Shown piece by piece: positions 1 to 64,000 of a stretch of DNA of 64,000 nt (positions within the stretch are counted from its first letter, which is position 1; each line of letters opens with the position of its first letter). This DNA is from Candidatus Eiseniibacteriota bacterium (GTDB lineage Bacteria > Eisenbacteria > RBG-16-71-46 > JACRLI01). The DNA is taken from assembly GCA_016235265.1 (NCBI GenBank), contig JACRLI010000014.1, positions 247,405 to 311,404 on the forward strand, written 5' to 3'. The position numbers were made by a program, and so were the translations under genes. The notes beneath the pieces are model-generated. The model searched no databases and was not told where the DNA came from. It saw nothing but the letters and a program-made list of their open reading frames with translations.

Positions 1-530
1 GCGGCGTCCTTCTCCGCGGGGTGCACCGAGTCCTCGAGGTCCAGGATCACGGCGTCGGCGTGGTACAGCCCGGCGTTGGCCATGAACTTGGGCTCGTTGC
101 CCGGAAGGTAGAGACGCGAGCGGCGCAGGCGGTCGCGCGCGCCCGGCCCGGGCCGCGCCACTGCGGTGGGCAGCGCACGCCTGCCGGCGCCCAGTCCCGC
201 GCGGCGTGCGGCGGCCTCCAGGCGCGCATCAATGGTCCACGGCAGCGCGCCGGCGTCGCGGAGGACCACCTTCGCGTGGGCCACACCGAGTTGCCCGAGC
301 GTGGCGGTGGCCTGCCGGCGGATGTTCTCGCCGTAGTAGACCTCCACCTTGGATCGCAGCTCGATCTCGATCCCGCCGCTCGGGCGCGGCTCGATCGTGA
401 CGTGCAGGTCGGAGCGGACCGATTCGCCCATGCGGCCGGCCTCGCCGCAGCGGACGGCCGCGCCGCCCGCGGCCGTCGGCGGATCCCGGCGAACGCGGCC
501 TGCACCCTTGCGGGTCTTCGTGGGTTTCAT
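1..530 (-). CDS. citrate lyase acyl-carrier (CitD-like) fused in frame to citrate lyase beta / citryl-CoA lyase (CitE, HpcH/HpaI aldolase family); 3' end truncated by window edge
   Basis: Hand translation of the minus strand from ATG at 528-530 (alternative ATG at 429-431). A CitD-like block (SDLHVTIEPRPSGGIEIELRSKVEVYYGENIRRQATATLGQLGVAHAKVVLRDAGALPWTIDARLEAAARRAG) runs without a stop into a CitE N-terminal signature (RRSRLYLPGNEPKFMANAGLYHADAVILDLEDSVHPAEKD). Missing from the ORF track because it has no stop inside the window. Confidence 0.6.
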   Translation of the reverse strand, partial: MKPTKTRKGAGRVRRDPPTAAGGAAVRCGEAGRMGESVRSDLHVTIEPRPSGGIEIELRSKVEVYYGENIRRQATATLGQLGVAHAKVVLRDAGALPWTIDARLEAAARRAGLGAGRRALPTAVARPGPGARDRLRRSRLYLPGNEPKFMANAGLYHADAVILDLEDSVHPAEKDA

Positions 531-570
531 GCGTCGGCCCCCTGTCCGTGAGGAGGTAGGGCAAGCACTC

Positions 571-621
571 ATGCCTGCCGGGGTACGAGCGGATCTTTGG
601 CAGGCATGAATGCCTGCCCTA
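571..621. repeat. REP-like palindromic element directly after the stop codon of the 619..1803 minus-strand gene
   Basis: ATGCCTGCC(571-579) ... GGCAGGCA(599-606)-TGAA-TGCCTGCC(611-618), followed by CTAC. Related copies are at 1854-1925 and 42365-42384. Confidence 0.6.
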
Positions 622-1803
622 CAAGTGCGCCAGGATCGCGTCGGTCAGCTGCCGGGTGGAGGCGGCGCCCTTCGTGAGCGCCTCCGCGCCTCCGGGCAGG
701 CGCATCATGTCGTAGGTGCGCACCTTGCCCTCCTTCACCACCGCCGCCACGGCGTCGCGCACCTTCTTCGCGCGGGCCTCCTCGCCCACGTGGTCGAGCA
801 TCAGCGCGGCGGAGAGGATCATGGCGATGGGGTTCACGATGGACGGATTCAGCTCCTGGTACTTGGGTGCGGAGCCATGCGTGGGCTCGAACACCGCCAC
901 CTCGTCGCCGATGTTGGCGGAGGAGGCGAAGCCCAGCCCGCCCACCAGGCCGGCGAACGCGTCGGAGACGATGTCGCCGAACAGGTTGCTGGCCACCACC
1001 ACGCCGTAGTGTTCGGGGTTCTTGGTGAGCCACATCATCATGGCGTCGATGTTGTCGGTGCTGAGCTTGATGCCGGGATACTCCGGCGCCATGCCCTTGG
1101 CCACTTCCTCGATCAGCCCCGAAGTCTCGCGCAGCACGTTGGGCTTCTCGCACACGGTCACGATCTTGTACCCGTGCCTCTTCGCGTACTCGAATGCCGC
1201 GCGCACGATGCGCTCGCTGGCCTTGCGGGTGATGCAGCGGATGGCGATGGCCAGGTCCTTGCCCGGCACGTCCTTGAACGGGGCGAACTTCTTGTGCGAG
1301 CCCAGGGCCTCGCGCACCGCGGCCGGCGGGTCGCTCCACTCCACGCCCGCGTACAGCCCCTCGGTGTTCTGGCGGAAGATCACCGCGTTCACCGGCGGCT
1401 CCTCGAAGCCGCCGCCGGCGGTCTTGCGGATGAAGTTGAGCGGGTTGCCGCCGAAGGCGATGCAGGGGCGCAGGCATATGTCGAGGTTGAACTTCTGCCG
1501 CATGCCCACGATGGGGCTGAAGTAGGTGAGGCCCTTGCCCTGCAGTTCGGGCTTCAGCTCCGCCTCCGAGGCCTTCCTGGGCTTCGAGGTGATGGCTCCG
1601 AACAGCCCCAGCCGGTGCTTCTTCAGCAGCTCGATGGTGCGTTCCGGGAGCGCGTTGCCCTCGTTCACCCAGCAGTCCCAGCCGATGTCCGCGTGGACGT
1701 ACTCGGCGTCGAATCCGACCTTCTGCAGCACCCGCACCGCCTCGGGCAGCACCGTCTTGCCGATGCCGTCCCCGGGCATGGTGACCACCGTGTGACGCGC
1801 CAT
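619..1803 (-). CDS. isocitrate / 3-isopropylmalate / homoisocitrate dehydrogenase family protein (NAD(P)-dependent beta-hydroxyacid oxidative decarboxylase)
   Basis: 394-aa ORF starting MARHTVVTMPGDGIGKTVLPEAV, then NLFGDIVSDAFAGLVGGLGFASSANIGDEVAVFEPTHGSAPKY: the canonical IDH/IMDH fold motifs. Same strand as the adjacent aconitase-family gene. Confidence 0.85.
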   Translation of the reverse strand: MARHTVVTMPGDGIGKTVLPEAVRVLQKVGFDAEYVHADIGWDCWVNEGNALPERTIELLKKHRLGLFGAITSKPRKASEAELKPELQGKGLTYFSPIVGMRQKFNLDICLRPCIAFGGNPLNFIRKTAGGGFEEPPVNAVIFRQNTEGLYAGVEWSDPPAAVREALGSHKKFAPFKDVPGKDLAIAIRCITRKASERIVRAAFEYAKRHGYKIVTVCEKPNVLRETSGLIEEVAKGMAPEYPGIKLSTDNIDAMMMWLTKNPEHYGVVVASNLFGDIVSDAFAGLVGGLGFASSANIGDEVAVFEPTHGSAPKYQELNPSIVNPIAMILSAALMLDHVGEEARAKKVRDAVAAVVKEGKVRTYDMMRLPGGAEALTKGAASTRQLTDAILAHL

Positions 1804-1853
1804 CTCCTCATCCTCCCCGCATGGGGCGGGCTCGCGTGCCCGCCGGCGACTTT

Positions 1854-1925
1854 GCAGGCAGGTCAGGCGTGCATGCCTGGCCTGCGGCTCGATCCTGAAC
1901 TCCCGCCAGGCTTGAATGCCTGACC
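1854..1925. repeat. REP-like palindromic element pair in the 121-bp spacer between the fused leuCD-like stop and the dehydrogenase start
   Basis: GCAGGCAGGTCAGGC..GCATGCCTGGCCTGC imperfect inverted repeat, plus CAGGC(1907-1911)-TTGAAT-GCCTG(1918-1922). Shares the ATGCCTG(G/C)CC and GAATGCCTG(A/C)CCTAC cores with the 571-621 element. Confidence 0.5.
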
Positions 1926-3868
1926 TACTTCATCTTGCTCCGGACCAGGTTCTCCACGCCGCCGGCCACCACCAGCCCCTGCGGCACGCTGCCCAGCGGC
2001 GGGAACCGGAAGGGCCTGCCGCGCCAGGTGATCACGCCGGTCTTGAAGTCGATGTCCAGCGGATCGCCGGGTATCAGCGTCTTCTGTTTCGCGGCGATCC
2101 CGGCCTGGAAGGCTTCCTTCAGGGTGCGCACCAGTTCCGGGGTCTCCACGCACAGGAAGCCGTTGTTGAACGCGTTGCGCAGGTAGGTCTGCGAGAAGCT
2201 GCCCGCGATCACCAGCGGGATGTCCTTCGCCTGCAGCGCGGTCACGGCCTGCTCGCGGCTGGAGCCGGTGCCGAAGTTGAACCCGCCCACCAGGATGTCG
2301 CCCGCGCGCGCGTTCCTGGCGAAGTCGGGGTCGTAGTTCTGCATCACGACCTCGGCCATCATTTCGCGGGTCATGTCCTCGCGGTAGGTGTAGTCCTTCC
2401 CGTAGATGCCGTCGGTGTTGAGGTTGTCCTGCGGGGCGAAGACCAGCCGGCCGGAGAGCTTCTCCGGGAAGCCGGGCAGGATCTCCACGGCCTCGGCCGT
2501 GCCGGAGGCCGGCGCGGCCAGTGCCTCGTAGCGGCGGGTGAGGGCCCGGCGCGGCGCGTCGGCGGCGCCGGTGATGAACCCGGCGGCCGCGGAGGCGGCC
2601 ACCACCTCGGGGCTGGCCAGGTAGCACTGGGCGTCGCGCGAGCCCATGCGGCCCTTGAAATTCCGGTTGGTGGCGGAAATTCCCACCTCGCCGGCCTCCA
2701 GCAGGCCGGTGCCCAGGCCGATGCACGGTCCGCAGCTCGCCGGCAGCGCGGTGGCCCCGGCCTCCATCAGCGTGCCCCACGCGCCGCTCTTCTCGGCGGC
2801 CGCCTGCACCTCGGCGCTGGCGGCGGCCACGTAGAACTTCACGCCCGCGGCCACCTTCTTCCCGCGGATCACCTTCGCCGCGGCCTCCAGGTCCGAGAGG
2901 CGCGAGTTGGTGCACGAGATCAGGTAGGCCTTGTGGATCGCCACCTTCTTCGGCGCCACGTCGGCCAGCGCCGCCATCACCTGCACCGTGTCGGGCCCGG
3001 AGACGTGCGGCGTGACCTCGGCCAGGTCCAGCGTGATGCGCGCGGCGTAGGCGGCATCCGCGTCGGCGGCCGGCGGGTTGCGCTTCCACCCGGCGATGTC
3101 CGCCGCGGTGAACCGCTCCACCCCCTGCGCCTTGAGCAGCGCGTGGCGGCCTTCCAGGTACGCGATCGTGGTGGCGTCCACCGGGAACACCCCGGCCAGC
3201 GCGCCCCACTCGGTGCTCATGTTGGCGATGGCCAGGCGCTCGTCCATGGAGAGGCTGGCCACGCCCGGGCCGGCGAACTCCACCACCGCGTTGAGCACCT
3301 CCTCGCGGTTGTACAGGCCGCACAGCGTGATGATCACGTCCTTGCCGGCCACGCCCGGCGGCAGCTTCCCTTCGAGGCGCACCTGCACCGTGCGCGGGAT
3401 CTGCCACCAGAACTCCCCGGTGGCCCACACCGCGGCGGCGTCGGTGCGCACCACCGGCGTGCCCAGCGCGCCCAGCGCGCCGTAGGTGTTGGAGTGCGAG
3501 TCGGATGCCACCACCAGCGCGCCCGGCACGGCGTAGCCCTTTTCCACGATGAGCTGGTGGCCGATGCCGGTGCCCGCGGGGTAGAAGTCCACCCCGTGCT
3601 CCTTCGCGAAGGCCTCGATGGAGCGGTACTTCCTGAGATTGTCCTCGGCGGTGTTCTGGATGTCGTGGTCCAGCGCGAACACCGGCTGTCTCGCGTCCCG
3701 GATGCGAGGCGCGCCGATGCTCTTGAACTTCTTCATCACCGCCGACGTGTTGTCGTGGGTCATGATGTGCCGCGGGCGCAGCGACACGAAGTCGCCCGCG
3801 CGCAGCGGCCGGTCCGGACCTTCCGCCAGGTGGGCCTGGCAGATCTTCTCGGCGAATGTCTGGCCCAT
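1925..3868 (-). CDS. aconitase-family dehydratase, fused large (LeuC-like) and small (LeuD-like) subunits (3-isopropylmalate dehydratase / homoaconitase type)
   Basis: Real start is MGQTFAEKICQAHL at 3868. The 1077-aa ORF 1925..5158 carries a spurious N-terminal extension that overlaps the PrpD gene in another frame. LeuC motifs: HIMTHDNTSA, ASDSHSNTYGALGA, CTNSRLSDL, CGPCIG. C-terminal LeuD-like part: FAPQDNLNTDGIYGKDYT, GGFNFGTGSSREQA. Confidence 0.85.
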   Translation of the reverse strand: MGQTFAEKICQAHLAEGPDRPLRAGDFVSLRPRHIMTHDNTSAVMKKFKSIGAPRIRDARQPVFALDHDIQNTAEDNLRKYRSIEAFAKEHGVDFYPAGTGIGHQLIVEKGYAVPGALVVASDSHSNTYGALGALGTPVVRTDAAAVWATGEFWWQIPRTVQVRLEGKLPPGVAGKDVIITLCGLYNREEVLNAVVEFAGPGVASLSMDERLAIANMSTEWGALAGVFPVDATTIAYLEGRHALLKAQGVERFTAADIAGWKRNPPAADADAAYAARITLDLAEVTPHVSGPDTVQVMAALADVAPKKVAIHKAYLISCTNSRLSDLEAAAKVIRGKKVAAGVKFYVAAASAEVQAAAEKSGAWGTLMEAGATALPASCGPCIGLGTGLLEAGEVGISATNRNFKGRMGSRDAQCYLASPEVVAASAAAGFITGAADAPRRALTRRYEALAAPASGTAEAVEILPGFPEKLSGRLVFAPQDNLNTDGIYGKDYTYREDMTREMMAEVVMQNYDPDFARNARAGDILVGGFNFGTGSSREQAVTALQAKDIPLVIAGSFSQTYLRNAFNNGFLCVETPELVRTLKEAFQAGIAAKQKTLIPGDPLDIDFKTGVITWRGRPFRFPPLGSVPQGLVVAGGVENLVRSKMK

Positions 3869-3894
3869 GTCCTCGCCACCCCTCCCGCGCCGGC

Positions 3895-5298
3895 CTACCG
3901 GTCGGCCTTCATCAGGGCCATCAGCTCGGCGACGGAACCGCACTTCTCCAGGCTCCAGATGGCGTCCTTGAGCTTTCTGCGCGCGCCGTCGGTCATCACC
4001 GGCCCGGCCAGCGCGTCGAACTTCTCCTCGATCTCGGAGTCGGTGAGCGGGTTGCGCGGATCGCCCTTGGGATAGTCGAGCTGGCGCGTGTACTGCTTCC
4101 CGTCGGTGGTGTGGATGGTCACGATCACCCGCTGCAGCTTCGGGAACAGCTTCTCCACCTCGGGATCGGCCACCACTTCCACCTTCTTCAGCTGCGCGCG
4201 GATCACCGGGTCCATGATCTTGGCGTCCGTGAACTGGAGCGGCGTCACCTGGCGCTCCGCCACCGCCGCGGCGATGACGTAGGGCAGCGAGTGGTCGGCG
4301 GTCTCCTTGTTGCGCGGGTCGTACTTGCTGGGATCGCTCAGGATGTCGGCCGCGCGCGCCAGGGAGCGGATGTGCACCTTCGCCACCTGCTCGGGCTTCA
4401 GGTCGTGCTCCTTGACGATCTCCAGCGTGGCGGAGATGGGCGCGTGCGTGAGCGCCTCGGTGGGGAAGGCCTTCATGCCGCAGCGCGGGATCCGCCAGTC
4501 GGTGCCCAGTCCGTCGGTGAGCACCTCCAGCTTCCACTCGTGCCCGAACACCTTGACCAGCCCCTCCTTGCCGTCGATCACGTGCTCGGGGCCGGTGTAG
4601 CCGCGCTCGGCCAGCAGCGCCGCGAACACGCCCTGCTGCGTGGCCATGGGGTCCACGGTGTTCTTCATCATGGTCAGCTTGCCGGCGGTGACCGCTCCCA
4701 GCGAGCAGCAGTGGCAGCCGGAGATGCCGATGGCGTGCTGGATCTTCTCCCACGGGAGCCGGATGGCGCGGCCCGCGACGATGGGGGAGACGAACCCGGT
4801 CAGCGTGGCGTGGTGCCAGCCGTACTCGCGCACGCCGGGCACGCCCGCCTCGCACAGGCGCATCTCGAACTCGTGGCCCAGCACGATGCCCACGATCAGC
4901 TCGCGGCCGTCGCTCTTCGCGCGCTCGCAGCCGGCGATGGCGGCGGGGATGATGTCGGTGGGGTGGGAGGGGTCGGCCTGCCAGTAGATGTCGTTGTAGT
5001 CCATCACGCGGATCATGAGCGCGTTGGCGAGCGCGGCGCTCACCGGGTCCACCCGCTGGCCGGTGCCGATGACGGTGGCCGGGCCGGTGCCCGCGAGCTC
5101 GCCCAGCGTCTCGAGCGCGATCTTCGTGTCGTCCTGGCGGTAGCCGCCCAGGGCGCACCCCGCGGAATCCAGCAGGTAGCGCTTGGCCTGGTACACCGAC
5201 TCCTGCGGGATGTGGGCGAACTCCAGGCCGGCGGCCCAGCGGGCCATGACGGCGGTGATGGTCTCCTTCTTGGCGGCGGCTTCCGTGGTGGCGCTCAT
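3895..5298 (-). CDS. MmgE/PrpD family protein (2-methylcitrate dehydratase / cis-aconitate decarboxylase-like)
   Basis: 467-aa ORF whose N- and C-terminal domains both look PrpD-like (e.g. RYLLDSAGCALGG, MDYNDIYWQADPSHPTD, GISGCHCCSLGA). A Shine-Dalgarno-like spacer precedes it. Confidence 0.8.
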   Translation of the reverse strand: MSATTEAAAKKETITAVMARWAAGLEFAHIPQESVYQAKRYLLDSAGCALGGYRQDDTKIALETLGELAGTGPATVIGTGQRVDPVSAALANALMIRVMDYNDIYWQADPSHPTDIIPAAIAGCERAKSDGRELIVGIVLGHEFEMRLCEAGVPGVREYGWHHATLTGFVSPIVAGRAIRLPWEKIQHAIGISGCHCCSLGAVTAGKLTMMKNTVDPMATQQGVFAALLAERGYTGPEHVIDGKEGLVKVFGHEWKLEVLTDGLGTDWRIPRCGMKAFPTEALTHAPISATLEIVKEHDLKPEQVAKVHIRSLARAADILSDPSKYDPRNKETADHSLPYVIAAAVAERQVTPLQFTDAKIMDPVIRAQLKKVEVVADPEVEKLFPKLQRVIVTIHTTDGKQYTRQLDYPKGDPRNPLTDSEIEEKFDALAGPVMTDGARRKLKDAIWSLEKCGSVAELMALMKADR

Positions 5299-5308
5299 CG
5301 TCTCCTCG

Positions 5309-5860
5309 TCATTTCTTCAGGTTCCTGGGGTCCTTGAAGGGCAGAAAGCTCATGAAGTCGGCATGGTGCACGATGAAGCCCTCGGTGCTGCGCTTCACCA
5401 GGTCGCCCTCGCCGGCGTGCGTGGCGATGATGTGGCACACCGCGTCGGGCACGCCGCACATCATGGCCACGCCCACGCCGGTGAAGGGGTGCCGCACGAA
5501 CTCGCCGCGCTCGCTCTGCTTCGCCTTGCCGTTCACCACCTCGTACTCCATCACCTTGCCCACGTCGGCCAGGATGGCCCCGGCGATCACCGTGTCCATG
5601 TCGATCTTCAGGGCGCGGCCCAGGAACTCCTGCATCGCTTCCGCGGACTTGCGCGCGATGTGCACCACGCAGCGCTTGTGCTCCATGAAGGTGACCGGGC
5701 AGTTCGGGACCAGCAGGGTGAACGGAATCGCGTGCAGGTCGGCGGGCTTGAGGGGACTGAACTCGAAGGCCTTGATCCAGGTCTGCAGGGTCTTCTCCCG
5801 GAGCTGGTGGTCCTGGATCCAATCCAGCTCCGGCCACAGCAGGGCGACTGCGTCTCTCAC
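5309..5860 (-). CDS. HD-domain phosphohydrolase (HDIG-like)
   Basis: C-terminal part of ORF 5309..6097 (HIIATHAGEGDL, FIVHHADFMSF). The proposed start is GTG at 5860, preceded by GGGAGG 9 nt upstream. The 75-aa N-terminal extension in the ORF track is low-complexity and runs into the promoter region. Confidence 0.65.
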   Translation of the reverse strand: MRDAVALLWPELDWIQDHQLREKTLQTWIKAFEFSPLKPADLHAIPFTLLVPNCPVTFMEHKRCVVHIARKSAEAMQEFLGRALKIDMDTVIAGAILADVGKVMEYEVVNGKAKQSERGEFVRHPFTGVGVAMMCGVPDAVCHIIATHAGEGDLVKRSTEGFIVHHADFMSFLPFKDPRNLKK

Positions 5861-6075
5861 GGCGGCGATCCTCCCGTTGCGGGGCGCATGGCCCCGACAT
5901 CCCACAACCCCCCGTACACTAATATTCTGCGGCCCTCTTGTCGACCCCCTGCAGGTGCGATACTGAATTTTCTTCTCTATTTTGCGCGTATCCCGGATTT
6001 TGGTCCCCGGCCTGTCCGGCTGGTCCCCTGGTCCAAACCCCTGAAACTTCGGTCCCACACCCCTCGTAGAGCTTG

Positions 6076-6104
6076 TTGACAAAGTGACCTCAGTCATTTA
6101 TGAT
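6076..6104 (+). promoter_or_regulatory. sigma70-type promoter for tetR and the efflux operon
   Basis: TTGACA (6076-6081), 17 nt, TATGAT (6099-6104): perfect -35 and a near-perfect -10. It lies in a locally AT-richer divergent intergenic region, and a TGAC..GTCA inverted repeat sits in the spacer. Confidence 0.7.
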
Positions 6105-6134
6105 CCAACTCGAAATATGACCATGGTCCATAGT

Positions 6135-6147
6135 TGAACTTAGTTCA
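6135..6147. promoter_or_regulatory. candidate TetR operator (perfect palindrome TGAACT-T-AGTTCA)
   Basis: A 6-1-6 perfect inverted repeat between the -10 element and the GTG start of the TetR gene at 6159. Confidence 0.55.
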
Positions 6148-6158
6148 GGAGCACTACC

Positions 6159-6773
6159 GTGACGATTCCAGACGTTTCCCGGCGCGAGCGCAAGAAGGAC
6201 GAAACCCGCCAGCGCATCTTCAGGGCCGCCGTGGACCTCTTCCGCGAGAAGGGCTTCGAGGCCACCACCATCGACGACATCACCGAGCGTTCCGACGTGG
6301 CCAAGGGCACTTTCTTCAACTACTTCCCCCGGAAGGACTCCGTCCTGGGCTACTTCTCCGACCGGCAGCTGGAGGAGGTGGAGGCCAACCTGGGTGCGGT
6401 GCTGGCCGGGGACCTGCCGGTGCGCGAGAAGCTGCACCGCATCTACGGCACCGCGGCGGCGGCGTACAGCGAGGACCGCGAGCTGTCGCGTTTCATCCTC
6501 GTGGAGCTGATGTCGCGGGCATTCTCACCGGCCGAGGAGTCGGCGATGCGCTGGCACGACATGACCGCGCAGATCCTCACCCGGGGCATCGAAGCCGGCG
6601 AGATGCGCTCCGACATGGATCCGCTGCGCGCGGAAGCGGTGCTCACCGGGGTGTACTTCGCGACGGTCTATACCTGGGCATGCGGACCGGATGTGTGCCC
6701 CTCGCAGAGTCCGTCGCTGCTGGAGGAACTGCGGCAGCGGCTGGACCTGGTGTTCGACGGACTGGCGGTCTGA
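6159..6773 (+). CDS. TetR/AcrR family transcriptional regulator
   Basis: RRERKKDETRQRIFRAAVDLFREKGFEATTIDDITERSDVAKGTFFNYFPRKD is a TetR N-terminal HTH. GTG start, and the gene is divergent from the minus-strand cluster. Confidence 0.9.
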   Translation: MTIPDVSRRERKKDETRQRIFRAAVDLFREKGFEATTIDDITERSDVAKGTFFNYFPRKDSVLGYFSDRQLEEVEANLGAVLAGDLPVREKLHRIYGTAAAAYSEDRELSRFILVELMSRAFSPAEESAMRWHDMTAQILTRGIEAGEMRSDMDPLRAEAVLTGVYFATVYTWACGPDVCPSQSPSLLEELRQRLDLVFDGLAV

Positions 6774-6789
6774 GGAGGAGGTGGGGAGC

Positions 6790-8325
6790 ATGAGGCGTTC
6801 GAGTCTTCCGGTTCTGGCCGCGGTGATCTTCGCGCTGACGGCTCTATCGCCTGCCGCAAATGCGGACTTGGCTTCTTCGCGTGCCGCGAACGCAGCCGCG
6901 GCACAGGCTGCGCCTGTTGCCGCGCCCGCGTTCGCGGCCGGGGGCTCCGCATTCGCGGCTGGGGCGACCGCCCCAACGCCCGGCACGCCGGCCGGATCCG
7001 CCGGTGCGCTCCGCCTCACGCTGGAGGAGGCTGTGCGGCGGGCGCTGGAGCAGGGCGAGGAGATGCGGGCCGCCCGGGCGCGGGTGCGCGAGGCCGGCGG
7101 CCGGGTGCGGGAGGCGGCCTCGGGGGCGTTTCCGCAGCTCACCGGCTCGCTGACCTACACGCGCCAGCTGCAGTCCATCTACGCGGACGCCGGGGCCGAC
7201 ACCGGAATCACCAACTTGTTCAAGAACTCGCCCTTCGGCGCCGCCAACAGCTGGAATGCCGAGTTGCACGCCGAACAGCTGTTGTTTGCCGGCGGCAAGG
7301 TGGGCGCGGGCATCAAGGCGGCGCGGTCCTACCGGCACGCCGCCCGCGAGAACGAGCGGGAGTCCGCCTCGGAAGTCACGTTCCAGGTGAAGCGCGCCTA
7401 CCTGGACGCCGCCCTGGCGCGCCGGGTGCTGGCGATCGCCGAGGGCGGGCTGACGCTGGCGCGCGAGCAGCTGAAGCAGGTGCGCATGTTCCGCAAGCAG
7501 GGCACGCGCTCCGAGTACGACCTGCTGCGCGCCCAGGTGGACGCGGCCAACCAGGAGCCGCCCGTGGTGAGCGCGCGCAACACCTTCGACCTGGCGCTGC
7601 TGGAGTTGAAGCGGCTGACCAACGTGCCCGCGGCGCAGCCGCTGGAGCTGACCACCGCGCTGGAGCCCGACAGCGCCTCCGTCCCGGTGCCTGCCCCGGA
7701 CAGCCTGGGCTTCGAGACCCGGCCCGCGCTGGTGGCCGCCGGGGAGAACGTGACGGTGCAGGAGCAGGCGGTGCGCGCGGCGATCGCCGGCCGCTGGCCG
7801 GAGCTCTCGGCCTCGGCGACGCTGTCGAACCTGGCGTTCCCGCAGTCGGTGGCGCCCTCCTCGACCGGGGACTTCAAGCGCAACTGGAGCGCCAGCGTGA
7901 AGCTGAGCTTCCCGCTGTTCCTGGGCTTCCGCACCGAGGGCGCGGCGGAGCGCGCGCGGGCGCAGGTGCAGGAGGCGGAGGCCGAGCGCGACCGGCTGCG
8001 CGAGAGCGTGCGCATCGAGGTGGAGCAGGCGCGGCTGGAGCTGGAGCACGCACGCAGCGCGCTGGCGGCCCGCCGCGAGGCGGTGCGCTGGGCGCGCCGG
8101 GCGCACGAATTGGCCGGCATCCGCTACGGGAGCGGCATGGCCACCCAACTGGATGTTTCCGACGCGCGGCTGCAGATGCAGACCGCGCAGATGCAGCAGG
8201 TGCAGGTGACGCGGGATTACCTGGTGGCGCTGGCGCAACTGGAACGCGCGCTGGGCCGTCCCGTGGCCGTGGTGTGGAGATCCCTGGAGTCCCTTGAGGA
8301 CAAGACCGGCGAGGAAGGGCAGTAG
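6790..8325 (+). CDS. TolC-family outer membrane efflux channel
   Basis: Real start is MRRSSLPVLAAVIFALTALSPAANA (signal peptide); ORF 6691..8325 has an upstream extension overlapping tetR. Two repeated coiled-coil/barrel halves of similar length, consistent with the OEP/TolC architecture. Confidence 0.85.
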   Translation: MRRSSLPVLAAVIFALTALSPAANADLASSRAANAAAAQAAPVAAPAFAAGGSAFAAGATAPTPGTPAGSAGALRLTLEEAVRRALEQGEEMRAARARVREAGGRVREAASGAFPQLTGSLTYTRQLQSIYADAGADTGITNLFKNSPFGAANSWNAELHAEQLLFAGGKVGAGIKAARSYRHAARENERESASEVTFQVKRAYLDAALARRVLAIAEGGLTLAREQLKQVRMFRKQGTRSEYDLLRAQVDAANQEPPVVSARNTFDLALLELKRLTNVPAAQPLELTTALEPDSASVPVPAPDSLGFETRPALVAAGENVTVQEQAVRAAIAGRWPELSASATLSNLAFPQSVAPSSTGDFKRNWSASVKLSFPLFLGFRTEGAAERARAQVQEAEAERDRLRESVRIEVEQARLELEHARSALAARREAVRWARRAHELAGIRYGSGMATQLDVSDARLQMQTAQMQQVQVTRDYLVALAQLERALGRPVAVVWRSLESLEDKTGEEGQ

Positions 8326-8327
8326 CG

Positions 8328-9416
8328 ATGCGGCGAATCATGCGACGTGCGGGTGTGGCGGTGGCCCTGGCGGCGGCGGGCGGTACCCTGGTCCTGCTGC
8401 TGGCCTCGTGTGCCGGGAAAAGCAGCAAGGCGGGAGAGAACGGCGGCACGGAAGCCGCCATCCTGGGCGAGCGGGACGTGGCCACGGTGGGCCGCGCGGA
8501 CTTGGAATCGGGCGTGCCGATCTCGGGAAACCTCAAGCCGCTGGTGGACGTGCAGATCAACTCGCCGTTCCCCGAGCTGATTGACCAGGTGCTGGTCCGC
8601 GAGGGCGAGGCGGTGCGCCGCGGCCAGGTGCTGGCGCGCTTCCACGCCTCCGCGCTGGCCCCCGCGGCGGCCAGCGCCGAGGCGCAGCTCAAGATGGCCC
8701 GCGCCGACCACGAGCGGATGCGGAACCTGCTCAAGGAGGGCGCGGTTTCCGAGCGCGACCTGGAGGGCGCCGAGGCGGCCCATCGCGCCGCCGAGAGCGC
8801 CGCGGCGGCGGCGCGCAAGTCGCTCGACGAGGCCACCGTGCGCTCCCCGGTGGACGGCGTGGTGGCGGCCCGTTTCGTACAGTCCGGCGACCGGGTGAAG
8901 GACGGCGTGCCGATGTTCCAGGTGGTGAACACCGCGCGGCTGGAATTCGAGGCCACGGTGCCCAGCGAGCACATCTCCCGCGTCCACGTGGGCGCGCCGG
9001 TGGGCCTCAACGTCTCGGGCTACCCCGAGGGCGAGGTGAGCGGGCGCGTGGCGCGCGTCAACGCCAGCGCCGATCCCGCCACCCGCCAGGTGCGCGTGTA
9101 CGTGGAAGTGGCCAACCCCGGCGGAAAGCTGGTGGGCGGGCTGTTCGCCTCCGGCCGCATCGTCACCGCCTCGGCGGGTGCGGTGCTGTGCGTGCCGCGC
9201 GCCGGCCTGCGCCGCGACCCTGCCGGCAAGAGCTACGTGTGGGTGGTCGAGGGCGGCCGGATCGCGCGGCGCGACGTGGAGCCCGGCCTGGCCGACGAGT
9301 CCCGCGACCTGGTCGAGATCCGCTCCGGGCTGCGGGGTGGCGAGGCCGCCGTGGTGGGACCGGTGGAGGGCCTCATCCCCGGCCAGGCGGTGCAGGTGTC
9401 GGGGAAGGGGGCCTGA
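8328..9416 (+). CDS. RND efflux membrane-fusion (periplasmic adaptor) protein, lipoprotein
   Basis: Lipobox LLLASC, a HlyD/biotin-lipoyl-like hairpin (VLARFHASALAPAAASAEAQL...ADHERMRNLLKEGAVSERDLEGAEAAH), and a beta-barrel C-terminus. Confidence 0.9.
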   Translation: MRRIMRRAGVAVALAAAGGTLVLLLASCAGKSSKAGENGGTEAAILGERDVATVGRADLESGVPISGNLKPLVDVQINSPFPELIDQVLVREGEAVRRGQVLARFHASALAPAAASAEAQLKMARADHERMRNLLKEGAVSERDLEGAEAAHRAAESAAAAARKSLDEATVRSPVDGVVAARFVQSGDRVKDGVPMFQVVNTARLEFEATVPSEHISRVHVGAPVGLNVSGYPEGEVSGRVARVNASADPATRQVRVYVEVANPGGKLVGGLFASGRIVTASAGAVLCVPRAGLRRDPAGKSYVWVVEGGRIARRDVEPGLADESRDLVEIRSGLRGGEAAVVGPVEGLIPGQAVQVSGKGA

Positions 9417-9417
9417 C

Positions 9418-12400
9418 ATGCTTCTGAGCGACATCTCCATCAAGCGGCCCGTCTTCGCCACCATGATGATCCTGGCGCTGGTGGTGCTGGGGCTCTTCTC
9501 CTACGGGCGCCTCAACATCGACCAGTGGCCGGACGTGGAGTTCCCGTTCGTGGGCATCACCACCACGTACCCGGGGGCCAGCCCCGAGGCGGTGGAGCGC
9601 GAGGTCACCCGGAAGGTCGAAGAGCAGGTCAACTCGGTGCAGGGCGTGAAGAGGATCATGTCGCGCTCCTCCGAGGGCCTCTCGGTGATCTACATCCAGT
9701 TCCGCCTGGGCACCAAGGCCATGGACGCGCTGGCCGACGTGCGCGCCAAGGTGGATGGCCTGCGCCAGGAGCTGCCGCGGGACATCGACCCGCCGGTGGT
9801 GTCGCGTTTCGACATCCAGTCCGAGCCCATCATGAGCCTTTCGGTCAAGGGCGAAGGGTGGCGGCTGCGCGAGCTGACCCGGCTGGCCGAGGAGACGGTG
9901 AGCCGGCGTTTCGAGAACATCCCCGGCGTGAGCGGCGTGGACGTGGTGGGCGGCATGCGCCGCGAGATCCACGTGCTGATGCTGCCTGACCGGATGCAGG
10001 CCCTGGGCATCTCGCCGGATATGGTCATCGCGGCGCTGCAGCGCGAGAACGCCGACGTGCCCGCCGGCCGCGTGGAGCGCGGCAACACCGAGGACATGGT
10101 CCGGGTGAAGGGCCGGCTCAAGGAGCCGTCGCAGTTCAACGACCTGGTGGTGACTTCGCGGGGCGGGGTGCCGGTGCGGCTCTCGCAGGTGGCCCGCGTG
10201 GAGGACGCGCAGGAGGAGGAGCGCGACGTCGCCTACGTGGACGGCCAGCGCGCCGTGGCGGTGGAGGTGCGCAAGGTCTCGGGCGGCAACACCGTCCAGA
10301 TCGCCGACGAGGTGAAGAAGGCTGCCGGCGAGCTCAACAAGTCGCTGCCCGGCGGCGTGAAGGTGGCGGTGATCCGCGACAACTCCGTCTGGATCCGCAA
10401 CTCGGTGGAGGACGTGCAGACCACCCTGTGGCAGGGCGCGCTCCTGACCATCCTGGTGGTGTTCGTGTTCCTGAACTCGTGGCGGTCCACCGTGATCACC
10501 GGGCTCACGCTGCCGGTGTCGGTGATCGCCTCGTTCCTGGCGGTGTACTTCTTCGGCTTCACGCTGAACATGATGACCCTCATGGCGCTGTCGCTGGCCA
10601 TCGGGATCCTGATCGACGACGCCATCGTGGTGCGGGAGAACATCGTCCGGCATCTGGAGCGCGGCGAGGACCACGAGACGGCGGCGCGCCGCGGCACCAG
10701 TGAGATCGGGCTGGCGGTGCTGGCCACCTCCATGTGCATCGTGGCGGTATTCGTGCCGGTGGCCTTCATGGGCGGCATCGTGGGCCGCTTCTTCTACCAG
10801 TTCGGCATCACCGTGGCGTTCGCGGTGCTGGTGAGCCTGTTCGTCTCGTTCACGCTCGACCCGATGTTGTCGTCGAAGTGGTACGACCCGCAGGCCGAGG
10901 GCCACGAGCAGACCGGCATGCTGGGCAAGCGGCTGCAGAAGTTCAACCGCGGCTTCGAGAACATGGGCAAGCGTTACCGCCGCCTGATCTCCTGGGCGCT
11001 GGATCACCGCGCGCTCACCATGACCATCGCGGCCGCCTCCTTCGTGATCTCCATCGCGCTGCCGGCGGTGGGCCTGGTGGGCGGGCAGTTCATGCCCAAG
11101 TCGGACGAGGAGGAGACGTCCATCACCCTGGAGACGCCGGTGGGCTCGTCGCTGGCGTACACTTCCTCCAAGGCCATGGAGATCGTGCGCTGGCTCAAGA
11201 CCCGCCCGGAGGTGGCGTTCGCCTACACCACCCTGGGCGGCGGGCAGAACGACAACTCCGTGAGCAAGGGACAGATCTACGTCAAGATGGTGCCCAAGAA
11301 CCGCCGCGTGCTGAGCCAGGAGAAGTTCGACCAGCTGCTGCGCAGGCAGTTGACCCGCTTCCCCGGGGTGACCGCGCGGGTGATGCAACTGGGCTTCGGC
11401 GGCGCGCAGGCGCCGATCCAGATCAACCTGCGCGGCCCGAATCTCGAGGAGCTGCAGCGGCAGTCCGACAAGTCCATCGCCGCGCTGCGTGGCGTCCCGG
11501 GCCTGGTGGAGCTCAAGTCCAGCCTCGAGGGCCGCAAGCCGCAGTGGGAGGTGGAGGTCAACCGCGACGCGGCCGCGGACGTGGGGCTGTCGGTGGGCGC
11601 GGTGAGCTCGGCGCTGCGGCCCCTGATGGCGGGCGAGAAGGCCGGCGACTGGGAGGACGCCACCGGACTGGCGCACGACGTGCGCGTGCGGCTGGCGCCC
11701 GAGGCGCGCCAGTCGCAGGCCGACATCGCGCGCGTGCCCATCTCCACCGGCACGGTGGACCCGCTGACCGGCCGCCCCGTGACGGTGCCGCTGGCCCAGG
11801 TGGCCACCCTGCGCCGCACCGGCGCGCCCGACCTGATCCGCCGACAGGATCTCGAACGGGTGGCGATGATCGAGGGCAACTACGAGAACCGCCCGCTCAC
11901 CGACGTGGTGCGCGACGTGCAGGAGCGCCTGAAGAAGGTGAAACTGCCGCCCGGCTACCGCTTCGACTTCGGCGGCGAGCAGGAGGACTTCGTCGAGACC
12001 GTGAAGTACATGACCGAGTCGCTGATGCTGGCGATCGTGTTCATCTACCTGATCCTGGCCAGCCAGTTCGGCAGCTTCACGCAGCCCCTGGCCATCATGC
12101 TGTCCCTGCCACTTTCGCTGGTGGGGGTCACGCTGGCGCTCATGAGCACGCGCGGGACGTTCAACATGATGTCCATGGTGGGGATCATCATGCTGATGGG
12201 CCTGGTGACCAAGAACGCGATCCTATTGGTGGACTTCGCCAACCAGGCGCGCCGCCGCGGGCTGGACCGCAAGCGGGCGCTGATCGACGCCGGGGAGACG
12301 CGGCTGCGTCCCATCGTGATGACCACGCTGGCGATGATCTTCGGCATGCTGCCCACCGCGCTGGCGCTGGGCGCGGGCGCGGAGTTCCGCGCCCCCATGG

Positions 12401-12567
12401 CGCATGCCGTGATCGGCGGGCTGATCACCTCCACGCTGCTCACGCTGCTGGTGGTGCCGGTGGTGTACACGTTCCTGGACGACTTCACCAACCGCGTCGG
12501 TGCCGGCCTGAAGCGCTGGGCCGGCGGCCCCTCGGAGGAGAAGTCGGACTCGGAGAAGGTGGCCTAG
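9418..12567 (+). CDS. RND multidrug efflux transporter permease (AcrB/HAE1 family)
   Basis: MLLSDISIKRPVFATMMILALVVLGLF, 12 TM segments, large periplasmic loops, about 1049 aa. Start is ATG at 9418, since ORF 9178..12567 overlaps the adaptor gene. Confidence 0.92.
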   Translation: MLLSDISIKRPVFATMMILALVVLGLFSYGRLNIDQWPDVEFPFVGITTTYPGASPEAVEREVTRKVEEQVNSVQGVKRIMSRSSEGLSVIYIQFRLGTKAMDALADVRAKVDGLRQELPRDIDPPVVSRFDIQSEPIMSLSVKGEGWRLRELTRLAEETVSRRFENIPGVSGVDVVGGMRREIHVLMLPDRMQALGISPDMVIAALQRENADVPAGRVERGNTEDMVRVKGRLKEPSQFNDLVVTSRGGVPVRLSQVARVEDAQEEERDVAYVDGQRAVAVEVRKVSGGNTVQIADEVKKAAGELNKSLPGGVKVAVIRDNSVWIRNSVEDVQTTLWQGALLTILVVFVFLNSWRSTVITGLTLPVSVIASFLAVYFFGFTLNMMTLMALSLAIGILIDDAIVVRENIVRHLERGEDHETAARRGTSEIGLAVLATSMCIVAVFVPVAFMGGIVGRFFYQFGITVAFAVLVSLFVSFTLDPMLSSKWYDPQAEGHEQTGMLGKRLQKFNRGFENMGKRYRRLISWALDHRALTMTIAAASFVISIALPAVGLVGGQFMPKSDEEETSITLETPVGSSLAYTSSKAMEIVRWLKTRPEVAFAYTTLGGGQNDNSVSKGQIYVKMVPKNRRVLSQEKFDQLLRRQLTRFPGVTARVMQLGFGGAQAPIQINLRGPNLEELQRQSDKSIAALRGVPGLVELKSSLEGRKPQWEVEVNRDAAADVGLSVGAVSSALRPLMAGEKAGDWEDATGLAHDVRVRLAPEARQSQADIARVPISTGTVDPLTGRPVTVPLAQVATLRRTGAPDLIRRQDLERVAMIEGNYENRPLTDVVRDVQERLKKVKLPPGYRFDFGGEQEDFVETVKYMTESLMLAIVFIYLILASQFGSFTQPLAIMLSLPLSLVGVTLALMSTRGTFNMMSMVGIIMLMGLVTKNAILLVDFANQARRRGLDRKRALIDAGETRLRPIVMTTLAMIFGMLPTALALGAGAEFRAPMAHAVIGGLITSTLLTLLVVPVVYTFLDDFTNRVGAGLKRWAGGPSEEKSDSEKVA

Positions 12568-13119
12568 GTGCCGGCCAGGCGGTCCTGCGCTGCCCTCGGC
12601 GTCGCGGCAACCGCGGCCGCCTTCCTCGTCGCGGGTTTCGGCCTTCCCGCGGCCGCAGCAGCCGGCGGCTGGCGCGACATGGCCGGCCGCTGGAAGCTGG
12701 ACCCCGCGCACGCGCAGAAGCCCGACACCGCCATCAGCCGCGGTCTCAAGGGGATGTTCTTCCTGGCCAAGCCCATCGCCAAGGGCAAGCTGCACCGGTA
12801 CCTGGACCCCGAGCCGGACTTCCGGCTGGTGCTTTCCGGCAACGCCGACACGCTCACGCTGCTCTACGGCAAGCTCCACCATTTCATGATTCCCGAGAAG
12901 GGCTCCTACACCTCGGAGAATCCCGACGAGGGCCACCTGGAGCGGCGCGATTCGTGGGAGGGGGGCGTGCTGGAGTCCTCGAACAAGTCCGGCGAAGGCA
13001 CCATGATCTACAAGTTCGTCCCCGACGCCGACTCGAAGCGGATCGAGCTGACGCTGACCATCGTCAGCGGCAAGCTCAACGGCCCGGTGAGCGGGAAGTA
13101 CGAGTACGTGAGGGAGTAG
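12568..13119 (+). CDS. hypothetical secreted protein (signal peptide; beta-rich, possibly lipocalin/calycin-like)
   Basis: GTG start directly abutting the RND stop; N-terminal signal AALGVAATAAAFLVAGFGLPAAAAA. No motif recognised. Confidence 0.5.
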   Translation: MPARRSCAALGVAATAAAFLVAGFGLPAAAAAGGWRDMAGRWKLDPAHAQKPDTAISRGLKGMFFLAKPIAKGKLHRYLDPEPDFRLVLSGNADTLTLLYGKLHHFMIPEKGSYTSENPDEGHLERRDSWEGGVLESSNKSGEGTMIYKFVPDADSKRIELTLTIVSGKLNGPVSGKYEYVRE

Positions 13120-13126
13120 GGGCCCG

Positions 13127-13206
13127 CGGCGCGGGCGCGGATCGGCGCGGGCGCAGACCGGTGCGGGCGTGGACCGGCGCAGGCGCGGACCGGCCCGGGC
13201 GCAGGC
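13127..13206. repeat. 16-bp tandem repeat x5 (CGGCGCGGGCGCGGAT-like) in a convergent intergenic spacer
   Basis: Units at 13127, 13143, 13159, 13175 and 13191, plus a degenerate sixth. Lies between the stop at 13119 and the stop at 13223. Confidence 0.8.
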
Positions 13207-13222
13207 CGACGCCGCGGAGGTG

Positions 13223-14713
13223 CTACGGGGTCCAGGCGAGCGCGCGCAGCTTCGAGGGCGTCCCCGGTTCCACCCACGCCAGCACCAGGCCGTCGCGGCC
13301 CGCGACGAGTCGCGGCGTGCCCGCCTGCCTCGCGTTGGGCACGCTCGCGAGGGCCCGTGACTCCCCGCGCGTGCCGTCCGGGGAGATCCGGAGCGCCATG
13401 AGCCCGGCCGCGCCGGCCGGGCTGGCGGCCTTCTCGATCCAGGTCACCATCGCGTCCCCACCCGGGGTGAGGGCCACGGCCACCCGCCCCAGCGGGTGAC
13501 CCTGGTCGACCCGCGCGGCCGGACCGAACGTGGCGCCGCCGTCGCCCGAGAATGCCACCTGCACCCGGGGCGTGTCCGCGGCCGCCGTGTACCAGCAGGC
13601 CACCACGAAGTTGCCGTGCGCGGCCAGCGCGGGCCCGCTCACCGGGCAGCCGCGGATCATCCAGCCGTCGTCGCGCAGGCGGCCTTCCCTTGTCGCCATG
13701 GCCCTGCCTGCCTTGCCCTCCACGGCCCGCCCGCCGCCGTCCATGAGCAGCGTCGAGATGTCGCGGACTTCCCCGGGGCTGCGGTCGCGGTAGGCCACCA
13801 GGGTGCCGCGCGCTGTGTTCACCGCCGCCGTGGGGCAGCAGTCGCAGGTGCGCGGGTCCAGCGACTCGTCGGGGGTGGCGGCACCGTTCGGGCCGATCCA
13901 GGCCGTGCGCAGCGTCATCTCGGCGTCCGGTGATTCGTCGGCTCCGTGCGCGTGACCGGCGGCGCCCTTCGCGCCCGCGGCCTCCGCCGCGAACTTCCGG
14001 CCGTCCAGCCACACCGCGCGCACGCCGTTGCCCTCGGGTAGCAGCGACACGAAGCCGTGCTCGGTGGCGGTGCCGTCGCGGTGGGGCGTGACCGGCGTCG
14101 TCCACGTGCGGCCCGCGTTTCCGGACAGCGCCACGCGCACCGTCGCGGCCTCGCCGCCGGCCGCGTGCAGCCGCGGCCACGCGGCGGCCAGCCGGCCGCC
14201 CCCCAGCGGCACCACCGCGGGGGAGTTGGCCCAGTTCGCGAGCATCGAGTCCCCGGTCGGGACGGTGCCCGGGGCGCTCCAGTGGCGGCCCGGGCCGAGG
14301 CGGGAGAAGCGCAGCGCGTGCCCGTCCCGCCCGGCGGGCTCGATCCAGCTGAGCCAGACCGTGCCCGCGGTGTCGGCCGACAGGAACGGCGCGGAACTGC
14401 CGGGGGCGGCGGGCGGGTCGATCGGGTGGCGGGCGAGATCCGGTGGCGCGCCGGCCTGGACTGCGGCGGCGCCGAAGGCGAGCGCGGCGAGAACTCCCGG
14501 GCCGAGGACTCCGCGCGCGAGCGCGGCGAGAACTCCCGGGCCGAGGACTCCGCGCGCGAGCGCGGCGAGAACTCCCGGGCCGAGGACTCCGCGCGAGAGT
14601 GCGACGGGAATCTCCGGGCGGAGGAGCCCGCGCGCGAATGCGCCGCGCGCGCGCGGACCCGCAAGCAGCAGGGGCGCACCACCGTGTGCCCCCGGCAAAC
14701 GCGGCAGTTTCAC
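13223..14713 (-). CDS. BNR/sialidase-like repeat protein (secreted), with an N-terminal 13-aa tandem peptide repeat
   Basis: Real gene is the 3' part of the 1000-aa ORF 13223..16225. Proposed start is GTG at 14713 (VKLPRLPGAHGGAPLLLAG). BNR-like motifs: ALSGNAGRTWTTP, AFSGDGGATFGP, SWIEPAG. Contains the 39-bp DNA tandem repeat that encodes ARGVLGPGVLAAL x3. Confidence 0.65.
   Translation of the reverse strand: MKLPRLPGAHGGAPLLLAGPRARGAFARGLLRPEIPVALSRGVLGPGVLAALARGVLGPGVLAALARGVLGPGVLAALAFGAAAVQAGAPPDLARHPIDPPAAPGSSAPFLSADTAGTVWLSWIEPAGRDGHALRFSRLGPGRHWSAPGTVPTGDSMLANWANSPAVVPLGGGRLAAAWPRLHAAGGEAATVRVALSGNAGRTWTTPVTPHRDGTATEHGFVSLLPEGNGVRAVWLDGRKFAAEAAGAKGAAGHAHGADESPDAEMTLRTAWIGPNGAATPDESLDPRTCDCCPTAAVNTARGTLVAYRDRSPGEVRDISTLLMDGGGRAVEGKAGRAMATREGRLRDDGWMIRGCPVSGPALAAHGNFVVACWYTAAADTPRVQVAFSGDGGATFGPAARVDQGHPLGRVAVALTPGGDAMVTWIEKAASPAGAAGLMALRISPDGTRGESRALASVPNARQAGTPRLVAGRDGLVLAWVEPGTPSKLRALAWTP
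14481..14640. repeat. 39-bp tandem repeat (about 3.5 copies) inside the BNR-protein coding sequence
   Basis: AGCGCGGCGAGAACTCCCGGGCCGAGGACTCCGCGCGCG repeated at 14481, 14520 and 14559, with a degenerate fourth copy. In frame, giving a 13-aa peptide repeat. Confidence 0.85.
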
Positions 14714-14793
14714 GCAAACCTCCGGTTGCGGCCAGAGGTGGTGGTGGCCGGCGGGACGGGCCCGGCAAGCCGGGAGCCCGCGCCGGCGCGGCC

Positions 14794-16467
14794 CTACAGC
14801 GACTTCACCGCCGAGTACTCGCCCCACACCGAGCGCAGCGAGTCGCTGATCTCGCCGAGGGTGACGTCGGCCTTCACGCAATCCAGGATGCGTGGCAGCA
14901 GGTTCCCCGCACCCTTCGCTCCCGACTCCAACTCCCGGCGTGCGGCCGCGGCGGAGGCCTCGGAGCGGGCGGCGCGGAACTCGCGCAGCCGCTCCAACTG
15001 GCGGGCCGCGGAGGCCTCGTCGGGCGCGAACGGCTGCATCTTCTCCGGCTCCTCCACGGCGTACTTGTTCACGCCCACCACGGTGAGCCGGCCATCCTCG
15101 ATGGCCCGCTGCGCGGCGTAGGCGCTGCGGTGGATCTCGCGCTGCACCCAGCCCTGCTCGATGGCGCGCGGCATGCCACCCATCTTCCCGACCTCGTCCA
15201 GGATCTTCATGGCCGCGGCCTCCAGATCGTCGGTGAGCCGCTCCACAAAATACGAACCCGCCAGCGGATCCGCGGTGTCGGCCACGCCGCTCTCCTCGCC
15301 GATGATCTGCTGCGTGCGCAGCGCGGTGCGCACCGCGATCTGCGTGGGCAGGGACAGGGCCTCGTCCATGGAGTTGGTGTGCAGCGACTGCGTTCCGCCC
15401 AGGGCCGCGGCCAGTGCCTGCAGCGTCACGCGCACCACGTTGTTCTCCGGCTGCTGGGCGGTGAGCGTGGAGCCGGCGGTCTGGGTGTGGAAGCGCAGCA
15501 GCCAGGAGCGCGGGCCCTTCGCGTGGAACCTCTCGCGCATGAAGCGCGCCCACATGCGCCGCGCGGCGCGGAACTTGGCCACCTCCTCGAAGAACAGGTT
15601 GTGCGAGTTGAAGAAGAAGCTGAGCCGCGGCGCGAAGGCGTCCACGTCGAGCCCCGCGTCCACCGCGGCCTGCACGTAGGCCAGGCCGTTGCCCAGGGTG
15701 AACGCCAGCTCCTGCGCGGCGGTGGAGCCGGCTTCGCGGATGTGGTAGCCGGAGATGGAGATGGTGTTCCAGCTGGGCACCTTCTCGAAGCAGAAGGCGA
15801 TCAGGTCGGTGGTCAGCCGCATGCTGGGCGCGAGGGGGAAGATGTACGTCCCGCGCGCGGCGTACTCCTTCAGGATGTCGTTCTGCACCGTGCCGTTGAG
15901 CCGGTCGAAGGCCACCCCGCGCTTCTCCGCCAGCGCCAGGTAGAAGGCGAGCAGGATCGAGGCGGTGGCGTTGATGGTCATGGACACGCTCACCGTCTCC
16001 TGCGGGATGGCCTCCATGAGCCGCTCCATGTCCGCGCGCGTGGCCACCGCGACGCCGACCTTGCCCACCTCGCCGGCGGCGCGCGGGGAATCGGAGTCGT
16101 AGCCCATCTGGGTGGGCAGGTCGAAGGCCACCGAGAGGCCGGTCTGGCCCTGCTCCAGCAGGTAGCGGTAGCGGCGGTTGGACTCGTCGGCATCGCCGAA
16201 GCCGGCGTATTGCCGCATGGTCCACAGCCGCGCGCGGTACATGTCCGCGTGCACGCCGCGGGTGAAGGGGAAGGCGCCCGGATCGCCCAGGCGCTCCTGG
16301 AGCCCCGGCGCGACGTCCGCGGCGCGGTAGGTGCCCTGCACCTCGAGGCCGGAGGAGGTCTCGAAGCGTTCGTGGCGGAGGGCCCGGGGCTTCCCGGCGG
16401 ACTTGTCTCGGGCTGGGTTGCCTCCGGCGGGCATGTCCCCTCCGGGTCCGTGGCCCTTTCCGCTCAC
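14794..16467 (-). CDS. methylmalonyl-CoA mutase, catalytic (large-subunit N-terminal) domain protein; no B12-binding domain in this ORF
   Basis: [55 protein letters not shown] and [12 protein letters not shown] are all MCM alpha-subunit hallmarks. The 557 aa end before the cobalamin-binding domain. Confidence 0.88.
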
Positions 16468-16991
16468 GGGGCCGCCTCCGCGGGCACCGGCGGCGCGAGC
16501 GTGATCAGGCTGGCGCCGCCGTCCACGGACTGGCCCACCTGCACGTGGATCTTGTCCACCTTCCCCGGGGCCGGCGCGCCCAGCTCGTTCTGCATCTTCA
16601 TCGCTTCCATCACCACCAGCGCCTGGCCTTCCTGCACCTCGTCGCCGGCGGCCACCTTCACCGCCACGATGAGCCCCGGCATGGGGGCCTTGAGCGCCAC
16701 CGGGCCGGTCACGGCCTTCTTGCGCTCGGGCCTGCGGGTGCGCGCGCGCACCTCGTCGAGCACCGTCATCTCGTGGGTGGCGCCGCCGAACCGCACCCGG
16801 AACAGGTCGCCCTCGCGGTCCACCGCCACCTCGCGGCTGCGCCCCTCGGTGAGGATGGAGTACGCGCCGGCCGAAAGCTCGGCGCAGTCGATGTAGGATT
16901 CCACGCCGTCCAGCAGCACCTTCCAGCCGCTGCCCGCGGGGATGAACTCCACCCAGCGCTCCTTTTCCCCGATCCGCACGCTGTACTTCAT
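16464..16991 (-). CDS. biotin carboxyl carrier protein-like (biotinyl/lipoyl domain protein)
   Basis: C-terminal EAMKMQNEL biotinylation motif. Starts [14 protein letters not shown] overlap with the biotin carboxylase stop, and a 4-bp overlap with the downstream mutase gene. Confidence 0.8.
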
Positions 16992-18505
16992 ATCCGGCCT
17001 CCCGCCCCCGGCCGGCCGGCCCGCTTCCAGGCCCCGCCGACCCCGTCGCCCGTCGCGGCCACCGCCTCCACGCGCGCCCCGCCCGTGGAAGGGTGCAGCA
17101 TCGCGTGCAGCGCCGCCGCGCGGACCGCCAGCGCCTCCTCCTCCTCGGTGGGTTGCACCGCCTGCGGATGGTAGAACTGGGCCACCATGCCCACGTCGCA
17201 GCGGCCTTCCACGAACTCGGGGTGGTTCAGCGCCCAGCGGTGGAAGGGGATCGAGGTCTTCACGCCCTCGATCACGTACTCGTGCAGCGCGCGCAGCATC
17301 CGGCGGCGCGCCTCGTTGCGGTCGCGGCCCCACGCGATCAGCTTGCCCACCAGGGAGTCGTAGTACAGCGTGATCTCGGAGCCCGGGTACACCCCCGCGT
17401 CGTTGCGCAGGCCCGGGCCGCTGGGCAGCCGGAATCTCGAGATCTTCCCGATGGAGGGCATGAAGTTCTTCTCGGGGTCCTCCGCGGTGATGCGGCACTC
17501 GATGGCGTGGCCGCGCGGCTGGATGTCCGCCTGCGCGAACGGCAGCTTGCCCCCGCTGGCCACGAACAGCTGCAGCTTCACCAGGTCGAGCCCGGTGACC
17601 ATCTCGGTCACGGGGTGCTCCACCTGCAGCCGCGCGTTGACCTCCAGGAAGTAGAAGTTCTGGTCCTTGTCCACCATGAACTCGGCGGTGCCGGCGTTGG
17701 TGTAGCCGGCCTGCAGCGCCAGGCGCACGGCGCAATCGCCCATGGCCCGGCGCACCTCGTCGCGCAGGTTGGGGGCGGGGGTTTCCTCGATCAGTTTCTG
17801 GTGGCGGCGCTGCACGGAGCAGTCGCGCTCGCCCAGGTACACGGCGCTGCCGTGATGGTCGGCCAGGAACTGGATCTCCACGTGGCGCGGGCGCTCGAGG
17901 TACTTCTCGAGGTACACCTCGTCGCTGGAGAAGGCGGCCTTGGCTTCCCCGCGCGTCAGCTCCAGCGCGGAGGCCATCTCCTCCTCGGCGCGCACCACGC
18001 GCATTCCCTTGCCGCCCCCGCCCGCGGAGGCCTTGAGCAGCACCGGGTAGCCGATCTGCTTCGCCTCGTGGAGGGCCTCCTCCAAGTTGCGCAGCGGCTT
18101 TTCCAGCCCGGGCACCATGGGCACCCCGGCCTTGCTGGCCAGGCGGCGCGCGGCCAGCTTGTTGCCCAGCGCGTTCATCGCCTCCCAGGACGGGCCGATG
18201 AAGGCCATGCCGGCCTTCTGGACCGCCTTCGAAAAGTCGGCATTCTCCGCCAGAAAGCCATAGCCCGGGTGCACCGCTTCGGCGCCGCAGCGCTTCGCGA
18301 TCTCCAGCAGCTTGTCCACGTTGAGGTAGCTTTCGCGGGCTGGCGGGGGACCTAGCAGGTAGGCTTCGTCGGCATGCAGCACATGGAGCGAGCGGCGGTC
18401 GGCTTCCGAGTAGACGGCCACACTGCCCACCCCGAGTTCCTTGAGTGCGCGGCTCACGCGCACGGCGATCTCGCCACGGTTGGCGATGAGCACCTTCTTG
18501 AACAC
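16988..18505 (-). CDS. accC: biotin carboxylase (AccC-type ATP-grasp)
   Basis: (V)[52 protein letters not shown] start at 18505 with GGAGG upstream. It is unclear whether this is the acetyl-CoA or the propionyl-CoA carboxylase paralogue. Confidence 0.85.
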
Positions 18506-18573
18506 GGGCACCTCCCCTCCACAATCGGCCAAAACCACGCTTCAGCATAGACCCGGTGCGGGGAGGGAGCAAG

Positions 18574-18599
18574 CTTGGTTGCATGCTTTGGTTGCATGC
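18574..18599. repeat. 13-bp direct tandem repeat (C/T)TTGGTTGCATGC x2 in the intergenic region at the left edge of the defence island
   Basis: Seen directly at 18574-18586 and 18587-18599. It contains the GCATGC core that recurs at 28453-28472 and 29448-29455. Confidence 0.6.
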
Positions 18600-18604
18600 A
18601 GTTG

Positions 18605-21600
18605 TTAGACTGCCCCCTTCGATGGTCCATCGGTGAACTTCCCGGCCCCGGCGAAACGCGTCCGGATGTACTCATCGGCGCTGCCTGCCACGAGCTTCAC
18701 CGTGCCCGGCCCGCTCCTCACAAAGAAGTCGCCGTCCTTGCTCGATTCCATTCCACTCCACTTCAGGAATACCGGCTCGGGGCTCCGCTGGCAGGTGGCC
18801 ACGCACACGGTCTTGCCCTGCACCATCTGGGTCTTCGTATCGATGCAGGTCCCGGCCCGATCGCCGAGGCCGTTGCGGACTGCCAGCGCGAGGTGCCGCA
18901 TGAACTTGTCGTCGCTCTCGAGCCGGTCCTTCTCGATCCCAACGATGGATCCGTCATCGGCGACGCCGATCAAGAGGTCGCCACCTTCGGTGTTCAGGAA
19001 CGCGGCGATGGTCTTCAGCACGGCGTGGGTCACAGCCGTGTCGTCCTGCCGGTCTTCCTGGAGGTTCCAGCGGAGCGTGGATTTGAAGTCGAGCGTCTTC
19101 GACCCACCGCGCTTGATCAGCTCCTCGGCGTTACGGTGGGCGCGCAGGTACTGGTCGAAGAGGAAGTTCTTGACGGTCTCGCCGAAGGCGCGGTCGTCGG
19201 TGATGCGCTTGTAGAGATCGAAGTTCGAGTCGACGATCTCCTGGATCACGTGCTCGACCTTCTGATCGAAAGTCAGCCGCACGTTTTCGCGGGTGTTGGC
19301 GCGCGCGGCGGCGTCGAGCGCCGCGTCGTCGTCGAGCTTTGCCATCATCTGCCCGAGAGTGACGCGATGCTCGGGGCCGAGGTTCAGACCGAAGCGCTCG
19401 TTCAACTCGGCGATAATGCGGGAGAGCGTCTCCAGCTCCTCCGGCGTGGTGCCGTGGCCCTGCTTGGTGCTCACGGGTTCGAGCACGCCGGGCCTGCGCT
19501 CAAGCGCGATCTTGCCGCTGCCGGTCTGCTGGATCCGGTACGACTCCATGTCGATGTTCTGCTGCACCTCACGGGGCAGCTCAGCGCGATCGGCGGGCAG
19601 GAGGCGCCGCAGGTGCCGCGCGAAGACGTAGAGCTTCTCCAGGTCGGCGTCGGCAAAGGTCAGGACCTGGGCCAGAAACGCGTAGAGCCGCACGTAGTCG
19701 GTGAGCTGACCGCGGAGGTCATGTCGCTCCTCCTCGGAGAGCGCCCCAAAGCGCTCGACTACGGGCGCGAGCACCGAATAGAGCCGGTCCTGTGTCGCCT
19801 TGGGGTCGAAGTAGACCTTGGCGAAGGCCTTCACATCGGCCTCGGTGTAGACCGGGAAGGCACCGAGTCGCGTCTGAATCTCGTATAGGAGGTTCGGGTC
19901 GGTCGCCTCCGAGAGCAGCGTGGTCTCGTAGTAGGGCTCGAACGCGGTCTTGATCTCGTCCGACTCGTTGGCGAAGTCGAGGACCATCGTGCCCTTCTTC
20001 TCGGGAGGCAGCGTGCGGTTGAGGCGCGAGAGTGTCTGTACGGCGTTCACGCCACCGAGCTTCTTATCCACATACATCGTATGCAGCAGCGGTTGGTCGA
20101 ACCCGGTCTGGAACTTGTTGGCCACGATCAGGAACCGGTGCTCGGGTTGCTCGAATGTCTTCGCCGTCTGCGCCTCCGGAAAGCCATTCATGCCTGATTC
20201 AGTGTATGACCGCCCGCCGTCCTGCACGGTGCCCGAGAACGCTACCAGGGCCTTGAACGGGTACCCGCGCTCGGCCAGGTACTTGTCCGCCGCCAGTCTG
20301 TAACGCACTGCATGCAGTCGAGAGCGGGTGACGATCATCGCCTTCGCCCTGCCACCGATCTCGCCCTGCACCTGGGTGGCGAAGTGCTCGACGCAGATCC
20401 TGACTTTCTCGCCGATCGCGTGCGGGTGCAGCTCGACGAACGACTTGAGCAGGTACTCGGCCTTCTTCTTGTCGTAGCGCGGGTCGTCCTCGACCTTCTT
20501 CAGCAGCCGCCAGTACGCCTTGTAGGTCGAATAGTTCGCCAGCACGTCGAGGATGAATCCCTCCTCGATCGCCTGGCGCATGCTGTAGAGGTGGAAGGGC
20601 GCGAACTTTCCGTCGGGGCGCTTCGTGCCGAATAGTTCAAGCGTCTTCGGTTTCGGCGTGGCCGTGAAGGCGAAGGTCGAGAGGTTGGGAAGCCGCCCGC
20701 GCTTCTCCATCTCGGCCAGGATCGCGCTCTCCAGCTCCTCCTCGGGCGTCGCCGCCTCCGCCTCTTCCATCTCCGCCTCTTCGAGCGAGCCCGAGCTGAG
20801 CACGGCCTTGAGGCTCTTCGTGCTCTCGCCCGACTGCGAGGAGTGCGCCTCGTCGACGATCAGGGCGAAGCGCTTGCCCGGCAGCTCGCCAATCTCCTTC
20901 GCGATCACGGGGAACTTCTGGAGCGTGGTGACGATGATCGTCTTCCCCGACTCAAGCGCGTCCTTGAGCTGGCGCGAGGTCGTGTCGATGTTTTCGACCA
21001 CGCCGAGCGTCTGCTCGAACTGGCGCATCGTAGTCTGGAGCTGGCGGTCGAGCACGCGCCGGTCGGTGATGACCACGATCGAGTCGAAGACGCGTCGGTC
21101 GCCCGCGTCGTGCAGCGTCGCGAGCTGATGGGCGAGCCAGGCAATGGTGAAACTCTTGCCGCTGCCGGCCGAGTGCTGGATCAGGTAACGTCGCCCGGCA
21201 CCCAGAGCGCGTGCATCGGTCACGAGCTTGCGTACGCAGTCAAGCTGCTGGTAGCGCGGGAAGATCAGGAAGTGCCGGCCGGTCTTGCGCCCCTTCTCGT
21301 CCTCTTCCTCGACCTCGTGGATGAACTGGCGCACGAGGTCGAGCACGCTGTCGCGCGACCAGGTCTCCTCCCAGAGATAGGCGGTCGCATAGCCGCTCCG
21401 GGTGGGAGGCACGGGCGGGTTGCCAGCGCCGCCGAACTTGCCCTGGTTGAAGGGCAGGAAGCGCGTCCTCGGTCCGGCGAGCCGGGTCGTGACGTAGACC
21501 AGGTCGGGATCCACCGCGAAGTGCGCGAGACAGCGGCCGTAGGCGAGCAGCGGCTCGCGCGGATCGCGATCGGTCTTGTACTGGCGGATCGCGTCCTCGA

Positions 21601-22159
21601 CGTCCTGGCTGTTGAGGGGGTTCTTGAGCTCGGCGGTGAAGATCGGGATGCCGTTCAGGAACAGCACCAGATCGAGGCTGTTCTCGTTCTTCGTACTGTA
21701 GTGGACCTGGCGCACCACGGCGAAGAGGTTCGCAGCGTGCAGCCGCCGGGTCTCCTCGTTGAGCGCGCTCGCGGGACGGAAGTAGGCGAGGCGGAACTTG
21801 CAGCCCGAATCCTTGAGGCCGTTGCGCAGGACGTCGAGCGCCCCGCGGCGCTCGATCTCGGCGGCGAGGCGCTTCAAGAACTGCTCCCGGGCGGCCGCGC
21901 CGTGGTGCTGCTCGAGCTTCTTCCACTCCTTGGGTTGCGTGGCTAGGACGAAGTCCAGCACGTCGCGTGGCAGGAGGCAGAGCGTGCGGTCGTAGTGCTC
22001 CGGCTTGCGCTTGCGGTAGCCGCCCGGCGGTCTGTCACCAAATGGCGGCGGCGTCTCGCGCACGGCGGTAGTTTCCCCCGAGCATGCGTCCGGGCCGTGC
22101 TGGAGCAGGGCGCACTCAATCGCCTCCTCGAAGGAGCGTTCGGAGATCTCGGGGATCAT
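18605..22159 (-). CDS. hsdR: type I restriction endonuclease subunit R (HsdR) with a C-terminal AlbA_2/Schlafen-like domain fusion
   Basis: N-terminal HsdR nuclease domain; SF2 helicase motifs (AGSGKSFTIAWLAHQL; VDEAHSSQSG). The C-terminal 130 aa (TLDFKSTL...KTIAAFLNTEGGDLLIGVADDGSIVGIEKDRL) match the AlbA_2 (PF04326-like) signature. Confidence 0.88.
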   Translation of the reverse strand: MIPEISERSFEEAIECALLQHGPDACSGETTAVRETPPPFGDRPPGGYRKRKPEHYDRTLCLLPRDVLDFVLATQPKEWKKLEQHHGAAAREQFLKRLAAEIERRGALDVLRNGLKDSGCKFRLAYFRPASALNEETRRLHAANLFAVVRQVHYSTKNENSLDLVLFLNGIPIFTAELKNPLNSQDVEDAIRQYKTDRDPREPLLAYGRCLAHFAVDPDLVYVTTRLAGPRTRFLPFNQGKFGGAGNPPVPPTRSGYATAYLWEETWSRDSVLDLVRQFIHEVEEEDEKGRKTGRHFLIFPRYQQLDCVRKLVTDARALGAGRRYLIQHSAGSGKSFTIAWLAHQLATLHDAGDRRVFDSIVVITDRRVLDRQLQTTMRQFEQTLGVVENIDTTSRQLKDALESGKTIIVTTLQKFPVIAKEIGELPGKRFALIVDEAHSSQSGESTKSLKAVLSSGSLEEAEMEEAEAATPEEELESAILAEMEKRGRLPNLSTFAFTATPKPKTLELFGTKRPDGKFAPFHLYSMRQAIEEGFILDVLANYSTYKAYWRLLKKVEDDPRYDKKKAEYLLKSFVELHPHAIGEKVRICVEHFATQVQGEIGGRAKAMIVTRSRLHAVRYRLAADKYLAERGYPFKALVAFSGTVQDGGRSYTESGMNGFPEAQTAKTFEQPEHRFLIVANKFQTGFDQPLLHTMYVDKKLGGVNAVQTLSRLNRTLPPEKKGTMVLDFANESDEIKTAFEPYYETTLLSEATDPNLLYEIQTRLGAFPVYTEADVKAFAKVYFDPKATQDRLYSVLAPVVERFGALSEEERHDLRGQLTDYVRLYAFLAQVLTFADADLEKLYVFARHLRRLLPADRAELPREVQQNIDMESYRIQQTGSGKIALERRPGVLEPVSTKQGHGTTPEELETLSRIIAELNERFGLNLGPEHRVTLGQMMAKLDDDAALDAAARANTRENVRLTFDQKVEHVIQEIVDSNFDLYKRITDDRAFGETVKNFLFDQYLRAHRNAEELIKRGGSKTLDFKSTLRWNLQEDRQDDTAVTHAVLKTIAAFLNTEGGDLLIGVADDGSIVGIEKDRLESDDKFMRHLALAVRNGLGDRAGTCIDTKTQMVQGKTVCVATCQRSPEPVFLKWSGMESSKDGDFFVRSGPGTVKLVAGSADEYIRTRFAGAGKFTDGPSKGAV

Positions 22160-23517
22160 GCGACCTCCTTCCGCACGTCGATCCTGCCCGTCACGGCGGC
22201 TGAGATGAGCGCGGCGCGGAGTTCCTGGAGGCGGTCGATGGCATCGCGGACTTTTGCGACCAGGGCGTCGATTCGCGCCGTCTCCCGATCAAGGACAACT
22301 GCAATGGCGACTTGCTCCGAATGGGGCGGCACCATCATGTGCATTCGCGACAGGTGTGAGGGACCGAAGTGCTGAATCGCACTCCCGCAGCGAGCAAGCT
22401 CTGTCTGTGTGAGAAAAGCTCCAGAAAGAAGGAACCACCGAAGAAAAGTCCTCACCATCGTGCCGGCGCGTGGTCGCATGATGATGATGCCTGTGTAGGG
22501 AACGGCACCTTGAGTTTCCACGTCCACCTCAGAGCAGAAGCCAGTCGAGGCGCTTCCGCTAATCAGAAGATCGCCGATCCGAACGCAGAAGTGATCCCAC
22601 CTCCGATGGACCAAGTCGGGTGAAAGGTAGTTGCAGCCACTGAGACTTGCCCTTCGTCCGCCGATGCCAGCAATCCGAAGCAACGGAATACCATCGTTCG
22701 TGAAATCAGACGCCATGATCCCCGGGCCTTCCAGGAAACGTACTTCTCTCTTAAGCGGCTTCACCTCCCAATGCGCGGGAATCTCTCCCAGCCACTCGAC
22801 ACCGGAGTCCTTCGTCGGGACACACGGGTCGAGGCCATTGGTGACGGCGCGCGTGATGAGGGCGGTGCGCTGCTCCTGTAGCAGCGCGATTAGCCGCTCC
22901 TTCTTCGCTACCAGCGCATCGATCCGCGCCGTCTCCCGGTCGAGGAAGGCGGCGATGGCGCGTTGCTCGGGGATGGGGGGGCTCGCCAGCTCGTACGTCG
23001 CCATCTCGCTTTCGTTGATAGCGGGAAAGCTCACGCCCTTGGAGTTCGCCACGACGCGCTCGACGAAGTACGGAGCTCGCAGGGCATACGCGGCGTAGTC
23101 GGTCGTCAGATCGTCCACGGGCCGGACGACAGCGAAGCCTGTCGAGACAACCATGCCAGGTTCTGGATTGCGGATCGGGGCGATTGCGCGGAGGTACGTG
23201 CGCACGGTCGACACGACCACGTCGCCGTCGCGCACGAGTCTTCGGGCACGGGATGGAGCCGAGGAGAACGCGAGTTGTTCCTGTTCGACGATTCGCCCGA
23301 GGCTGTTAACGCCTCCGATGTCCACGTAGACCATCTCGCGCCCGGGATCGGTGTCCTCCATGAGCGACTCCGGGTTCAGCGTGGCCAGATGCTTCAGCCG
23401 CTTCACCTCCCAATGCGCCGGAATCTCCCCCAGCCACTCGACGCCGGAGTCCTTGTAGGCCGGGTACGGCTTGAAGCGCGGGCGCGCGGGCGGCAGCGGC
23501 TGCACGGATTCCTTCAT
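22156..23517 (-). CDS. hsdS: type I restriction-modification specificity subunit (HsdS), two target-recognition domains
   Basis: The repeat DSGVEWLGEIPAHWEVK(R/P)LK occurs twice, and the conserved coiled-coil spacer LDRETARIDALVAK also occurs twice. Start is ATG at 23517, in an ATGA overlap with the upstream gene; the ORF-track N-terminal extension is spurious. Confidence 0.9.
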   Translation of the reverse strand: MKESVQPLPPARPRFKPYPAYKDSGVEWLGEIPAHWEVKRLKHLATLNPESLMEDTDPGREMVYVDIGGVNSLGRIVEQEQLAFSSAPSRARRLVRDGDVVVSTVRTYLRAIAPIRNPEPGMVVSTGFAVVRPVDDLTTDYAAYALRAPYFVERVVANSKGVSFPAINESEMATYELASPPIPEQRAIAAFLDRETARIDALVAKKERLIALLQEQRTALITRAVTNGLDPCVPTKDSGVEWLGEIPAHWEVKPLKREVRFLEGPGIMASDFTNDGIPLLRIAGIGGRRASLSGCNYLSPDLVHRRWDHFCVRIGDLLISGSASTGFCSEVDVETQGAVPYTGIIIMRPRAGTMVRTFLRWFLLSGAFLTQTELARCGSAIQHFGPSHLSRMHMMVPPHSEQVAIAVVLDRETARIDALVAKVRDAIDRLQELRAALISAAVTGRIDVRKEVA

Positions 23518-24593
23518 GCCGTTACCCTCCGGCGCTGTCCGCTCTGGTAATCGGTCCAGACCTGATCCATGTCCAACTCTTTCATTGCTTCGCGCAGCCG
23601 TTCGATCGCCTTCTGCGAGTAGCGATCGAAGCATGCCTTGCCGATCGTGATGCGGCGATAGCAATCCGCATCGTCCTTGATCTTCAGATGGCGGATCAGC
23701 GCCGTGGTCTTGGGTCCCGACAGCCCAAGGTGCTCCGCCACCTGATCCCGGCCGAGGTTGTAGAAGCCGAGCGAGTCCACCTTGTGAACCGCCACGACGC
23801 TGGCTCCGGGCGTGCCTTCGGGCACGAGCTGGATCGGAATCCCTTCCTTCTTCGCGATCCGCAGGTCGAGGGACGGGCCGGCCCCTGTGGCGGTGAGCTC
23901 GATCGCGGCGACGCCGGGGAAGACATCACTCCACTGCGAGCCCTTGCTGATCGAATCGCCGAGCTTGCGCAGCTCGCCATCGGTCGGCTGGATGCGGTCG
24001 CCCCGCATGGCGCCGTCGACGATCGCGAGCGCCCGGAGTTTGGCGGCAGCCTCGACCTTCCGTCGCTTGCCGGGCGTGAGGAGCCGCTGCACCTCCCTGG
24101 CCTCCTGCTCGAAGAGGGTCGCGAGATCGGTCGGCGGCGTGGTCGAGAGCGGCAGGACGCGAGGCGGAAGATGGACCTTGAGATCCTGATCGAACACCGC
24201 TCGGACGACATCGCGAAACAACGTCAGCCCGGCCTGGGCGTGGATGTAGAGGTGCTGTTCCGAGAGGTCGACCAGGTGGTGCTGGGCGGCGTCGCGCAGC
24301 GTGTTGATCGCCTGTAGCTGAAGGACCTGCTCCTGGCTCAAGAACCGGACCGAGCCGTCGCTAAGCGCCTTTCGCAGGCACTCGTCGAATCCGATCGTCT
24401 GCTTCTCCCGCGGCTTCCGGATCGCTCCTCCCCGATGCAGGATCGAAGCCTTGAGCAGCATCTCGAACGCGTGATCCAGCAGGATCAAGACGGCATCGAC
24501 GCGGCCCCGGTCCCAGGGCCGGTTGTAATGCTCGATGCTGAGCACGAGCGAGTCGACCGCCTTCGCGAAGAGCAGCCTGGATTCGCGCTTCAT
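23514..24593 (-). CDS. uncharacterized protein embedded in the type I RM operon (N-terminal alpha-helical domain + C-terminal HTH-like region)
   Basis: Real start is MKRESRLLFAKAVDSLVLSIEHYNRPWDRGRVDAVLILLDHAFEMLLKASIL at 24593 (ATGA overlap with the abiEii stop). C-terminal LGFYNLGRDQVAEHLGLSGPKTTALIRHLK resembles a winged helix. No motif was confidently recognised; it may be a DUF family associated with RM operons. Confidence 0.6.
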   Translation of the reverse strand: MKRESRLLFAKAVDSLVLSIEHYNRPWDRGRVDAVLILLDHAFEMLLKASILHRGGAIRKPREKQTIGFDECLRKALSDGSVRFLSQEQVLQLQAINTLRDAAQHHLVDLSEQHLYIHAQAGLTLFRDVVRAVFDQDLKVHLPPRVLPLSTTPPTDLATLFEQEAREVQRLLTPGKRRKVEAAAKLRALAIVDGAMRGDRIQPTDGELRKLGDSISKGSQWSDVFPGVAAIELTATGAGPSLDLRIAKKEGIPIQLVPEGTPGASVVAVHKVDSLGFYNLGRDQVAEHLGLSGPKTTALIRHLKIKDDADCYRRITIGKACFDRYSQKAIERLREAMKELDMDQVWTDYQSGQRRRVTA

Positions 24594-25522
24594 CGCGAGC
24601 GTTCCTCGCTCGGATTCCACGGGCCGCTCGGCAGCCAGGTCTGCGCGAACGGCTCGGTCGCGACGATGCTGTCCCGAAGCGGACCGAGGAAGCTCGTGAT
24701 CCGCTCGCCGATGGCGCCGAACCGCACCGGAGGTGGAATCAGCACGGCGCCCGCTGCGAGGTAGTTGCGCCAGCGAGTCGTGAGTTCCGGCAGGTGATAG
24801 AAGGCGGTGGTGAGAGCCCGCGGCGCCTCCTCCGTCCACGGCGTGCGTCGCCGCTCGAAGCAGGCGGCGACGGCGTGCTGCAGCGCAGCCCCATCGAACT
24901 CGAAGGCACCGGCCAGGGCCCAGACGTCGTGGAAGTCCTTCATCCGGCTGTTCCGCGTGTCGAGCTTGACCATGGCCTCGAACTTCTCCGCCACCGTCTG
25001 CTCGCGCGGATAGGCGCGCAGGCGAGGCGCCGGCAGCGACGAAAGCATCGTCGGATAGGTGATCTCCTCCGGCGCGATGGCGATCGCGTCGCCCACGCCG
25101 AGGTCGAGCTGGACCGCGATGCGGGCCTGACCCAAGAACGCACGAAAGCGTGCGCGCTTGCCGGAGTACTCCTCCTCGGCCCGGATCGCCTCCACGACCA
25201 GTTCGGAGAGATCGAAGCGGAGCCCGTCCTCGGGACACGCCACCGCGCAGATCTCCGCGATCAACGACAGGATCGCGGGGTCGTCCATGGTGCATGAAGC
25301 CAGCACGTCGACATCGCGGGTCGCCCGGTAGGGATCCGGCATCCAGACCGCAAGCAGGCTGGCGCCCTTCAGGATGCAGCGATCTCGCGCCGCGCAGGCG
25401 CCGAGGCGGAAGAGCAGCCGCTCGCCGGCGAAGCGCGCGAGCGTGCGCTCGAACTCCTCACCGCGTGCCTTGGCTTGGTCGAGCAGGCGCGCCCGGACCG
25501 AGGCCGCGACATCGGGGCTCAT
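24590..25522 (-). CDS. abiEii: AbiEii/AbiGii-family nucleotidyltransferase toxin (type IV TA, DUF1814-like)
   Basis: MSPDVAASVRARLLDQAKARGEEFERTLARFAGERLLFRL followed by a GS..DVDV-type NTase core (ILKGASLLAVWMPDPYRATRDVDVL). Confidence 0.8.
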   Translation of the reverse strand: MSPDVAASVRARLLDQAKARGEEFERTLARFAGERLLFRLGACAARDRCILKGASLLAVWMPDPYRATRDVDVLASCTMDDPAILSLIAEICAVACPEDGLRFDLSELVVEAIRAEEEYSGKRARFRAFLGQARIAVQLDLGVGDAIAIAPEEITYPTMLSSLPAPRLRAYPREQTVAEKFEAMVKLDTRNSRMKDFHDVWALAGAFEFDGAALQHAVAACFERRRTPWTEEAPRALTTAFYHLPELTTRWRNYLAAGAVLIPPPVRFGAIGERITSFLGPLRDSIVATEPFAQTWLPSGPWNPSEERSR

Positions 25523-26226
25523 ATCAACCTCACGTCGAGGGCGGCGCTCAGGCGGCGCGACGGAAGGACCTCGACGACGCGCGTCAGCTCGGCGACGGTC
25601 ACCTTGCGCTGGCGCAGGCCGTCCTGGAGCGCCTCCATCGCCGCTTCCGGGCCGACGAGCCGCTCGAAGCGGAAGCAGTCGGCCACGGTGCGCGCGGGCG
25701 AGGTGATTCGGGCCGGCACTCCCTCGAACGCCGTCTCCTGCACGCCGAAGTTCCAGGCCGGGCCGCTGAAACGCACGGTGCGCAGCTTCAGCTCGCGCAG
25801 TAGGGGCTTGCGCGCCTTGTGCGGGATGGCAAGCCAGACTTCCGCCGGCGCCTGGGTCCCGATGCCGTGGATCCGCAGTGCCGAGAGCAGGCAGACGATG
25901 CTGTTCGGCACGCGCGCGCAGGCCATGGCGATGGAGTAGTCCTCGGTCGGCTCGGCGCCCGTCAGGCGGTAGAGCCCACGTCCGACCCGCTCGACAAGCT
26001 TCGAGCGCAGCAGGGCTGGGAGGTGGTCCCGCGTCAGGCCAGCGTGTTCGAGCTGGGCAGCACGGAAAAAGCCGACGACCCCCGAACTGCGGAGTCGTTC
26101 GACCGGGTCCCGAGCCGCTCCTTGACCCGTTTTGTCGGCACGTCGAGGTGACATGACGACAATATGCGTCATGGGCCCGGCTCTCGTCAACACAAGATGT
26201 CGGCGCCTCTCCGTGAGTGCCGACAT
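25519..26226 (-). CDS. abiEi: AbiEi-family antitoxin / transcriptional regulator (wHTH + AbiEi C-terminal domain)
   Basis: GVVGFFRAAQLEHAGLTRDHLPALLRSKLVERVGRGLYRL is a typical AbiEi N-terminal HTH. ATGA overlap with abiEii. The start could be a few codons into the ORF. Confidence 0.75.
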   Translation of the reverse strand: MSALTERRRHLVLTRAGPMTHIVVMSPRRADKTGQGAARDPVERLRSSGVVGFFRAAQLEHAGLTRDHLPALLRSKLVERVGRGLYRLTGAEPTEDYSIAMACARVPNSIVCLLSALRIHGIGTQAPAEVWLAIPHKARKPLLRELKLRTVRFSGPAWNFGVQETAFEGVPARITSPARTVADCFRFERLVGPEAAMEALQDGLRQRKVTVAELTRVVEVLPSRRLSAALDVRLI

Positions 26227-26232
26227 CTTGTG

Positions 26233-28359
26233 TCAGCCTCGAGGGGCGGCCGCGCCCGTCACCTCGGCCAGCATCCGCAGGATTTCCTGCTCGATCCCCC
26301 GGATCTCGCCCTCGATCTCCTCGATCGGGCGCGGCGGGGTGTAGCGGTAGAAGTAGCGATTGAAGTTGATCTCGTAGCCGACGAGGCCGCCCTGGCCGTC
26401 CCTCGCATCCCGCTTGCTCGTGTCGATCCAGGCGTCGGGGACGTGGGGCTTGACCTCCCGCTCGAGAAACGCCTCGACGCGCTCTGCGAGCGGCACGCTC
26501 TCCGTGTCGCGCAGCTCCGGGTCCGGCTCGGGGTTGCTGTCCTTGTCCCGGCAGATGGCGGCGGACTCGTCGCGCTCGGACAGCGCGGAGAGGATGGCCT
26601 TGCGCGCCGGCGCCGGGAGCTTCACGCCGGTTTTCTTCGCGGCGGCATCGAGCAGGCGCTCGAACTCGTCGCGGTCCTTGACGAGGGTGCCGGGCAGCCC
26701 GCGCACGAGCTTACGGATCGCCCCCTGCAACGCACGCCCGTCGACCTGCTCCTTCGCCCCCGCAGCGCCCTTCTTCTTCGACTGCGCCAGCGCCTGGAAG
26801 CCCTTCTCCTCCTCGAGGCGGGCGATGCGCTCAACGCTCGCCTGGAAGCTGAGCCGCAGGGGGCGCTCGACGGTGATCTTGCGGAAGCCGAAGTGGGTGG
26901 TTGGAAAGATGCGGCTGACGACGACGTCCTCTTCCTTGCCGTCCTTCGCCACTTTCCGCGTCTCGCCATCCTTGAAGGCGGACAGGACCTTCAGGATGTC
27001 CTGCGAGCGTTCGAGGGGGATCTCGCGCCGCTTGTCACCGAGGCTCTTGCGCATCGGGACCCAGAATGAGATGGCGTCGATCAGCTGAACCTTGCCCTTC
27101 CGCGCCGGCGCCTTGCGGTTCGTCACCACCCACACATACGTGGCGATGCCCGTGTTGTAGAAGAGCTGCTCGGGGAGTGCGATCAGCGCTTCCAGCAGGT
27201 CGTTCTCCAGGATGAAGCGGCGAATCTCGCTCTCGCCGCTGCCGGCATCGCCCGTGAACAGCGGCGAGCCGTTCATGATGATGGCGATCCGCGAGCCGCC
27301 GTCCTTCGGGTCCCTTGCGTGCGCCAACATGTGCAGCAGGAACAGGAGCTGGCCGTCGCTGATACGCGGGAGCCCCGGTCCGAAGCGGCCCGAGGCGCCG
27401 CGCTCGTGCTCGGCACGCACGGCGTCCTCGTCGCGCTTCCAGTCCTTGCCGTACGGCGGGTTGGCGATCAGGTAATCGAACGTCTGGCCGGAGTGGCGGT
27501 CGTTGGAGAGAGTGCTGCCGTATGCGATGTTGTCGGCGTCGCGTCCGGTCGGGTCCTTCATGAAGAGATCGGACTTCGAGACAGCCCAGGTTTCGGGATT
27601 CACCTCCTGGCCGAAGAGATGGATCTCCGCACCCGGGTTCATCGCGGGCCGGAGGATCTCGCCGTTCTTCCGCAGGCCGACGGTGATGTGCTCCTTGGTG
27701 ATCATCAGCATGCCGCCTGAGCCGCAGCACGGGTCGTACACGGTGCGGATCGCCTTCTTGGCCTGGATTTCCTTCTCATCACCGGCAAGCATCAGATCCA
27801 CCATCAGATGCACAACATCGCGCGGCGTGAAGTGCTCGCCCGGATTCTCGTTCAGCGCTTCGTTGAACTTCCGGATCAGCTCCTCGAAGATCGTGCCCAT
27901 CGTCGGGTTGTCAATTCTGTCCGGATGGAGATCGACGTTCTTGAAGCGCTCGAGCACCTGGAAGAGCAGCCCCGCCTCATCGAGCTTGCTGATCGTGTTG
28001 TCGAAATCGAACTTCTCCAACACCTCACGCATGTTCGGGCTGAAGCCGGCGATGTAGTTGCGAAGATTGGCGGCGAGGTGCGGCGCGTCGGCCAGCAGCT
28101 TCTCGAAGTCGTAGCGGGAGGTGTTGTAGAACGCGAAGCCCGCTATCTTCCGCAGCTGTGGATCGAGATTCTCGAGCTTCTTGCCCCGCAGCTCGGCTTG
28201 CTTGCCGAGGACCTTGCCCTTGGTAGGAGCGAGCACGCAGTCGAGGCGGCGCAGGACGGTCAGTGGCAGGATCACGTCCTGGTACTTGCCGCGCTTAAAG
28301 GTGTCGCGGATCAGGTCCGCAACGCCCCAGAGGAAGCTGACGATCTCGCTATGGTTCAC
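26233..28359 (-). CDS. hsdM: type I restriction-modification DNA methyltransferase subunit (HsdM), N6-adenine MTase
   Basis: HsdM N-terminal domain; SAM-binding VYDPCCGSGGML; catalytic LIANPPYG; 708 aa with a long C-terminal extension. Confidence 0.92.
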   Translation of the reverse strand: MNHSEIVSFLWGVADLIRDTFKRGKYQDVILPLTVLRRLDCVLAPTKGKVLGKQAELRGKKLENLDPQLRKIAGFAFYNTSRYDFEKLLADAPHLAANLRNYIAGFSPNMREVLEKFDFDNTISKLDEAGLLFQVLERFKNVDLHPDRIDNPTMGTIFEELIRKFNEALNENPGEHFTPRDVVHLMVDLMLAGDEKEIQAKKAIRTVYDPCCGSGGMLMITKEHITVGLRKNGEILRPAMNPGAEIHLFGQEVNPETWAVSKSDLFMKDPTGRDADNIAYGSTLSNDRHSGQTFDYLIANPPYGKDWKRDEDAVRAEHERGASGRFGPGLPRISDGQLLFLLHMLAHARDPKDGGSRIAIIMNGSPLFTGDAGSGESEIRRFILENDLLEALIALPEQLFYNTGIATYVWVVTNRKAPARKGKVQLIDAISFWVPMRKSLGDKRREIPLERSQDILKVLSAFKDGETRKVAKDGKEEDVVVSRIFPTTHFGFRKITVERPLRLSFQASVERIARLEEEKGFQALAQSKKKGAAGAKEQVDGRALQGAIRKLVRGLPGTLVKDRDEFERLLDAAAKKTGVKLPAPARKAILSALSERDESAAICRDKDSNPEPDPELRDTESVPLAERVEAFLEREVKPHVPDAWIDTSKRDARDGQGGLVGYEINFNRYFYRYTPPRPIEEIEGEIRGIEQEILRMLAEVTGAAAPRG

Positions 28360-28452
28360 TGAGTTCGCTCTCCGTCCTCGCTGTTGGTGGCTGCGTCGTC
28401 ATTCGGACTGTCTAACGCTCGGCATCAGCGGCGGCGCGGAGCGCCGTCAGCT

Positions 28453-28472
28453 GCATGCTATTGTTAGCATGC
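28453..28472. promoter_or_regulatory. 20-bp perfect palindrome GCATGCTA-TTGT-TAGCATGC upstream of hsdM (candidate operator)
   Basis: Perfect 8-4-8 inverted repeat about 95 nt upstream of the hsdM ATG (28359), in the 120-bp spacer between the TIR-like gene and hsdM. Confidence 0.55.
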
Positions 28473-28479
28473 TCTGTTC

Positions 28480-29322
28480 TCACAACGCCTTGTTCATATC
28501 CACAGATAGCCCAGCGGCCTTCAGCTCCTTGGCCAACTTCAACCGCCAGCCGCCCTCCATATCAAGCTTGACGTAGAGTACTCCCGAGTAGTCGGAAAGC
28601 ACCTCAATGCCCTCCACAAACAGGGCGCACACGCGGGACCGTCCAAGCCGGCCAAGGAAGAACCCGAGTTCAAGGATCACGTTCTGTCGCGCACGAAGGT
28701 GCAGCTCGTCATTCGATGCAGTCGCCAAGCCGCCGCGATCGTCGCCGGTGAGAAGCACGACTGCGAACCCTACGTCGCTGTAGTCTTCGAACTTCTCGAT
28801 AATAGTCCGGCCGCAATTGGGCTGCTCACGAAGCAAGATCACCTCTTGATCCAGCTTCTCAAGGAAGCGCGCCACGCTCTGGATTGCCGCCTCGTCGTGA
28901 CCGTGCACCAGGAAGATCCGGTGGCCCTTTGGGGCGTTCGCCAATACGCCGGAAACAGTGCCGGCCCCTTGGAGTTGCTGCTCCGTCCTGAGCAGCTCAA
29001 GCAAACCATCAAGACGGGCAAGCTGCGTTTGGAGGCTTTCCGCCCGGTGGCTCTCCCACCATCCTTCACCTGCCCCCATCGGGAAATCCCCGTACTTTCC
29101 CACATCCGTCACGCTGCTCACGTTTGGCGAGTTGCGACCGAACGCCTTCTCAAGGTAATTCCGGGTCACCAGCTCCCACTGCCCGTGGGAATCACTACTG
29201 AGGGGACGCGATTGCAGGAGTTCGCGTCCCTTCCCGAGTTGCTCCTCCAGGAGGCGGATTCCCGTGGCAGAGTCAACATCCGGGCGTCCGGGAGGGTCTG
29301 GCTCTTTGCGTTTACTTGCCAT
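28480..29322 (-). CDS. TIR-like nucleotide-binding domain protein (COG4271-type), N-terminal domain of unknown function
   Basis: C-terminal half IFLVHGHDEAAIQSVARFLEKLDQEVILLREQPNCGRTIIEKFEDYSDVGFAVVLLTGDD...RARQNVILELGFFLGRLGRSRVCALFVEGIEVLSDYSGVLYVKLD matches the 'predicted nucleotide-binding protein containing TIR-like domain' signature. SD GGAGAGAGA. Lower GC than the flanks. Confidence 0.8.
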   Translation of the reverse strand: MASKRKEPDPPGRPDVDSATGIRLLEEQLGKGRELLQSRPLSSDSHGQWELVTRNYLEKAFGRNSPNVSSVTDVGKYGDFPMGAGEGWWESHRAESLQTQLARLDGLLELLRTEQQLQGAGTVSGVLANAPKGHRIFLVHGHDEAAIQSVARFLEKLDQEVILLREQPNCGRTIIEKFEDYSDVGFAVVLLTGDDRGGLATASNDELHLRARQNVILELGFFLGRLGRSRVCALFVEGIEVLSDYSGVLYVKLDMEGGWRLKLAKELKAAGLSVDMNKAL

Positions 29323-29770
29323 CCGGTCTCTCTCTCCGTCGCTCCGCGCCTCTTAACGAGAATTCGACCGCCATGGATCAGCAGTTCGGCAGCCCCGTCC
29401 AATCTAGTCGCTCCCGCTACCCTCCGGTGCAAGCCCTCTGGAAAACTGACCTTGCATGCACGCTCCCCGACTCCCCCCGCGGTAGGCAGCACGAAACGTC
29501 CAGGCCCGGTCAGTATAAAGCCGGTCCACCGGACTCACCACCCCAAGCCGCTGGGATTCAGCACGGGGGCATCAGCAGCCAGGCTGCGAGCTGGGGGCCT
29601 CGCGGACACAGGCGCAGCTCGATCCACCCGTACAACGTATGCCCCAGGTGATGATCCAGCGCAGCGCGCACTTGGAACGCTTTCGGGCGTTGCTGTCGCG
29701 ACACCGGGGCCTGTCCCGGATCTTCCGGAAGCCGCACTCTCCCTGCCGCAACCTCCGTGTCGGCGCCACA

Positions 29771-29799
29771 TTGACACCCCCGCGCAAAGCCGATAGCTT
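29771..29799 (+). promoter_or_regulatory. candidate sigma70 promoter upstream of yajC
   Basis: TTGACA (29771-29776), 17 nt, TAGCTT (29794-29799); about 118 nt upstream of the yajC ATG. Confidence 0.4.
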
Positions 29800-29917
29800 C
29801 CGATCCGTGTGTCCCGCGCGCTCCACGGGTGGTGCCCGGGGGGTTCCAGGGAGCCAGGCGCGCGCCGATTGCCCGCCCCTATCCGACCCGCAACTTCAAT
29901 GGTTTCAAGGAGGTTTC

Positions 29918-30244
29918 ATGTCCTTCCTCCCGCTCCTCGCCGCCGCGCCGGGAGGCCCGCAGATGTCCGGCTGGCAGGCCCAGCTGATCAACCTGGCGCC
30001 GCTGTTCCTGATCTTCGTGGTGTTCTACTTCGTGCTCATCCGTCCGCAGCAGCAGCGCCAGAAGAAGCTCGCCGAGATGATCGGCGGCATGGCCAAGGGC
30101 GACAAGGTGGTGACCTCCGGCGGGATGGTGGGCACGGTGTGGGCGGTGCGCGACAACGAGGACACCGTGGTCATCCAGGTGGCCGACACGCGTCTCGACT
30201 TCCTGAAGAGCGCCGTTGTCCAGGTCATCAAGCCCGGCAAGTAG
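29918..30244 (+). CDS. yajC: preprotein translocase subunit YajC
   Basis: MSFLPLLAAAPGGPQMSGWQAQLINLAPLFLIFVVFYFVLIRPQQQRQKK...GGMVGTVWAVRDNEDTVVIQVADTRLDF. SD AAGGAGG. ORF 29639..30244 has a spurious 5' extension. Confidence 0.9.
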   Translation: MSFLPLLAAAPGGPQMSGWQAQLINLAPLFLIFVVFYFVLIRPQQQRQKKLAEMIGGMAKGDKVVTSGGMVGTVWAVRDNEDTVVIQVADTRLDFLKSAVVQVIKPGK

Positions 30245-30254
30245 GGGCCCGCAC

Positions 30255-30797
30255 GTGGCACGACTGCCGATTCGCCTTTACGGCGACCCGGTGCTGAAGG
30301 CCCGGGCCGAGAAGGCCCCCGGCCCCAGCGAGAACCTGGCCCGCCTGGCCGCCGACATGTTCGAGACCATGGACGCCGCGCGCGGTGTCGGCCTGGCGGC
30401 CACCCAGGTGGGCGCCCTGGAACGCCTCATTGTGGTGAGCGTGCCCACCGGCAAGGAGGGGGAACCGCCCTTCCGCGCCGCGCTCGTCAACCCGGAAGTG
30501 GTCGCCACCTCCGGGCAGCAGGTCGGCGAGGAGGGCTGTCTCAGCTTCCCCGGGCTGTACTTCGAAGTGAAGCGCGCGAAGACCGTGAAGGTCCGCGCCA
30601 TGGGGCTGGACGGGAAGCCGGTGGAGGTGGACGGGGAGGGGTACCTGTCCCGCGCCCTGCTGCACGAGATTGACCACCTCGACGGCGTGCTCTACATCGA
30701 CCGCATCTCCACGGTGAAAAGAAGCCTGCTCCGCGGCAAGCTGGAGGACATCCGGCGCCGCGGGGCCGCCGGCGAGTCCCGCGAGGATGATGAGTAG
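30255..30797 (+). CDS. def: peptide deformylase
   Basis: The GVGLAATQVG, EGCLSFPG and HEIDHLDG motifs. The start is either GTG at 30255 or upstream at 30216. Confidence 0.9.
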   Translation: MARLPIRLYGDPVLKARAEKAPGPSENLARLAADMFETMDAARGVGLAATQVGALERLIVVSVPTGKEGEPPFRAALVNPEVVATSGQQVGEEGCLSFPGLYFEVKRAKTVKVRAMGLDGKPVEVDGEGYLSRALLHEIDHLDGVLYIDRISTVKRSLLRGKLEDIRRRGAAGESREDDE

Positions 30798-30843
30798 CTT
30801 CCCGCGCTCCGAACGCCCAAGCACCTGCAACAGGAGGAACCAA

Positions 30844-32922
30844 GTGCGCCCGAGACGCTGCTGGCCCGTCGTTGCCCTGCTGACGCTGACCCTGGCGGCG
30901 CCCGCGCTCGCCGCGCCCGCGCCGGACTCGGCCGCGGCCGCCCCGAATTCCCCGCTGGCGCCCGGGCACGGCTCCCCGCCCGCGAGCGCGAGCCCGCACG
31001 GATCCATGAGCATGCCCGGAGGGGCGCGCACGTCCGGCTCGCCGCACGGTTCGGGCATGTCCGGCTCCCCGCACGGCGCCGGCGCCAAGGGGATGGCGGG
31101 CATGATGCGCGCCATGGCCGCCCCGCCGAAGGTGGCATGGGAGAGCCTGCCCCAGGCCGACACCGCCCGCGCGCTCTCTTCGGAGGGCCGCACCCCGGCC
31201 ACCTCCGACACCACGGCCGAAGTGGTGATGGACGACGGCGGCGTGTCCTTCTATCCCGACGGCGTGGTGGCGTTCCTCTCCACGCGCGTGTACCTGGTGA
31301 AGAGCCGTTCCGGGGCCGAGGCGCTCCGCCAGCTGCCCGGCATCCCGAGGGGTTCTGGCGGTCAGGTCACCGCGTTCGTGCTGCACGACAACGGCTCGCG
31401 TGAGTTCGGGCAGGTGAACCGAAGCGGCGAGGTAATCTTCGCCGGGGTGCAGCCTGGTGACCTCCTGTTCATCTCCACCCGGGTCGCGCGGCCGGCGATC
31501 CGCAACGGGGTCCGGCTGCCGTTCACGTCCGCGGTTCTGCTTCGCAGTCTGTACCCGGTGCGGCAGATCCGTTTCTGGATCCGCAGCCCGGTGGATAAGC
31601 CCGCGGGATTCCGGGCGCTCGGACTGGGGGAACCGCGGGTCGGCACCCAGGCAGGATCAATCACCCGGGAGTGGATCGCCACGGGTCTCGCGCCCCTGGC
31701 GGCCGAGGATGAAGCGGTCGCCCCGCTCGAGGGCGCCCCGGTGGTGTTGGTGGATGCCAATCCGGATCCCGACTGGCTGGCCGCGCAGTGCCGGAATTGG
31801 CTCAAGGCCCCCGCAGGGGCGCGCCTGAAGAAGCTGGCTGCCGGCATCCGCAAGGAACACCAGGGCGCGAAGGCCCGGGTGGACGCGGCCCGCGAGTACG
31901 TGGTGCGCCGGCTTGCGCCCCAGGAGAACGAGTTCGCCTGGCCGGATTCGCTGGCGCGCCTCACACCGGAATCGGTCTTGCGCCGTGGCACTGCCGGCCC
32001 CTACGGACGGCTGGTGCTGCTGAGCGCCCTGTTGCGTGAGCTGGGCCAGGACCCCGGCATCGCCCTGGTGAATCCCGCCCGCCTGTGGCGGCGCCCGCCT
32101 TCGGCGAGCCCCGAGATGGCGCGCTGCCTGGTGGTGGCCCCCTGCAGCAAGCCCGAGGTGTGGCTCAATCCATCTTCCGTCACCGTCGCCACGCGCCGCA
32201 TCGAGCCCACGCTGCAGGGGCTCGATGCGATGGTGGTGGGACCCGCGGGAGCCCCGGTTGATGCACGGGTGCCCGTGAGCGCCGCGGAAGGACGCGGCAA
32301 GATCATGCTGATTCGTGGCGAAGTGGACTCGGGTGGCACCGTGACCGGCGAGATGCGCATCCGTCACCTCGGCGAGGACGCCGACCAGTGGCGCGCCCAA
32401 CTTCGGGGAGCGAGCATGAAGGCCGCCTCCGAGGTCATGCAGGCGATGGCGTCCCAGGTCTTGTTCGCATCCGAGATCCTGGACCTGCACGGAGAGGGCT
32501 TCGAGGACCAGGGCGACACCGCGACAATGATCTCGAAATTCCGGGCGCGGGACCTCCTGGACAGCCAGGCCGACGTGCGCTGGCTGCGGTTGCCTGCGCG
32601 CCTGCAGCCGGAACTGGAGACCGCTCCGCGCACCACGGCGCGCAGTCTGCACCGGCTCTACGGAACGCATGTCGAGCGCATGACGCTGGCGCTCCCCGGA
32701 AGCTGGGTCGCCTCCGTGCCGGTGGACACGACTTCCGGAGCCGGCGCCTGCCTGCGCTGGAGCGAGCACCGCACGGTGGAGGGGGGGCGGCTGGTGATCG
32801 AGCGCACTTCGACCGTGGCGGAGGCGGTGCTGCCCGCGGCCCAGCTGGATGCCTTCCTGGAGGCGCAGAAGGCCATGAACCGCTCGTTCGACCGGCCCGT
32901 GATCTTCAAGGTCTCGCCCTGA
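30844..32922 (+). CDS. hypothetical secreted protein with His/Met-rich GSPHGS repeats; possible inactivated transglutaminase-like/DUF3857-type architecture
   Basis: GTG start at 30844 after AGGAGG; signal peptide VVALLTLTLAAPALA. The repeat SPHGS(M/G)..GSPHGAGAKGMAGMMRAM is visible. The domain call is tentative. Confidence 0.5.
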   Translation: MRPRRCWPVVALLTLTLAAPALAAPAPDSAAAAPNSPLAPGHGSPPASASPHGSMSMPGGARTSGSPHGSGMSGSPHGAGAKGMAGMMRAMAAPPKVAWESLPQADTARALSSEGRTPATSDTTAEVVMDDGGVSFYPDGVVAFLSTRVYLVKSRSGAEALRQLPGIPRGSGGQVTAFVLHDNGSREFGQVNRSGEVIFAGVQPGDLLFISTRVARPAIRNGVRLPFTSAVLLRSLYPVRQIRFWIRSPVDKPAGFRALGLGEPRVGTQAGSITREWIATGLAPLAAEDEAVAPLEGAPVVLVDANPDPDWLAAQCRNWLKAPAGARLKKLAAGIRKEHQGAKARVDAAREYVVRRLAPQENEFAWPDSLARLTPESVLRRGTAGPYGRLVLLSALLRELGQDPGIALVNPARLWRRPPSASPEMARCLVVAPCSKPEVWLNPSSVTVATRRIEPTLQGLDAMVVGPAGAPVDARVPVSAAEGRGKIMLIRGEVDSGGTVTGEMRIRHLGEDADQWRAQLRGASMKAASEVMQAMASQVLFASEILDLHGEGFEDQGDTATMISKFRARDLLDSQADVRWLRLPARLQPELETAPRTTARSLHRLYGTHVERMTLALPGSWVASVPVDTTSGAGACLRWSEHRTVEGGRLVIERTSTVAEAVLPAAQLDAFLEAQKAMNRSFDRPVIFKVSP

Positions 32923-32992
32923 ACCGCCGCAGCCATCCGTTTCGGGGGGCCGGCCGCTCGTTCGGCCGGCCCCTTTGTCCTACAATGCGGCC

Positions 32993-34062
<1,070 letters not shown>

Positions 34063-34066
<4 letters not shown>

Positions 34067-35553
34067 CGCCACCGCGCGGCGGCCGGCCCCGCGGCAGCGG
34101 CCGCCCCGCGGGCCCACCCGCGCGGGGTCCGCGCGGACCGGGCCGTCCCGGCGGGCCCGCCCCGCGCGCGCCCCGCGGGCGCCCCGGACCCCCGGGAGCG
34201 ACCGGGCGGGGAGCGGGCGTGCCTGGCGGCTCCGCCGAGCCGCGCGACCTGGCGGCCCGGCTGCTCGCTTCCATCGAGACCCGCAGCGCCTTCAGCGACA
34301 AGCTCCTCGCCACCGCGTTCCGCGAGCGCGACCTGCCGCCGGCCGCGCGCGGGCGTGTCACGCGCCTGGTGAAGGGCGTGCTGCGCCGCCGCGGCGAGAT
34401 TGACTACCTGCTGGCCTCGCGCCTGCACGAGCGGCTGGCCGGCCTGCCGGTGCTGATGCGCCAGATCCTGCGGCTGGGTGTCTACCAGCTCCTGGACTCC
34501 GACATCCCGCGCCCCATGGTAGTGGACGAGACCGTGCGGCTGGCCACCAAGTACGGCCACCCCGGCACCGTGGGCCTCACCAACGCCGTGCTGCGCCGGC
34601 TGTGCGACACGGAGGACCTGCGCTCGCTGTTGCCGCAGGGCGACGATCCCGCGTCGGTGGCGGCGCGGACTTCGCACCCGGAGTGGATGGTGGAGCGCTG
34701 GATGGCCCGGCTGGGGCGCGACGCCACGATGCGGGTGCTGGATTCCAACCTGCGCGAGCGACCCACGTTCCTGCGCCCCAACCCGATGCGCGGCGGCCTG
34801 GCGGCGCTTCGCGCGCGGCTGGAGGTCGAGGGTGTGGCCCACGACGTGCATGGGCCCACCGGCCTGGTGCGCGTGGACGAGCGGTTCGCGCCGCCCGACT
34901 CGGAGGCGTTCGTCGCCGGCCTGGGCACGGCGCAGGACCCCTCGGAGTTCCTGGTGGTGCGCCTGTGCGGCGCGCGCGCGGGGCAGCGCTGGCTGGACCT
35001 GTGCTGCGCCCCCGGCGGCAAGCAGACCGGGCTGGCCGAGGGCATGGGAGATGAGGGTGCCGTGGTGGGCTGCGACCTGCATCCGTCCCGCCTGCGCCGC
35101 GCCCGCGAAAACGCCGCGCGCCTGGGCACGCCGGGGCTTTCCTACGTGGCCGCCGACGGCGCCCGCCCGCCGTTCCGCGCGCCGTCGCGCTTCGACGGCG
35201 TGCTGGTGGACGCCCCGTGCTCCGGGCTGGGGGTGCTGGCCCGCCGCGCCGACGCCCGCTGGCGCAAGGAGCCCGCGCTGCTGGCCTCGCTTCCGCCCCT
35301 GCAGCGCAGCCTGGTGGACTCCGCCGCGGGGCTCTTGGGGCCGGGTGGCGTGCTCGTCTATAGTGTGTGCAGTTTCGAGCCGGAGGAGACCACCGACCTG
35401 GTGGGCGGCTTCCTCGCCGCGCACCCGGAGTTCCGGCTCGACGACGCCTCGCCGCGGGTGGGCGCGGCGTACACGGTGGACGGCTGCTACCGGGTGCTGC
35501 CCGGGCAGGACGACATGGACGGGGCGTTCGCGGCAAGGATGGTGCGCGCGTGA
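34063..35553 (+). CDS. rsmB: 16S rRNA (cytosine967-C5)-methyltransferase RsmB (NusB-like N-domain + SAM MTase)
   Basis: DLCCAPGGKQ, VDAPCSGLGV, and a NusB-like N-terminal region. Proposed GTG start overlaps the fmt stop (GTGA). The RG-rich N-terminal stretch leaves the start uncertain. Confidence 0.85.
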
Positions 35554-35555
35554 AG

Positions 35556-36284
35556 ATGCGTTGGAAGATCCCGGGGCCGGTGATGGTGCTGGCCTTGGGG
35601 GTGGTGGCGTTCGCCGCGGGCGTGGCGATCTTCGACTGGGTGGTGATGCCGCGCCTGGTGCACCGCGGCCAGGACGTGCGCGTGCCGGACCTCGGCTCCA
35701 TGTCGCAACAGCAGGCCGAGCGGGCCGCGCGCGAGGGCGGGTTCGCGCTGCACGTGCGCTCGCAGCAGTTCGACGCCGCCGTGCCGCGCGGCTGCGTGTT
35801 GAGCCAGGATCCCCCGCCGGGCGTGACGGCCCGTCGCGGGCGCGCGGTGGAGGTCGTGGTGAGCCTGGGCGAGGAGAAAGCCACCATCCCGCCGCTGCGC
35901 GGGCAGGACTTCCGCGAGGCGCAGGTCACGCTGGGCCGCCTGGGCCTGCAGCCCGGCTCAGTGGCGCGCGTGTACTCCAATGATGTGCCGGTGGACCGCG
36001 TGGTGGCCACCGACCCCGGCCCCGACGCGCCCATCCCGCAGGACCGCCCGGTGCACCTGCTGATGAGCCTGGGCCCAGAAACCCCGCGCTTCCTGGCGCC
36101 CGACTGGGTGGGCTCGCCGGTGCGCGAGGTCACCGCCGCGCTGCAGCGCGCGGGTGTGCGCTACACGCTGGCCGGGCGCGACGCCGCCATGGCCGGCGCG
36201 GTCACCTCGCAGAACCCGGCTCCGGGCAGCATGGTGCGCGCGGGCGACCTGGTGACACTGGGCACCGGCAGGGCCGCGCGGTGA
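35556..36284 (+). CDS. PASTA domain-containing membrane protein (3 PASTA repeats)
   Basis: N-terminal TM helix (VMVLALGVVAFAAGVAIF), then three VPDLxGxxxxxA-type PASTA repeats. Confidence 0.8.
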   Translation: MRWKIPGPVMVLALGVVAFAAGVAIFDWVVMPRLVHRGQDVRVPDLGSMSQQQAERAAREGGFALHVRSQQFDAAVPRGCVLSQDPPPGVTARRGRAVEVVVSLGEEKATIPPLRGQDFREAQVTLGRLGLQPGSVARVYSNDVPVDRVVATDPGPDAPIPQDRPVHLLMSLGPETPRFLAPDWVGSPVREVTAALQRAGVRYTLAGRDAAMAGAVTSQNPAPGSMVRAGDLVTLGTGRAAR

Positions 36285-36955
36285 GTTTCCGTCCCCGGCC
36301 CGTGCGCGTCGCGCCCTCGGTGCTCTCCGCCGACTACGCGCGCTTCGGCGAACAGGTGCGGATGATCCAGGCCGCCGGCGCCGACTGGCTGCACGTGGAC
36401 ATCATGGACGGCCACTTCGTTCCCAACCTCACCTTCGGCCCCGGCCTGGTGGCCGCGCTGAAGTCGCTCACCCCGCTGTACCTGGATACCCACCTGATGG
36501 TCACCGAGCCGTGGCGCTTCGCCGAGCCGTTCGCGAGGGCCGGCGCCGGCGGGCTCACCATTCACGTGGAGGTGGGCCGCACCGCCGAGACGCTGCGCGA
36601 GATCCGCGCGCTGGGTCTGCGCGCCGGCGTATCCGTGAAGCCGGGCACCCCGCTGGAACTGGCCGAGCCGTTCCTCGCCGACATCGACCTGCTGCTGCTG
36701 ATGACGGTGGAGCCGGGCTTCGGCGGCCAGGCGTTCCGCGAGGACATGCTGCCCAGGATCGCCGCCGCCCACGCGGCGCGCGTGAAGCACGGCCTCAACT
36801 TCGACCTCGAGGTGGACGGCGGCATCGGGCCGCAGACCACCGCCGCGGTGACCCGCGCCGGCGCCGACGCGCTGGTCGCGGGCCACAGCGTGTTCCGCGC
36901 GCCGGACCCTGCGGCGGCCATCGCCGCGATCCGGGCCGCAGTCTCCACTCCATAG
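36281..36955 (+). CDS. rpe: ribulose-phosphate 3-epimerase
   Basis: APSVLSADYARFGEQV, LHVDIMDGHFVPNLTFGP, VDGGIG. GTG start overlapping the upstream stop. Confidence 0.92.
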   Translation: MSFRPRPVRVAPSVLSADYARFGEQVRMIQAAGADWLHVDIMDGHFVPNLTFGPGLVAALKSLTPLYLDTHLMVTEPWRFAEPFARAGAGGLTIHVEVGRTAETLREIRALGLRAGVSVKPGTPLELAEPFLADIDLLLLMTVEPGFGGQAFREDMLPRIAAAHAARVKHGLNFDLEVDGGIGPQTTAAVTRAGADALVAGHSVFRAPDPAAAIAAIRAAVSTP

Positions 36956-37012
36956 GCCCGGCCGCGCCGGGAGCATCCACGGGCGCGCCGCGCCCCCCTT
37001 CGAGGAGGATTC

Positions 37013-39157
37013 ATGCCGCGACTCCCGCGCGCCGGCAGTCTCGCAGTGACCGTGCTGTTCGCCGCCTGGGCCGCACAGGCGTTGGCCGCGGAGACCCGCG
37101 CTCCTGTCGCGCCCGCGACGTCCGCGCCCGCCCCGGCGCCACCCGCCGCGGCGGCACCCGCCCCAGCCCGCCGCCTCATCACCGTCGAGGACGTGACCCG
37201 CTTCCGCGACGTGAAGGACCCCCGCGTTTCCCCCGACGGCAGGTGGGTGGCCTACACCGTCACCACCCAGGACCTCAAGGCGGACAAGCGCCAGACCGAT
37301 GTGTGGATGACCAGCTGGGACGGTGCCACCACGCTGCAACTCACCCGGCGCGCGAAGGAGTCCGCTTCGGCTCCGCGCTTTAGCCCCGACGGCAGGCACC
37401 TGGCGTTCCTCTCCAGCCGCGGCGACGAGAACGAGTCCGACCAGGTGTGGCTGCTGCCCCTGGCCGGGGGGGAGGCCGCGAAGCTCACCGAGCTCAAGCA
37501 GGGAGTTTCGGACTTCGCGTGGTCGCCCGACGGATCGCGTTTCGTGCTCGCCGTGAGCGACACCGACTCCGTGTCCACCCTCGGCGCGGCGGAGAAGGAC
37601 AAGACTCCGCCGCCGATCCTCATCGACCGCTTCTACTTCAAGGAGGACGTCACCGGCTACGTGACGCGCAAGCGCACGCACCTGTTCCTGTTCGACCTCG
37701 CCACGCGCAAGGCGGAGCAGCTCACCTCCGGCGAGCACGACGACCTGCAGCCGGCGTGGTCGCCGGACGGAAGGTCAATCGCGTTCCTGAGCAAGCAGGG
37801 CCCCGACGCGGATCGCACCAGCAGCTGGGAGATCTTCGTGGTCGAGGCGCGCGCGGGCGCGCAGCCGCGGCAGGTCACGCGCTTCGAGGGCATCGTCAAC
37901 AACCCCGGAGGCGAGAACCGCATCGCGTGGAGCCCCGACGGCAGCCAGATTGCGTTCCTTCAGGGCGGTCCGCCGAAGCTGATCTACTACGCGCTGACCC
38001 GTCCCGCCGTGGTGCCTGCCGCGGGCGGCGGCGCGCGCGTGCTCACGCCCGGTCTCGACCAGTGGACGGCCGATCCCGCCTGGTCCCCGGACGGGAAGTA
38101 CCTGTACGTGCAGGTCGAGGAGGATCGCTCCGCCTTCCTCGCGCGCGTGCCCGCCGCGGGAGGAGCCCCCGAGCCCGTGCTGCGCGGGGCAGGCGTGGTG
38201 GGGACTTTCGACGTGGGCGCCTCCGGGCGGGCGGCGCTGATCCTCGGCACGCCCGGCGCGCCGCGCGAGGTGTACGCGCTGGAGGGGGGAGCCGCGCGCC
38301 AGCTGTCGCACCAGAACGACTCGCTCATGGCCGCGCTGAAGCTGAGCCCTGCCGAGAAGATCACCTTCAAGAGCCGCGACGGGACCGAGATCCACGGCTT
38401 CCTGGTGAAGCCCGCCGACTATCGCGAGGGCGCGCGCCACCCGACCATCCTGCGCATCCACGGCGGGCCGGTCGGGCAGTTCCAGGATGAGTTCGCCTCC
38501 GGCGAGGAGTGCACCTGGCAGCTGCTGGCCGCCAACGGGTACGCGGTCGTGGCCGCCAACCCGCGCGGCAGTTCCGGACGGGGCCAGAAGTTCTCCACCG
38601 CAATCTACGCCGACTGGGGCAACAAGGACGCGCAGGACGTGCTCGCGGCCGTGGACTACGCGGTGGCGCTCGGCGTGGCCGACCCCGACCGCCTCGGGCT
38701 GGGCGGATGGAGCTACGGCGGCATGCTCACCAACTACGTGATCGCCCAGGACAGGCGCTTCAAGGCGGCGGTGAGCGGTGCCAGCATCTCCAACATCCTG
38801 GCCGGATACGGCACCGACATGTACGTGCGCGAGTACGAGAGCGAACTGGGGCCGCCGTGGACCGCCGCCGACAAGTACCTCCGGGTCTCGTCGCCGTTTC
38901 TGCACGCCGACCGCATCGTCACGCCCACCCTGTTCATGTGCGGGCAGCAGGACTTCAACGTGCCGCTGCTCAACACCGAGCAGATGTACCAGGCCCTGAA
39001 GAGCCTTGGCCGCGAGACGCAGATGGTGATCTACCCGGGGCAGAACCACGGGTTCCGCCGGCCCAGCTACATCCAGGACCGGCTGCGCCGCTGGCTGGAC
39101 TGGTACGGGCGGTTCCTGAAGCCGAAGCCGGCAGCTGCCCCTACTGGCGGAAGGTGA
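37013..39157 (+). CDS. S9 family serine peptidase (prolyl oligopeptidase / acylaminoacyl-peptidase type) with N-terminal beta-propeller (TolB-like)
   Basis: Signal peptide; WSPDG propeller repeats; catalytic GGWSYGG serine motif; C-terminal alpha/beta hydrolase. Confidence 0.9.
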   Translation: MPRLPRAGSLAVTVLFAAWAAQALAAETRAPVAPATSAPAPAPPAAAAPAPARRLITVEDVTRFRDVKDPRVSPDGRWVAYTVTTQDLKADKRQTDVWMTSWDGATTLQLTRRAKESASAPRFSPDGRHLAFLSSRGDENESDQVWLLPLAGGEAAKLTELKQGVSDFAWSPDGSRFVLAVSDTDSVSTLGAAEKDKTPPPILIDRFYFKEDVTGYVTRKRTHLFLFDLATRKAEQLTSGEHDDLQPAWSPDGRSIAFLSKQGPDADRTSSWEIFVVEARAGAQPRQVTRFEGIVNNPGGENRIAWSPDGSQIAFLQGGPPKLIYYALTRPAVVPAAGGGARVLTPGLDQWTADPAWSPDGKYLYVQVEEDRSAFLARVPAAGGAPEPVLRGAGVVGTFDVGASGRAALILGTPGAPREVYALEGGAARQLSHQNDSLMAALKLSPAEKITFKSRDGTEIHGFLVKPADYREGARHPTILRIHGGPVGQFQDEFASGEECTWQLLAANGYAVVAANPRGSSGRGQKFSTAIYADWGNKDAQDVLAAVDYAVALGVADPDRLGLGGWSYGGMLTNYVIAQDRRFKAAVSGASISNILAGYGTDMYVREYESELGPPWTAADKYLRVSSPFLHADRIVTPTLFMCGQQDFNVPLLNTEQMYQALKSLGRETQMVIYPGQNHGFRRPSYIQDRLRRWLDWYGRFLKPKPAAAPTGGR

Positions 39158-39227
39158 AAGTGGAGTTTCCCGTTCGAGCGGAGATCGCACCCCGCCCGGC
39201 CGATTCCCCGTGCCGCACGGAGGCCGC

Positions 39228-40667
39228 ATGAAACCCCGGGGCGAGACTGCACTGCACCACCGCGCCACCCGCATCGTGGCCACGATCGGGCCCGCGTCGC
39301 AGGCCCCCGGCGTGCTGGAGCGCCTGCTGCGCGCCGGCGTGGACGTGGTGCGCGTCAATGGCGCGCACTGCCGCCCCGGGGACATCACCGCGCTGGTGGC
39401 GCGGGTGCGCCGCGCGGAGCGGGCCGTCCGGCGGCCGGTGGGAGTGCTGCTGGATTTGGGTGGACCCAAGATCCGTGTGGTCCCGCTCGCGGGCGGTGTG
39501 GTGGAGTGGAAGACCGGGCAGAGCGTGGAGATCGTGCCCGGCGCCGGCCGCGGCGAAGGCCGGCGGATCCGGGTCAGTTACCCGGCGCTGCTGCGCGACG
39601 TGCATCCCGGGGCGGAGATCCGCATCGACGACGGGCGCATCCGGCTGCGCGTTACGCGCCGAGGGAGGTCCTCGCTCTCCGCGCGCGTGATGGTGGGCGG
39701 GCGCGTGCGCGGCGGGGCCGGCGTGAACTTCCCGCACTCGGAACTCTCGGCGCCCGCGCTCACCGTGAAGGACCGCCGCGACCTCAAGGAGGGCGTGCGC
39801 GCCGGCGTGGACTTCCTGGGCCTCTCGTTCGTGCGCTCCGCCGCGCACGTGCGCCACGTGAAGACGCTGGTGTCGCGGGGCCCGCGGGCGCGGCGCCCGT
39901 GGGTGGTGGCCAAGATCGAGCGCCCCGAGGCGGTGCGCGACCTGGTGGCCATCGCGTCCGAGTCCGACGTGCTCATGGTGGCGCGCGGGGACCTGGGCGT
40001 GGAACTGGGCCTGGCCGCCGTGCCGATGCTGCAGCACGAGATCCTCTCGCTGGGCCGCGCCCTCGCCGTGCCGGTGATCGTGGCCACCCAGATGCTCGAG
40101 ACCATGATCTCCAGCGCCACGCCCACGCGCGCGGAAGTCTCCGACGTCGCGGGTGCGGTGCACGACGGCGCCGACGCCGTGATGCTCTCCGGCGAAACCG
40201 CCACCGGCTCGTTCCCGCTGCAGGCGGTGCGCGTCATGTCCGAGATCGCCTGCGCCGCCGAGGCGCCCGGGAGCTGGGACCTGCCTGGCACGGTTTGCGA
40301 GGATGCCGCCGACGACATCCCGCGCGTGATCACCGAGACCGCCATTCACGCCGCCGAGCTCTCGGGCGCGCGTGCCCTGGTGGTGTACACTGAGTCCGGC
40401 CGCACGGCCCGCATCCTGTCCAAGAACTCACTATCAATTCCCATCGTGGCGCTCACACCCAGCGAGGAAGTGCGGCGGAAGATGTCGCTGCTGCGGCACG
40501 TGGTGTCGTTCCGCATCCCGCTGGCGCGTTCCCTGGACGCGATGCTGGCCTCGGGCGACCGGGTGCTGCGGCGGATGCCGGCGCTGGCCGGGGAGATGGT
40601 GGTGGAGGTTTCGGGGGCGGCGCGGGAGGGGGGGCTCACGAACACGCTGCGCGTCCGCCGGTTGTAG
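39228..40667 (+). CDS. pyk: pyruvate kinase
   Basis: TRIVATIGPAS, MVARGDLGVE. ATG at 39228 with GGAGG upstream; the ORF track also allows GTG at 39210. Confidence 0.9.
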   Translation: MKPRGETALHHRATRIVATIGPASQAPGVLERLLRAGVDVVRVNGAHCRPGDITALVARVRRAERAVRRPVGVLLDLGGPKIRVVPLAGGVVEWKTGQSVEIVPGAGRGEGRRIRVSYPALLRDVHPGAEIRIDDGRIRLRVTRRGRSSLSARVMVGGRVRGGAGVNFPHSELSAPALTVKDRRDLKEGVRAGVDFLGLSFVRSAAHVRHVKTLVSRGPRARRPWVVAKIERPEAVRDLVAIASESDVLMVARGDLGVELGLAAVPMLQHEILSLGRALAVPVIVATQMLETMISSATPTRAEVSDVAGAVHDGADAVMLSGETATGSFPLQAVRVMSEIACAAEAPGSWDLPGTVCEDAADDIPRVITETAIHAAELSGARALVVYTESGRTARILSKNSLSIPIVALTPSEEVRRKMSLLRHVVSFRIPLARSLDAMLASGDRVLRRMPALAGEMVVEVSGAAREGGLTNTLRVRRL

Positions 40668-40897
40668 AGGCTTGGGTTGGTGCCCCTGAATGGGCCTTCC
40701 ACGGGAGGGCGGCGTACTGAAGCTCCCACACGGCAGGGGTTCCTCCAGGAGCCGGGCCGCTCGTCCGTCAGGTCTGGCCTGCCCTGCCCGGCGCTGCGCG
40801 AGAGAGTGGCTGACGACACTCCTATATTCTATCTCTACAATGACATACGTTGGACGCACACCACCCCAGCATCGCCCGTGAATTCCCCGTCCCCATC

Positions 40898-40906
40898 TGC
40901 TACAAT
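40898..40906 (+). promoter_or_regulatory. candidate extended -10 promoter element (TGCTACAAT) upstream of ffh
   Basis: TGn + TACAAT about 100 nt upstream of the ffh GTG, in a locally AT-richer 330-bp intergenic region. Weak -35. Confidence 0.3.
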
Positions 40907-41004
40907 CCCAAATTCGGGTTCTTCCGCCGATCCGGCAACGACCTCCGTGCCTCGCGGGTGGCCGCACCACGCCCTGCCCGGCCGGTAATGCAAGAAAGCA
41001 CTTC

Positions 41005-42324
41005 GTGTTCCAGCAACTGACCTCCCGCCTCGAGGAGGCGTTCAAGAAGCTCCGCGGCGAGAGCCGCCTGACGCCGGAGAACATCAAGGATGCTCTCCGG
41101 GAGGTCCGGCGCGCCCTCCTGGAGGCGGACGTCCACTTCCAGGTGGCGCGGGACTTCACCGCCAAGGTGGAGGCGCGGGCCAGCGGGCAGGAGGTCCTCA
41201 AGGGGCTGTCTCCCGGCCAGCAGGTGGTCCGGGTGGTGCACGAAGAACTGATGAGCATGCTGGGCGGCAAGGCCCATCCCTTGCCGCTGGCGCCCACGCC
41301 GCCCACGACCTGGATGATGGTGGGGCTGCAGGGCTCGGGGAAGACCACCTTCACCGGCAAGCTGGCGCGCTACATGAAGGAGAAGCAGCGCCGCGTGCTG
41401 ATGGCGGCCTGCGACCTGGCGCGACCCGCTGCCATGGACCAGCTGGCCACGCTGGGTCGCCAGTTGGGCGTGGAAGTGTTCGTGGACCGCACCGCCACGC
41501 ACCCGCGCGAGGTGGCTTCGAGGGCCTTTGACCGCGCGCGCGCCGGCAGCTTCGACGTGCTGCTGCTGGACACCGCGGGCCGGCTGCACGTGGACGAGGC
41601 GCTGATGCTGGAGCTGCGCGAGCTCAAGGACGAGGCGAAGCCGCACCAGACGCTGCTGGTGGTGGATGCGATGACCGGCCAGGAGGCGGTGAACGTGGCC
41701 ACCTCCTTCCGCGATGGCGTGGACTTCGACGCGCTGGTGCTGTCCAAGGTGGACGGCGACGCCCGCGGCGGCGCGGCGCTCTCGATCCGGGCCGTGACGG
41801 GCCGTCCCATCCAGTTCCTCTCCAGCGGGGAGAAGCTGGACGCGATGGAGCTGTTCCACCCCGACCGGGTGGCTTCGCGCATCCTCGGCATGGGCGACGT
41901 GCTCACGCTGGTGGAGCGCGCGGAGAACGCCGTCGAGATGGAGCAGGCCGCGGCGATGGCGGAGAAGCTCCGCCGCGAGACCTTCACCTTCGAGGACTTC
42001 CTGGAGCAGCTCCAGGCGGTCAAGAAGATGGGCCCGCTGGGGGAGGTGCTGCGCATGATCCCCGGCGTGTCCGCGAAGCTGCCCGACGACGTGGAAGTGG
42101 ACGAGTCGGGGCTGAAGCGCGTGGAGGCCATCATCCGCTCCATGACGCCCAGGGAGCGGCACCAGCCGAAGATCATCGACGGCAGCCGCCGCAAGCGCAT
42201 CGCGCGCGGCAGCGGCACCTCGGTGCAGGAGGTGAACCAGCTCTTGCGCCAGTTCACCGACATGCAGAAGATGATGCGGCAGATGAAGAAGATGGGCCGG
42301 GGCAGGCTGCCGGCCTTCAGGTAG
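41005..42324 (+). CDS. ffh: signal recognition particle protein Ffh
   Basis: GTG start. GLQGSGKTT, DTAGR, the G-domain and an M-domain rich in Met (MQKMMRQMKKM). Confidence 0.95.
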   Translation: MFQQLTSRLEEAFKKLRGESRLTPENIKDALREVRRALLEADVHFQVARDFTAKVEARASGQEVLKGLSPGQQVVRVVHEELMSMLGGKAHPLPLAPTPPTTWMMVGLQGSGKTTFTGKLARYMKEKQRRVLMAACDLARPAAMDQLATLGRQLGVEVFVDRTATHPREVASRAFDRARAGSFDVLLLDTAGRLHVDEALMLELRELKDEAKPHQTLLVVDAMTGQEAVNVATSFRDGVDFDALVLSKVDGDARGGAALSIRAVTGRPIQFLSSGEKLDAMELFHPDRVASRILGMGDVLTLVERAENAVEMEQAAAMAEKLRRETFTFEDFLEQLQAVKKMGPLGEVLRMIPGVSAKLPDDVEVDESGLKRVEAIIRSMTPRERHQPKIIDGSRRKRIARGSGTSVQEVNQLLRQFTDMQKMMRQMKKMGRGRLPAFR

Positions 42325-42384
42325 GGAAGGCGTTCCTTCCTGCCGAAAGATGTTCCAATACACAGGCAGGCACGAATGCCTGCC
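42325..42384. terminator. two stem-loops after ffh: GGAAGG-CGT-TCCTTCC (42325-42340) and the REP-like GGCAGGCA-CGAA-TGCCTGCC (42365-42384)
   Basis: Inverted repeats seen directly after the ffh stop. The second belongs to the same family as the 571-621 element. No U-tract. Confidence 0.45.
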
Positions 42385-42414
42385 ACACACTCCAAACGAC
42401 CCAAGGGAGGTTGC

Positions 42415-42816
42415 ATGGCAGTCGTCATCCGTCTGAATGTCCGCGGACGTAAGCACCTGGCGTTCCACAAGGTGGTCGTGGCGGACTCGCGCGCGCCGCG
42501 GGACGGGCGCCACATCGAGATCCTGGGCCACTACGACCCGCTGCGGGACCCTGCGGAGTTCATCGTGGACGAGGCCCGCACCAAGTACTGGCTGGAGAAG
42601 GGCGCCCAGCCCAGCGAGAAGGTGGCGGCCCTGCTGCGCGCGCACGGCATCCGCCTTCCCGAGAAGATGAGCAAGCCGAAGAAGAAGAAGGAGCGCACCA
42701 AGCCCGCCGCCTCGAAGGTCGCCGCCTCCAAGGCCGCGCGCGCCAAGTCCGCGGCGAAGAAGGCCGCCCCGAAGAAGGCCAAGCCGGCCAAGAAGAAGGC
42801 CGAGAAGAAGAGCTAG
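42415..42816 (+). CDS. rpsP: 30S ribosomal protein S16 with Lys/Ala-rich C-terminal extension
   Basis: MAVVIRLNVRGRKHLAFHKVVVADSRAPRDGRHIEILGHYDP. ATG at 42415 after GGGAGG. Tail KPKKKKERTKPAASKVAASKAARAKSAAKKAAPKKAKPAKKKAEKK. Confidence 0.92.
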   Translation: MAVVIRLNVRGRKHLAFHKVVVADSRAPRDGRHIEILGHYDPLRDPAEFIVDEARTKYWLEKGAQPSEKVAALLRAHGIRLPEKMSKPKKKKERTKPAASKVAASKAARAKSAAKKAAPKKAKPAKKKAEKKS

Positions 42817-42823
42817 GGCCGCC

Positions 42824-44104
42824 ATGCTCGACGTCAAGTTCATCCGCAACCAGCCCGACCGAGTGCGGTGGGCGGTGGAGCAGAAGGGCGCGGACCCGCG
42901 CGCCGACGTGGACCGCTTCCTGGCGCTCGACGAGGACCGCCGCCGCATCACCACCGAAGTGGACGACCTGCGCGCGAAGCGCAACGCCGCCTCCGAGGAG
43001 ATCGGCAGGAAGGCCAAGGCCGGGGGCGACAAGACCGAGCTGGAGGGGATGAAGGCGAAGATGCGCGACGTGGGCGCGCGCATCGCCGAGCTGGAGAAGG
43101 GGCTGACCGCGCTGGAGGAGGAGCAGGACGGCCTCGCGCGCTGGATCCCCAACGTGCCACACGAGAGCGTGCCCGCGGGCGACGCCTCGAAGAACGTGGT
43201 GGTGCGGGAGTGGGGCACGCCGGCCCCGGCGGGGCAGGCGCTGCCGCACTGGGAGATCGGGGCCAAGCTGGGGGTGCTGGACTTCGAGCGCGCCAGCAAG
43301 GTCTCGGGCTCGGGGTTCATCCTCTACACCGGCCTGGGTGCCAGGCTGGAGCGGGCGCTGATCCAGTTCTTCCTGGATGCCAACGGGCGCCGCGGCTACC
43401 GCGAGGTGTCACCGCCCTACCTGATCCGGCCGGAGTGCCTGTTCGGCACGGGCCAGCTGCCCAAGCTGGAAAGCGACATGTACAAGCTGCAGGACGAGGA
43501 CCTGTACCTCAATCCCACGGCCGAGGTGCCGGTCACCAACATCTACCGCGACGAGATCCTGCCCGGCGAGCAGCTGCCCATCAAACTCACGGCGTACTGC
43601 CCCAGCTTCCGCCGCGAGGCGGGCGCGGCCGGCCGCGACACCCGCGGCATGGTCCGGGTGCACCAGTTCGACAAGGTGGAGGGTGTGAAGTTCGTGGCGC
43701 CCGAGACTTCCTACGACGAGCTGGAAGCGCTGGTGGGCGACGCGGAGGAGCTGCTCAAGGCCCTGGAGCTGCCCTACCGGGTGCTGCTGCTCGCTTCGGG
43801 CGACATGAGCTTCGCGGCCAGCAAGTGCTACGACCTGGAGGTGTGGGCGCCCGCCGAGGGGCGCTGGCTGGAAGTCAGCTCGTGCAGCTGCTTCGAGGCC
43901 TTCCAGGCGCGGCGCGCCAACATCCGCTTCCGGCGCGACGCCAAGTCCAAGCCCGAGCACGTGCACACGCTGAACGGCTCGCTGCTGGCGCTGCCGCGGA
44001 TCGTCGTCGGGCTGCTGGAGCAGCACCAGGATCCCGACGGCCGCGTGCGGGTGCCGAAGGCGCTGCGGCCGTACCTGGAAGGACGCGAGTACCTGGAGGA
44101 CTAG
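42824..44104 (+). CDS. serS: seryl-tRNA synthetase
   Basis: Class II motifs: the N-terminal coiled-coil arm, FRREAG, GSGFILY and CCFEAFQ contexts; 426 aa. Confidence 0.95.
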   Translation: MLDVKFIRNQPDRVRWAVEQKGADPRADVDRFLALDEDRRRITTEVDDLRAKRNAASEEIGRKAKAGGDKTELEGMKAKMRDVGARIAELEKGLTALEEEQDGLARWIPNVPHESVPAGDASKNVVVREWGTPAPAGQALPHWEIGAKLGVLDFERASKVSGSGFILYTGLGARLERALIQFFLDANGRRGYREVSPPYLIRPECLFGTGQLPKLESDMYKLQDEDLYLNPTAEVPVTNIYRDEILPGEQLPIKLTAYCPSFRREAGAAGRDTRGMVRVHQFDKVEGVKFVAPETSYDELEALVGDAEELLKALELPYRVLLLASGDMSFAASKCYDLEVWAPAEGRWLEVSSCSCFEAFQARRANIRFRRDAKSKPEHVHTLNGSLLALPRIVVGLLEQHQDPDGRVRVPKALRPYLEGREYLED

Positions 44105-44152
44105 GGCCCGGGTGCGCCCTCGCGGCCCGGCCCTCCACCCGGAGGCAACGGA

Positions 44153-45430
44153 GTGCCGACGTCCCGCTCCACCCGCCTGCCGCCCCGCTTGAGGGTCCTG
44201 CTGGTGACCCTGAGCCTCGGGCTCCTCGTGGCGGTGTTCTTCCTCACCAACAGCATCATCGGCCAGCTGCGCGGCCAGACCGAGGATCTCTCGCGCTGGG
44301 TGGCGCAGTTCTGCGCCGACGCGTCGTTCCCCGCGAGCGCCGACACCACCATCGCGCCCATCTTCCGCAAGCTGGTGGACCGGATCAAGTTCCCGCTGGT
44401 GATCACCGACGACCAGGGGCGCCCGCGCGCGTGGAAGGGCATCCGCGTGAGCCCCACCGCGGTCTCGGCGGACGACATCAACCGCGTGGGCACCACCGAC
44501 CTTCCCATGCGCGTGCGTGCCGTGCTCGCGGAAGTGGCCGACGAGGCGCGCCGCCTGGACCAGCTGAACACGCCCATCGCGATGAAGAGCCCCGAGAACG
44601 GGAGTGTGATCGGCTACGTGCACTACGGCAATCCCACCGCGCTGCGCAGCCTGCGCTGGATCCCGGTGGCGCAGGTGCTGGCGATCCTCGTGTTCGTGGT
44701 GCTGGGCTACTGGCTGCTGCGGAGCGTGCGCCTGCACGAGCAGCGCAGCATCTACGTGGGGATGGCGCGCGAGACCGCCCACCAGCTGGGCACGCCGCTC
44801 TCCTCGCTGGCCGGCTGGCTGGAGCTGCTGCGCGAGCGCACCTCGCACCAGGAGGGCCCGGAGGTGCGCCTGCCGTCCGAGTCCTTCCGCGAGACGCTGG
44901 AGGAGATGCAGAACGACGCGGACCGGCTCAACACCGTGGCCGCGCGGTTCAGCCGCGTGGGCTCGGAGCCCATCCTGACCCAGCAGGACGTCGTGCCGAT
45001 CGTGCGCGAGGCCGTGCTATACTTCCGAAAACGCCTGCCGCAGCAGTCCACGCGCGTGTCCGTCGCCGAGCACTACGACGAAGTCCCCCCGGTCAACGTG
45101 AACCGGGAGCTGCTCTCCTGGGCCGTGGAGAACCTCCTGAACAACGCGCTGAACGCCAGCGGGCCCGGGGACGGGCGCGTGCAGGTCACCGTGCGCCGCC
45201 GGAGGCAGCGGGAGGCGGTGGAGATCGAGGTGCGCGACAACGGCCGCGGCATGACCGCCGCCGAGCGCGAGCGGGCCTTCGAGCCCGGCTTCACCACGCG
45301 CAAGCGCGGGTGGGGCCTGGGGCTCACGCTGGTGCGGCGCATCGTCGAGGAATACCACGGGGGACGCGTGGACATCGCCCAGACCGAGCAGGGCAAGGGC
45401 ACCGCGTTCGTCATCTCGTTCCCCACCTAG
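44153..45430 (+). CDS. sensor histidine kinase (2 TM, periplasmic sensor domain); PorY-like partner of the downstream regulator
   Basis: GTG start after GGAGG; H-box ETAHQLGTPLSSLAGWLELL; HATPase N/G boxes (NLLNNALNAS, DNGRGM, GWGLGL). Confidence 0.88.
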   Translation: MPTSRSTRLPPRLRVLLVTLSLGLLVAVFFLTNSIIGQLRGQTEDLSRWVAQFCADASFPASADTTIAPIFRKLVDRIKFPLVITDDQGRPRAWKGIRVSPTAVSADDINRVGTTDLPMRVRAVLAEVADEARRLDQLNTPIAMKSPENGSVIGYVHYGNPTALRSLRWIPVAQVLAILVFVVLGYWLLRSVRLHEQRSIYVGMARETAHQLGTPLSSLAGWLELLRERTSHQEGPEVRLPSESFRETLEEMQNDADRLNTVAARFSRVGSEPILTQQDVVPIVREAVLYFRKRLPQQSTRVSVAEHYDEVPPVNVNRELLSWAVENLLNNALNASGPGDGRVQVTVRRRRQREAVEIEVRDNGRGMTAAERERAFEPGFTTRKRGWGLGLTLVRRIVEEYHGGRVDIAQTEQGKGTAFVISFPT

Positions 45431-45468
45431 GGCCGCCGATGCCGGCGGCTTCCGGATCGAAAGGCGCC

Positions 45469-47043
45469 ATGGCGGAACTCCGCAGAAGAATCCTCTGGGC
45501 CGACGACGAGATCGAGTTTCTCAAGCCCCACATCCTGTTCCTGAAGGACAAGGGATACGACGTCACGCCGGTGTCCAACGGCCGCGACGCCGTGGAGAAG
45601 GTGCGCACCGAGGCGTTCGAGGCGGTGCTGCTCGACGAGATGATGCCCGGCATGGGCGGCCTCGAGACCCTGGACCTCCTCAAGCAGATCTCGCCGGGCC
45701 TGCCGGTGATCCTGGTCACCAAGAGCGAGGAAGAGCAGCTGATGGAGGACGCCATCGGGCGGCGCATCAGCGGCTATCTCATCAAGCCGGTGAACCCCAC
45801 GCAGATCCAGCTGGAGCTCAAGCGGGTGCTGGAGGGCGGCAAGCTCGAGGACCGCCGCCTCACGCGCGACTTCGTGGCGGAGCTCACGCGCATCCGCACC
45901 ACCGAAGTGGGCGGGCTGGACTGGCGCGGATGGATGCAGCTGTACCGGCGCATCGTGGAGTGGGAGCTGGAGCTGGAGTCGCTGCGCGACCGCAGCCTGG
46001 CCGACGCGCTGGCCGAGCAGAAGCGCAGCTTCAACCTGGAATTCGGCCGCTACGTGGAGCAGCACTACGGTCGCTGGGTGCGTGACAAGGCCAATCCCGA
46101 CCGCCCGGTGCTCTCGGTGGACGTGGTGGGCCGCGTGGTGGTCCCGCGGCTGCTGGAGGGCCGCCAGGTGGCGCTGCTGGTGATCGACTGCCTGCGCCTG
46201 GACCAGTGGCTGGCGCTGGAGAAGCTGCTGGAGCCGCACTTCGACATCAAGTGCGAGGAGTATTACTCCATTCTGCCCACGGCCACGCCGTACTCGCGCA
46301 ACGCGCTGTTCAGCGGCCTCACGCCGCTGGAGATGCACCGGCAGTTCCCGGAGCACTGGAGCGAGAGCGAGGGCGACGAGGGCAGCAAGAACCGCCACGA
46401 GCGGTTCTTCCTGGAGCAGCACCTGGGACGCCTGGGCGTGCCCGACGCGGGCAACCTCAAGTACTTCAAGGTGTACACCGCCGAGGAGGGCATGAGCGTG
46501 CGCCGCCAGGTGGGCGGGATGCGGAAGCTCCCCCTGGTGGCGATGGTCTACAACTTCGTGGATACCTTCTCACACGGCCGCTCGGAAGTGGAGATCCTCC
46601 AGGAGTTCGTGCCCGACGAGGCCGCCTTCCGCGCCCACGTGGCCACCTGGTTCAACCACTCCTCGCTGTTCGACACGCTGCGGCAGCTGGCGGTGCAGGA
46701 CGTGACCGTGGTGGTGACCACCGACCATGGTTCCATCCTGGCCAAGCGCTCGGCGCTGGTGAAGGCCAACCGCGAGACGTCCACCAGCCTGCGCTACAAG
46801 TACGGCAACAACCTGGTGTGCGACGACCGCCAGAGTATGCACATCAAGAACCCCGCCGAGTGCATGCTGCCGGACACCGGCCTCAACAAGCACTACCTGA
46901 TGGCGAAGGAGGATTTCTACTTCGTCTACCGCAACCGGTTCCACGAATACGAGCGGCAGTACCGCGGCAGTTTCCAGCACGGGGGCATCTCCATGGAGGA
47001 GATGATCCTGCCGCTGGCGGTGCTGGAGCCGCGAAAGGCGTAG
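45469..47043 (+). CDS. porX: response regulator receiver + PglZ (alkaline-phosphatase-like) domain protein, PorX-like
   Basis: CheY-like N-terminus (ILWADDEIEFL...VLLDEMMPGMGG, with the LIKP motif) plus a C-terminal PglZ-like domain (VVVTTDHGS). This architecture is typical of Bacteroidota PorX. ATG at 45469. Confidence 0.75.
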   Translation: MAELRRRILWADDEIEFLKPHILFLKDKGYDVTPVSNGRDAVEKVRTEAFEAVLLDEMMPGMGGLETLDLLKQISPGLPVILVTKSEEEQLMEDAIGRRISGYLIKPVNPTQIQLELKRVLEGGKLEDRRLTRDFVAELTRIRTTEVGGLDWRGWMQLYRRIVEWELELESLRDRSLADALAEQKRSFNLEFGRYVEQHYGRWVRDKANPDRPVLSVDVVGRVVVPRLLEGRQVALLVIDCLRLDQWLALEKLLEPHFDIKCEEYYSILPTATPYSRNALFSGLTPLEMHRQFPEHWSESEGDEGSKNRHERFFLEQHLGRLGVPDAGNLKYFKVYTAEEGMSVRRQVGGMRKLPLVAMVYNFVDTFSHGRSEVEILQEFVPDEAAFRAHVATWFNHSSLFDTLRQLAVQDVTVVVTTDHGSILAKRSALVKANRETSTSLRYKYGNNLVCDDRQSMHIKNPAECMLPDTGLNKHYLMAKEDFYFVYRNRFHEYERQYRGSFQHGGISMEEMILPLAVLEPRKA

Positions 47044-47050
47044 GGGATCG

Positions 47051-47659
47051 GTGGGCCTCAAGGAGGCGCCGCGCGCGTCGCGCCGCGAGTTCCTGCCCGA
47101 TGCCGCCGCCACCGAGCGCCTGGGGGAGCGGCTGGCGGGGCTGCTGGAGCCGCGCGACGTCGTGGTGCTGACCGGCCCGCTGGGCGCGGGCAAGACCACG
47201 CTGGTGCGCGGTCTCGCACGCGGCCTGGGCAGCGCCTCCCATGTGCGCAGCGCCTCCTTCGCATGGGTGCAGGAATACCGCGCCCGGATCCCGCTGGTGC
47301 ACCTGGACCTCTACCGCCTGCGCCACCCCGAAGATCTGGATGGCATCGGCTGGGACGAGTACCGCGAGCGCGACGCCGTGCTGGTGGTCGAATGGGGCGA
47401 GCGGGCCGGGGCGGCGCTGCCGGACGCGCGCTGGGAAGTGACGCTGGAGACGGAAGGCGACGGCCGGGTGGCGCGCATGGAAGCCCGTGGCGAAGGCCCG
47501 GTGCGGCGCGCGGCGGGCTGGGCGGCGGACGCGGCGGGCACGGCCGGCACGGCGGGCACGGCGGACGCGGCGGGCACGGCGGACGCGGGGGACGCGGCAG
47601 GCACGGCGGACGCGGCGGGCACGGCCGGCGCAGCGGACCCGGCCGGGAGCGGCGCATGA
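47051..47659 (+). CDS. tsaE: tRNA threonylcarbamoyladenosine biosynthesis protein TsaE (P-loop ATPase) with C-terminal AGTADA repeat tail
   Basis: LTGPLGAGKTTLVRGLARGLG Walker A; 18-bp DNA tandem repeat at about 47530-47640 encoding (AGTADA)n. Confidence 0.85.
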   Translation: MGLKEAPRASRREFLPDAAATERLGERLAGLLEPRDVVVLTGPLGAGKTTLVRGLARGLGSASHVRSASFAWVQEYRARIPLVHLDLYRLRHPEDLDGIGWDEYRERDAVLVVEWGERAGAALPDARWEVTLETEGDGRVARMEARGEGPVRRAAGWAADAAGTAGTAGTADAAGTADAGDAAGTADAAGTAGAADPAGSGA

Positions 47660-48393
47660 TGCGCCTCGCGCTCGAGACCGCCTCCCACTGGATCGGCGTG
47701 GCGCTGCTGGACGGGGAGCGCGTGCTGGCGGAGTTCCACGAACAGCGCCCCACGGGCCAGTCCGGGGCGCTCACCCCGGCGGTGCGCCTGGTGCTGGAGC
47801 GAGCGGGTGTGACGCTTGCCGAAGTGCGCGGGCTGGCGGTCTGCGAAGGGCCCGGGTCGTTCACCGGCCTTCGTGTGGGGGCGGCGTTCGGCCGGGCGCT
47901 GGCCGACGCCCGGGGCATTCCCATCGTGCCGGTGCCGGCCACGCTGGCCCTGGCGCTGGGCGCGGCGGTGGAGGTGGCGTCGCCCGCGCGGGTGGTGATG
48001 GCCGCCGCGGGAGATGTGGCGTTCTCGCAGGCGCTGGCGGCGGCCTCCGGCAGGGTTGTGGAGGTGGTGGCCTCCACCGGGTTGGAGCCCGCCTCGATGA
48101 GCGCTGCTGCGGCTGGCCGGGGGCTTCCCGTGCCCGTCGCCGCCGCGCCCCTGGAGCGCATCTGCTACGCCGAACTGGTCTCGGCCCCGGCCGCCGCCGG
48201 CGAGGTCTGGGTGTGCGACCCGGTGGCTGCCGGGAAGCTGGTCGGGGCCGCCGCGCGCCTGGTGGTGCTGGAACCGCGGGCGGCCTGGGTGGGCGTCTAC
48301 GCTGAGCGCGCGGGCCGGGCGGCCCCCGCGCGGGAGTTCCTGCCGGTCTATGGCCATCGACCCGCGTTCCGGAAGCGCGTCCGGCCCACTTGA
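47656..48393 (+). CDS. tsaB: tRNA threonylcarbamoyladenosine biosynthesis protein TsaB (inactive Kae1/YeaZ paralogue)
   Basis: MMRLALETASHWIGVALLDGERVLAE...GPGSFTGLRVG. ATGA overlap with tsaE. Confidence 0.85.
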   Translation: MMRLALETASHWIGVALLDGERVLAEFHEQRPTGQSGALTPAVRLVLERAGVTLAEVRGLAVCEGPGSFTGLRVGAAFGRALADARGIPIVPVPATLALALGAAVEVASPARVVMAAAGDVAFSQALAAASGRVVEVVASTGLEPASMSAAAAGRGLPVPVAAAPLERICYAELVSAPAAAGEVWVCDPVAAGKLVGAAARLVVLEPRAAWVGVYAERAGRAAPAREFLPVYGHRPAFRKRVRPT

Positions 48394-48849
48394 AATCGGG
48401 CCCCTGAGGCCGGAAGATGTCCCGGAGGTCGCCGCCGTGGAGCGGCGGATCTTCGTGGACCCGTGGCCGGAGTCGGCGTTCCGCAACGAGCTTGCCGATC
48501 CGCTGCTCTCGTGGGTGCGCGTGGCGCGCCGGGACGGGCTGCTGGCCGGGTACCTGGTGGCGTGGCGGGTGAGTGTCGAGGTGCACCTGACGAACGTGGG
48601 CGTGGTGCCCGAGTTCCGCCGCCAGGGGGTGGCGCAGGCGCTGCTGGACGATCTGCTGGCCGAGGCGGACCGGATGCGGGCCGAGATGATCACGCTGGAA
48701 GTGCGCGCCTCCAACCTGGCGGCCATCGCGCTGTACGAGCGCAACGGCTTCCGCCGCATGGGCGTGCGCAGGCGATACTACACGGTGGGCCGCGAGGACG
48801 CGCTGGTGATGACGCTGGACCTGGCGGCGAGGCACACGGAAGGGGACGC

Positions 48850-48853
<4 letters not shown>
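48350..48853 (+). CDS. rimI: ribosomal-protein-alanine N-acetyltransferase (GNAT family, RimI-like)
   Basis: GNAT motif A (VGVVPEFRRQGVAQALLDDLL). Sits in the tsaE-tsaB-rimI synteny. The start may be downstream of 48350, since the ORF overlaps tsaB by 44 nt. Confidence 0.75.
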
Positions 48854-49702
<849 letters not shown>

Positions 49703-49710
<8 letters not shown>

Positions 49711-50962
49711 TCCGCGGCTCGGCCGGCTGTTCCGGCTCGAGCGCCGCGGCTACCTGTGGGGACTGCGTGGCATCCGGGCGCTGCTGACCTGGTGCGGGCG
49801 CCCCGAGCGCCGCTACGCCACCGTGCTGGTGGGCGGCACCAACGGCAAGGGCTCCACGGCGGCCGCGCTCGACCGCATCCTCCGGGAGGCGGGCTTCCGC
49901 ACCGGGCTGTACACGTCCCCCCACCTCGTTGACTTCCGGGAGCGCGTCCGCGTGGACGGCCGATGCATGCCGGCCGAACGGCTGGGGGCGCTGCTGCGCC
50001 GCTTCGTGCCCCGCGGCGAACACCACGGGCACTCGTTCTTCGAGGTGGCCACGGCCATGGCGCTGCGCCACTTCGCCGACGCGCGCGTGGAGATCGCGGT
50101 GCTGGAGGTGGGCCTGGGCGGGCGGCTGGATTCCACCAACGCGGTCTCGCCGGAAGTGTCGGTGCTCACCGGTGCGAGCCTCGAGCACACCGAGTACCTC
50201 GGGGACACTCTCGAGGAGATCGCCTGGGAAAAGGCCGCCATTGCCCGGCGCGCGCGGCCCGTGGTGACCGGGGGCCGCGCGCGCGCCCGCGACCTGCTGG
50301 AAGCCGCCGCTGCGGCGCGCGGAGCCCGAGTGGTGCGCGCGCGCCGCGCCGCCCGGCTCTCGGTGCGCTCCATGGGACTCGAGGGGATGGAACTGGAACT
50401 GCCCTCGGGCGCGCGTTTGTCGACCCCGCTGATCGGCCGCCACCAGGTGTCGAACCTCGAGTGCGCGGCGGCGGCGGCGCTGCAGCTGCGCGCGCGCGGC
50501 TTCGCGGTGGACCCGCTGCACGTGGCGCGCGGTCTGGCCGCGACGCGCTGGCCGGCGAGGTTCGAGTGGCTGGCGCGACGGCGCGTGCTGCTGGATGTGG
50601 CGCACAACCCCGAGGCGGCGGCGGCCTTCGCCCGCACCTGGAGGGAAGTGATGCCGCGCCGCGGCGTGGGCGTGCTGGGAATGCTGGCGGACAAGGACGC
50701 CCGCGCCGTGGCCCGGGCCCTGCGTCCGTGCGCCCGGCGGCTGGTGGTCACCGCGCCGGACACCGTCCGCGCCATGCCGGCGGAGCGGTTGTCGCGCGCG
50801 GTGGGACGCGTTCCCCACTCGGTCGTGCCCGGCGTGGCGGCCGCGGTGCGGGCCGCGCTGCAGGAGCGCCGTCCGGGGGAACCGGTGTTCGTTACCGGCT
50901 CGCTGTACACTGTGGGGGAGGCCATGCGGGCCCTGGGTCACCATGTGGCGGACCGGCTGTAG
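49703..50962 (+). CDS. folC: bifunctional folylpolyglutamate synthase / dihydrofolate synthase
   Basis: VLVGGTNGKGST P-loop; Mur-ligase middle and C-terminal domains. Confidence 0.88.
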
Positions 50963-53900
50963 CCGAGGCGCGGGCGCGCCGCGCCTGCTCACGTTCCTGG
51001 TTGCGTGCCTCGCGCTGGCCTGCCTTCCCGGGCCGGGCCCCGCGAGGGCCGCCGAGCCCGAGGAGCCCATCCGCATCACCGCGGACCAGGCCGAGGGCGG
51101 CAAGGGCTTCACCACGCTGACCGGCCACGTGGTGCTCCGCCAGGGCACGGCCACGCTGACCGGCGAGTCCGGTTTCTACGACCGCGACAACCACCACCAG
51201 AATCTCACCGGCGGCGTCCGCTACACCGACGGCCCGCTGCTCATCCGCGCCGCGATGGCGGACAACTACGACCGCGAGCGCACGGTGGTGCTCACCGGCG
51301 GCGTGACCGTGAGCGACACGTCCGGCACCATGACCGCCAGCCGCGCTACCTACTACCGCCGCGAGGGACGCCTGGTCCTCGAGGGCAACGTCAGTGCCAA
51401 GGACCGCAAGCGGGATGTCACCGCGCAGCAGGTGTTCTACTACAAGGACACCAGGGACATCGTGGCCGACGGCCAGGTGCGGCTGGAGGACCACGACAAC
51501 GAGGCGGTGCTCACCGCCCCCCGCGTGCTCTACAACCGGGACACCGAGCGCCTGCGCTCCCCCCAGCCCTCCGAGCTGCGCCTCACCGACCAGGGCAAGG
51601 TGACGCTCATCACCTGCGACACGCTCTCCTGGGACGGCAAGCTGAAGGTGGCCGACGCCGTCGGACACGTGCGGATCGGCCGCGACAGCCTGGTGGCCGA
51701 AGCGGAGCGCGCGCTGCTGTACCGGGACGAGCACCGCGCGGTCCTGGTCGGCGCCCCCCGGGCCTCCGACAAGCACGGCGAGACCACCGGCGACACCCTG
51801 GTGATGCACTGGACCGGCAAGGAGATCGACCGCGTCGAGGCCCGTGCGAACGCGCGGGTGCTGTACAAGAGCCGCCCCTCAGGAGGCAAGGAGGAGTCCT
51901 CGGAAGCCACCGGCGGCTGGCTCGCGCTGGCGCTCGAGGACCAGAAGGCGAAGAGCCTCACCGTTCGCCACGGGGTGAAGAACGAATTCCGGAGCCGCAC
52001 GCTCGCCACCGCCGAGGAGGACGTGAACACCGCCGAGGGCGACTCCATGACCGTGTACTTCGTGGACAACGAGGCCCGGCTGGCCACCGTGCACGGCGCG
52101 CGCGCGGGGCGCTATCGCTACGAGCCCGGCACGCGCAAGGACAAGTCCGCCGAGGACGTGCGCTACGTGGCCAACCGCATTGACTATGACCTGGACCGCG
52201 ACCGCGTGTACCTGCGCGACGAGGCGCGCATGGAGTACAAGGACCTGGTGCTGCGCGCCGACTCGGTGGAATACGAGATGCAGCGCTCGGTGCTCACCGC
52301 ACGCGGCAACCCGCGCCTGAAGGACCCCTCGCAGGAGATCGAGGGCGGGGAGCTGGGCTACGACCTGAAGAACAAGCAGGGCCACGTGTCCGGCGCCCGC
52401 ACCAGCTACTCCAACGGCATCTTCACCGGGGACGACATCAAGAAGGTGGACGACAACGTCCTGAACGTGAAGGGCGGGGACTACACCACCTGCGAGGACC
52501 CCGAGCCGCACTACCGCATCCACAGTTCCGAGATGAAGATCTACCTGCACGACAAGGTGGTGCTGCGCCCGGTGGTGTTCTACATCAAGGACCTGCCGGT
52601 CCTGGCGCTCCCCTTCTACGTGTTCCCCATCCGCGAGGGGCGGCATTCCGGCATCCTTTTCCCGCAGTTCGACCTGGGGTTCAGCTCCACGCAGGGCCGG
52701 TTCTTCCGCAACGCGGGCTACTACTGGGCCATGAACGAGTACGCCGACCTGGCCGCCTATGGCGACTACTACGAACTGGGCCCGCGCTACACGCTGCACA
52801 TGGACGGCCGCTACGCGCTGCGCTACCGGCTGAACGGCTCGCTCTACTCCAGCATCAGCAAGGACGTGGGCGCGGGCACGACGCAGTGGCAGCTGCAGGG
52901 CACCCACCAGCAGCAGCTGGGCGAGCGGACCGCGCTGTCGGTGTCGGCGGATTTCATCAGCGACGCGCAGTATCTCCAGGACCAGGGGCTGGGACGGGCG
53001 CCGGAGCAGCGGGTGAGCCGCAACATGCACTCGCTGCTGGCCTTGAGCCACGCCTGGGCGGGCGGGAGCCTGAACCTGTCCCTGGACCGCAACCAGAACC
53101 TGGCCGTGGACCCCGCGGACACGCTGAGCGCGCTGCTGGACGAGGCGCTGCCCTCGCTGCAGGTGTCCTTCGCCGCGTTCCCACTGGGGCGCAAGGCCGA
53201 TGCCGCCGGCAAGGGCGGAAAGCGCGAGGCGCTGTCCACCGTGTACCTGGGCTACAGCGCCCGGCTGGCGCGCCAGGTCCACGAGACGCGGTTGCGCCGC
53301 AGCGACCGCTCCGCCTTCGGCGGCTCGCTGGGCCTCTCGGACAACCGGCGCCTGCTGGGCTGGCTCAACGTGAGCCCGCAGGTCAGCATGGACCACGCCC
53401 TGGTGGACGAGGATGCGCTGGGCAACAAGCTGGCGATGGGCGCGGTGTGGCGCGCCTCGTTCAGCGTGGGCACCACGCTCTACGGCGCATTCCAGCCCCA
53501 CTGGGGGCCGTTCGAGGGCGTGCGCCACGTGCTCTCGCCGCGCGTCAGCTACACCTACCAGCCGGAGTTCAAGCACCTCACCTACGTGGACAGCACCGGG
53601 CGCACCCTGTCGCGCTTCCCCAGCATCGCCGGCATCGGGCTCTCGGGGGTGCGCCAGAGCCGCCTCAACATCGGGGTGAGCAACACGTTCCAGCTGAAGC
53701 TGAAGTCGGGCGGGGAGATCAAGCGGCTGGACAACTTCGCGAACCTGGATCTCAACACCGGCTACAACTTCCTGGCGAAGGAGCAGACGCCGGTGGGGCA
53801 GCCGGTGCGGCCGTGGGACGTGGTGAGCGCCTCGCTGCGCATCTACCCGGGCGGGGTGGGGGGGCTGGACTTCAACGCCACCTACGACCCTTATCGCACC

Positions 53901-54473
53901 ACCGGGCGGACGCTGCAGGCGCTGAGCTTCAGCACCAGCTTCACGCGCAGCGGCAGGGCCTCGTTCGAGACCACCGAGGCGGCGGACTCGGCGCGCGCTG
54001 GCGCCGGCCTGCCGCAGATCGGCGTGCAGCGGGGCGAGAGTGGGACGGGCGCGCCCGCGTCACCCCGGGCGACGCCGGGGCGGCCGGCCGGCGGGGCGGG
54101 CGCATGGAGCCTGTCGCTGTCGTTCTCCTACGGCGGAAGCTCGTACCGGGCCTACGACGGCACCTCGGTGTGGAGCCAGACGCAGCGGCTCAATTCGCGC
54201 GCCAGCTACGAGTTGAGCCCCAACTGGCACGCGGAGTACGCCAACCAGTACGACCTCACCAAGGGCCTGGCGGTGTACCAGGAGTTCACCGTGCGGCGCG
54301 ACCTGCACTGCTGGGAGGCGCGCTTCAGCCGCCGCATCCAGCCCGGCATCTCGGAGTACTACCTGCGGATCGGGGTGAAGAACCGGCCGGAGATCGGATA
54401 CTCGACCGGCAGCAGCGGGTTGGGCGGCCTGTTGGGTTCGGGCAGCCCGTTCGGGAACCTGTTCGGGCAGTAA
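50943..54473 (+). CDS. lptD: LPS-assembly protein LptD (OstA family): N-terminal tandem LptA/OstA-like beta-jellyroll repeats + C-terminal beta-barrel
   Basis: Signal peptide; repeated OstA-like segments (LTGHVVLRQGTATLTGESGFYDR.., RLVLEGNVSAKD.., DGQVRLED..); large C-terminal barrel. 1176 aa. Confidence 0.8.
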   Translation: MWRTGCSRGAGAPRLLTFLVACLALACLPGPGPARAAEPEEPIRITADQAEGGKGFTTLTGHVVLRQGTATLTGESGFYDRDNHHQNLTGGVRYTDGPLLIRAAMADNYDRERTVVLTGGVTVSDTSGTMTASRATYYRREGRLVLEGNVSAKDRKRDVTAQQVFYYKDTRDIVADGQVRLEDHDNEAVLTAPRVLYNRDTERLRSPQPSELRLTDQGKVTLITCDTLSWDGKLKVADAVGHVRIGRDSLVAEAERALLYRDEHRAVLVGAPRASDKHGETTGDTLVMHWTGKEIDRVEARANARVLYKSRPSGGKEESSEATGGWLALALEDQKAKSLTVRHGVKNEFRSRTLATAEEDVNTAEGDSMTVYFVDNEARLATVHGARAGRYRYEPGTRKDKSAEDVRYVANRIDYDLDRDRVYLRDEARMEYKDLVLRADSVEYEMQRSVLTARGNPRLKDPSQEIEGGELGYDLKNKQGHVSGARTSYSNGIFTGDDIKKVDDNVLNVKGGDYTTCEDPEPHYRIHSSEMKIYLHDKVVLRPVVFYIKDLPVLALPFYVFPIREGRHSGILFPQFDLGFSSTQGRFFRNAGYYWAMNEYADLAAYGDYYELGPRYTLHMDGRYALRYRLNGSLYSSISKDVGAGTTQWQLQGTHQQQLGERTALSVSADFISDAQYLQDQGLGRAPEQRVSRNMHSLLALSHAWAGGSLNLSLDRNQNLAVDPADTLSALLDEALPSLQVSFAAFPLGRKADAAGKGGKREALSTVYLGYSARLARQVHETRLRRSDRSAFGGSLGLSDNRRLLGWLNVSPQVSMDHALVDEDALGNKLAMGAVWRASFSVGTTLYGAFQPHWGPFEGVRHVLSPRVSYTYQPEFKHLTYVDSTGRTLSRFPSIAGIGLSGVRQSRLNIGVSNTFQLKLKSGGEIKRLDNFANLDLNTGYNFLAKEQTPVGQPVRPWDVVSASLRIYPGGVGGLDFNATYDPYRTTGRTLQALSFSTSFTRSGRASFETTEAADSARAGAGLPQIGVQRGESGTGAPASPRATPGRPAGGAGAWSLSLSFSYGGSSYRAYDGTSVWSQTQRLNSRASYELSPNWHAEYANQYDLTKGLAVYQEFTVRRDLHCWEARFSRRIQPGISEYYLRIGVKNRPEIGYSTGSSGLGGLLGSGSPFGNLFGQ

Positions 54474-54490
54474 CGGTGGCCAGGAAGCCA

Positions 54491-54528
54491 GGCCGGCCTC
54501 CCGCGTGCAGTTCCCGCGCGGGAGGCCG
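54491..54528. terminator. bidirectional stem-loop between convergent lptD and the glycoside-hydrolase-like gene
   Basis: GCCGGCCTCCCGCG-TGCAGTTCC-CGCGGGAGGCCGGC: a 14-bp perfect stem and a 9-nt loop, with no U-tract. Confidence 0.55.
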
Positions 54529-54623
54529 GCCGTTCATGTGCCGTCGTTGCGGGGAGCGTTCCGATTTCGCGTCGCGTGGGCCATTGCCGAATTGCACGAG
54601 CGGTCCCCGGGTCGCGCGCGCCG

Positions 54624-56501
54624 TCAGTATTTTGCGCGCACCGGCCGGGGCGCTGCGGGCGGCCCGCTGAGGCGGAGGTCCGAGACCGCCCCGGGCGGCG
54701 TCAGGTCCGGCGAGGTGGGGTTGGTGAGGATGGCCGCGCTGTTGCCGGGCACCACCAGCTGCGACACGGTGCTGCCGTCGTTGGTGGCCGGGTCCTGCGT
54801 GCCGGACAGTCGCTGGTAAGGTCTCTCGAGGCTCACGGTGACGTTGTTGCCGGTGCTGTTCACCAGCACCGTGCCATTCTGGAAGTCCCTGCGATACACG
54901 CTGGATGCCCCCTGCTGCAGGTGCATGTCGTCCACCCACGCGTCCACCGCCAGCTGCCCGAACTGCACCTGCACGTTGACCGGCACCGTGCCGATGCTGT
55001 TGTTGAAGGCCACCTGGTACTGCTTCCAGGAGGTCCCGATCCGCACCGGCGTGTAGCACAGGATGGTCAGCGGGCTCTCGGTGCGCTGCACGTGCACCCA
55101 CATGTCCCGCTCCGCCGCCGCCCTGGCCCAGAACGTGACCGCCCACGTGCCGTAGGGCAGGCTGACGGTCTGTTGCTGGTGCACCATGCTGGTGTAGGGC
55201 GTGGCGACGGGAATCACCGCGTGCGCGGACACCGCGCCCTCGACTTTCGTGGAGGGGTCGATGAGCCACGTGCCCCCGTAGTTGTAGGCGTGCCAGTTGG
55301 TGAAGCCGGATTCGAAACCGGTGTTGGTGAGGAGGTCCGGCGTGCCCAGGGTGCCCACCTGCTGATAGTAGCCAGCCAGCGGCTGGCCCAGGTAGCCGCG
55401 GCCCCGGCCGCCGGCGTCATACTCGTCGCACCAGATCCCGCTCACCAGCACGGTGTCCACCTGCGGGTCGAACATGAAGTAACCGTCGCCCAGCAGCGCG
55501 CTGCCCAGGCCGTACCGCATGAACCTGAGGTTGGAGGCGTCGTAGATGGACGGGGGCGGGGCGGAGGTGCTGTACACGAAGTTGTAGTGCGGCGAAAGAA
55601 ACTTCTGCTCGTTCACCAGGTAGCCGCCCGAGGGGGACAGCATGTTGCTGGTCCAGGTGCCCAGGCGCGGGAAGTCCTCGCGCATCCAGCCGTTCATGGT
55701 GGTCCACTTCGATCCGTAGGCGCAGTTGCCCACCATGGGCATGGCCGGCCCGATGAGGCGGCGGATCTTCGCGGCCAGCGAGTCGGTGGCGGGGCGCCAC
55801 AGCGCCTCGAAGCTGGCCTGATCGTCGGCCACCCCGTTGCGGTCCAGATCGAAGGCCTGGCCGTTGAGCCCGTTCTTCCACCAGTTGGACTCGCAGAAGT
55901 CGTCCAGGAACAGGCCGTCCCACAGCCCCGACGCCAGCACGCGGTCGGCGACGAGGCGGGCCAGGCTGTCCTGCGCCTCGGGGTTGGTGATGTCGGTGGT
56001 GTTGCCGAAGTACGTGAACGGCGCCCCGGTGGTGTTGTGCACCCACCAGTCGCGGGACTGGAGCATGCGCCAGGTGTCCCCGTAGATGTTGCCCACCGGG
56101 TAGAGCGTGCCGTCCCACATGAAGTCGGAGGGGAAGTAGGCCAGCAGGATGATCCTGGGATTGAGCGCCCGCAGCTGCTGCAGCCGCGCCCCCAGGTACT
56201 CGGTGGCCGGGCTGGCGGGGATCACCGCCACGTTGAAGCGCGCCAGCTTCTCCACCATGGCGTCGGAGTCCAGCTGATGTCCGTCACTGGAGAGCCGCAT
56301 GTAGGCCGCGACGTGGGGGAAGTCCTGCAGGAAGTTCACATCGCCCACCGGCTGGAGGCTGCCGTCCGCAACGAAGCCCTGGGCCGGCGCGACGCGCGGT
56401 GCGAGGGCCGCCCCGACGAGCGCCACCATGATGGCGAAGACCAGGGCAGACCGGTGATTCCAAATGCGCGGCCGACGGCGCAATGATGTCGAAGCGTGCA
56501 T
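54624..56501 (-). CDS. secreted putative glycoside hydrolase-like (GHL-type TIM-barrel) protein + beta-sandwich domain; paralogue 1, no T9SS C-terminal domain
   Basis: Signal peptide; conserved blocks shared with 56654..58750 (LAYFP(S/A)DFMWDG(T/S)LYPVGNIYGD, SGLWDGLFLDDFCES, WTTMNGWMREDFPR, YFMFDP). Ends before any por_secre_tail-like sequence. Confidence 0.7.
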   Translation of the reverse strand: MHASTSLRRRPRIWNHRSALVFAIMVALVGAALAPRVAPAQGFVADGSLQPVGDVNFLQDFPHVAAYMRLSSDGHQLDSDAMVEKLARFNVAVIPASPATEYLGARLQQLRALNPRIILLAYFPSDFMWDGTLYPVGNIYGDTWRMLQSRDWWVHNTTGAPFTYFGNTTDITNPEAQDSLARLVADRVLASGLWDGLFLDDFCESNWWKNGLNGQAFDLDRNGVADDQASFEALWRPATDSLAAKIRRLIGPAMPMVGNCAYGSKWTTMNGWMREDFPRLGTWTSNMLSPSGGYLVNEQKFLSPHYNFVYSTSAPPPSIYDASNLRFMRYGLGSALLGDGYFMFDPQVDTVLVSGIWCDEYDAGGRGRGYLGQPLAGYYQQVGTLGTPDLLTNTGFESGFTNWHAYNYGGTWLIDPSTKVEGAVSAHAVIPVATPYTSMVHQQQTVSLPYGTWAVTFWARAAAERDMWVHVQRTESPLTILCYTPVRIGTSWKQYQVAFNNSIGTVPVNVQVQFGQLAVDAWVDDMHLQQGASSVYRRDFQNGTVLVNSTGNNVTVSLERPYQRLSGTQDPATNDGSTVSQLVVPGNSAAILTNPTSPDLTPPGAVSDLRLSGPPAAPRPVRAKY

Positions 56502-56572
56502 GCATACCCTCCGCCGGGTTTATCGGCACGGGCGGGCCCGGGAATTAGGGGAAGGTGCCGGGGGGGGTGGGC

Positions 56573-56596
56573 ACCGTGACCCAGGGAGATGGTCCG
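56573..56596. terminator. stem-loop between the tandem paralogues
   Basis: CGGTGCC-GGGGGGGT-GGGCACCG inverted repeat downstream of the paralogue-2 stop. Confidence 0.4.
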
Positions 56597-56653
56597 GCGG
56601 GCGGCAGCGCCCGGTTCGCGTGCGCCGGCGCCAGCCGGGCGCGGCGGCGCGGC

Positions 56654-58750
56654 CTACGGAAGCAGGGCGATCCGTGTCGTGCGAACGGTCGTCGCCGCCT
56701 GGGAGCGGGCCACGGCCCGCACGAAGTACAGGCCCGCGGCGCACCGCGCGCCGCCCGCGCCGCGGCCGTCCCAGTTGAGGGTGCGCGTGCCCGCGGGGAG
56801 GCTTCCGCGGTGCGGCTGCGCCACGGCGCGCCCGGCGAGATCGTAGACCGTGACCTCGACGTCGGCGGCGGAGGTCAGCCGGAGTTCGAATTCCAGCGGG
56901 CCGCGCGCCGGGTTGCGCAGCGCCGCGAGCGCGAGGGTCGAGGGCGGGGTGTCCCCCGGGGCGGGGACCCCCATGGGGTACACCGGTGCCGCGGTCACCA
57001 GGATCATGCCGCTGTAGCCACCGATCACGGCCTCGGTCAGCGGCTGGCCATTGTTGGTCATGGGGTCCTGGTCTCCGAACAGGCGGTAGTAGGTCCGGCC
57101 CAGGGGCAGCGTGACACTGGGGCTGCTGGAGTTCACCAGCACCGTTCCGTTGTGAAAGTCCCGCCGGTACACGCTGGACGTGCCGCGCTGTAATCGCACG
57201 TCGTCCGCCCACACGTCCACCGCCTGCTGCCCGAACTGCAATTGGATATTTGCCTGGACCGACCCGGCGGTGTTGTTGAACGCGACTTGGTATTGCTGCC
57301 ACGCCGTTCCCAGGGTCACCGGCGTGTAGCAGAGGATGGTGTAGGGGCTGGCGACGCGCTGGACATGCACCCACATGGTCCGCGGCGCGGCGGCCTTCGC
57401 CCAGAACGTGGCCGACCAGGTGCCATTCGAGGTCAGCGTCACCGTTTGCTGCAGGTGCACCTGGCTGCCGCCGGCAGTGGCCGACGGGATCAGCCCGTGC
57501 GCGGAAACGAGGCCCTCGGTGTGCGTGGAGGCGTCCGTCACCCAGGTGCCCCCCAGGTTGTAGGCATGCCAGCCGGTGAACCCGGACTCGAAGCCGGTGT
57601 TGGTCAGCACGTTGGCCGTGGAGAGGATCCCGATCTGCTGATACAGGCTCCCCAGCGGCTGCCCCAGGTATCCCGCGCCGCGCCCGCCGCCGTCGTACTC
57701 GTCGTACCAGAAGTCGCTCACCAGCAGCGTGTCCACCCGCGGGTCGAACATGAAGTACCCGTTGCCGAGCAGCGTGCTGGCCAGGCAGTAGCGCATGAAG
57801 GCGATGTTCGTCGGGTCGTACTGGGCCGGCGGGGGGGCGGAGGTGCTGTAGATGAAGTTGAAGCGGGGCGCCAGGTACTTCTGCTCGTTCACCAGGTATC
57901 CGCCGGAGGTGGAGAACATGTTGGCGGTCCAGGAGCCCGCGCGGGGGAAGTCCTCGCGCATCCAGCCGTTCATGGTGGTCCACTTGGAGCTGTAGGCGCA
58001 GTTGCCGACGAACGTGGTCTGCCACCCGATCCGCCGTCGCACCTTCGCCGCCAGCGAGTCGGTGGCCGTCTTCCAGATGGGGTCGAACACCGCCTGCGCA
58101 TCCGGCTGGCCGTCACGGTTCAGGTCTATGCTCTGGCCGGCGTACGCCTGCTTCCACCATATGGACTCGCAGAAATCGTCCAGGAACAGGCCGTCCCACA
58201 GCCCGCTCGACATCACCCGCTGCTGGAAGAACGCGGCGAGGCTGTCCTGGACCACCGGGTTGGTGAGGTCGAAGGTGTGCCCGAAAAAGCTGAACGGGGT
58301 CCCGGAAGTGTTGTGCAGCCACCAGTCGTGCGACTGGAACATGCGCCAGCAGTCGCCGTAGATGTTCCCCACCGGGTACAGCGAGCCGTCCCACATGAAG
58401 TCGGCGGGAAAGTAGGCCAGCAGGACGATCTTCGGGTTGAGCGTCCGCAGCTGCCGCAGCCGCCCGGCCAGCCGCTCGGTGGCCGGGCTGGACGGGATCA
58501 CCGCCAGGTTGAAGCGGGCCAGCTTCGCGACCATGGCGTCGGAGTCCAGCTGGTGGCCGTCGCTGGAGAGGGTCATGTACGCGGCGACGTGCGGAAAGTC
58601 CGGAGTGGTGGAGGTGTCCACCAGGATCGGCGGGCCGATCGGCCCGGGCGCGTCCGCGGCTGCGGGACGCGCCATGGGGAGGAGGGCCGCGCAGGCCGCC
58701 AGGGCAAACGCAGACAGGACACGTCGGATCGTGCCGGGCGCTGCAGGCAT
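56654..58750 (-). CDS. secreted putative glycoside hydrolase-like protein, paralogue 2, with T9SS C-terminal sorting domain (por_secre_tail / FlgD-Ig-like)
   Basis: Start at ATG 58750 (MPAAPGTIRRVLSAFALAACAALLPMARPAAA signal peptide). The catalytic-like region is collinear with paralogue 1. C-terminus LRNPARGPLEFELRLTSAADVEVTVYDLAGRAVAQPHRGSLPAGTRTLNWDGRGAGGARCAAGLYFVRAV matches the T9SS C-terminal domain consensus. Confidence 0.75.
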   Translation of the reverse strand: MPAAPGTIRRVLSAFALAACAALLPMARPAAADAPGPIGPPILVDTSTTPDFPHVAAYMTLSSDGHQLDSDAMVAKLARFNLAVIPSSPATERLAGRLRQLRTLNPKIVLLAYFPADFMWDGSLYPVGNIYGDCWRMFQSHDWWLHNTSGTPFSFFGHTFDLTNPVVQDSLAAFFQQRVMSSGLWDGLFLDDFCESIWWKQAYAGQSIDLNRDGQPDAQAVFDPIWKTATDSLAAKVRRRIGWQTTFVGNCAYSSKWTTMNGWMREDFPRAGSWTANMFSTSGGYLVNEQKYLAPRFNFIYSTSAPPPAQYDPTNIAFMRYCLASTLLGNGYFMFDPRVDTLLVSDFWYDEYDGGGRGAGYLGQPLGSLYQQIGILSTANVLTNTGFESGFTGWHAYNLGGTWVTDASTHTEGLVSAHGLIPSATAGGSQVHLQQTVTLTSNGTWSATFWAKAAAPRTMWVHVQRVASPYTILCYTPVTLGTAWQQYQVAFNNTAGSVQANIQLQFGQQAVDVWADDVRLQRGTSSVYRRDFHNGTVLVNSSSPSVTLPLGRTYYRLFGDQDPMTNNGQPLTEAVIGGYSGMILVTAAPVYPMGVPAPGDTPPSTLALAALRNPARGPLEFELRLTSAADVEVTVYDLAGRAVAQPHRGSLPAGTRTLNWDGRGAGGARCAAGLYFVRAVARSQAATTVRTTRIALLP

Positions 58751-58928
58751 GAGTACGCTCTCGCTGCGGGGCGGCGGTTGAGTTGCTCGTGGGAGGCGTT
58801 GTCCGGTCCTGGGCCAGTGGGGGGCCGGGAGCTGTCCATCGCGCGGAGGGACTCCGCGCATGTGAAGAGGAACACGCGCGCAAGGGCGAGTCAAGGAGCA
58901 TTACCCTGAGACCCCGCGCTCAGCGCCG

Positions 58929-58957
58929 TTGACACCCCTCCGCACCCGCCCTAGACT
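58929..58957 (+). promoter_or_regulatory. sigma70-type promoter of the cytochrome gene
   Basis: TTGACA (58929-58934), 17 nt, TAGACT (58952-58957), followed by SD AAGGAGAT and ATG at 58991. Confidence 0.6.
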
Positions 58958-58990
58958 TTTCCCGTACCTGCCGCCAAGGAGATACCGCCG

Positions 58991-59146
58991 ATGCGTTTGC
59001 GCCTTTCGTTGCAGATTATTCTGGGAGTCCTCGTGGTCCTGCTGGCCAGCGTGACCGGCAAGGCTGGCGACACGCCCACTGCGCCCAACAAGCTCGGGAT
59101 CGTCATCACCACGGACTGCTGGTCCGAGCTCAAGGCCTGTGGCTGA
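58991..59146 (+). other. signal-peptide-encoding 5' segment of the cytochrome gene, ended by an in-frame TGA (59144-59146)
   Basis: MRLRLSLQIILGVLVVLLASVTGKAGDTPTAPNKLGIVITTDCWSELKACG*; same reading frame as the 59168..60367 ORF. Not in the ORF track (under 60 aa). Confidence 0.7.
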
Positions 59147-59167
59147 CACTCCGGCCAAAAGGGCGGG

Positions 59168-60367
59168 GTGGCCCGGCGGGCCTCCTTTATCGATTCGACC
59201 ACGGCACTGACCAGCAACCTCCTGCTCCTCGACGGGGGCAACCTCTTCGAGACCAACGAGGCGTTCCAGCTCGAGCGCGGCTTGTTCCTGATGCGCATGA
59301 TGGCGCGAATGGGCTACCACGCCATCGGCGTGGGAGAGAAGGACCTGGCCTACGGCGTCCAGATGTACAAGGACAGCGCGCTGGCGCTGGGCCTGCTTCC
59401 GGTCTCGGCCAACCTGGTGGACCGCGGCACGCACAAGCTGCTCTTCCAGCCGTACAGCATCGAGACGGTGTCGGGCATCAAGGTGGGCGTGTTCAGCGTG
59501 CTGTCGCCGCAGAACGGGTACACCCCTTCGCCCATCTCCGGTAAGAAGGACTCGCTGGAGTACCTGGACGTGGAGCCGACGGTGCGCCGGATGGTCAATG
59601 AGCTGCGGCCGAAGGTGCAGGTGCTGGTGGGCATGCTGAACGTGGGCAACCGTGAGGCGGACGCGCTGGCCGCCAAGATCCCCGGCCTGGACGTGGTGAT
59701 CGTGGGCGGGCAGGGGCCGCAGGTCATCTCGCGCGGGGCCACCGCCGGCACGGCCACCGTGGTGTCGGCGGGCATCCGCGGGCAGCACGCGGCGCGCGCG
59801 CTGGTGACGCTCGAGGCGGGCAAGGTGACGGCGGTCACCTCGGAGAGCACGCCGCTGGACGCGCGCTACCCCGAGCAGGACGTCTACGCCAACCTGGTCA
59901 AGTCATTCGAGGACAGCCTCAACGCCCGGGTGGCCAAGCGCCAGCGCGAAATTGACATGGTGGAGGCGCGCAAGCGCGGGGTGGACCATTATCTCGGGCG
60001 CGAGGCCTGCGTGGACTGCCACAAGGCCGCCTACGACAAGTGGATCGGCTCCCCTCACGCGCGGGCCTTCGACACCCTGGTCAAGCGCCGCAAGGAGATC
60101 GTGGCCGACTGCGTCCCCTGCCACGTCACGGGCTACCGCGAGAACGGCGGCTACTTCAGCTCGCAGAACCCGGGTATCGAGATCAACGGCCAGATGCGGC
60201 GGATGGAAGGGGTGCAGTGCGAGGCCTGCCACGGCATGGGCACCGAGCACAACACCGGCGACCCCGCCTTCGTGAACGGCGCCCGGGCTTCGTGCACGCG
60301 CTGCCACAACGCGGACCAGTCCCCGAAGTTCAATTACGCGAAGTACTGGGCCCGGATCGCGCACTAG
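59168..60367 (+). CDS. tetraheme c-type cytochrome fused to a degenerate metallophosphoesterase / 5'-nucleotidase-like N-terminal domain; probably the body of a 58991..60367 gene interrupted by an in-frame TGA (possible pseudogene or recoding)
   Basis: Four CxxCH haem-binding motifs (CVDCH, CVPCH, CEACH, CTRCH). The N-terminal region is collinear with calcineurin-like phosphoesterase motifs, but the metal ligands are substituted (TDCW, LLLDGGN, GVGEKD). The ORF itself has no signal peptide; that lies upstream of the TGA. Confidence 0.65.
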   Translation: MARRASFIDSTTALTSNLLLLDGGNLFETNEAFQLERGLFLMRMMARMGYHAIGVGEKDLAYGVQMYKDSALALGLLPVSANLVDRGTHKLLFQPYSIETVSGIKVGVFSVLSPQNGYTPSPISGKKDSLEYLDVEPTVRRMVNELRPKVQVLVGMLNVGNREADALAAKIPGLDVVIVGGQGPQVISRGATAGTATVVSAGIRGQHAARALVTLEAGKVTAVTSESTPLDARYPEQDVYANLVKSFEDSLNARVAKRQREIDMVEARKRGVDHYLGREACVDCHKAAYDKWIGSPHARAFDTLVKRRKEIVADCVPCHVTGYRENGGYFSSQNPGIEINGQMRRMEGVQCEACHGMGTEHNTGDPAFVNGARASCTRCHNADQSPKFNYAKYWARIAH

Positions 60368-60378
60368 CGGGAGGAGCA

Positions 60379-61758
60379 TTGGACCTGTCCAAAGTGAAGT
60401 TTGCCCCGGATGTCCTGGGCTGCGTGGGGAACACGCCGCTGATCCGCCTGAACCGCGTGACCCGCGGGTGCGCGGCCACCGTCCTGGGCAAGCTGGAATC
60501 CACCAATCCCGGCGGCAGCGTGAAGGACCGCATCGGGCTGGCCATGGTGGAGGACGCCGAGAGGCAGGGCCTGCTCAAGCCCGGCGGGATGATCGTGGAG
60601 TGCACCTCGGGCAACACCGGGGTGGGCCTGGCCATCGTGGCGGCGGTGAAGGGCTACCGGGCGGTGTTCGTGATGCCCGACAAGGTGAGCGAAGAGAAGC
60701 GCCAGTTGCTGCGCGCCTACGGCGCCCAGGTGGTGATCTGCCCCACCGCGGTCCCGCCCGATTCCCCCGAGAGCTACTACGAGGTGGCCAAGCGCATTCA
60801 CCGCGAAACCCCCGGAGCCTGCCTCACCAACCAGTACCACAACATGGCCAACCCGGAGGCGCACTACCGCAGCACCGGTCCCGAGATCTGGGAGCAGACC
60901 GGCGGGCAGGTGACGCACCTCGTGGGGGGCATGGGCACCGGCGGCACCATCAGCGGCACGGCGCGCTACCTCAAGGAGAAGAACCCCCGCGTGAAGGTGG
61001 TCGGCGCGGACCCCGAGGGCTCCATCCTGTGCGAGTACTTCTACAAGAAGACCATGGGGGAGGCGCGGCCCTACAAGGTGGAAGGCATCGGCGAGGACTT
61101 CCTGCCCGGCGCGCTCGACTTCAACATGCTCGACGACATCCTGACCGTCTCCGACCGTGAATCGCTCAACATGGCGCGCCGGGTGTCCCGCGAGGAGGGG
61201 ATCCTGGTGGGCGGCTCCTGCGGCACCGCCGTGGTCGCCGCGCTCAGGATCGCGGCGAAGGGCACCAAGGACGACCTGATCGTGGTCATCCTGCCCGACA
61301 CCGGCGAGCGCTACCTCAGCAAGGTGCACTCCGACGACTGGATGCGCGAGAACCGCATGCTGGACCCCGACACGGTGCTGGTGGACCAGGTGATCCGCGG
61401 CAAGCGACTTTCAGTGCCGCAGCTGGTCACGGTTCAGAGCGGCCACCCGCTGAGCGAGGCGCTGCACCTGATCCAGCAGTACGACATTTCGCTGGTGCCG
61501 GTGATGAAGAACGGCCAGGTGGTGGGCACCTTGAACGACGCCGACGTGCTGGGCGCGGCCCTGGAGGATCTGGAATCCCTGCACCGGCCGGTGGACAGCG
61601 TCATGACCGACCCGCTGCCGCGGATCGCGCGCGACGCCAGCCTGACCGAGGCCAAACGCATGCTCGCGCGCCGCACCCCGGCGCTCCTGGTGACCGACCA
61701 GTCCGACGTGGTCGGCATTCTCACGCGGTTCGACATCATCGAATACGAGGCGGCCTGA
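60379..61758 (+). CDS. cystathionine beta-synthase (PLP-dependent CysK/CBS fold + C-terminal CBS-domain pair)
   Basis: TTG start at 60379 after GGGAGGAG; GNTPLIRL, the PLP-lysine context SVKDRIG, and a GTGGT loop; two C-terminal CBS domains. Confidence 0.85.
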   Translation: MDLSKVKFAPDVLGCVGNTPLIRLNRVTRGCAATVLGKLESTNPGGSVKDRIGLAMVEDAERQGLLKPGGMIVECTSGNTGVGLAIVAAVKGYRAVFVMPDKVSEEKRQLLRAYGAQVVICPTAVPPDSPESYYEVAKRIHRETPGACLTNQYHNMANPEAHYRSTGPEIWEQTGGQVTHLVGGMGTGGTISGTARYLKEKNPRVKVVGADPEGSILCEYFYKKTMGEARPYKVEGIGEDFLPGALDFNMLDDILTVSDRESLNMARRVSREEGILVGGSCGTAVVAALRIAAKGTKDDLIVVILPDTGERYLSKVHSDDWMRENRMLDPDTVLVDQVIRGKRLSVPQLVTVQSGHPLSEALHLIQQYDISLVPVMKNGQVVGTLNDADVLGAALEDLESLHRPVDSVMTDPLPRIARDASLTEAKRMLARRTPALLVTDQSDVVGILTRFDIIEYEAA

Positions 61759-62918
61759 TGGGTTTCTCCACCGACGCGATCCACGCCGGCAACGCGCCCG
61801 ACCCCCGCACCGGGGCGGTCTCGGTCCCGATCTTCCAGACCTCCACCTACGCCCAGGCCGAGCTGGGCAAGTCCAGCGGCTACGAGTATGCCCGCACCGC
61901 CAACCCCACCCGGCACGCGCTCGAGGAGAACCTCGCGGTGCTGGAGAAGGGGATCAAGGGGTTCGCGTTCTCCTCCGGCATGTCGGCCATCTCCACCGTG
62001 CTGTACCTGCTCAAGGGCGGGGACCACGTGGTGGCCTCGCACAACATGTACGGCGGCACCTACCGGCTGTTCGAGTACATCCTGAAGGGCTACGGGATCC
62101 AGTTCACCTACGTGGACACCTCGGATGCCGCCTCGGTGGAGCGGGCCTTCACGCCGGAGACGAAGCTGCTGTTCGTGGAGTCGCCCACCAACCCGCTCAT
62201 GGTGCTCTCGGACCTCAAGGCGCTGGCCCGGCTGGCGCGGGCCCGCGGCGCCTGGATGGCCGTGGACAATACCTTCATGACCCCCTATTACCAGCGCCCG
62301 CTGGAACTTGGAGCGCACCTGGCGGTGCACAGCACCACCAAGTACCTCAACGGCCACAGCGACATGGTCGGCGGGGCGGTGATCACCTCGGAGCCGGAAC
62401 TGGCCGAGCGCCTGGGCTTCCTCCAGAACGCCGTCGGGGCGGTCCCGGGCCCCATGGACTGTTACCTGGTGCTCCGGGGCATCAAGACCCTGGCCCTCCG
62501 GATGGAACGGCACACCGCCAACGCGATGAAGATCGCCACCTTCCTGGACAGGCACCCGGCCGTCCAGAAGGTCTTCTACCCGGGTCTGCCCGGCCATCCG
62601 CAGCACGCCCTGGCCCGGACCCAGATGTCCGGCTTCGGGGGGATGCTGGCGATCGAGACCGGCTCCCTGGAGGCCGGCCGCCGGCTCCTCAACCAGGTCC
62701 GCCTGTTCACCCTGGCCGAGAGCCTGGGAGGGGTGGAAAGCCTGATTTCCCACCCCGCTTCCATGACCCACGCGCTGGTGCCGAAGGCGGAACGGGAGAA
62801 GTGGGGCTTCACCGACGGGCTGGTCCGGCTCTCCGTGGGGGTGGAGGACATCGAGGACCTGCTGGCCGACCTGGAGCAGGCGCTCCGGGCGGTGCAGCCC
62901 GTGGCCGGCGAGGCCTGA
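61758..62918 (+). CDS. cystathionine gamma-lyase / gamma-synthase family (Cys/Met metabolism PLP-dependent enzyme)
   Basis: YARTANPT, FSSGMSAI, STTKYLNGHSDMVGG (PLP-lysine). Start overlaps the CBS stop (TGATG). Confidence 0.9.
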   Translation: MGFSTDAIHAGNAPDPRTGAVSVPIFQTSTYAQAELGKSSGYEYARTANPTRHALEENLAVLEKGIKGFAFSSGMSAISTVLYLLKGGDHVVASHNMYGGTYRLFEYILKGYGIQFTYVDTSDAASVERAFTPETKLLFVESPTNPLMVLSDLKALARLARARGAWMAVDNTFMTPYYQRPLELGAHLAVHSTTKYLNGHSDMVGGAVITSEPELAERLGFLQNAVGAVPGPMDCYLVLRGIKTLALRMERHTANAMKIATFLDRHPAVQKVFYPGLPGHPQHALARTQMSGFGGMLAIETGSLEAGRRLLNQVRLFTLAESLGGVESLISHPASMTHALVPKAEREKWGFTDGLVRLSVGVEDIEDLLADLEQALRAVQPVAGEA

Positions 62919-62978
62919 TATTCGTGATTTTTTCGGCTAAGTTCTTGACAACATTGGGGATAGGTGGGGAAAAAAGTC

Positions 62979-63007
62979 CTTGACACCCCAAGGGTCATTG
63001 CCTATCC
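62979..63007 (+). promoter_or_regulatory. candidate sigma70 promoter (TTGACA-17-TATCCT) for the small lipoprotein gene; a second CTTGACA box lies at 62943-62949
   Basis: TTGACA at 62979-62984, 17-nt spacer, TATCCT at 63002-63007. Leaves a leader of about 215 nt. Confidence 0.45.
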
Positions 63008-63227
63008 TGCGGCCTTGTTGAGTGGATGGGGTTTCCTGTGCCCCGGGTAGTGACATCCTGCTGAGCAGCCGACCTGAGATTCCTCTGTGGCGCCCGGTAC
63101 GTCCAACATGGCGGCGCGTGGCACAAGGAATGTGCGTCAGACGGTACTGAGATCACCGAATTCCAAGCGACAGCTTCGGTTCAGCACCCGTCGTTCAACA
63201 AAATACACTCTGAAGGAGGTGAGCTAG

Positions 63228-63434
63228 GTGATCAAGAAGCTTGCGGCATTTTTCCTGATGGCGATCCTGACCGTTGCTCTCGCCACCGCCATGGGTTGTG
63301 GGAAGAAGGCGGAGGAGGGCACCACCACCGAGGGTACCACCACCGAGGCGACGACGAGCACGACCACTCCTGCCCCGGCGGAGTCCGGCGCTGCTACGAC
63401 TCCTGCCCCGGCGGACACGGCTGCTCATCAGTAG
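63228..63434 (+). CDS. small Thr/Pro-rich lipoprotein
   Basis: GTG after AAGGAGGT; signal plus lipobox (LATAMGC); mature part EGTTTEGTTTEATTSTTTPAPAESGAATTPAPADTAAHQ. Confidence 0.6.
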   Translation: MIKKLAAFFLMAILTVALATAMGCGKKAEEGTTTEGTTTEATTSTTTPAPAESGAATTPAPADTAAHQ

Positions 63435-63487
63435 TTCGACTCCCCGTCCGGCACTCGTTTCGTCTGGACGCACAGAGTCTCGATATT

Positions 63488-63532
63488 GCGAGAGGGTGGG
63501 TGGCATGCACTCGCCCTCTTCGCATTTTTTTT
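63488..63532 (+). terminator. rho-independent terminator
   Basis: GCGAGAGGG...CCCTCTTCGC stem followed by TTTTTTTT (63525-63532). Confidence 0.75.
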
Positions 63533-63584
63533 GCCCCCCGGGCGGGGCTCAGCCCGGTCCGGTGCTCCACCTGGAGGCTTCCCA

Positions 63585-64000
63585 TTGGCCAATGAGAGTT
63601 CCTTCGACGTGGTGTCCCGCGTGGACCTGCAGGAACTGAAGAACGCCGTCCAGCAGGCCCAGAAGGAGATGAGCCAGCGCTTCGACTTCAAGGCCAGCGC
63701 CAGTTCCATCGAGCTGGCCGAGGAGGAGAAGCTGGTGCTGGTCTCCGACGACGAGCACAAGCTCAAGTCGGTGGTGGACATCGTCCAGGGCAAGCTCATC
63801 AAGCGCGGCATCTCGCTGAAGTGCATGGACTACGGCCCGGTGGTGCCGGCCCAGAAGGGCACCGTCCGCCAGGAGATCACCCTCGCCTCCGGCCTGGAGG
63901 GCGAGCTGGCCCGCGAGATCGTCAAGGACATCAAGGGCCTCAAGTTGAAGGTGCAGGCGGCCATCCAGGAGGACCAGGTGCGGGTCAGCGGGAAGGTGAA
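63585..64000 (+). CDS. yajQ: YajQ family nucleotide (c-di-GMP)-binding protein, 3' truncated by window edge
   Basis: Hand translation from TTG 63585 after GGAGG: (M)ANESSFDVVSRVDLQELKNAVQQAQKEMSQRFDFKASASSIELAEEEKLVLVSDDEHKLKSVVDIVQGKLIKRGISLKCMDYG... Not in the ORF track (no stop in window). Confidence 0.75.
   Translation, partial: MANESSFDVVSRVDLQELKNAVQQAQKEMSQRFDFKASASSIELAEEEKLVLVSDDEHKLKSVVDIVQGKLIKRGISLKCMDYGPVVPAQKGTVRQEITLASGLEGELAREIVKDIKGLKLKVQAAIQEDQVRVSGKV

Follow-up and report, generated by a model that had tools for sequence, protein, structure and literature searches.

A horizontally acquired defence island in a Candidatus Eisenbacteria genome: a putative TIR cassette beside a Schlafen-clade type I restriction-modification operon with nested AbiE and HEPN modules

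The 64,000-nucleotide stretch of a Candidatus Eisenbacteria MAG analysed here (the window) carries, between yajC and accC, a defence island of ~11.2 kb which, on comparative evidence, is horizontally acquired and lies in the divergent yajC-accC promoter region. The best explanation, to which we assign a probability of about three in four, is that two mobile units are juxtaposed in it: a TIR cassette of ~0.9 kb and a Schlafen-clade type I restriction-modification (RM) operon of ~9.9 kb, in which an AbiE pair and a DUF3644 HEPN protein would be nested between hsdM and hsdS as autonomous modules. The seven minus-strand open reading frames (ORFs) named in a preliminary description of this DNA are all present with the coordinates and identities given there, and profile searches (Pfam, PADLOC) assigned all seven to families. 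The features of the island are as follows.

29323..29770, minus strand: non-coding arm upstream of the TIR gene, part of the insertion (host homology ends near 29780)
28480..29322, minus strand: TIR-domain single-gene defence candidate (PADLOC PDC-S35; PF10137, 1.9e-33)
28410..28469, minus strand: element E, a 60-nt attC-like imperfect hairpin (covariance model R1, 81.7 bits)
26233..28359, minus strand: hsdM, type I N6-adenine methyltransferase, 708 aa (PF12161, PF02384; PADLOC MTase_I over the full length, 4.6e-268)
26161..26226, minus strand: intra-operon AbiEi-type operator/promoter (inverted repeat and TTGACG-18-CATATT)
25519..26154, minus strand: abiEi, antitoxin/transcriptional regulator, 211 aa (PF13338; PADLOC AbiEi, 7e-54)
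24590..25522, minus strand: abiEii, toxin, DUF1814 nucleotidyltransferase (PF08843, 3.8e-39; PADLOC AbiEii, 1.6e-94)
23514..24593, minus strand: DUF3644 HEPN protein, 359 aa (PADLOC PDC-S19 over the full length, E 1.7e-160)
22156..23517, minus strand: hsdS, specificity subunit, 453 aa (PF01420; PADLOC Specificity_I, 8e-111)
18605..22159, minus strand: hsdR-AlbA_2 fusion, 1184 aa (Pfam domains; TIGR00348)
18575..18610, minus strand: truncated copy of element E over the hsdR stop (GTCTAACAACTGCATGCAAC at 18591-18610)

Horizontal acquisition, already proposed in the preliminary description, is borne out by empty sites in three relatives (L039, L040 and L041; AccC identity 77-79%), in which yajC and accC adjoin each other divergently 238-262 nt apart, and by cassette proteins that are 81-94% identical to proteins of Deltaproteobacteria and Acidobacteriota MAGs. 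Homology to the empty sites stops near 18517 on the accC side and near 29846/29780 on the yajC side, the latter position being where the homology around the GTGTCAATG motif of the host yajC promoter, also present in L039 and L040, comes to an end. On the accC side, a promoter-like TTGCTC-17-TATGCT of the host at 18544-18572 is directly abutted by the 18575..18610 element. The lower GC that had been noted was likewise found, at 0.650 in the island versus 0.705 and 0.706 in the flanks, with GC3 values of 0.71-0.90 versus 0.92 +/- 0.04 in 28 flank ORFs (Mann-Whitney p about 0.003); the island's GC lies below that of the flanks, yet is not low in absolute terms. It could be argued that the lineage had the block from the outset and that its absence from the sampled relatives reflects deletion, and the distance of the relatives (AccC identity 77-86%) leaves the polarity of the event short of formal proof, but this is very improbable, given that three independent relatives have the compact spacer with promoter motifs conserved on both of its sides, that GC and GC3 of the island deviate from those of the host, and that near-identical cassettes occur in other phyla between unrelated flanks. 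A search for target-site duplications of at least 14 nt at the island ends found none. The non-coding arm at 29323..29770 gave zero Rfam matches and its small ORFs have no coding-type GC3; it contains a core-site-like GTTAAGA (reverse complement of 29351-29357) 28 nt ahead of the TIR ATG, and a GCATGC at 29454, a hexamer found five times in 813 nt of non-coding island DNA (0.42 expected).

The TIR protein matches PDC-S35 over aa 39-279 (7.3e-74) and consists of an N-terminal domain of ~130 aa and a CAP12/Pycsar-effector-type TIR domain (aa 135-254) with a RARQNVILELGFF motif that includes a candidate catalytic Glu. Its similarity to Cap12 NADases is weak, the NCBIfam Cap12 score being far under the cut-off (39 vs 450), and profile searches of the island found neither a cyclase (CD-NTase or PycC) nor a ThsA partner. 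Its gene has the lowest GC of the island (0.60, GC3 0.71) and is absent from all other cassette loci; judged by these loci, it is outside the conserved RM operon. The TIR cassette would supply an abortive-infection effector that consumes NAD+ and senses through an N-terminal domain of its own.

Comparison of ~110 related loci (numbered with L) revealed that the six genes from hsdM to hsdR recur in the same order, with 4-nt overlaps and different flanks, in at least five other contexts (L001; L003, degraded; L005/6/10; L008; L009), always lacking the TIR gene. Of the seven genes put forward in the preliminary description as one coupled unit, these six travel together, and the TIR gene is not among them. 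In this operon, hsdM starts with GTG, as part of a GTGAAC conserved in homologues, and hsdS encodes two target-recognition domains with conserved internal repeats D2 and D3. The hsdR product comprises a PD-(D/E)xK nuclease, an SF2 motor and a helical C-terminal region, together with a Schlafen/AlbA_2 domain at the C-terminus (aa about 1019-1155, roughly nt 18695-19105), which is present on every HsdR that is at least 67% identical and on none at 66% or below. By this comparison an entire HsdR clade is defined by the Schlafen/AlbA_2 tail, a point reported here as new. Relatives keep an E-x4-E...D triad that aligns to ESQSIEFK of SLFN11, the two motif positions being E in 120/121 and 119/121 homologues; in place of this motif the window has G1019-x4-D1024 (codons GGG and GAC), and because G, found at the first position only here, replaces the first conserved glutamate, the window's Schlafen arm is probably inactive.

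Within the operon, exact 4-nt ATGA overlaps join abiEi to abiEii, abiEii to the DUF3644 gene, the latter to hsdS, and hsdS to hsdR, so that abiEii has one at each end. Overlaps of 4 nt are also used by host operons in the window, for example at 16464-16467 and 36281-36284. Of the five tight junctions originally described, these four are exact, while the fifth, a 6-nt gap between hsdM and abiEi, is an artefact of taking the longest ORF; the true gap is 78 nt, since homologues begin at a Met corresponding to 26154. The ATG at 26226 was rejected as the start of abiEi, as it falls within a conserved inverted repeat and homologues do not keep it as a start codon; the PADLOC AbiEi alignment starts at residue 52 of the long ORF begun there, and homologues are called at 211-214 aa. 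The inverted repeat of the operator, ATGTCGGC...GCCGACAT, has its arms at 26219-26226 and 26197-26204, and is followed by TTGACG-18-CATATT (26190 to 26161), the only sigma-70-like promoter match in 18400-30000. This promoter ends 6 nt ahead of the abiEi ATG, and a leaderless or near-leaderless mRNA is therefore predicted. The pattern GTCGGCAC-N10-GTGCCGAC occurs within 300 nt upstream of abiEi in 13/23 related loci, against 21 matches in 329 kb overall. The same search of 18400-30000 gave no promoter for either hsdM or the TIR gene; the sigma-70-like consensus used may not be that of Eisenbacteria.

The 359-aa protein, which had been described as unknown, is no longer so, in view of its full-length match to PDC-S19. 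It has an N-terminal HEPN fold (aa 1-141) with an invariant R100-x4-H105, and a C-terminal domain of ~200 aa that is possibly, on weak indications, a helical plus winged-helix module; it is a predicted RNase and a predicted autonomous defence module. Homologues with 45-61% identity occur within type III-like RMs and other type I RMs and beside Hma/GmrSD, and a lone one is located on an Azospirillum plasmid. Among 80 HsdR-anchored loci, DUF3644 is present in one (L073, with a different gene order). The slot that it occupies may hold DUF3644 or GmrSD or be empty; in L042 it is GmrSD that takes this place, with the overlaps kept. L001 and L008 have DUF3644 proteins 83-94% identical to that of the window, next to AbiE pairs of merely 43-47% identity.

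These observations bear on the original reading of all seven genes as one integrated new system, with a single translationally coupled transcript encoding the subunits of one machine. Four ATGA overlaps in succession, a six-gene operon intact in several genomes and the retention of overlaps even with another gene in the slot argue in its favour, but the TIR gene is missing from all other copies, differs in composition and is parted from hsdM by a 120-nt gap bearing the structured 60-nt element E, while the internal AbiEi-type operator/promoter and the 78-nt gap split the remaining operon. Furthermore, DUF3644 is absent from 79/80 operons of the HsdR family and occurs alone or with other RM types, AbiE has been exchanged and repositioned, and host operons commonly use ATGA overlaps as well. 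With slot content, AbiE sequence and position, and the setting of DUF3644 all variable, obligate linkage of the parts is not supported. Nor are a single transcript of all seven genes, given the internal operator/promoter and the lack of the TIR gene in other copies, and the claim of a new system, given the matches of the 359-aa and TIR proteins to PDC-S19 and PDC-S35. The one-system reading, which we consider highly unlikely, is largely refuted by comparative genomics, and on the same comparisons the loci are of modular design, not one fused system.

A narrower form of coupling is possible, if rather doubtful, in which the Schlafen-tailed type I enzyme and AbiE are co-adapted and DUF3644 and TIR are independent passengers; AbiEi would serve as promoter/regulator for hsdS/hsdR and for addiction, and AbiEii and/or Schlafen as tRNA-directed fail-safes kept in check by the intact RM complex, for which PrrC-EcoprrI provides a precedent. 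It has in its support that AbiE is present in 12/14 complete Schlafen-clade operons (order M-Ei-Eii-S-R or M-S-Ei-Eii-R), in 3/5 operons at 62-66% HsdR identity and in 0/27 at 43-57%, always between hsdM and hsdR, upstream of hsdR. The AbiE lineages concerned are divergent (33-80% identity) and occupy two alternative positions, which suggests repeated gain or retention. The AbiEi operator/promoter, which is the only promoter-like site, precedes the overlap-coupled hsdS and hsdR, and in the Schlafen subfamily the domain is the C-terminal effector of proteins whose N-terminal partners vary (TPR, PLD-like, a second HsdR lineage). The strong AbiE/Schlafen-HsdR association could be real functional coupling and not mere co-residence, or it could be shared descent. 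Against coupling, the correlation is confounded by phylogeny because a single clade is involved, L045, L074 and L079 keep the RM genes without AbiE, the window's Schlafen site is mutated, and AbiE is known elsewhere as an autonomous system.

As for mobility, element E is flanked by the TIR stop and the hsdM 5' UTR and, analysed by folding and covariation, has the layout (T)GCTAAC-AAT-stem with two single-base bulges-3-nt loop-stem-GAGC-GTTAGAC. It is the sole full copy in the window by covariance model R1; next to the truncated copy over the hsdR stop there is a tandem GCATGCAACCAA x2 (18575-18599). The element is 88-92% identical to one directly 3' of the hsdR stop in L043, L044, L052, L057 and L005, and copies follow unrelated genes in L042, L123 and L124. 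Its position at cassette ends and also after unrelated genes suggests integron-type cassette mobility, whereby the two units would move as cassettes through site-specific recombination at an attC-like hairpin. It is quite possible, albeit short of probable, that E is instead a GC-rich terminator or attenuator without a U-tract, or a REP-like repeat, at gene ends, and that the cassette moved by another route, such as homologous or illegitimate recombination. In line with this alternative, every copy of E is 3' of a stop codon and oriented with the gene, as expected of a terminator, a search of 20 flank ORFs gave no integron integrase, there is no other full copy within 4 kb, and a match to the RYYYAAC/GTTRRRY consensus is in itself weak because a loose RYYYAAC...GTTRRRY hairpin search gives 1-9 matches per shuffled window. 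A terminator would, on the other hand, fit poorly with the loss of flank identity between independent copies exactly past the GTT of the putative core site, with homology between the window and L005 upstream of hsdM that opens exactly at GTTAGACAG, with the location of E after hsdR in five loci and before hsdM in two (the window and L042), as in a circular-cassette junction or an array of one attC family, and with an architecture that matches published attC sites (PMC5027507).

In the preferred reading of two juxtaposed units, HsdM2S1(R2) would restrict unmodified DNA as a first line, and AbiEii, the HEPN protein and, in relatives, the Schlafen domain would be RNA/tRNA-directed second-line effectors that stop translation once restriction fails or is inhibited, in the manner of PrrC backing EcoprrI. 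The AbiE pair would bring its own autoregulated operator and promoter, and the ATGA overlaps would place abiEii, DUF3644, hsdS and hsdR under it, so that this promoter may also drive the restriction genes.

Comparison with known systems places these parts as follows. The TIR protein shares the PF10137 domain and the candidate catalytic Glu with CBASS Cap12, Pycsar PycTIR and Thoeris TIR effectors, and differs in that the island is without cyclase or ThsA and that its N-terminal domain is specific to PDC-S35. As in AbiE type IV toxin-antitoxin systems, the window's pair has the Pfam and PADLOC families, the 4-nt gene overlap and an inverted repeat upstream of abiEi, as for negative autoregulation by the AbiEi wHTH antitoxin, but it is embedded in an RM operon. 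The HEPN protein resembles the DUF3644/EC042_2821 family (Anantharaman et al. 2013, PMC3710099), HEC-08 (Payne 2024) and the anti-plasmid Ishtar proteins (10.64898/2026.07.06.735840) in its N-terminal HEPN, Rx4H and RM association; since its C-terminal half lacks conserved cysteines, it does not have the zinc-finger tail of HEC-08. Prokaryotic Schlafen domains have been described as tRNA nucleases, often RM-linked, in Cash (PMC13462974) and SLFN-pAgo (10.64898/2026.05.29.728809), with which the window shares the domain family, the triad (in relatives), RM linkage and fusion of a Schlafen effector to a nucleic-acid-sensing partner; the fusions named there include methyltransferases and HsdS and do not mention HsdR, whereas here the partner is HsdR, the domain sits at its C-terminal tip and, in the window, G occupies the first catalytic position. 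Element E has in common with integron attC sites (PMC5027507) a 60-nt imperfect hairpin with RYYYAAC/GTTRRRY ends that starts at or near a stop codon, a 7-bp R-box stem, an unpaired spacer, a 3-nt loop and two bulged bases on the ORF-proximal arm (positions 16 and 24), although its first bulged base would be C on the bottom strand, where G is usual, and its R'' box is TGCTAAC. Divergence of the flanks after GTT is shared as well, and E resembles a SALIN in being found without an integrase (SALIN/CALIN, attG insertion; PMC5027507; 10.1101/2022.09.11.507474); no IntI or array was seen, unlike in integrons, and the RM cassette, at ~9.9 kb and six genes, contrasts with integron defence cassettes, reported as small and streamlined (10.1101/2024.07.02.601686). 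Finally, guilt-by-embedding (Payne, Hughes, Fineran, Jackson 2024, bioRxiv 10.1101/2024.01.29.577857) yielded 145 candidates from genes embedded in type I RM, BREX and DISARM, with PrrC-EcoprrI as the classical case. PDC-S19 and PDC-S35, for which our literature search found no paper and which both remain candidates, appear to belong to this catalogue, and the window matches them through its DUF3644 and TIR proteins and likewise has extra co-oriented defence genes between hsd genes; it differs in having two ATGA-joined modules in tandem (AbiE and HEPN), an exchangeable slot, a host RM with a Schlafen-fused HsdR and no ABC-ATPase anticodon nuclease such as PrrC. In conclusion, the nesting of defences in an RM operon is a described pattern, while the Schlafen-tipped HsdR and the integron-like, putatively attC-type hairpin at the cassette end are new.

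The island between accC and yajC/def/fmt is a horizontally acquired locus of a described kind, namely a type I restriction-modification (RM) operon with embedded defence genes. The seven minus-strand ORFs read from the sequence in the preliminary description (TIR, hsdM, abiEi, abiEii, DUF3644, hsdS and hsdR) were all recovered in place, and their identities were assigned by Pfam, PADLOC and NCBIfam. It had also been proposed that these genes form one new coupled system, a view that does not hold because inserts are exchanged between loci, the TIR gene is absent from other operons, and the proteins taken as unknown are catalogued candidates. Four of the tight junctions are indeed exact ATGA overlaps, but the supposed 6-nt gap between hsdM and abiEi is in reality one of 78 nt; 4-nt overlaps are seen in the host's own operons of the window as well, and are thus not special to the island. 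The lower GC content that had been remarked upon is real but only modest (0.650 in the island versus 0.705 in each flank), with GC3 values of 0.71-0.90 in the island genes versus 0.92 +/- 0.04 in 28 flank ORFs (p ~0.003), and the shift is strongest in the TIR gene and hsdS.

Type I RM membership follows from gene content, and methylation and ATP-dependent restriction are the predicted activities. HsdM matches PF02384 (2e-55) and PF12161 and possesses motif I DPCCGSGG and NPPYG, which identifies it as an N6-adenine methyltransferase, while HsdS matches PADLOC Specificity_I (8e-111) over aa 14-452 and contains internal conserved repeats, as in a subunit with two target-recognition domains. At the DNA level, direct repeats in hsdS (22253-22317 / 22904-22968, 78%; 22750-22812 / 23392-23454, 92%) represent the conserved regions bordering these two domains and could provide a substrate for shuffling of specificity. 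HsdR (1184 aa) combines HSDR_N, SWI2_SNF2/ResIII and T1R_D3-like domains, that is, a PD-(D/E)xK nuclease and an SF2 translocase, and D163/E177/K179, the Walker A motif and DEAH are all invariant in the HsdR homologue alignment; its match to TIGR00348 (4.9e-62, 210 bits) lies under the cut-off of 284.6. Outside the island, a gene at 30787-32922 (plus strand, ~650-711 aa) between def and fmt is without a Pfam match and keeps its position in relatives (L039 3853-5817 and L040 842-2779, two loci lacking the island).

The TIR protein (PF10137) gives a full-length match to PADLOC PDC-S35 (PDLC05005, 7.3e-74, aa 39-279), and it scores 39 on the Cap12 equivalog model, whose cut-off is 450. Membership of this gene in CBASS, Pycsar or Thoeris was rejected because the partner genes are lacking, no CD-NTase, PycC or ThsA being encoded among the seven island ORFs. 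The DUF3644 protein (PF12358) is matched over its full length by PDC-S19 (PDLC04951, 1.7e-160, aa 1-355 of 359) and corresponds to the EC042_2821 HEPN family, which was recorded in 2013 within R-M operons (PMC3710099). Its four-helix fold and Rx4-6H motif are those of the HEPN superfamily, and R100 and H105 (RDAAQH) are invariant in 26 homologues of 60-92% identity. The C-terminal half is modelled as helices and two hairpins (four strands) of winged-helix-like appearance with a low-confidence loop, and a Foldseek search of this half against the PDB returned weak wHTH matches only, none of them significant. Judging from the model names, PDC-S19 and PDC-S35 appear to derive from a published catalogue of embedded defence candidates; a literature search found no paper for 'PDC-S19'. 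A second DUF3644-Schlafen neighbourhood was observed in two Sphingobacteriales loci (L022 11106-12425; L025 11106-12473), where DUF3644 follows a type III-like RM system and directly precedes a stand-alone AlbA_2 + HATPase_c_4 + HTH/Fic_C gene. A general link between DUF3644 and AlbA_2 was not established, as an AlbA_2 gene follows DUF3644 only in these two loci.

Horizontal acquisition, as had been suggested, is borne out by the compositional shift and by empty sites in three relatives. AccC of the flank has a 100% identical counterpart in a Candidatus Eisenbacteria MAG, and the contigs of three relatives (AccC 77-79% identical) have yajC next to accC in divergent orientation, separated by 238-262 nt, synteny on both sides being the same as in the window. 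Homology to the empty sites ends near 18517, a few bases upstream of accC, and on the yajC side at ~29846, with a conserved promoter motif extending to ~29780. The target-site duplications that had been proposed as a check did not materialize, as no direct repeat of at least 14 nt joins the island ends; the 9-nt TGCATGCAA occurs near both ends and could be due to chance. The palindrome GCATGC is found at 18581, 18594, 28453, 28467 and 29454 (5 in 813 nt of island non-coding DNA versus 0.42 expected), representing either a recombination core or chance. The window has no tRNA genes that could serve as integration site, the 20 flank ORFs examined are housekeeping genes throughout and include no recombinase or integrase, and no Rfam family matches in 18300-30100. 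A promoter-like TTGCTC-17-TATGCT (18544-18572, minus strand) is retained at the accC edge and resembles the TTGCCG/TTGCCC-17-TATTCT/TATCAT of the empty sites; the insertion left this accC promoter intact, yet hsdR now reads into it.

Whether the operon is one unit or a modular chassis was addressed by two surveys, one anchored on DUF3644 (31 genome loci plus contigs) and one on HsdR (80 metagenome loci). Every DUF3644 homologue of at least 80% identity resides in the same six-gene operon (hsdM-abiEi-abiEii-DUF3644-hsdS-hsdR), with the same order and overlaps amid differing flanks and phyla (L001; the Acidobacteriota loci L005, L006 and L010; the Deltaproteobacteria MAG loci L008 and L009; and L003, where the copy has decayed), and in the DUF3644-anchored survey the TIR gene is absent from all of these other operons. 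At 45-61% identity, DUF3644 is encountered in further type I operons that lack AbiE, behind type III-like ResIII/N6_N4_Mtase pairs, beside Hma/GmrSD, or as a solitary gene, in one case on an Azospirillum plasmid; among the 80 HsdR-anchored loci it occurs once, in a different order (L073). With regard to HsdR, a C-terminal Schlafen domain is present in all homologues of at least 67% identity whose end is covered and in none at 66% or below. AbiE is embedded in 12 of 14 complete operons of this Schlafen clade, between hsdM and hsdS or between hsdS and hsdR, the other two embedding nothing, and in 0 of 27 operons at 43-57% HsdR identity. The arrangement abiEi-abiEii-GmrSD-hsdS-...-hsdR(Schlafen) of locus L042, with the same 4-nt overlaps, indicates that GmrSD there fills the DUF3644 slot, and in L001 and L008 AbiE is only 43-47% identical to that of the window whereas DUF3644 is 83-94% identical. 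With modules swapped across loci in this manner, the operon is a chassis with exchangeable inserts rather than an indivisible system. The association between AbiE and the Schlafen clade is nevertheless so strong that a hypothesis of partial coupling stays alive. Two loci have decayed: L042 (1-10684) retains hsdM as a 57-aa remnant and a split hsdR, with an AAA_14/DUF4143 gene and IS elements inserted, and L003 (6060-16709) has fragmented hsdM and hsdR with inserted DUF4411 genes.

AbiEi (wHTH plus C-terminal domain; PF13338; PADLOC 7e-54) and AbiEii (PF08843; 1.6e-94) are encoded by adjacent genes, as is typical of AbiE, with a 4-nt overlap, and the 78-nt gap upstream of them contains the following feature.

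Putative AbiE control region
26161-26226, minus strand: AbiEi-type operator and promoter (inverted repeat and sigma-70-like match); abiEi start probably leaderless

The ATG at 26226 sits within the left arm of the inverted repeat ATGTCGGC...GCCGACAT, which is kept as DNA in related loci, several of them without an ATG at this position, and abiEi homologues begin at a Met equivalent to 26154 (211-214 aa). The gap also holds TTGACG-18-CATATT, which ends 6 nt upstream of the abiEi ATG and is the only sigma-70-like match on both strands of 18400-30000. In 13 of 23 loci the 300 nt preceding abiEi contain the pattern GTCGGCAC-N10-GTGCCGAC, against a total of 21 matches in 329 kb. At sequence level, this putative operator and promoter have the layout that is expected of an autoregulated AbiE module. 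With a promoter in this gap, abiEi-abiEii-DUF3644-hsdS-hsdR can be transcribed internally, and we infer that expression of hsdS and hsdR is driven from it. The literature yielded nothing specific on AbiE embedded in type I restriction operons.

Among the relatives, the five closest ones (with HsdR 89-92% identical) have a 60-nt imperfect hairpin, element E, directly after the hsdR stop, with the layout GTCTAAC-AAC-AGCAT(G)CAGCGG(A)CGGCGC-TGC-GCGCCGCCGCTGATGCT-GAGC-GTT, and the sequence right after its GTT differs between these loci.

Copies of element E
28410-28469, minus strand: complete window copy, located after the TIR stop and before hsdM
18575-18610, minus strand: truncated copy in the window, its first 20 nt (18591-18610) after hsdR and running into two tandem copies of GCATGCAACCAA, which border on the accC promoter
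L043 8061-8120; L052 2959-3018; L044 9065-9120; L057 2786-2850; L005 15972-16028: copies after hsdR in relatives
L042 1212-1272; L123 5293-5352; L124 121-181: copies away from hsdR, behind unrelated genes

The similarity between the window and L005 upstream of hsdM starts exactly at GTTAGACAG. To explain E in front of hsdM, a top-strand crossover within the R'' box was considered, although a cassette array with a common attC family seems the better fit, given that unrelated genes, too, are followed by E: in L042 it lies between a DUF4020 gene and a truncated hsdM, and among viral contigs a pattern scan detected two further copies, one after a TPR-protein gene and neither beside an RM gene. When folded as a single strand (z -3.4 to -5.0), E forms an outer stem of 7 bp followed by an internal loop and then by an inner stem, which bears one-base bulges at positions 16 and 24 and is capped by a loop of 3 nt. 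Across ten copies 88% of cells pair, five pairs are compensatory and the covariation score exceeds that of 499 of 500 shuffles, in an alignment that was fitted to the structure model and thus favours structure. This architecture agrees with the published description of attC as an imperfect palindrome of 57-141 nt that has R'' (RYYYAAC) and R' (GTTRRRY) boxes, a spacer left unpaired in the centre, extrahelical bases and a terminal loop that is small and variable (PMC5027507); the ends of E in L043 and L052 read GTCTAAC...GTTGGGC/GTTATTT, and the R'' box of the window is imperfect (TGCTAAC). A home-made RYYYAAC...GTTRRRY hairpin finder was discarded as evidence, as it gave 1-9 matches per shuffled window. 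Isolated cassettes outside integrons are documented, both as SALINs and through attG insertion (PMC5027507; 10.1101/2022.09.11.507474). With one full copy of E in the window, no second full copy within ~4 kb as in a CALIN, and no integrase (the 20 flank ORFs contain no recombinase), the island is at best a SALIN-like isolated cassette. Between attC on the one hand and a terminator or REP-like hairpin on the other, the odds for E appear about even; on either reading, E delimits the TIR gene and the RM operon as two distinct units. Putative IntI recombination at G|TT is suggested indirectly by the divergence behind GTT and by the presence of E on either side of the operon. A search of the literature on attC with type I restriction gave nothing relevant.

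The last ~170 residues of HsdR constitute a Schlafen/AlbA_2 domain (PF04326, 7e-17). A word-indexed search with the C-terminal 199 residues yielded 1175 relatives, the best 120 being 75-88% identical, and an exhaustive search yielded 2999 at E < 1e-10. The same subfamily, at 44-50% identity, is located C-terminally behind ~270-aa unknown domains, TPR repeats, a PLD-like domain or a divergent second HsdR fusion, and these varied N-terminal partners fit an effector attached to varied sensors. This second HsdR fusion, P0437 (1329 aa; 46% identity in the Schlafen part), also has a Peptidase_S24 (LexA-like) domain at its C-terminus. In alignment with SLFN11, the family motif ESKTLEFK corresponds to ESQSIEFK. 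Catalytic residues of Schlafen proteins are E209/E214/D252 in SLFN11 and E205/E210/D248 in SLFN13. Glutamate occupies the first motif position in 120 of 121 sequences and the second in 119 of 121, and the window alone reads as follows.

Schlafen motif of the window HsdR
19090-19105, minus strand: HsdR residues 1019 and 1024, codons GGG and GAC, turning E-x4-E into G-x4-D

Relatives retain the triad E-x4-E/D...D, and the window has G1019 with D1024 and D1068/D1069 kept. Going by the SLFN11 alignment and its residue numbers, these positions would be catalytic, and on account of G1019 the putative RNase site, and with it the Schlafen arm, is probably dead in the window copy. Cash, for its part, uses E17/D22 (PMC13462974). 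Schlafen fusions to methyltransferases and HsdS, as well as a general RM association, have been described (PMC13462974; 10.64898/2026.05.29.728809), and the fusion to HsdR was not found in the literature searched.

In functional terms, HsdM2S1 would methylate and, together with HsdR, would translocate and cut unmodified DNA; AbiEii, a DUF1814 nucleotidyltransferase, would arrest growth once released from AbiEi; the HEPN protein would cut RNA via R100/H105; and the TIR protein would deplete NAD+ in response to infection sensed through its N-terminal domain. The RNA-directed modules may act as a fail-safe when anti-restriction proteins disable the enzyme, with PrrC-EcoprrI as precedent, a role that by analogy would be most attractive for Schlafen fused to HsdR, its site in the window being mutated. 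HsdR-Schlafen fusions may in this sense be PrrC-like, with a tRNase that is physically part of the restriction enzyme, and the near-constant AbiE of this clade hints at co-adaptation. A bolder and tentative proposal, to which we assign roughly three chances in ten, is that entire defence operons combining several systems move as giant cassettes of the integron type, the 9.9-kb operon and the 0.9-kb TIR gene each being flanked by attC-like hairpins of a single family and having been placed between yajC and accC by an integron integrase active outside an integron, with Schlafen as a built-in tRNA-cutting fail-safe to which AbiE is co-adapted. Such cassettes, if real, would be missed by scans expecting attC sites a few kb apart, and through the attC-like element integron-type mobility would reach cassettes ten times as large as usual. 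Should the modular reading be right, the island is a clean natural example of defence operon assembly, in which a slot of the RM chassis takes various second-line effectors while translational coupling is preserved and the embedded toxin-antitoxin provides an internal promoter. The new features are the HsdR-Schlafen clade with near-constant AbiE, the exchangeable overlap-preserving slot, the internal AbiEi operator and promoter, and the attC-like cassette end; with all of these, the island remains a defence island of a known kind.

HEC-08, a validated relative of the DUF3644 protein, has a zinc-finger tail with cysteines, whereas the window protein has only two non-conserved Cys in its C-terminal half, none invariant, and identity with HEC-08 was rejected. 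Ishtar is described as an anti-plasmid protein that joins HEPN (DUF4145/DUF3644) to a C-terminal part of 5-7 beta strands and three helices; the C-terminal half of the window protein is predicted to have four strands and several helices. PrrC couples an ABC-ATPase to a HEPN nuclease that is embedded in hsd genes and held latent by the RM enzyme; the window DUF3644 protein is without the ATPase domain and hence is not a PrrC-type RM-guarded anticodon nuclease, so that the likeness proposed concerns only the logic by which it may work. Finally, defence cassettes in integrons have been described as small (10.1101/2024.07.02.601686), whereas the RM cassette of the window would measure 9.9 kb.

What the first reader, a model, noticed from the sequence alone, without database searches (positions are those of the whole stretch)
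23514..24593. Uncharacterised 359-aa protein translationally coupled between abiEii and hsdS
I could not recognise a catalytic motif. The N-terminal half is helical (LFAKAVDSLVLSIEHYNRPWDRGRVDAVLILLDHAFEMLLKASIL). The C-terminal region has a winged-helix-like segment (LGFYNLGRDQVAEHLGLSGPKTTALIRHLK). Its 4-bp overlaps on both sides mean it is co-expressed stoichiometrically with the toxin and the specificity subunit. It is a candidate novel RM-associated sensor or regulator, or a new abortive-infection component.
Basis: inference. Interest (0 to 1): 0.65.

Follow-up and report, generated by a model that had tools for sequence, protein, structure and literature searches.

The report
HEPN RNase gene inside restriction operon
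The 359-aa protein is a real gene, but it belongs to an already catalogued family: a predicted HEPN ribonuclease (Pfam DUF3644, PADLOC candidate PDC-S19) fused to a DNA-binding winged helix, usually found inside type I restriction-modification operons and never tested experimentally.

Summary
The ORF is real. It lies on the minus strand (24593->23514), encodes 359 aa, and has 4-bp ATGA overlaps with abiEii upstream and hsdS downstream.

It is not a novel protein:
- It matches Pfam DUF3644 (54.8 bits; cut-off 27.6). It matches PADLOC 'phage defence candidate' PDC-S19 end to end (E 1.7e-160).
- DUF3644 was assigned to the HEPN RNase superfamily in 2013 (EC042_2821 family, 'occurs in R-M operons, fused to wHTH').
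R100 and H105 are invariant in 71 representatives down to 30% identity.
- AlphaFold2/Foldseek gives an N-terminal HEPN bundle (2hsb, prob 1.0) and a C-terminal excisionase/MerR-like winged helix (RacA, prob 0.99).

Context in 80 species genomes:
- 50 carry the gene among same-strand type I RM genes, mostly in the order hsdM-hsdS-[gene]-hsdR.
- AbiE is nearby in only 4, so the AbiE link is incidental.
- Stand-alone copies also exist on plasmids.

Best explanation: a latent single-gene HEPN RNase defence or abortive-infection effector riding in the RM operon. A PrrC-like guard of the RM complex is possible but unproven.

Verdict: new member of a known, uncharacterised candidate family; modest interest.

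The parts
23514..24593 (-). Target gene: 359-aa DUF3644-type HEPN + winged-helix protein (PADLOC PDC-S19 family)
   Evidence: Translation. Pfam PF12358 E 1.2e-14, 54.8 bits against cut-off 27.6. PADLOC PDLC04951 PDC-S19 E 1.7e-160, residues 1-355 to profile 1-355/357. 2730 homologues.
24171..24593 (-). N-terminal HEPN domain (aa 1-141), an all-alpha bundle
   Evidence: AF2 helices 3-23, 31-53, 69-78, 87-105, 112-134, with pLDDT mostly 80-98. Foldseek match to HEPN protein AF_0298 (2hsb): prob 1.00, TM(target) 0.83, rmsd 2.6 A. The DUF3644 match covers aa 9-167.
24279..24296 (-). Predicted catalytic HEPN motif R100-D-A-A-Q-H105 (Rx4H)
   Evidence: Regex hit at residue 100. R100 and H105 are invariant in 33 close homologues and in 71/71 full-length 50%-cluster representatives at 30-59% identity, together with N24, E44 and K48.
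23778..23846 (-). Conserved segment aa 250-272 (GIPIQLVPEGTPGASVVAVHKVD) that AF2 cannot place
   Evidence: Many invariant or near-invariant columns among >=60% homologues. pLDDT is below 50 in both models. The segment is less conserved in distant representatives. A partner-binding role is inference only.
23619..23774 (-). C-terminal winged helix-turn-helix (aa 274-325), followed by two helices to aa 358
   Evidence: AF2 pLDDT is about 90 here. Foldseek matches: RacA DNA-binding domain 5i41/5i44, prob 0.99, TM(target) 0.59-0.66, then MarR/ArsR; phage excisionase and MerR-like HTH in BFVD. E-values are weak (>=0.1). No Pfam hit for aa 150-359.
24590..25522 (-). abiEii (310 aa), upstream neighbour, 4-bp overlap with the target
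   Evidence: Pfam AbiEii E 3.8e-39. PADLOC AbiEii E 1.6e-94. Overlap read.
25519..26226 (-). abiEi antitoxin/regulator (235 aa), 4-bp overlap with abiEii
   Evidence: Pfam AbiEi_4 E 4.4e-8. PADLOC AbiEi E 7e-54. Coordinates.
26233..28359 (-). hsdM, type I methyltransferase (708 aa), first gene of the operon
   Evidence: Pfam N6_Mtase E 2e-55 and HsdM_N E 8e-24. PADLOC MTase_I E 4.6e-268.
22156..23517 (-). hsdS specificity subunit (453 aa, complete with two TRDs), 4-bp overlap with the target stop
   Evidence: Pfam Methylase_S aa 35-201. NCBIfam match aa 273-446. PADLOC Specificity_I E 8e-111, aa 14-452.
18605..22159 (-). hsdR (1184 aa) with a C-terminal SLFN_AlbA_2 domain, 4-bp overlap with hsdS
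   Evidence: Pfam HSDR_N, SWI2_SNF2, ResIII, T1R_D3-like, and SLFN_AlbA_2 at aa 1020-1155.

Best explanation
The gene encodes a single-polypeptide, latent HEPN ribonuclease of the DUF3644/EC042_2821 clade, catalogued by PADLOC as candidate PDC-S19. It is a self-contained defence or abortive-infection module carried inside a type I restriction-modification operon.

Proposed mechanism:
- The N-terminal HEPN domain, probably acting as a dimer with R100/H105 forming the active site, cleaves RNA once the protein is activated during phage or plasmid invasion. This arrests translation and blocks spread of the invader.
- The more variable C-terminal half (helical linker, beta-hairpin, excisionase/MerR-like winged helix) is the nucleic-acid-binding or sensor/regulatory part that keeps the RNase silent until triggered.
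- Embedding in the operon, with ATGA coupling to abiEii, hsdS and hsdR, gives co-expression and co-transfer with the RM system as a second layer of defence.

Shown: gene, family, fold, invariant motif, and operon embedding across phyla.
Inferred: RNase activity, latency, trigger, and defence phenotype.
For: - Family: Pfam DUF3644 above the gathering cut-off. PADLOC PDC-S19 full-length, E 1.7e-160.
- Literature: DUF3644 is the HEPN family EC042_2821, described as fused to wHTH/REase/ZnR and occurring in R-M operons (PMC3710099). PDC systems were defined by embedding in BREX/DISARM/type I RM (bioRxiv 10.1101/2024.01.29.577857).
- Fold: AF2 pLDDT 82.8. Foldseek match to the HEPN structure 2hsb, prob 1.0, TM 0.83.
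- Active site: R100-D-x3-H105 is invariant in 33 close and 71 distant homologues, and every 100%-invariant residue lies in the HEPN half.
- C-terminus: winged helix.
- Context: 50 of 80 species-level loci have same-strand type I RM genes, and 31 show the order hsdM-hsdS-[gene]-hsdR. The immediate upstream neighbour is HsdS in 34/70, and the downstream neighbour is HsdR in 15/64. Other neighbours are GmrSD, Abi_C, RhuM, Fic, MmeI and SLFN.
- Autonomy: stand-alone copies occur on Azospirillum and Xanthomonas plasmids, and N-terminal homologues occur in Streptococcus phage satellites.
- Spread: bacterial phyla plus archaea, and island GC below that of the flanks, as expected for mobile defence genes.
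- Precedent: other HEPN single-gene systems defend and need the motif histidine (HEC-08 H128; Ishtar).
Against: - No experiment on any PDC-S19 member was found. A full-text search for 'PDC-S19' returned 0 papers.
- RNase activity, toxicity and anti-phage effect are therefore assumed from the superfamily.
- Some HEPN domains are non-catalytic, although those usually lose the Rx4-6H motif.
- No antitoxin or inhibitor is evident, so how the RNase is kept silent is unknown.
- The Foldseek E-values for the winged helix are weak (0.1-0.4), and aa 150-272 has no recognisable fold match.
- 62% embedding in type I RM is much higher than for most autonomous systems. This may mean the protein is not fully autonomous.
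Confidence: 0.6

Rival explanations
1. PrrC/RloC-like guard of the restriction complex. The HEPN protein binds HsdS/HsdM and is held inactive by an intact type I RM complex. It is unleashed as an RNase when a phage anti-restriction protein (Ocr, ArdA or Stp-like) disables the complex.
For: - The gene sits directly next to hsdS in most loci. HsdS is the immediate upstream neighbour in 34/70, and 31/80 loci have the order M-S-[gene]-R.
- There is a 4-bp overlap with the upstream gene in 24 loci and with the downstream gene in 14.
- 62% embedding is unusually high. [quoted passage not shown]
- A conserved segment, aa 250-272, cannot be folded alone and could be a docking element.
- The PrrC precedent rests on established knowledge and the Anantharaman 2013 table.
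Against: - 30 of 80 loci show no type I RM gene within the DNA held for the locus (up to 10 kb each side) by tblastn.
- Plasmid copies stand alone or sit next to a type II RM.
- The associated type I systems belong to different HsdR families: SLFN-fused in the window and T1RH-like_C elsewhere. A specific protein-protein fit would have to be re-evolved repeatedly.
- There is no ABC-ATPase domain such as PrrC/RloC use for regulation.
- No interaction data exist.
Confidence: 0.2
2. Regulatory protein. The winged helix binds the operon's own DNA and controls RM and AbiE expression, like a controller (C) protein or RptR-type repressor. The HEPN fold would serve only as a dimerisation or ligand-binding scaffold.
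For: - A C-terminal DNA-binding-type winged helix is present.
- Repressors of RM/defence islands are known, for example RptR (PMC12255303, listed; the paper was not read in detail).
- The gene lies mid-operon.
Against: - The strictly invariant residues are the HEPN catalytic R and H plus N24, E44 and K48, not wHTH residues. The C-terminal half is the least conserved part.
- Controller proteins normally sit at the head of an operon and are small.
- The family occurs in very different operons and alone, so there is no common operator to regulate.
Confidence: 0.07
3. Third component of the AbiE system. It would be an accessory toxin or effector working with the AbiEii nucleotidyltransferase, in the manner of HEPN-MNT pairs.
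For: - There is a 4-bp overlap with abiEii in the window.
- The same abiEi-abiEii-DUF3644 block occurs in the closest relatives L001, L009, L010 and L011.
- AbiEii is a nucleotidyltransferase-fold protein, and MNT nucleotidyltransferases neutralise HEPN toxins (established knowledge).
Against: - Only 4 of 80 genome loci have AbiE genes near the DUF3644 gene.
- In L005, L007 and L050, AbiE is present but at other positions or distances.
- In L003 the abiEii slot is occupied by TIR genes instead.
- AbiE is a complete two-gene system on its own.
Confidence: 0.03
4. Artefact: a spurious ORF in high-GC DNA, or a frameshifted N-terminal fragment of hsdS.
For: The window is 63-78% GC with many long spurious ORFs on both strands. 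The frame is open for 593 codons.
Against: - There are thousands of full-length homologues of the same length.
- A confident AF2 model was obtained.
- Pfam and PADLOC both match.
- HsdS is complete on its own.
Confidence: 0.01

Closest known systems
PADLOC PDC-S19 (single-gene phage defence candidate; Payne et al. 2024, bioRxiv 10.1101/2024.01.29.577857)
   Same: Full-length HMM match (E 1.7e-160, residues 1-355 of 359). The discovery context is also the same: a gene embedded in a type I RM operon.
   Different: Nothing detectable; this is a member. The candidate family itself has no reported experimental test. One search found no paper naming it, and the PDC-S19 entry was not found in the text held for the paper's supplementary tables, several of which are cut.
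Pfam DUF3644 / HEPN family EC042_2821 (Anantharaman et al. 2013, PMC3710099)
   Same: HEPN fold with a conserved Rx4-6H motif. The family is described as occurring in R-M operons and as fused to a wHTH in some members.
   Different: The prototype EC042_2821 has a C-terminal REase-fold domain (aa 240-420), with an N-terminal wHTH in some members. Here the wHTH is C-terminal and no REase-fold match was obtained.
HEC-08 (validated anti-phage HEPN protein, E. coli ECOR52)
   Same: A single polypeptide with an N-terminal DUF3644-type HEPN domain, embedded in another defence system. Defence needs the motif histidine H128.
   Different: Its C-terminus consists of Cys-rich zinc-ribbon-like domains, not a winged helix (sequence). 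There is no significant profile similarity to this family (hhalign prob 0.2) and no PADLOC cross-hit.
PrrC / RloC anticodon nucleases
   Same: HEPN RNases embedded in type I RM operons that act as a back-up when restriction is disabled (table; established knowledge).
   Different: PrrC and RloC carry an N-terminal ABC-ATPase with a C-terminal HEPN. Here HEPN is N-terminal, there is no ATPase, and there is a C-terminal wHTH. About 38% of family members are not in RM operons.
Ishtar (ist1/ist2) anti-plasmid HEPN proteins of Acinetobacter baumannii (bioRxiv 10.64898/2026.07.06.735840)
   Same: Monogenic systems with an N-terminal HEPN domain (DUF3644 or DUF4145) plus a C-terminal alpha/beta domain of unknown function. 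They are often found near defence genes.
   Different: The sequences (XZW63086.1, MGQ1310977.1) could not be retrieved for comparison. PADLOC output for the ist1 and ist2 strains lists no PDC-S19, so they are not close relatives. Ishtar genes are stand-alone or integron-borne, not RM-embedded.
HEPN-MNT type II/VII toxin-antitoxin pairs (e.g. SO_3166/SO_3165)
   Same: A HEPN toxin with the Rx4-6H motif. The structural neighbour 2hsb is a small HEPN protein.
   Different: There is no cognate MNT gene. The protein is about three times larger, with extra domains. The adjacent AbiEii nucleotidyltransferase is not a conserved partner.

Membership tests
Pfam DUF3644 (PF12358) | Score above the curated gathering threshold of the family HMM | tested here: met
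   54.8 bits against cut-off 27.6, E 1.2e-14, aa 9-167 to profile 3-166/183. PF12358 is also precomputed on nearly all listed homologues.
HEPN superfamily | All-alpha helical bundle fold | tested here: met
   The AF2 model has helices 3-23, 31-53, 87-105 and 112-134. Foldseek match to the HEPN crystal structure 2hsb: prob 1.00, TM(target) 0.83, rmsd 2.6 A over 135 columns.
HEPN superfamily | Conserved Rx4-6H motif with a polar residue after R | tested here: met
   R100-D-A-A-Q-H105. R and H are present in 71/71 distant representatives, and position 101 is D or N in 65/71.
HEPN superfamily | Metal-independent endoribonuclease activity | not testable with these tools
   This needs biochemistry. 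It is inferred from the intact motif only.
PADLOC PDC-S19 | Full-length match to the family HMM | tested here: met
   PDLC04951 E 1.7e-160 (532 bits), residues 1-355 to profile 1-355/357. A second model, PDLC04947, gives E 1.8e-100.
PADLOC PDC-S19 | Embedded in a BREX, DISARM or type I RM system | tested here: met
   The window order is hsdM-abiEi-abiEii-[gene]-hsdS-hsdR, all on the minus strand. 50 of 80 related loci have same-strand type I RM genes.
PADLOC PDC-S19 | Anti-phage activity | not testable with these tools
   No published test was found. It is a candidate by definition.
PrrC/RloC anticodon nucleases | N-terminal ABC-type ATPase domain regulating a C-terminal HEPN domain | tested here: not met
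   No ATPase domain in Pfam, NCBIfam or PADLOC. HEPN is N-terminal.
PrrC/RloC anticodon nucleases | Near-exclusive embedding in type I RM and latency imposed by the RM complex | tested here: inconclusive
   62% of loci are RM-embedded and 38% are not. Stand-alone plasmid copies exist. Physical interaction is not testable here.
HEC-08 | Sequence/profile similarity plus C-terminal zinc-ribbon domains | tested here: not met
   hhalign probability 0.2 with only an 18-column match. The target has no CxxC clusters (sequence). No HEC hit in PADLOC.
Ishtar (ist1/ist2) | Homology to XZW63086.1 / MGQ1310977.1, including the C-terminal 5-7-strand, 3-helix domain | not tested
   The sequences were not obtainable. 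The only evidence is indirect: PADLOC lists no PDC-S19 in the ist1 and ist2 strains.
HEPN-MNT toxin-antitoxin | Conserved adjacent MNT nucleotidyltransferase antitoxin gene | tested here: not met
   Neighbour census: upstream neighbours are HsdS 34/70 and AbiEii 2/70, with no NTP_transf_2 family among the top neighbours.
AbiE system (accessory component) | Conserved co-occurrence with abiEi/abiEii | tested here: not met
   AbiE genes are near the homologue in 4 of 80 genome loci.

The most novel reading that the evidence does not exclude
PDC-S19 proteins may be a new, ATPase-less class of restriction-complex guards. The HEPN-wHTH protein would dock on HsdS/HsdM, perhaps through the conserved segment aa 250-272 that cannot be folded alone. 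It would monitor the integrity or DNA engagement of the type I enzyme and fire as an RNase when a phage anti-restriction protein neutralises it. This would be a PrrC-like logic reached with a completely different architecture and spread across many bacterial phyla and some archaea.
Probability: 0.15. Interest if true: 0.6.

Novelty: new member of a known kind. Interest (0 to 1): 0.3.

Why it matters
As it stands, this is an annotation upgrade. A 'hypothetical protein' in this six-gene defence operon can be labelled a DUF3644-type HEPN RNase candidate (PDC-S19) with a C-terminal winged helix.

The family is large: at least 931 50%-identity clusters, spanning many bacterial phyla and some archaea. 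It is tightly linked to hsdS and hsdR and has not been tested experimentally. A single set of toxicity, phage-challenge and R100A/H105A experiments would therefore characterise a widespread defence gene. The same experiments would tell whether type I RM operons commonly carry an RNase back-up other than PrrC/RloC.

Tried and rejected
- NCBIfam gave no hit for the target.
- A profile search of PDB sequences gave only noise (E 0.51).
- Pfam on aa 150-359 alone gave nothing, even at E<=10.
- PHROGs gave one family of unknown function, covering the N-terminal half only.
- HEC-08 was compared by hhalign and rejected as a close relative.
- A literature search for 'PDC-S19' found nothing. The Payne supplementary tables are cut in storage and do not show the S19 entry.
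- Ishtar protein sequences could not be obtained. Only the indirect PADLOC check was possible.
- The frameshifted-hsdS idea was rejected because HsdS is complete.
- The AbiE-accessory idea was rejected on co-occurrence.
- The promoter/terminator scan found nothing above shuffle expectation inside the operon, so it gave no information on operon boundaries.
Full report
1. Observation

The coordinates are correct, but the gene is on the minus strand. The plus-strand translation contains a stop.

The raw sequence shows ATGA junctions on both sides:
- abiEii stop at 24592-24590 and target ATG at 24593-24591.
- Target stop at 23516-23514 and hsdS ATG at 23517-23515.
- GAGGA and GGAGGG Shine-Dalgarno-like elements lie 7-9 nt upstream of the two ATGs.

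The same kind of overlap also joins abiEi to abiEii (25522/25519) and hsdS to hsdR (22159/22156). Five consecutive genes are therefore serially coupled.

The frame is open for 593 codons. The 359-aa start is validated by homologues of 352-362 aa that align from residue 1 and by the PADLOC profile alignment (residues 1-355 to profile 1-355/357).

2. The operon

All genes below are on the minus strand.

| Gene | Coordinates | Evidence |
|---|---|---|
| CAP12/Pycsar-type TIR protein | 29322-28480 | Pfam E 1.9e-33 |
| hsdM | 28359-26233 | N6_Mtase, HsdM_N; PADLOC MTase_I E 4.6e-268 |
| abiEi | 26226-25519 | AbiEi matches in Pfam and PADLOC |
| abiEii | 25522-24590 | Pfam E 3.8e-39 |
| target | 24593-23514 | see section 3 |
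| hsdS | 23517-22156 | complete, two TRDs; PADLOC E 8e-111 over aa 14-452 |
| hsdR | 22159-18605 | carries an extra C-terminal SLFN_AlbA_2 domain |

The target is thus not a fragment of hsdS. GC content across 18-29.5 kb is 0.60-0.67, against 0.70-0.78 in the flanks. This fits a horizontally acquired defence island.

3. What the protein is

- Pfam places aa 9-167 in DUF3644 (54.8 bits; cut-off 27.6).
- PADLOC-DB matches the whole protein to PDC-S19 (E 1.7e-160).
- NCBIfam has nothing.

The literature explains both labels:
- Anantharaman et al. 2013 (PMC3710099) identified DUF3644 as a HEPN family, 'EC042_2821'. They described it with a conserved Rx4-6H motif, fused to wHTH, REase and Zn-ribbon domains, and occurring in R-M operons.
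- Payne et al. [quoted passage not shown]
- A distantly related DUF3644-type HEPN protein, HEC-08, protects against phage. It loses that activity when the motif histidine is mutated.
- Monogenic HEPN proteins (DUF3644 or DUF4145) named Ishtar clear plasmid RP4.

4. Catalytic motif

- In 33 homologues of 60-92% identity, R100 and H105 are invariant.
- In 71 full-length representatives of 50%-identity clusters (30-59% identical to the query), the only 100%-invariant positions are N24, E44, K48, R100 and H105. All five are in the HEPN half.
- Position 101 is D or N in 65/71, and the C-terminal half is the least conserved part.

This pattern points to a conserved catalytic centre joined to a more variable recognition or regulatory module.

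5. Structure

- AlphaFold2 on the 33-sequence alignment gave mean pLDDT 82.8. The model shows:
  - helices 3-23, 31-53, 69-78, 87-105 and 112-134 (HEPN);
  - a helical linker (157-216);
  - a beta-hairpin (231-248);
  - a segment with pLDDT below 50 (253-272);
  - helices 282-289 and 293-303 plus strands 312-317 and 320-325 (winged HTH);
  - two terminal helices.
- Foldseek against the PDB found the HEPN crystal structure 2hsb (prob 1.00, TM(target) 0.83, rmsd 2.6 A).
- A separate model of aa 171-359 matched the RacA DNA-binding domain (prob 0.99, TM(target) 0.59-0.66), then MarR/ArsR regulators.
- In BFVD the C-terminus matched phage excisionases and MerR-like HTH proteins.

6. Distribution and context

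The family is large: 2730 hits at E<=1e-3 in a capped search and 931 50%-identity clusters (214 at E<=1e-30) in the exhaustive search. Almost all are unnamed or labelled 'hypothetical'.

A scan of one genome per species returned 182 relatives. The 80 best (52-94% identity) come from many bacterial phyla, among them Acidobacteriota, Planctomycetota, Chloroflexota, Actinomycetota, Nitrospirota and Pseudomonadota, together with Myxococcota and other former 'Deltaproteobacteria'. Two are archaea (Thermoplasmatales, Methanosarcinales). The nearest is a Deltaproteobacteria MAG at 94% identity.

tblastn with HsdM, HsdS, HsdR and AbiE queries gave these counts:
- 50 of 80 loci have same-strand type I RM genes, and 35 have all three.
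- Among the 49 loci with at least 3 kb on each side, 30 have them.
- The dominant order is hsdM-hsdS-[gene]-hsdR (31 loci).
- The window's order, with the gene upstream of hsdS, is a minority.
- AbiE genes are nearby in only 4 of 80.
- The gene overlaps its upstream neighbour by 4 bp in 24 loci and its downstream neighbour by 4 bp in 14.

A Pfam census of immediate neighbours:
- Upstream: HsdS 34/70, MmeI-type enzymes 3, AbiEii 2, Abi_C 2.
- Downstream: HsdR 15/64, SLFN_AlbA_2 6, HsdS 5, GmrSD 3, RhuM 3, Abi_C 3, Fic 2.

Called-gene contexts from metagenome assemblies agree:
- L001 repeats the window's six-gene cassette, including the SLFN-fused HsdR.
- L003 has TIR genes where abiEii would be.
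- L005 and L007 have hsdM-hsdS-[gene]-hypothetical-DUF5131-...-hsdR.

On plasmids the gene is annotated 'DUF3644 domain-containing protein' or 'hypothetical'. It can stand alone (Azospirillum) or sit next to a type II RM (Xanthomonas). N-terminal-half homologues occur in Streptococcus phage satellites.

7. Mechanism

Shown:
- A real, widespread gene.
- A HEPN fold with an invariant catalytic dyad.
- A C-terminal winged helix.
- Strong but not obligatory embedding next to hsdS and hsdR.
- An incidental association with AbiE.

Inferred:
- The protein is a latent RNase, probably dimeric as HEPN enzymes are. On infection it cleaves cellular and/or invader RNA.
- The C-terminal half acts as a nucleic-acid-binding sensor or autoinhibitor.

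I rate the autonomous single-gene defence/Abi module reading at about 0.6.

The main rival is a PrrC-like guard that is physically controlled by the RM complex (0.2):
- For it: the tight hsdS adjacency, the frequent translational coupling, and the conserved segment that cannot be folded alone.
- Against it: the 38% of copies outside RM operons, the diversity of partner HsdR families, and the lack of an ATPase domain.

A purely regulatory role (0.07), an AbiE accessory role (0.03) and an artefact (0.01) are poorly supported.

8. Comparison and novelty

The protein passes every sequence and structure test for DUF3644, for the HEPN superfamily and for PDC-S19.

It fails the defining-feature tests for:
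- PrrC/RloC (no ABC ATPase);
- HEC-08 (no zinc ribbons; hhalign prob 0.2);
- HEPN-MNT pairs (no conserved MNT partner).

Ishtar could not be compared directly. PADLOC output for the Ishtar-carrying strains lists no PDC-S19, which argues against close kinship.

The finding is therefore a new member of an already catalogued, experimentally uncharacterised candidate family. Its general idea, an RM-associated defence component with a winged helix, does hold.

Interest is modest (0.3). It would rise if the guard hypothesis were demonstrated.

Noticed in passing
window 18605-26226 (-): Five consecutive genes (abiEi, abiEii, DUF3644 gene, hsdS, hsdR) are each joined to the next by a 4-bp ATGA start/stop overlap. 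This is an unusually long chain of translational coupling across three different defence modules.
   Followed up: partly
window 18605-22159 (-), aa 1020-1155 of HsdR: HsdR carries a C-terminal Schlafen/AlbA_2 (SLFN_AlbA_2) domain fusion. The same fusion is in L001 and L011. In 6 of 64 related loci a separate SLFN_AlbA_2 (+HATPase_c_4) gene lies directly downstream of the DUF3644 gene, a recurrent association that remains unexplained.
   Followed up: partly
window 28480-29322 (-): A 280-aa protein with a CAP12/Pycsar-effector-type TIR domain (Pfam E 1.9e-33) lies immediately upstream of hsdM on the same strand. It is probably another defence gene of the island. No cyclase partner was looked for.
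   Followed up: no
window 18000-29500 versus flanks: GC content of the RM/AbiE/TIR island is 0.60-0.67, against 0.70-0.78 in the flanking DNA. This suggests horizontal acquisition. The flanks hold housekeeping-type genes (YajC at 29639-30241, an RsmB-like methyltransferase at 33406-35550, and a biotin/lipoyl-domain protein at 16464-18584).
   Followed up: partly
window 23778-23846 (-), aa 250-272 of the target: The segment GIPIQLVPEGTPGASVVAVHKVD is highly conserved among homologues of at least 60% identity, but pLDDT is below 50 in both AlphaFold2 models. It may fold only on a partner.
   Followed up: partly
L005 9115-10667 and L007 9217-10784: In two distant relatives the DUF3644 gene is followed, still inside the type I RM operon, by a conserved pair: a 274-280-aa hypothetical protein plus a DUF5131 protein. 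This is another embedded cassette of unknown role.
   Followed up: no
L003 6384-7925: In a 68%-identical relative's operon, the position held by abiEii in the window is occupied by ThsB-like TIR-domain genes next to a remnant abiEi. Modules appear to be swapped at the same slot of the RM operon.
   Followed up: no
phage collection hits H14-H23 (e.g. MK448336.1 1847-2470): Streptococcus phage satellites (Javan series) encode a hypothetical protein similar to the N-terminal HEPN half (25% identity, aa 1-201). DUF3644-type HEPN genes are therefore also satellite cargo.
   Followed up: no

Follow-up and report, generated by a model that had tools for sequence, protein, structure and literature searches.

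The gene at 28480..29322 on the minus strand of the window, by which we mean the whole 64,000-nucleotide stretch of DNA analyzed here, probably encodes an autonomous abortive-infection NADase made of a single PDC-S35 polypeptide, in which a predicted N-terminal helical bundle would cluster a C-terminal TIR domain that is active only in the clustered state. The adjacent RM genes would be independent of this activity, and in our best reading the protein does not sense nucleotides and is no add-on to RM. Its profile matches identify it as a new member of the widespread, predicted PDC-S35 candidate family. The gene, its domains, and its closest sequence features are arranged as follows.

28480..29322, minus strand: complete PDC-S35 gene (280 amino acids plus stop), with an N-terminal four-helix bundle, a linker, and a C-terminal PF10137 TIR
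29327..29337, minus strand: purine-rich, SD-like stretch GGAGAGAGAGA, read from the sequence, which stops 4 nt short of the ATG
29272..29322, minus strand: basic, proline-rich tail (res. 1–17), predicted to be disordered (AF2 pLDDT 46–63, no secondary structure)
28963..29271, minus strand: four-helix bundle N-domain (res. 18–120) in the AF2 model
28921..28962, minus strand: flexible, sequence-variable linker (res. 121–134; pLDDT <50 for res. 120–132)
28483..28920, minus strand: Cap12/Pycsar-class TIR domain (PF10137, res. 135–280), a predicted NADase effector, from Pfam, profile, and Foldseek matches
28669..28689, minus strand: active-site motif R-Q-N-V-I-L-E (res. 212–218), aligned to SfSTING R78-D-N80-V-V-F-E84
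28591..28593, minus strand: D244, in a 'PSD' aligned with the SfSTING 'PTD' and equivalent to SfSTING D110
28453..28472, no strand assigned: perfect 8-bp hairpin GCATGCTA/TAGCATGC with a 4-nt loop, 8 nt past the stop codon, within the 120-bp gap before hsdM

ORF calling in the window places a 280-residue frame with an ATG start exactly on 28480..29322, and a Candidatus Eisenbacteria MAG has an annotated protein (P0001) of identical sequence. Full-length homologs number in the thousands, at 60–91% identity, and share the same start methionine in the alignment. The ORF and its neighbors are as an earlier, sequence-only reading had described them, and all the motifs it quoted are found in the translation: HGHD (res. 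140–143), EKFE (res. 176–179), LLTGDD (res. 190–195), RARQNVILELGFFLGRLGRSRVCALF (res. 210–235), and LARLDGLLELLRTEQQLQ (res. 101–118). The 600-bp spacer upstream of the gene contains no credible ORF, a promoter scan found no sigma-70 sites for the gene, and an Rfam scan of both flanks returned only a chance-level match. The hairpin downstream is unconvincing as an intrinsic terminator, having no T-run on the strand of the gene. The composition of the gene is atypical for the host.

The C-terminal half is a TIR domain, as the sequence-only reading had proposed from its resemblance to COG4271. Pfam PF10137 matches residues 135–254 over profile positions 1–118 of 119, with 115.4 bits (E = 1.9e-33) against a gathering cut-off of 24.7 bits. 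Profile searches matched this half to Cap12 (9lmq, E = 9.6e-11), PycTIR (8jsj, E = 1.9e-4), and SfSTING (7un8). In the AF2 model, the TIR part has an alpha/beta fold of the flavodoxin-like kind, at moderate confidence only (pLDDT 50–85); the top six Foldseek matches of the model in the PDB are the TIR-STING entries 9lmq/9lmr (E = 7.5e-5 to 2e-3, probability 1.0), with a further match to 7un8.

The putative active site is conserved. In the alignment, a constant offset relates residues R212, N214, E218, and D244 to SfSTING R78, N80, E84, and D110, and these four residues are invariant in alignment A1; F137 is a further residue equivalent to the SfSTING NAD+ pocket. The pocket set is kept in 84–85 of 85 relatives, which span many phyla: the arginine, asparagine, and glutamate of the motif are present in all 85, and the equivalent of D244 in 84. 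In SfSTING, R78 and N80 contact the NAD phosphate and ribose, E84 is the catalytic glutamate, and D110 completes the active site of a neighboring TIR only upon oligomerization (PMC9402430). The correspondence of E218 to E84 in every relative answers the question about the catalytic glutamate that the sequence-only reading had raised. From these alignments, the window TIR carries a complete predicted catalytic set and is placed with the effector-class TIRs Cap12 and PycTIR, and the characterized PF10137 TIRs are terminal NADase effectors (NCBIfam naming; PMC9402430). The catalytic set and effector class, together with a chain that has no STING, SAVED, or cNMP-binding domain attached, argue against the suggestion that the protein senses nucleotides. 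A point against the NADase reading is that TIR-fold enzymes can act on substrates besides NAD+ and can yield signaling products instead of plain NAD+ depletion.

The N-terminal region was previously described as coiled-coil-like and unassigned. The AF2 model of the N-domain (pLDDT 88, pTM 0.78) instead predicts a four-helix bundle with helices at residues 18–37, 43–61, 66–72, and 86–120, a long, aromatic-rich loop between the third and fourth helices (res. 73–85), and pLDDT of 88–96 within the bundle. The term unassigned holds for Pfam and NCBIfam, neither of which covers the N-terminal ~120 residues, but not for PADLOC, whose PDC-S35 profile spans most of the region. A PDB search with the bundle gave no significant fold match (best E = 0.13). 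The linker that follows is the least conserved part of alignment A1.

Two evolutionary features of the N-domain are sensor-like. Mean pairwise identity is 23% for the N-domain versus 60% for the TIR, and the N-domain value is the lower one in 99.8% of 666 pairs. An exhaustive HMMER search also found the N-domain in 215 representative clusters and revealed fusions to TIR_2/bSEFIR (P0194), DUF4062 (P0220), and DUF2321, whereas a word-index search with the N-domain gave only truncated fragments of the same family. A 12-fold N-domain match in P0193 was set aside as motif resemblance in a repetitive, TPR_12-like protein with no related architecture. We propose that the bundle may act as a sensor or clustering module; the sensor role is argued from analogy with SpbK and from the evolutionary pattern, namely fast, clade-specific divergence and recombination with other effectors.

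Family assignment rests on the PADLOC profile PDLC05005 (PDC-S35), which matches residues 39–279 over positions 22–262 of 264 (E = 7.3e-74). All five PDC-S35 models match the window protein, and the same models match RM-embedded and plasmid-borne relatives. The near full-length match covers bundle and TIR, and the window gene shares with the family its single-gene organization, with no structural difference. PDC systems have been described as unvalidated candidates only, and the literature searched gave no paper naming PDC-S35 and no report of phage defense or NAD+ cleavage shown experimentally for any of its members.

The gene has no universal partner. Clustering of 953 neighboring ORFs from 84 loci gave integrases as the largest family, in only 12 loci, and a PADLOC census of neighbors likewise recovered no conserved partner. 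Among same-strand neighbors within 150 bp (n = 78), Mod methylases lead with six cases, followed by MNT with four. Other genes found nearby across the loci encode HicB, MNT, resolvases, transposases, Cas9, Csm6-like proteins, GmrSD, and PDC-S06. We also considered whether the clade of the window protein has a small, conserved partner ORF, and rejected this: the tightly coupled neighbors in five of its loci (L001, L002, L006, L081, and L086) are mutually unrelated, and none has a Pfam or PADLOC match. A conserved link to yajC, which the sequence-only reading would have counted against its proposal, as it would a missing TIR match, was rejected as well: yajC turned up in no more than 2 of the 84 loci, at a distance of ~5 kb from short variants without the N-domain. 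Because no partner recurs in the 84 loci or in the censuses of their neighbors, we regard the protein as probably autonomous; of the two roles offered in the sequence-only reading, it is the one-gene defense module that this result and the family match favor. Homologs are spread over Nitrospirota, Planctomycetota, Myxococcota, Chloroflexota, and Proteobacteria, and a relative of the TIR half occurs in a halobacterial archaeal MAG. This distribution is patchy, with 60–90% identity across unrelated phyla, and looks horizontally transferred.

These features suggest how a PDC-S35 protein might work. In an uninfected cell, the TIRs would be incompetent, since each site is expected to require D244 from a neighboring TIR, by analogy with SfSTING D110. 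Upon infection, the bundle may bind a multimeric phage cue, or be otherwise released, so that the proteins cluster, as SpbK would suggest. The clustered TIRs would then pack in order and complete the site formed by F137, R212, N214, and E218 with D244; the residues are present in the protein, and their assembly is presumed. Finally, NAD+ would be hydrolyzed, growth would stop, and phage replication would be blocked, as expected from Cap12, PycTIR, and SpbK.

SpbK, an experimentally characterized abortive-infection protein from the Bacillus subtilis element ICEBs1, is the architectural parallel. It consists of a four-helix bundle (res. 1–94), an 18-residue linker, and a TIR (res. 113–266), forms STING-TIR-like filaments, and docks its N-domain on a phage portal protein (PMC12847820). 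The window protein has a similar predicted layout in one chain of comparable size (~270 residues in SpbK), with the bundle at residues 18–120, a linker of ~14 residues, and the TIR at 135–280. Both are single-gene and mobile-element-borne, and the SpbK filaments resemble STING-TIR, the closest solved relatives of the window TIR. Unlike the SpbK TIR, which belongs to the TIR_2 superfamily, the window protein matches PF10137 only. Searches of the PDB with the protein and with an N-domain profile gave no similarity to SpbK at E ≤ 10, the presence of the SpbK chain in that set being unconfirmed. Membership of the SpbK family was rejected, there being no detectable homology, and we treat SpbK as an analogue.

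Cap12 (SfSTING; 7un8, 9lmq) provides the closest TIR by profile and by fold, with active-site residues in common. The window protein differs in having no STING domain by Pfam and in carrying its TIR at the C-terminus, whereas that of Cap12 is N-terminal. Near the window gene there is no CD-NTase gene, and the NCBIfam Cap12 equivalogs reach only 39 and 30 bits, the cut-off being 450; on these grounds, we ruled out a CBASS effector. PycTIR (8jsj) shares the domain order, with a C-terminal PF10137-type TIR behind a regulatory N-terminal domain. Its alignment to the window protein includes the DNVHLEFG glutamate, and the PADLOC PycTIR model matches at E = 3e-6. However, the N-terminus of the window protein is a predicted four-helix bundle with no cyclic-nucleotide-binding match, and no pyrimidine cyclase adjoins the gene. 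A further comparison is with bSEFIR and Evangelion proteins, which are single-gene defense proteins that deplete NAD. DUF4062 is reported as an NAD+-depleting defense effector (Evangelion), in which one polypeptide joins a conserved, TIR-like NADase core to an auxiliary region that has diversified, much as here. The fusions of window-type N-domains to bSEFIR-type (P0194) and DUF4062 (P0220) domains add to this likeness. The effector family of the window protein is PF10137, though, and the Evangelion DUF4062 core is N-terminal, with the auxiliary region at the C-terminus.

Downstream of the PDC-S35 gene, on the same strand, lies an RM cassette with further defense genes, assigned by Pfam and PADLOC, and upstream are the divergent yajC/def genes. 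The cassette is context for the PDC-S35 module and falls outside it.

18605..28359, minus strand: mobile type I RM cassette
26233-28359, minus strand: hsdM
25519-26226, minus strand: AbiEi
24590-25522, minus strand: AbiEii
23514-~24569, minus strand: DUF3644/PDC-S19
22156-23664, minus strand: hsdS
18605-22159, minus strand: hsdR::AlbA_2

This position raises the possibility that the TIR protein stays latent on the RM complex and fires when a phage anti-restriction function disables RM. PrrC sets the precedent: it is an anticodon nuclease (a tRNA nuclease) that serves as the abortive-infection effector embedded in the EcoprrI type Ic RM locus. In 9 of 85 cases, the PDC-S35 gene directly adjoins an RM gene of the same orientation, and three RM types are represented: type I in the window and in L043, type II in L083, and six type III-like mod/res operons, for which the parallel with PrrC, as an effector gene in or beside an RM operon, is particularly close. 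In all six, whose Mod matches PADLOC MTase_III (E = 1e-147), the Mod reading frame ends on a stop codon that shares bases with the TIR start (ATGA, TGATG, or TAATG), which implies putative translational coupling in one subclade. Such tight embedding of a minority could mean some functional coupling. However, the six operons represent half of the 12 members of a subclade other than that of the window protein; of the 10 members of the latter's clade, only two are RM-adjacent, to different RM types. About 80% of the loci lack RM genes within 10 kb, and the homologs L081 and L001, at 91% and 86% identity, have none next door. The window gene is separated from hsdM by the 120-bp gap with its hairpin, and its GC3 is 0.71 versus 0.90 for hsdM. 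Relatives of hsdM with 91–92% identity occur without the gene in three of three distinct contexts, and cassettes related to that of the window carry differing, in many cases unrelated, cargo genes without PDC-S35. A conserved hsdM linkage was rejected on the hsdM contexts, and a PrrC-like conserved RM linkage fails both overall and for the clade of the window protein, which, moreover, is a predicted NADase and not a tRNA nuclease. We therefore consider a guard of this kind unlikely. From the hsdM relatives, the few RM-adjacent members of the clade, and the difference in GC3, we conclude that the gene beside the RM/AbiE cassette was probably acquired separately, within a defense island, and has no functional dependence on the cassette, contrary to the idea of a signaling add-on to RM/AbiE. 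In these loci, RM operons seem to carry Abi and toxin-antitoxin genes quite generally. A broader proposal would make the bundle a portable infection sensor, repeatedly recombined with different NAD-type effectors (the PF10137 TIR, TIR_2/bSEFIR, and DUF4062) as well as with DUF2321 and a membrane-associated C-terminus, that also guards RM in the type III-like, Mod-coupled subclade and possibly in the hsdM-adjacent gene of the window, with the methyltransferase complex keeping the protein inactive and phage anti-restriction triggering NAD+ depletion. We judge this combination improbable; if its guard component were true, PDC-S35 would be a TIR-based counterpart of PrrC.

The remaining alternatives to an autonomous NADase concern what the TIR does. 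In a Thoeris-like arrangement, it would produce a cADPR-type messenger for an effector encoded elsewhere. Many bacterial TIRs, such as ThsB, produce signals, a recent survey counted PF10137 among the TIR Pfams, and SpbK makes N1-cADPR besides ADPR (PMC12847820). We nevertheless find this very unlikely: no effector-type gene (SIR2-SLOG, Macro, TM, etc.) recurs beside the gene in 84 loci, the protein has no match to the ThsB-type PF08937, and its characterized PF10137 relatives are terminal effectors. Highly doubtful as well is a selfish, NAD-degrading addiction or stabilization toxin that maintains islands and plasmids and is not primarily directed against phages. This would fit the integrases, transposases, and toxin-antitoxin pairs that often adjoin the gene, and the relatives on >1,100 plasmids of Klebsiella, E. 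coli, and Salmonella, which sit beside vapBC, with a small ORF (96 residues in the case of WP_000963206.1) that overlaps upstream and might encode an antitoxin. However, the clade of the window protein has no conserved small adjacent ORF, an invariant catalytic site without an antitoxin would oblige the protein to regulate itself, and a fast-diverging sensor joined to a conserved effector typically points to pathogen sensing. The legacy COG4271 name would imply a non-immune protein that metabolizes or binds nucleotides, for example a nucleotide hydrolase or signal receptor. Sources still annotate the protein as nucleotide-binding, the TIR fold is common to nucleoside-processing enzymes such as MilB (PMC9402430), and one relative (L087) is surrounded by housekeeping genes. 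Against these stand the patchy spread across phyla, the host-atypical composition, neighborhoods rich in defense genes and mobile elements, and an NADase pocket conserved down to the trans-acting aspartate, which leave such a role with the slimmest prospects of all.

If the model of an autonomous, cluster-activated NADase is right, PDC-S35 would be among the simplest TIR immune devices, uniting sensor, tether, and NADase in ~280 residues, and also a very widespread one. Validation would make a defined system of what is now a computational candidate and would carry the "cluster-to-activate" paradigm of SpbK beyond TIR_2 to TIRs of the Cap12/Pycsar class. The family would then offer a compact scaffold for studying how a small helical bundle recognizes phage cues, and its RM-embedded subclade is a concrete case for layered coupling of RM and abortive infection. 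The window itself shows a multi-layered defense island wedged beside the core genes yajC/def, in which PDC-S35 joins type I RM, AbiE, PDC-S19, and an HsdR fused to a Schlafen/AlbA_2 domain.

The PDC-S35 candidate is a 280-residue, ATG-initiated open reading frame on the minus strand (29322 to 28480), with a purine-rich SD-like stretch upstream of the start codon. The sequence-only reading had its coordinates exactly, every motif it quoted is found in the translation, and profile and homolog searches confirm its observation of the gene. Specifically, this is a real gene and no chance ORF of a 70% GC genome, because PF10137 (Pfam, CAP12/Pycsar effector TIR domain) covers residues 135–254 (E 1.9e-33; 115 bits versus a cut-off of 24.7), a Candidatus Eisenbacteria MAG has an identical protein under the annotation 'nucleotide-binding protein', and thousands of full-length homologs (~278–280 aa, 60–91% identity) occur in unrelated lineages, e.g. 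Nitrospira, Polyangia, and Planctomycetes. The PADLOC profile PDLC05005 matches residues 39–279 over positions 22–262 of 264 (E 7.3e-74), placing the protein by profile in PDC-S35, a known, computationally predicted kind of single-gene phage defence candidate, for which no experimental validation was found in the literature searched.

The TIR-like assignment of the C-terminal half holds at the level of profile and fold. A profile of 27 homologs (A1) matches only three solved proteins: two Cap12 TIR-STING proteins, 9lmq (E 9.6e-11) and SfSTING (7un8), and PycTIR (8jsj). TIR-STING structures are also the top Foldseek matches of the AlphaFold2 model (E 7.5e-5, probability 1.0). In the profile alignment, R212-Q-N214-V-I-L-E218 falls on SfSTING R78-D-N80-V-V-F-E84 with a single constant numbering offset, and S-D244 falls on T-D110 with the same offset. 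In SfSTING, catalysis falls to the glutamate E84, with R78 and N80 touching the phosphates and ribose of NAD+, and D110 is supplied by a neighboring TIR, so that the site is complete only after filament formation (PMC9402430). R212, N214, E218, and D244, plus first-strand residues F137, H140, and G141, are invariant in A1, and the NAD+-pocket residues and first-strand positions are kept in 84–85 of 85 relatives from many phyla. This includes E218, the counterpart of E84 and the catalytic residue whose conservation the sequence-only reading had proposed to check. The domain thus resembles a competent effector-class TIR NADase gated by oligomerisation, and the suggestion that it senses nucleotides is not borne out: the active site is conserved, and the protein has no STING or cNMP-binding domain. 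Identity with Cap12 or PycTIR was also rejected. Cap12 carries a STING domain and is paired with a CD-NTase gene, whereas PycTIR carries a cNMP-binding domain and is paired with a cyclase gene; neither type of gene is found among the genes flanking the window gene, and against the NCBIfam Cap12 equivalogs the protein reaches 39 and 30 bits, the cut-off being 450.

The N-terminal domain, described earlier as coiled-coil-like, is instead predicted with high confidence to be a four-helix bundle (H18–37, H43–61, H66–72, H86–120; AlphaFold2 pLDDT 88, pTM 0.78, domain modelled alone), followed by a disordered, poorly conserved linker (res. ~121–134). Neither Pfam nor NCBIfam has a model for the bundle, most of which lies within PDLC05005, and Foldseek against the PDB returned only generic four-helix bundles (best E 0.13). 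An exhaustive HMMER search with residues 1–132 recovered 215 representative clusters, the majority PF10137 proteins of ~275–285 aa, together with the following fusions:

P0194 and P0236: bundle fused to TIR_2, including a bSEFIR-type domain
P0220: bundle fused to DUF4062
P0167: bundle fused to DUF2321 (Zn-ribbon protein)
P0183: bundle fused to a transmembrane-containing C-terminus (719-aa protein)

Because of these fusions, the bundle behaves as a portable module; a recent report describes DUF4062 as the core through which a single-gene defence family (Evangelion) depletes NAD+. A homologous bundle is detectable in 37 of the 85 relatives, and among these pairwise identity averages 23% for the bundle versus 60% for the TIR domain, the bundle being lower in 99.8% of 666 pairs. 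Conservation across the whole family is limited to the core residues W49 and F61, and the long, aromatic-rich α3–α4 loop is kept inside the window's clade and differs from one clade to another. The pairing of a conserved effector with a bundle that diverges fast and recombines is what marks a sensor or specificity domain, the role we infer here. Separately, helix 2-turn-helix 3, 'YLEKAFGRNSPNVSSV' (res. 53–72, nt ~29107–29166), resembles a TPR_12-type hairpin, and P0193, a repetitive TPR-like protein of 840 aa, matched this segment 12 times; the likeness would suit a surface for protein-protein interaction but is no more than a motif resemblance.

The gene heads a restriction-modification (RM) cassette in the window:

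28480–29322, minus strand: PDC-S35 gene, same strand as hsdM and 120 bp upstream of it
18605–28359, minus strand: RM cassette, hsdM-AbiEi-AbiEii-DUF3644-hsdS-hsdR::AlbA_2
28453–28472: perfect 8-bp hairpin GCATGCTA-ACAA-TAGCATGC (gene strand), 8 nt past the PDC-S35 stop codon
29323–29917: ~600-bp spacer between the PDC-S35 start codon and the probable yajC start, yajC/def being divergent

The hairpin has no T-run on the gene's strand and may be a terminator, an RNA stabiliser, or a protein-binding palindrome. The spacer contains no Rfam family or credible ORF and may hold promoters or the island boundary. The true yajC start is probably at ~29918, the listed ORF from 29639 being over-extended. 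The PDC-S35 gene is set apart from hsdM, def, and yajC by its composition (GC 0.60, GC3 0.71, versus GC3 of 0.90 in hsdM and 0.90–0.96 in def and yajC). Within the cassette, the DUF3644 gene (23514–~24569, minus strand) is a full-length match to another single-gene candidate, PADLOC PDC-S19 (E 7e-157); its listed ORF (23514–25295) is over-extended into AbiEii, with the real start near 24569. At the island border, a 706-aa ORF (16464–18584, minus strand) has a GC3 of only 0.58 versus ~0.9 in its neighbors and biotin-lipoyl/HlyD-type matches in its last ~100 aa only; it is probably called too long or read in the wrong frame over most of its length.

Linkage was examined in both directions, from the TIR gene and from hsdM outward. 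Around the TIR gene, 84 non-redundant loci from genomes and metagenomes gave no universal partner, whether among 953 clustered neighbor ORFs within 5 kb, in a Pfam census of 78 same-strand neighbors within 150 bp, or in a PADLOC census of 131 neighbors within two genes. The biggest clusters are integrases (12 loci), a methylase/helicase pair (6), MNT nucleotidyltransferases (5), and HicB (4). RM genes lie within 10 kb at 15 of 84 loci and are directly adjacent and co-oriented at eight, plus the window. Only the window and one Nitrospira copy (type II system) are RM-adjacent in the window's clade of 10, and homologs 91% and 86% identical to the window protein have no RM neighbor. Conserved linkage to yajC, which the sequence-only reading had named as grounds for refuting it, is absent across the 84 loci. 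Two short (~180 aa) PF10137 proteins without the N-domain, in a Dehalococcoidia and a Thermotogae MAG (L033, L053), each have a yajC homolog ~5 kb upstream, probably by coincidence. Other close homologs lie near a PDC-S06 AAA_13 ATPase (L001 1793–4387), near a type II RM system, HicA, and a Csm6-like gene (Nitrospira, L083 10944–15746), and near Cas9/Cas1 inside an integrase-bounded element (L086 413–4000).

Seen from hsdM, the window's HsdM is highly mobile (88–93% identity across phyla). Upstream of 91–92% identical HsdM proteins stand aspS, an unknown gene plus AIPR, or higBA, and PDC-S35 is absent in all three distinct contexts. Compared with the window cassette, which carries AbiE+DUF3644 between hsdM and hsdS, these relatives (L090, L091/L092, L093–L095) carry AbiE+GmrSD, DarT+Macro (DarTG-like), or AbiE+DarT+Macro; a C-terminal Schlafen/AlbA_2 domain on HsdR is present in every cassette compared. 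The type I RM operon is a mobile cassette whose cargo slot varies, and we conclude that its lineage generally serves to carry abortive-infection and toxin-antitoxin genes. From linkage in both directions, composition, and the yajC result, we therefore conclude that PDC-S35 is an independently acquired, autonomous module in the defence island. The one-gene module offered by the sequence-only reading stands, given the PDC-S35 profile match and the lack of a universal partner; its signalling add-on to RM does not, since PDC-S35 is missing from three of three hsdM contexts and RM-adjacent in only two of 10 clade members.

In six of the eight RM-adjacent loci, PDC-S35 is flanked by a type III Mod methylase on one side and a large helicase of the ResIII family on the other, in the order mod, PDC-S35, (small MNT-type gene), ResIII helicase:

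L007 7395–14247: type III-like operon
L020 8091–13495: type III-like operon
L021 8421–12294: type III-like operon
L027 8193–14210: type III-like operon
L059 7119–13969: type III-like operon
L071 6612–15979: type III-like operon

The hosts are Halieaceae, Binatia, Azophilus, Nitrospirales, and two Alphaproteobacteria. Against PADLOC MTase_III, the Mod proteins give E ~1e-147 for the three ORFs of full length and between about 1e-70 and 1e-78 for two incompletely called ones; the 'res' proteins match Pfam ResIII only, weakly, and none of the PADLOC REase_III models. In all six operons, the stop codon of mod and the start codon of PDC-S35 overlap (ATGA, TGATG, or TAATG), and this subclade is predicted to be translationally coupled to mod. 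The six copies all group in a single subclade of 12, and the window copy lies in a different clade of 10. A 299-aa relative (TIR half 52–54% identical) occurs in >1,100 Klebsiella, E. coli, and Salmonella plasmid records, with a 96-aa upstream ORF overlapping by 11 bp, vapBC nearby, and a convergent KAP-family NTPase, for example:

L088 5271–6450: plasmid relative, K. pneumoniae pK239_rmpA2
L089 5277–6456: plasmid relative, E. coli pHB42-3

This relative and its upstream ORF are possibly a two-gene variant.

Among experimentally understood proteins, the nearest parallel is SpbK of B. subtilis ICEBs1, built from a four-helix bundle (res. 1–94), an 18-residue linker, and a TIR domain (res. 113–266). 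Its bundle binds the SPbeta portal dodecamer at the clip domains, and the clustering that results drives STING-TIR-like filament formation and NADase activation (PMC12847820). The window protein shares this layout, with a TIR closest to the STING-TIR class. Membership in the SpbK family is unsupported, since the two proteins have no similarity at E<=10 and the SpbK TIR is TIR_2-type rather than PF10137; the likeness is one of 'works like', not 'is a'. Layout and TIR class together lead us to propose that the protein would be inactive at rest and that, upon infection, the bundle would bind a multimeric cue. Clustering would let TIR domains assemble, with D244 completing a neighboring F137/R212/N214/E218 site, and NAD+ depletion would then abort infection, yielding an anti-phage phenotype.

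Other roles fit the window gene less well. A PrrC-like guard of RM is attractive for the translationally coupled type III subclade and poorly supported for the window. Thoeris-like signalling by the TIR domain would call for a conserved effector partner, which is absent across the 84 loci. Action as an addiction toxin is possible for the plasmid-borne relatives, with their small overlapping upstream ORF, and is not suggested for the window. A housekeeping nucleotide-binding role is contradicted by a patchy, horizontally transferred distribution and by neighborhoods rich in defence genes.

What exceeds routine annotation here is an SpbK-type architecture within the Cap12/Pycsar TIR class, a bundle portable across several effector types, mostly TIR-like or NADase domains, and a subclade embedded in type III operons with predicted translational coupling. 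The plasmid-borne relative offers a convenient native E. coli model.
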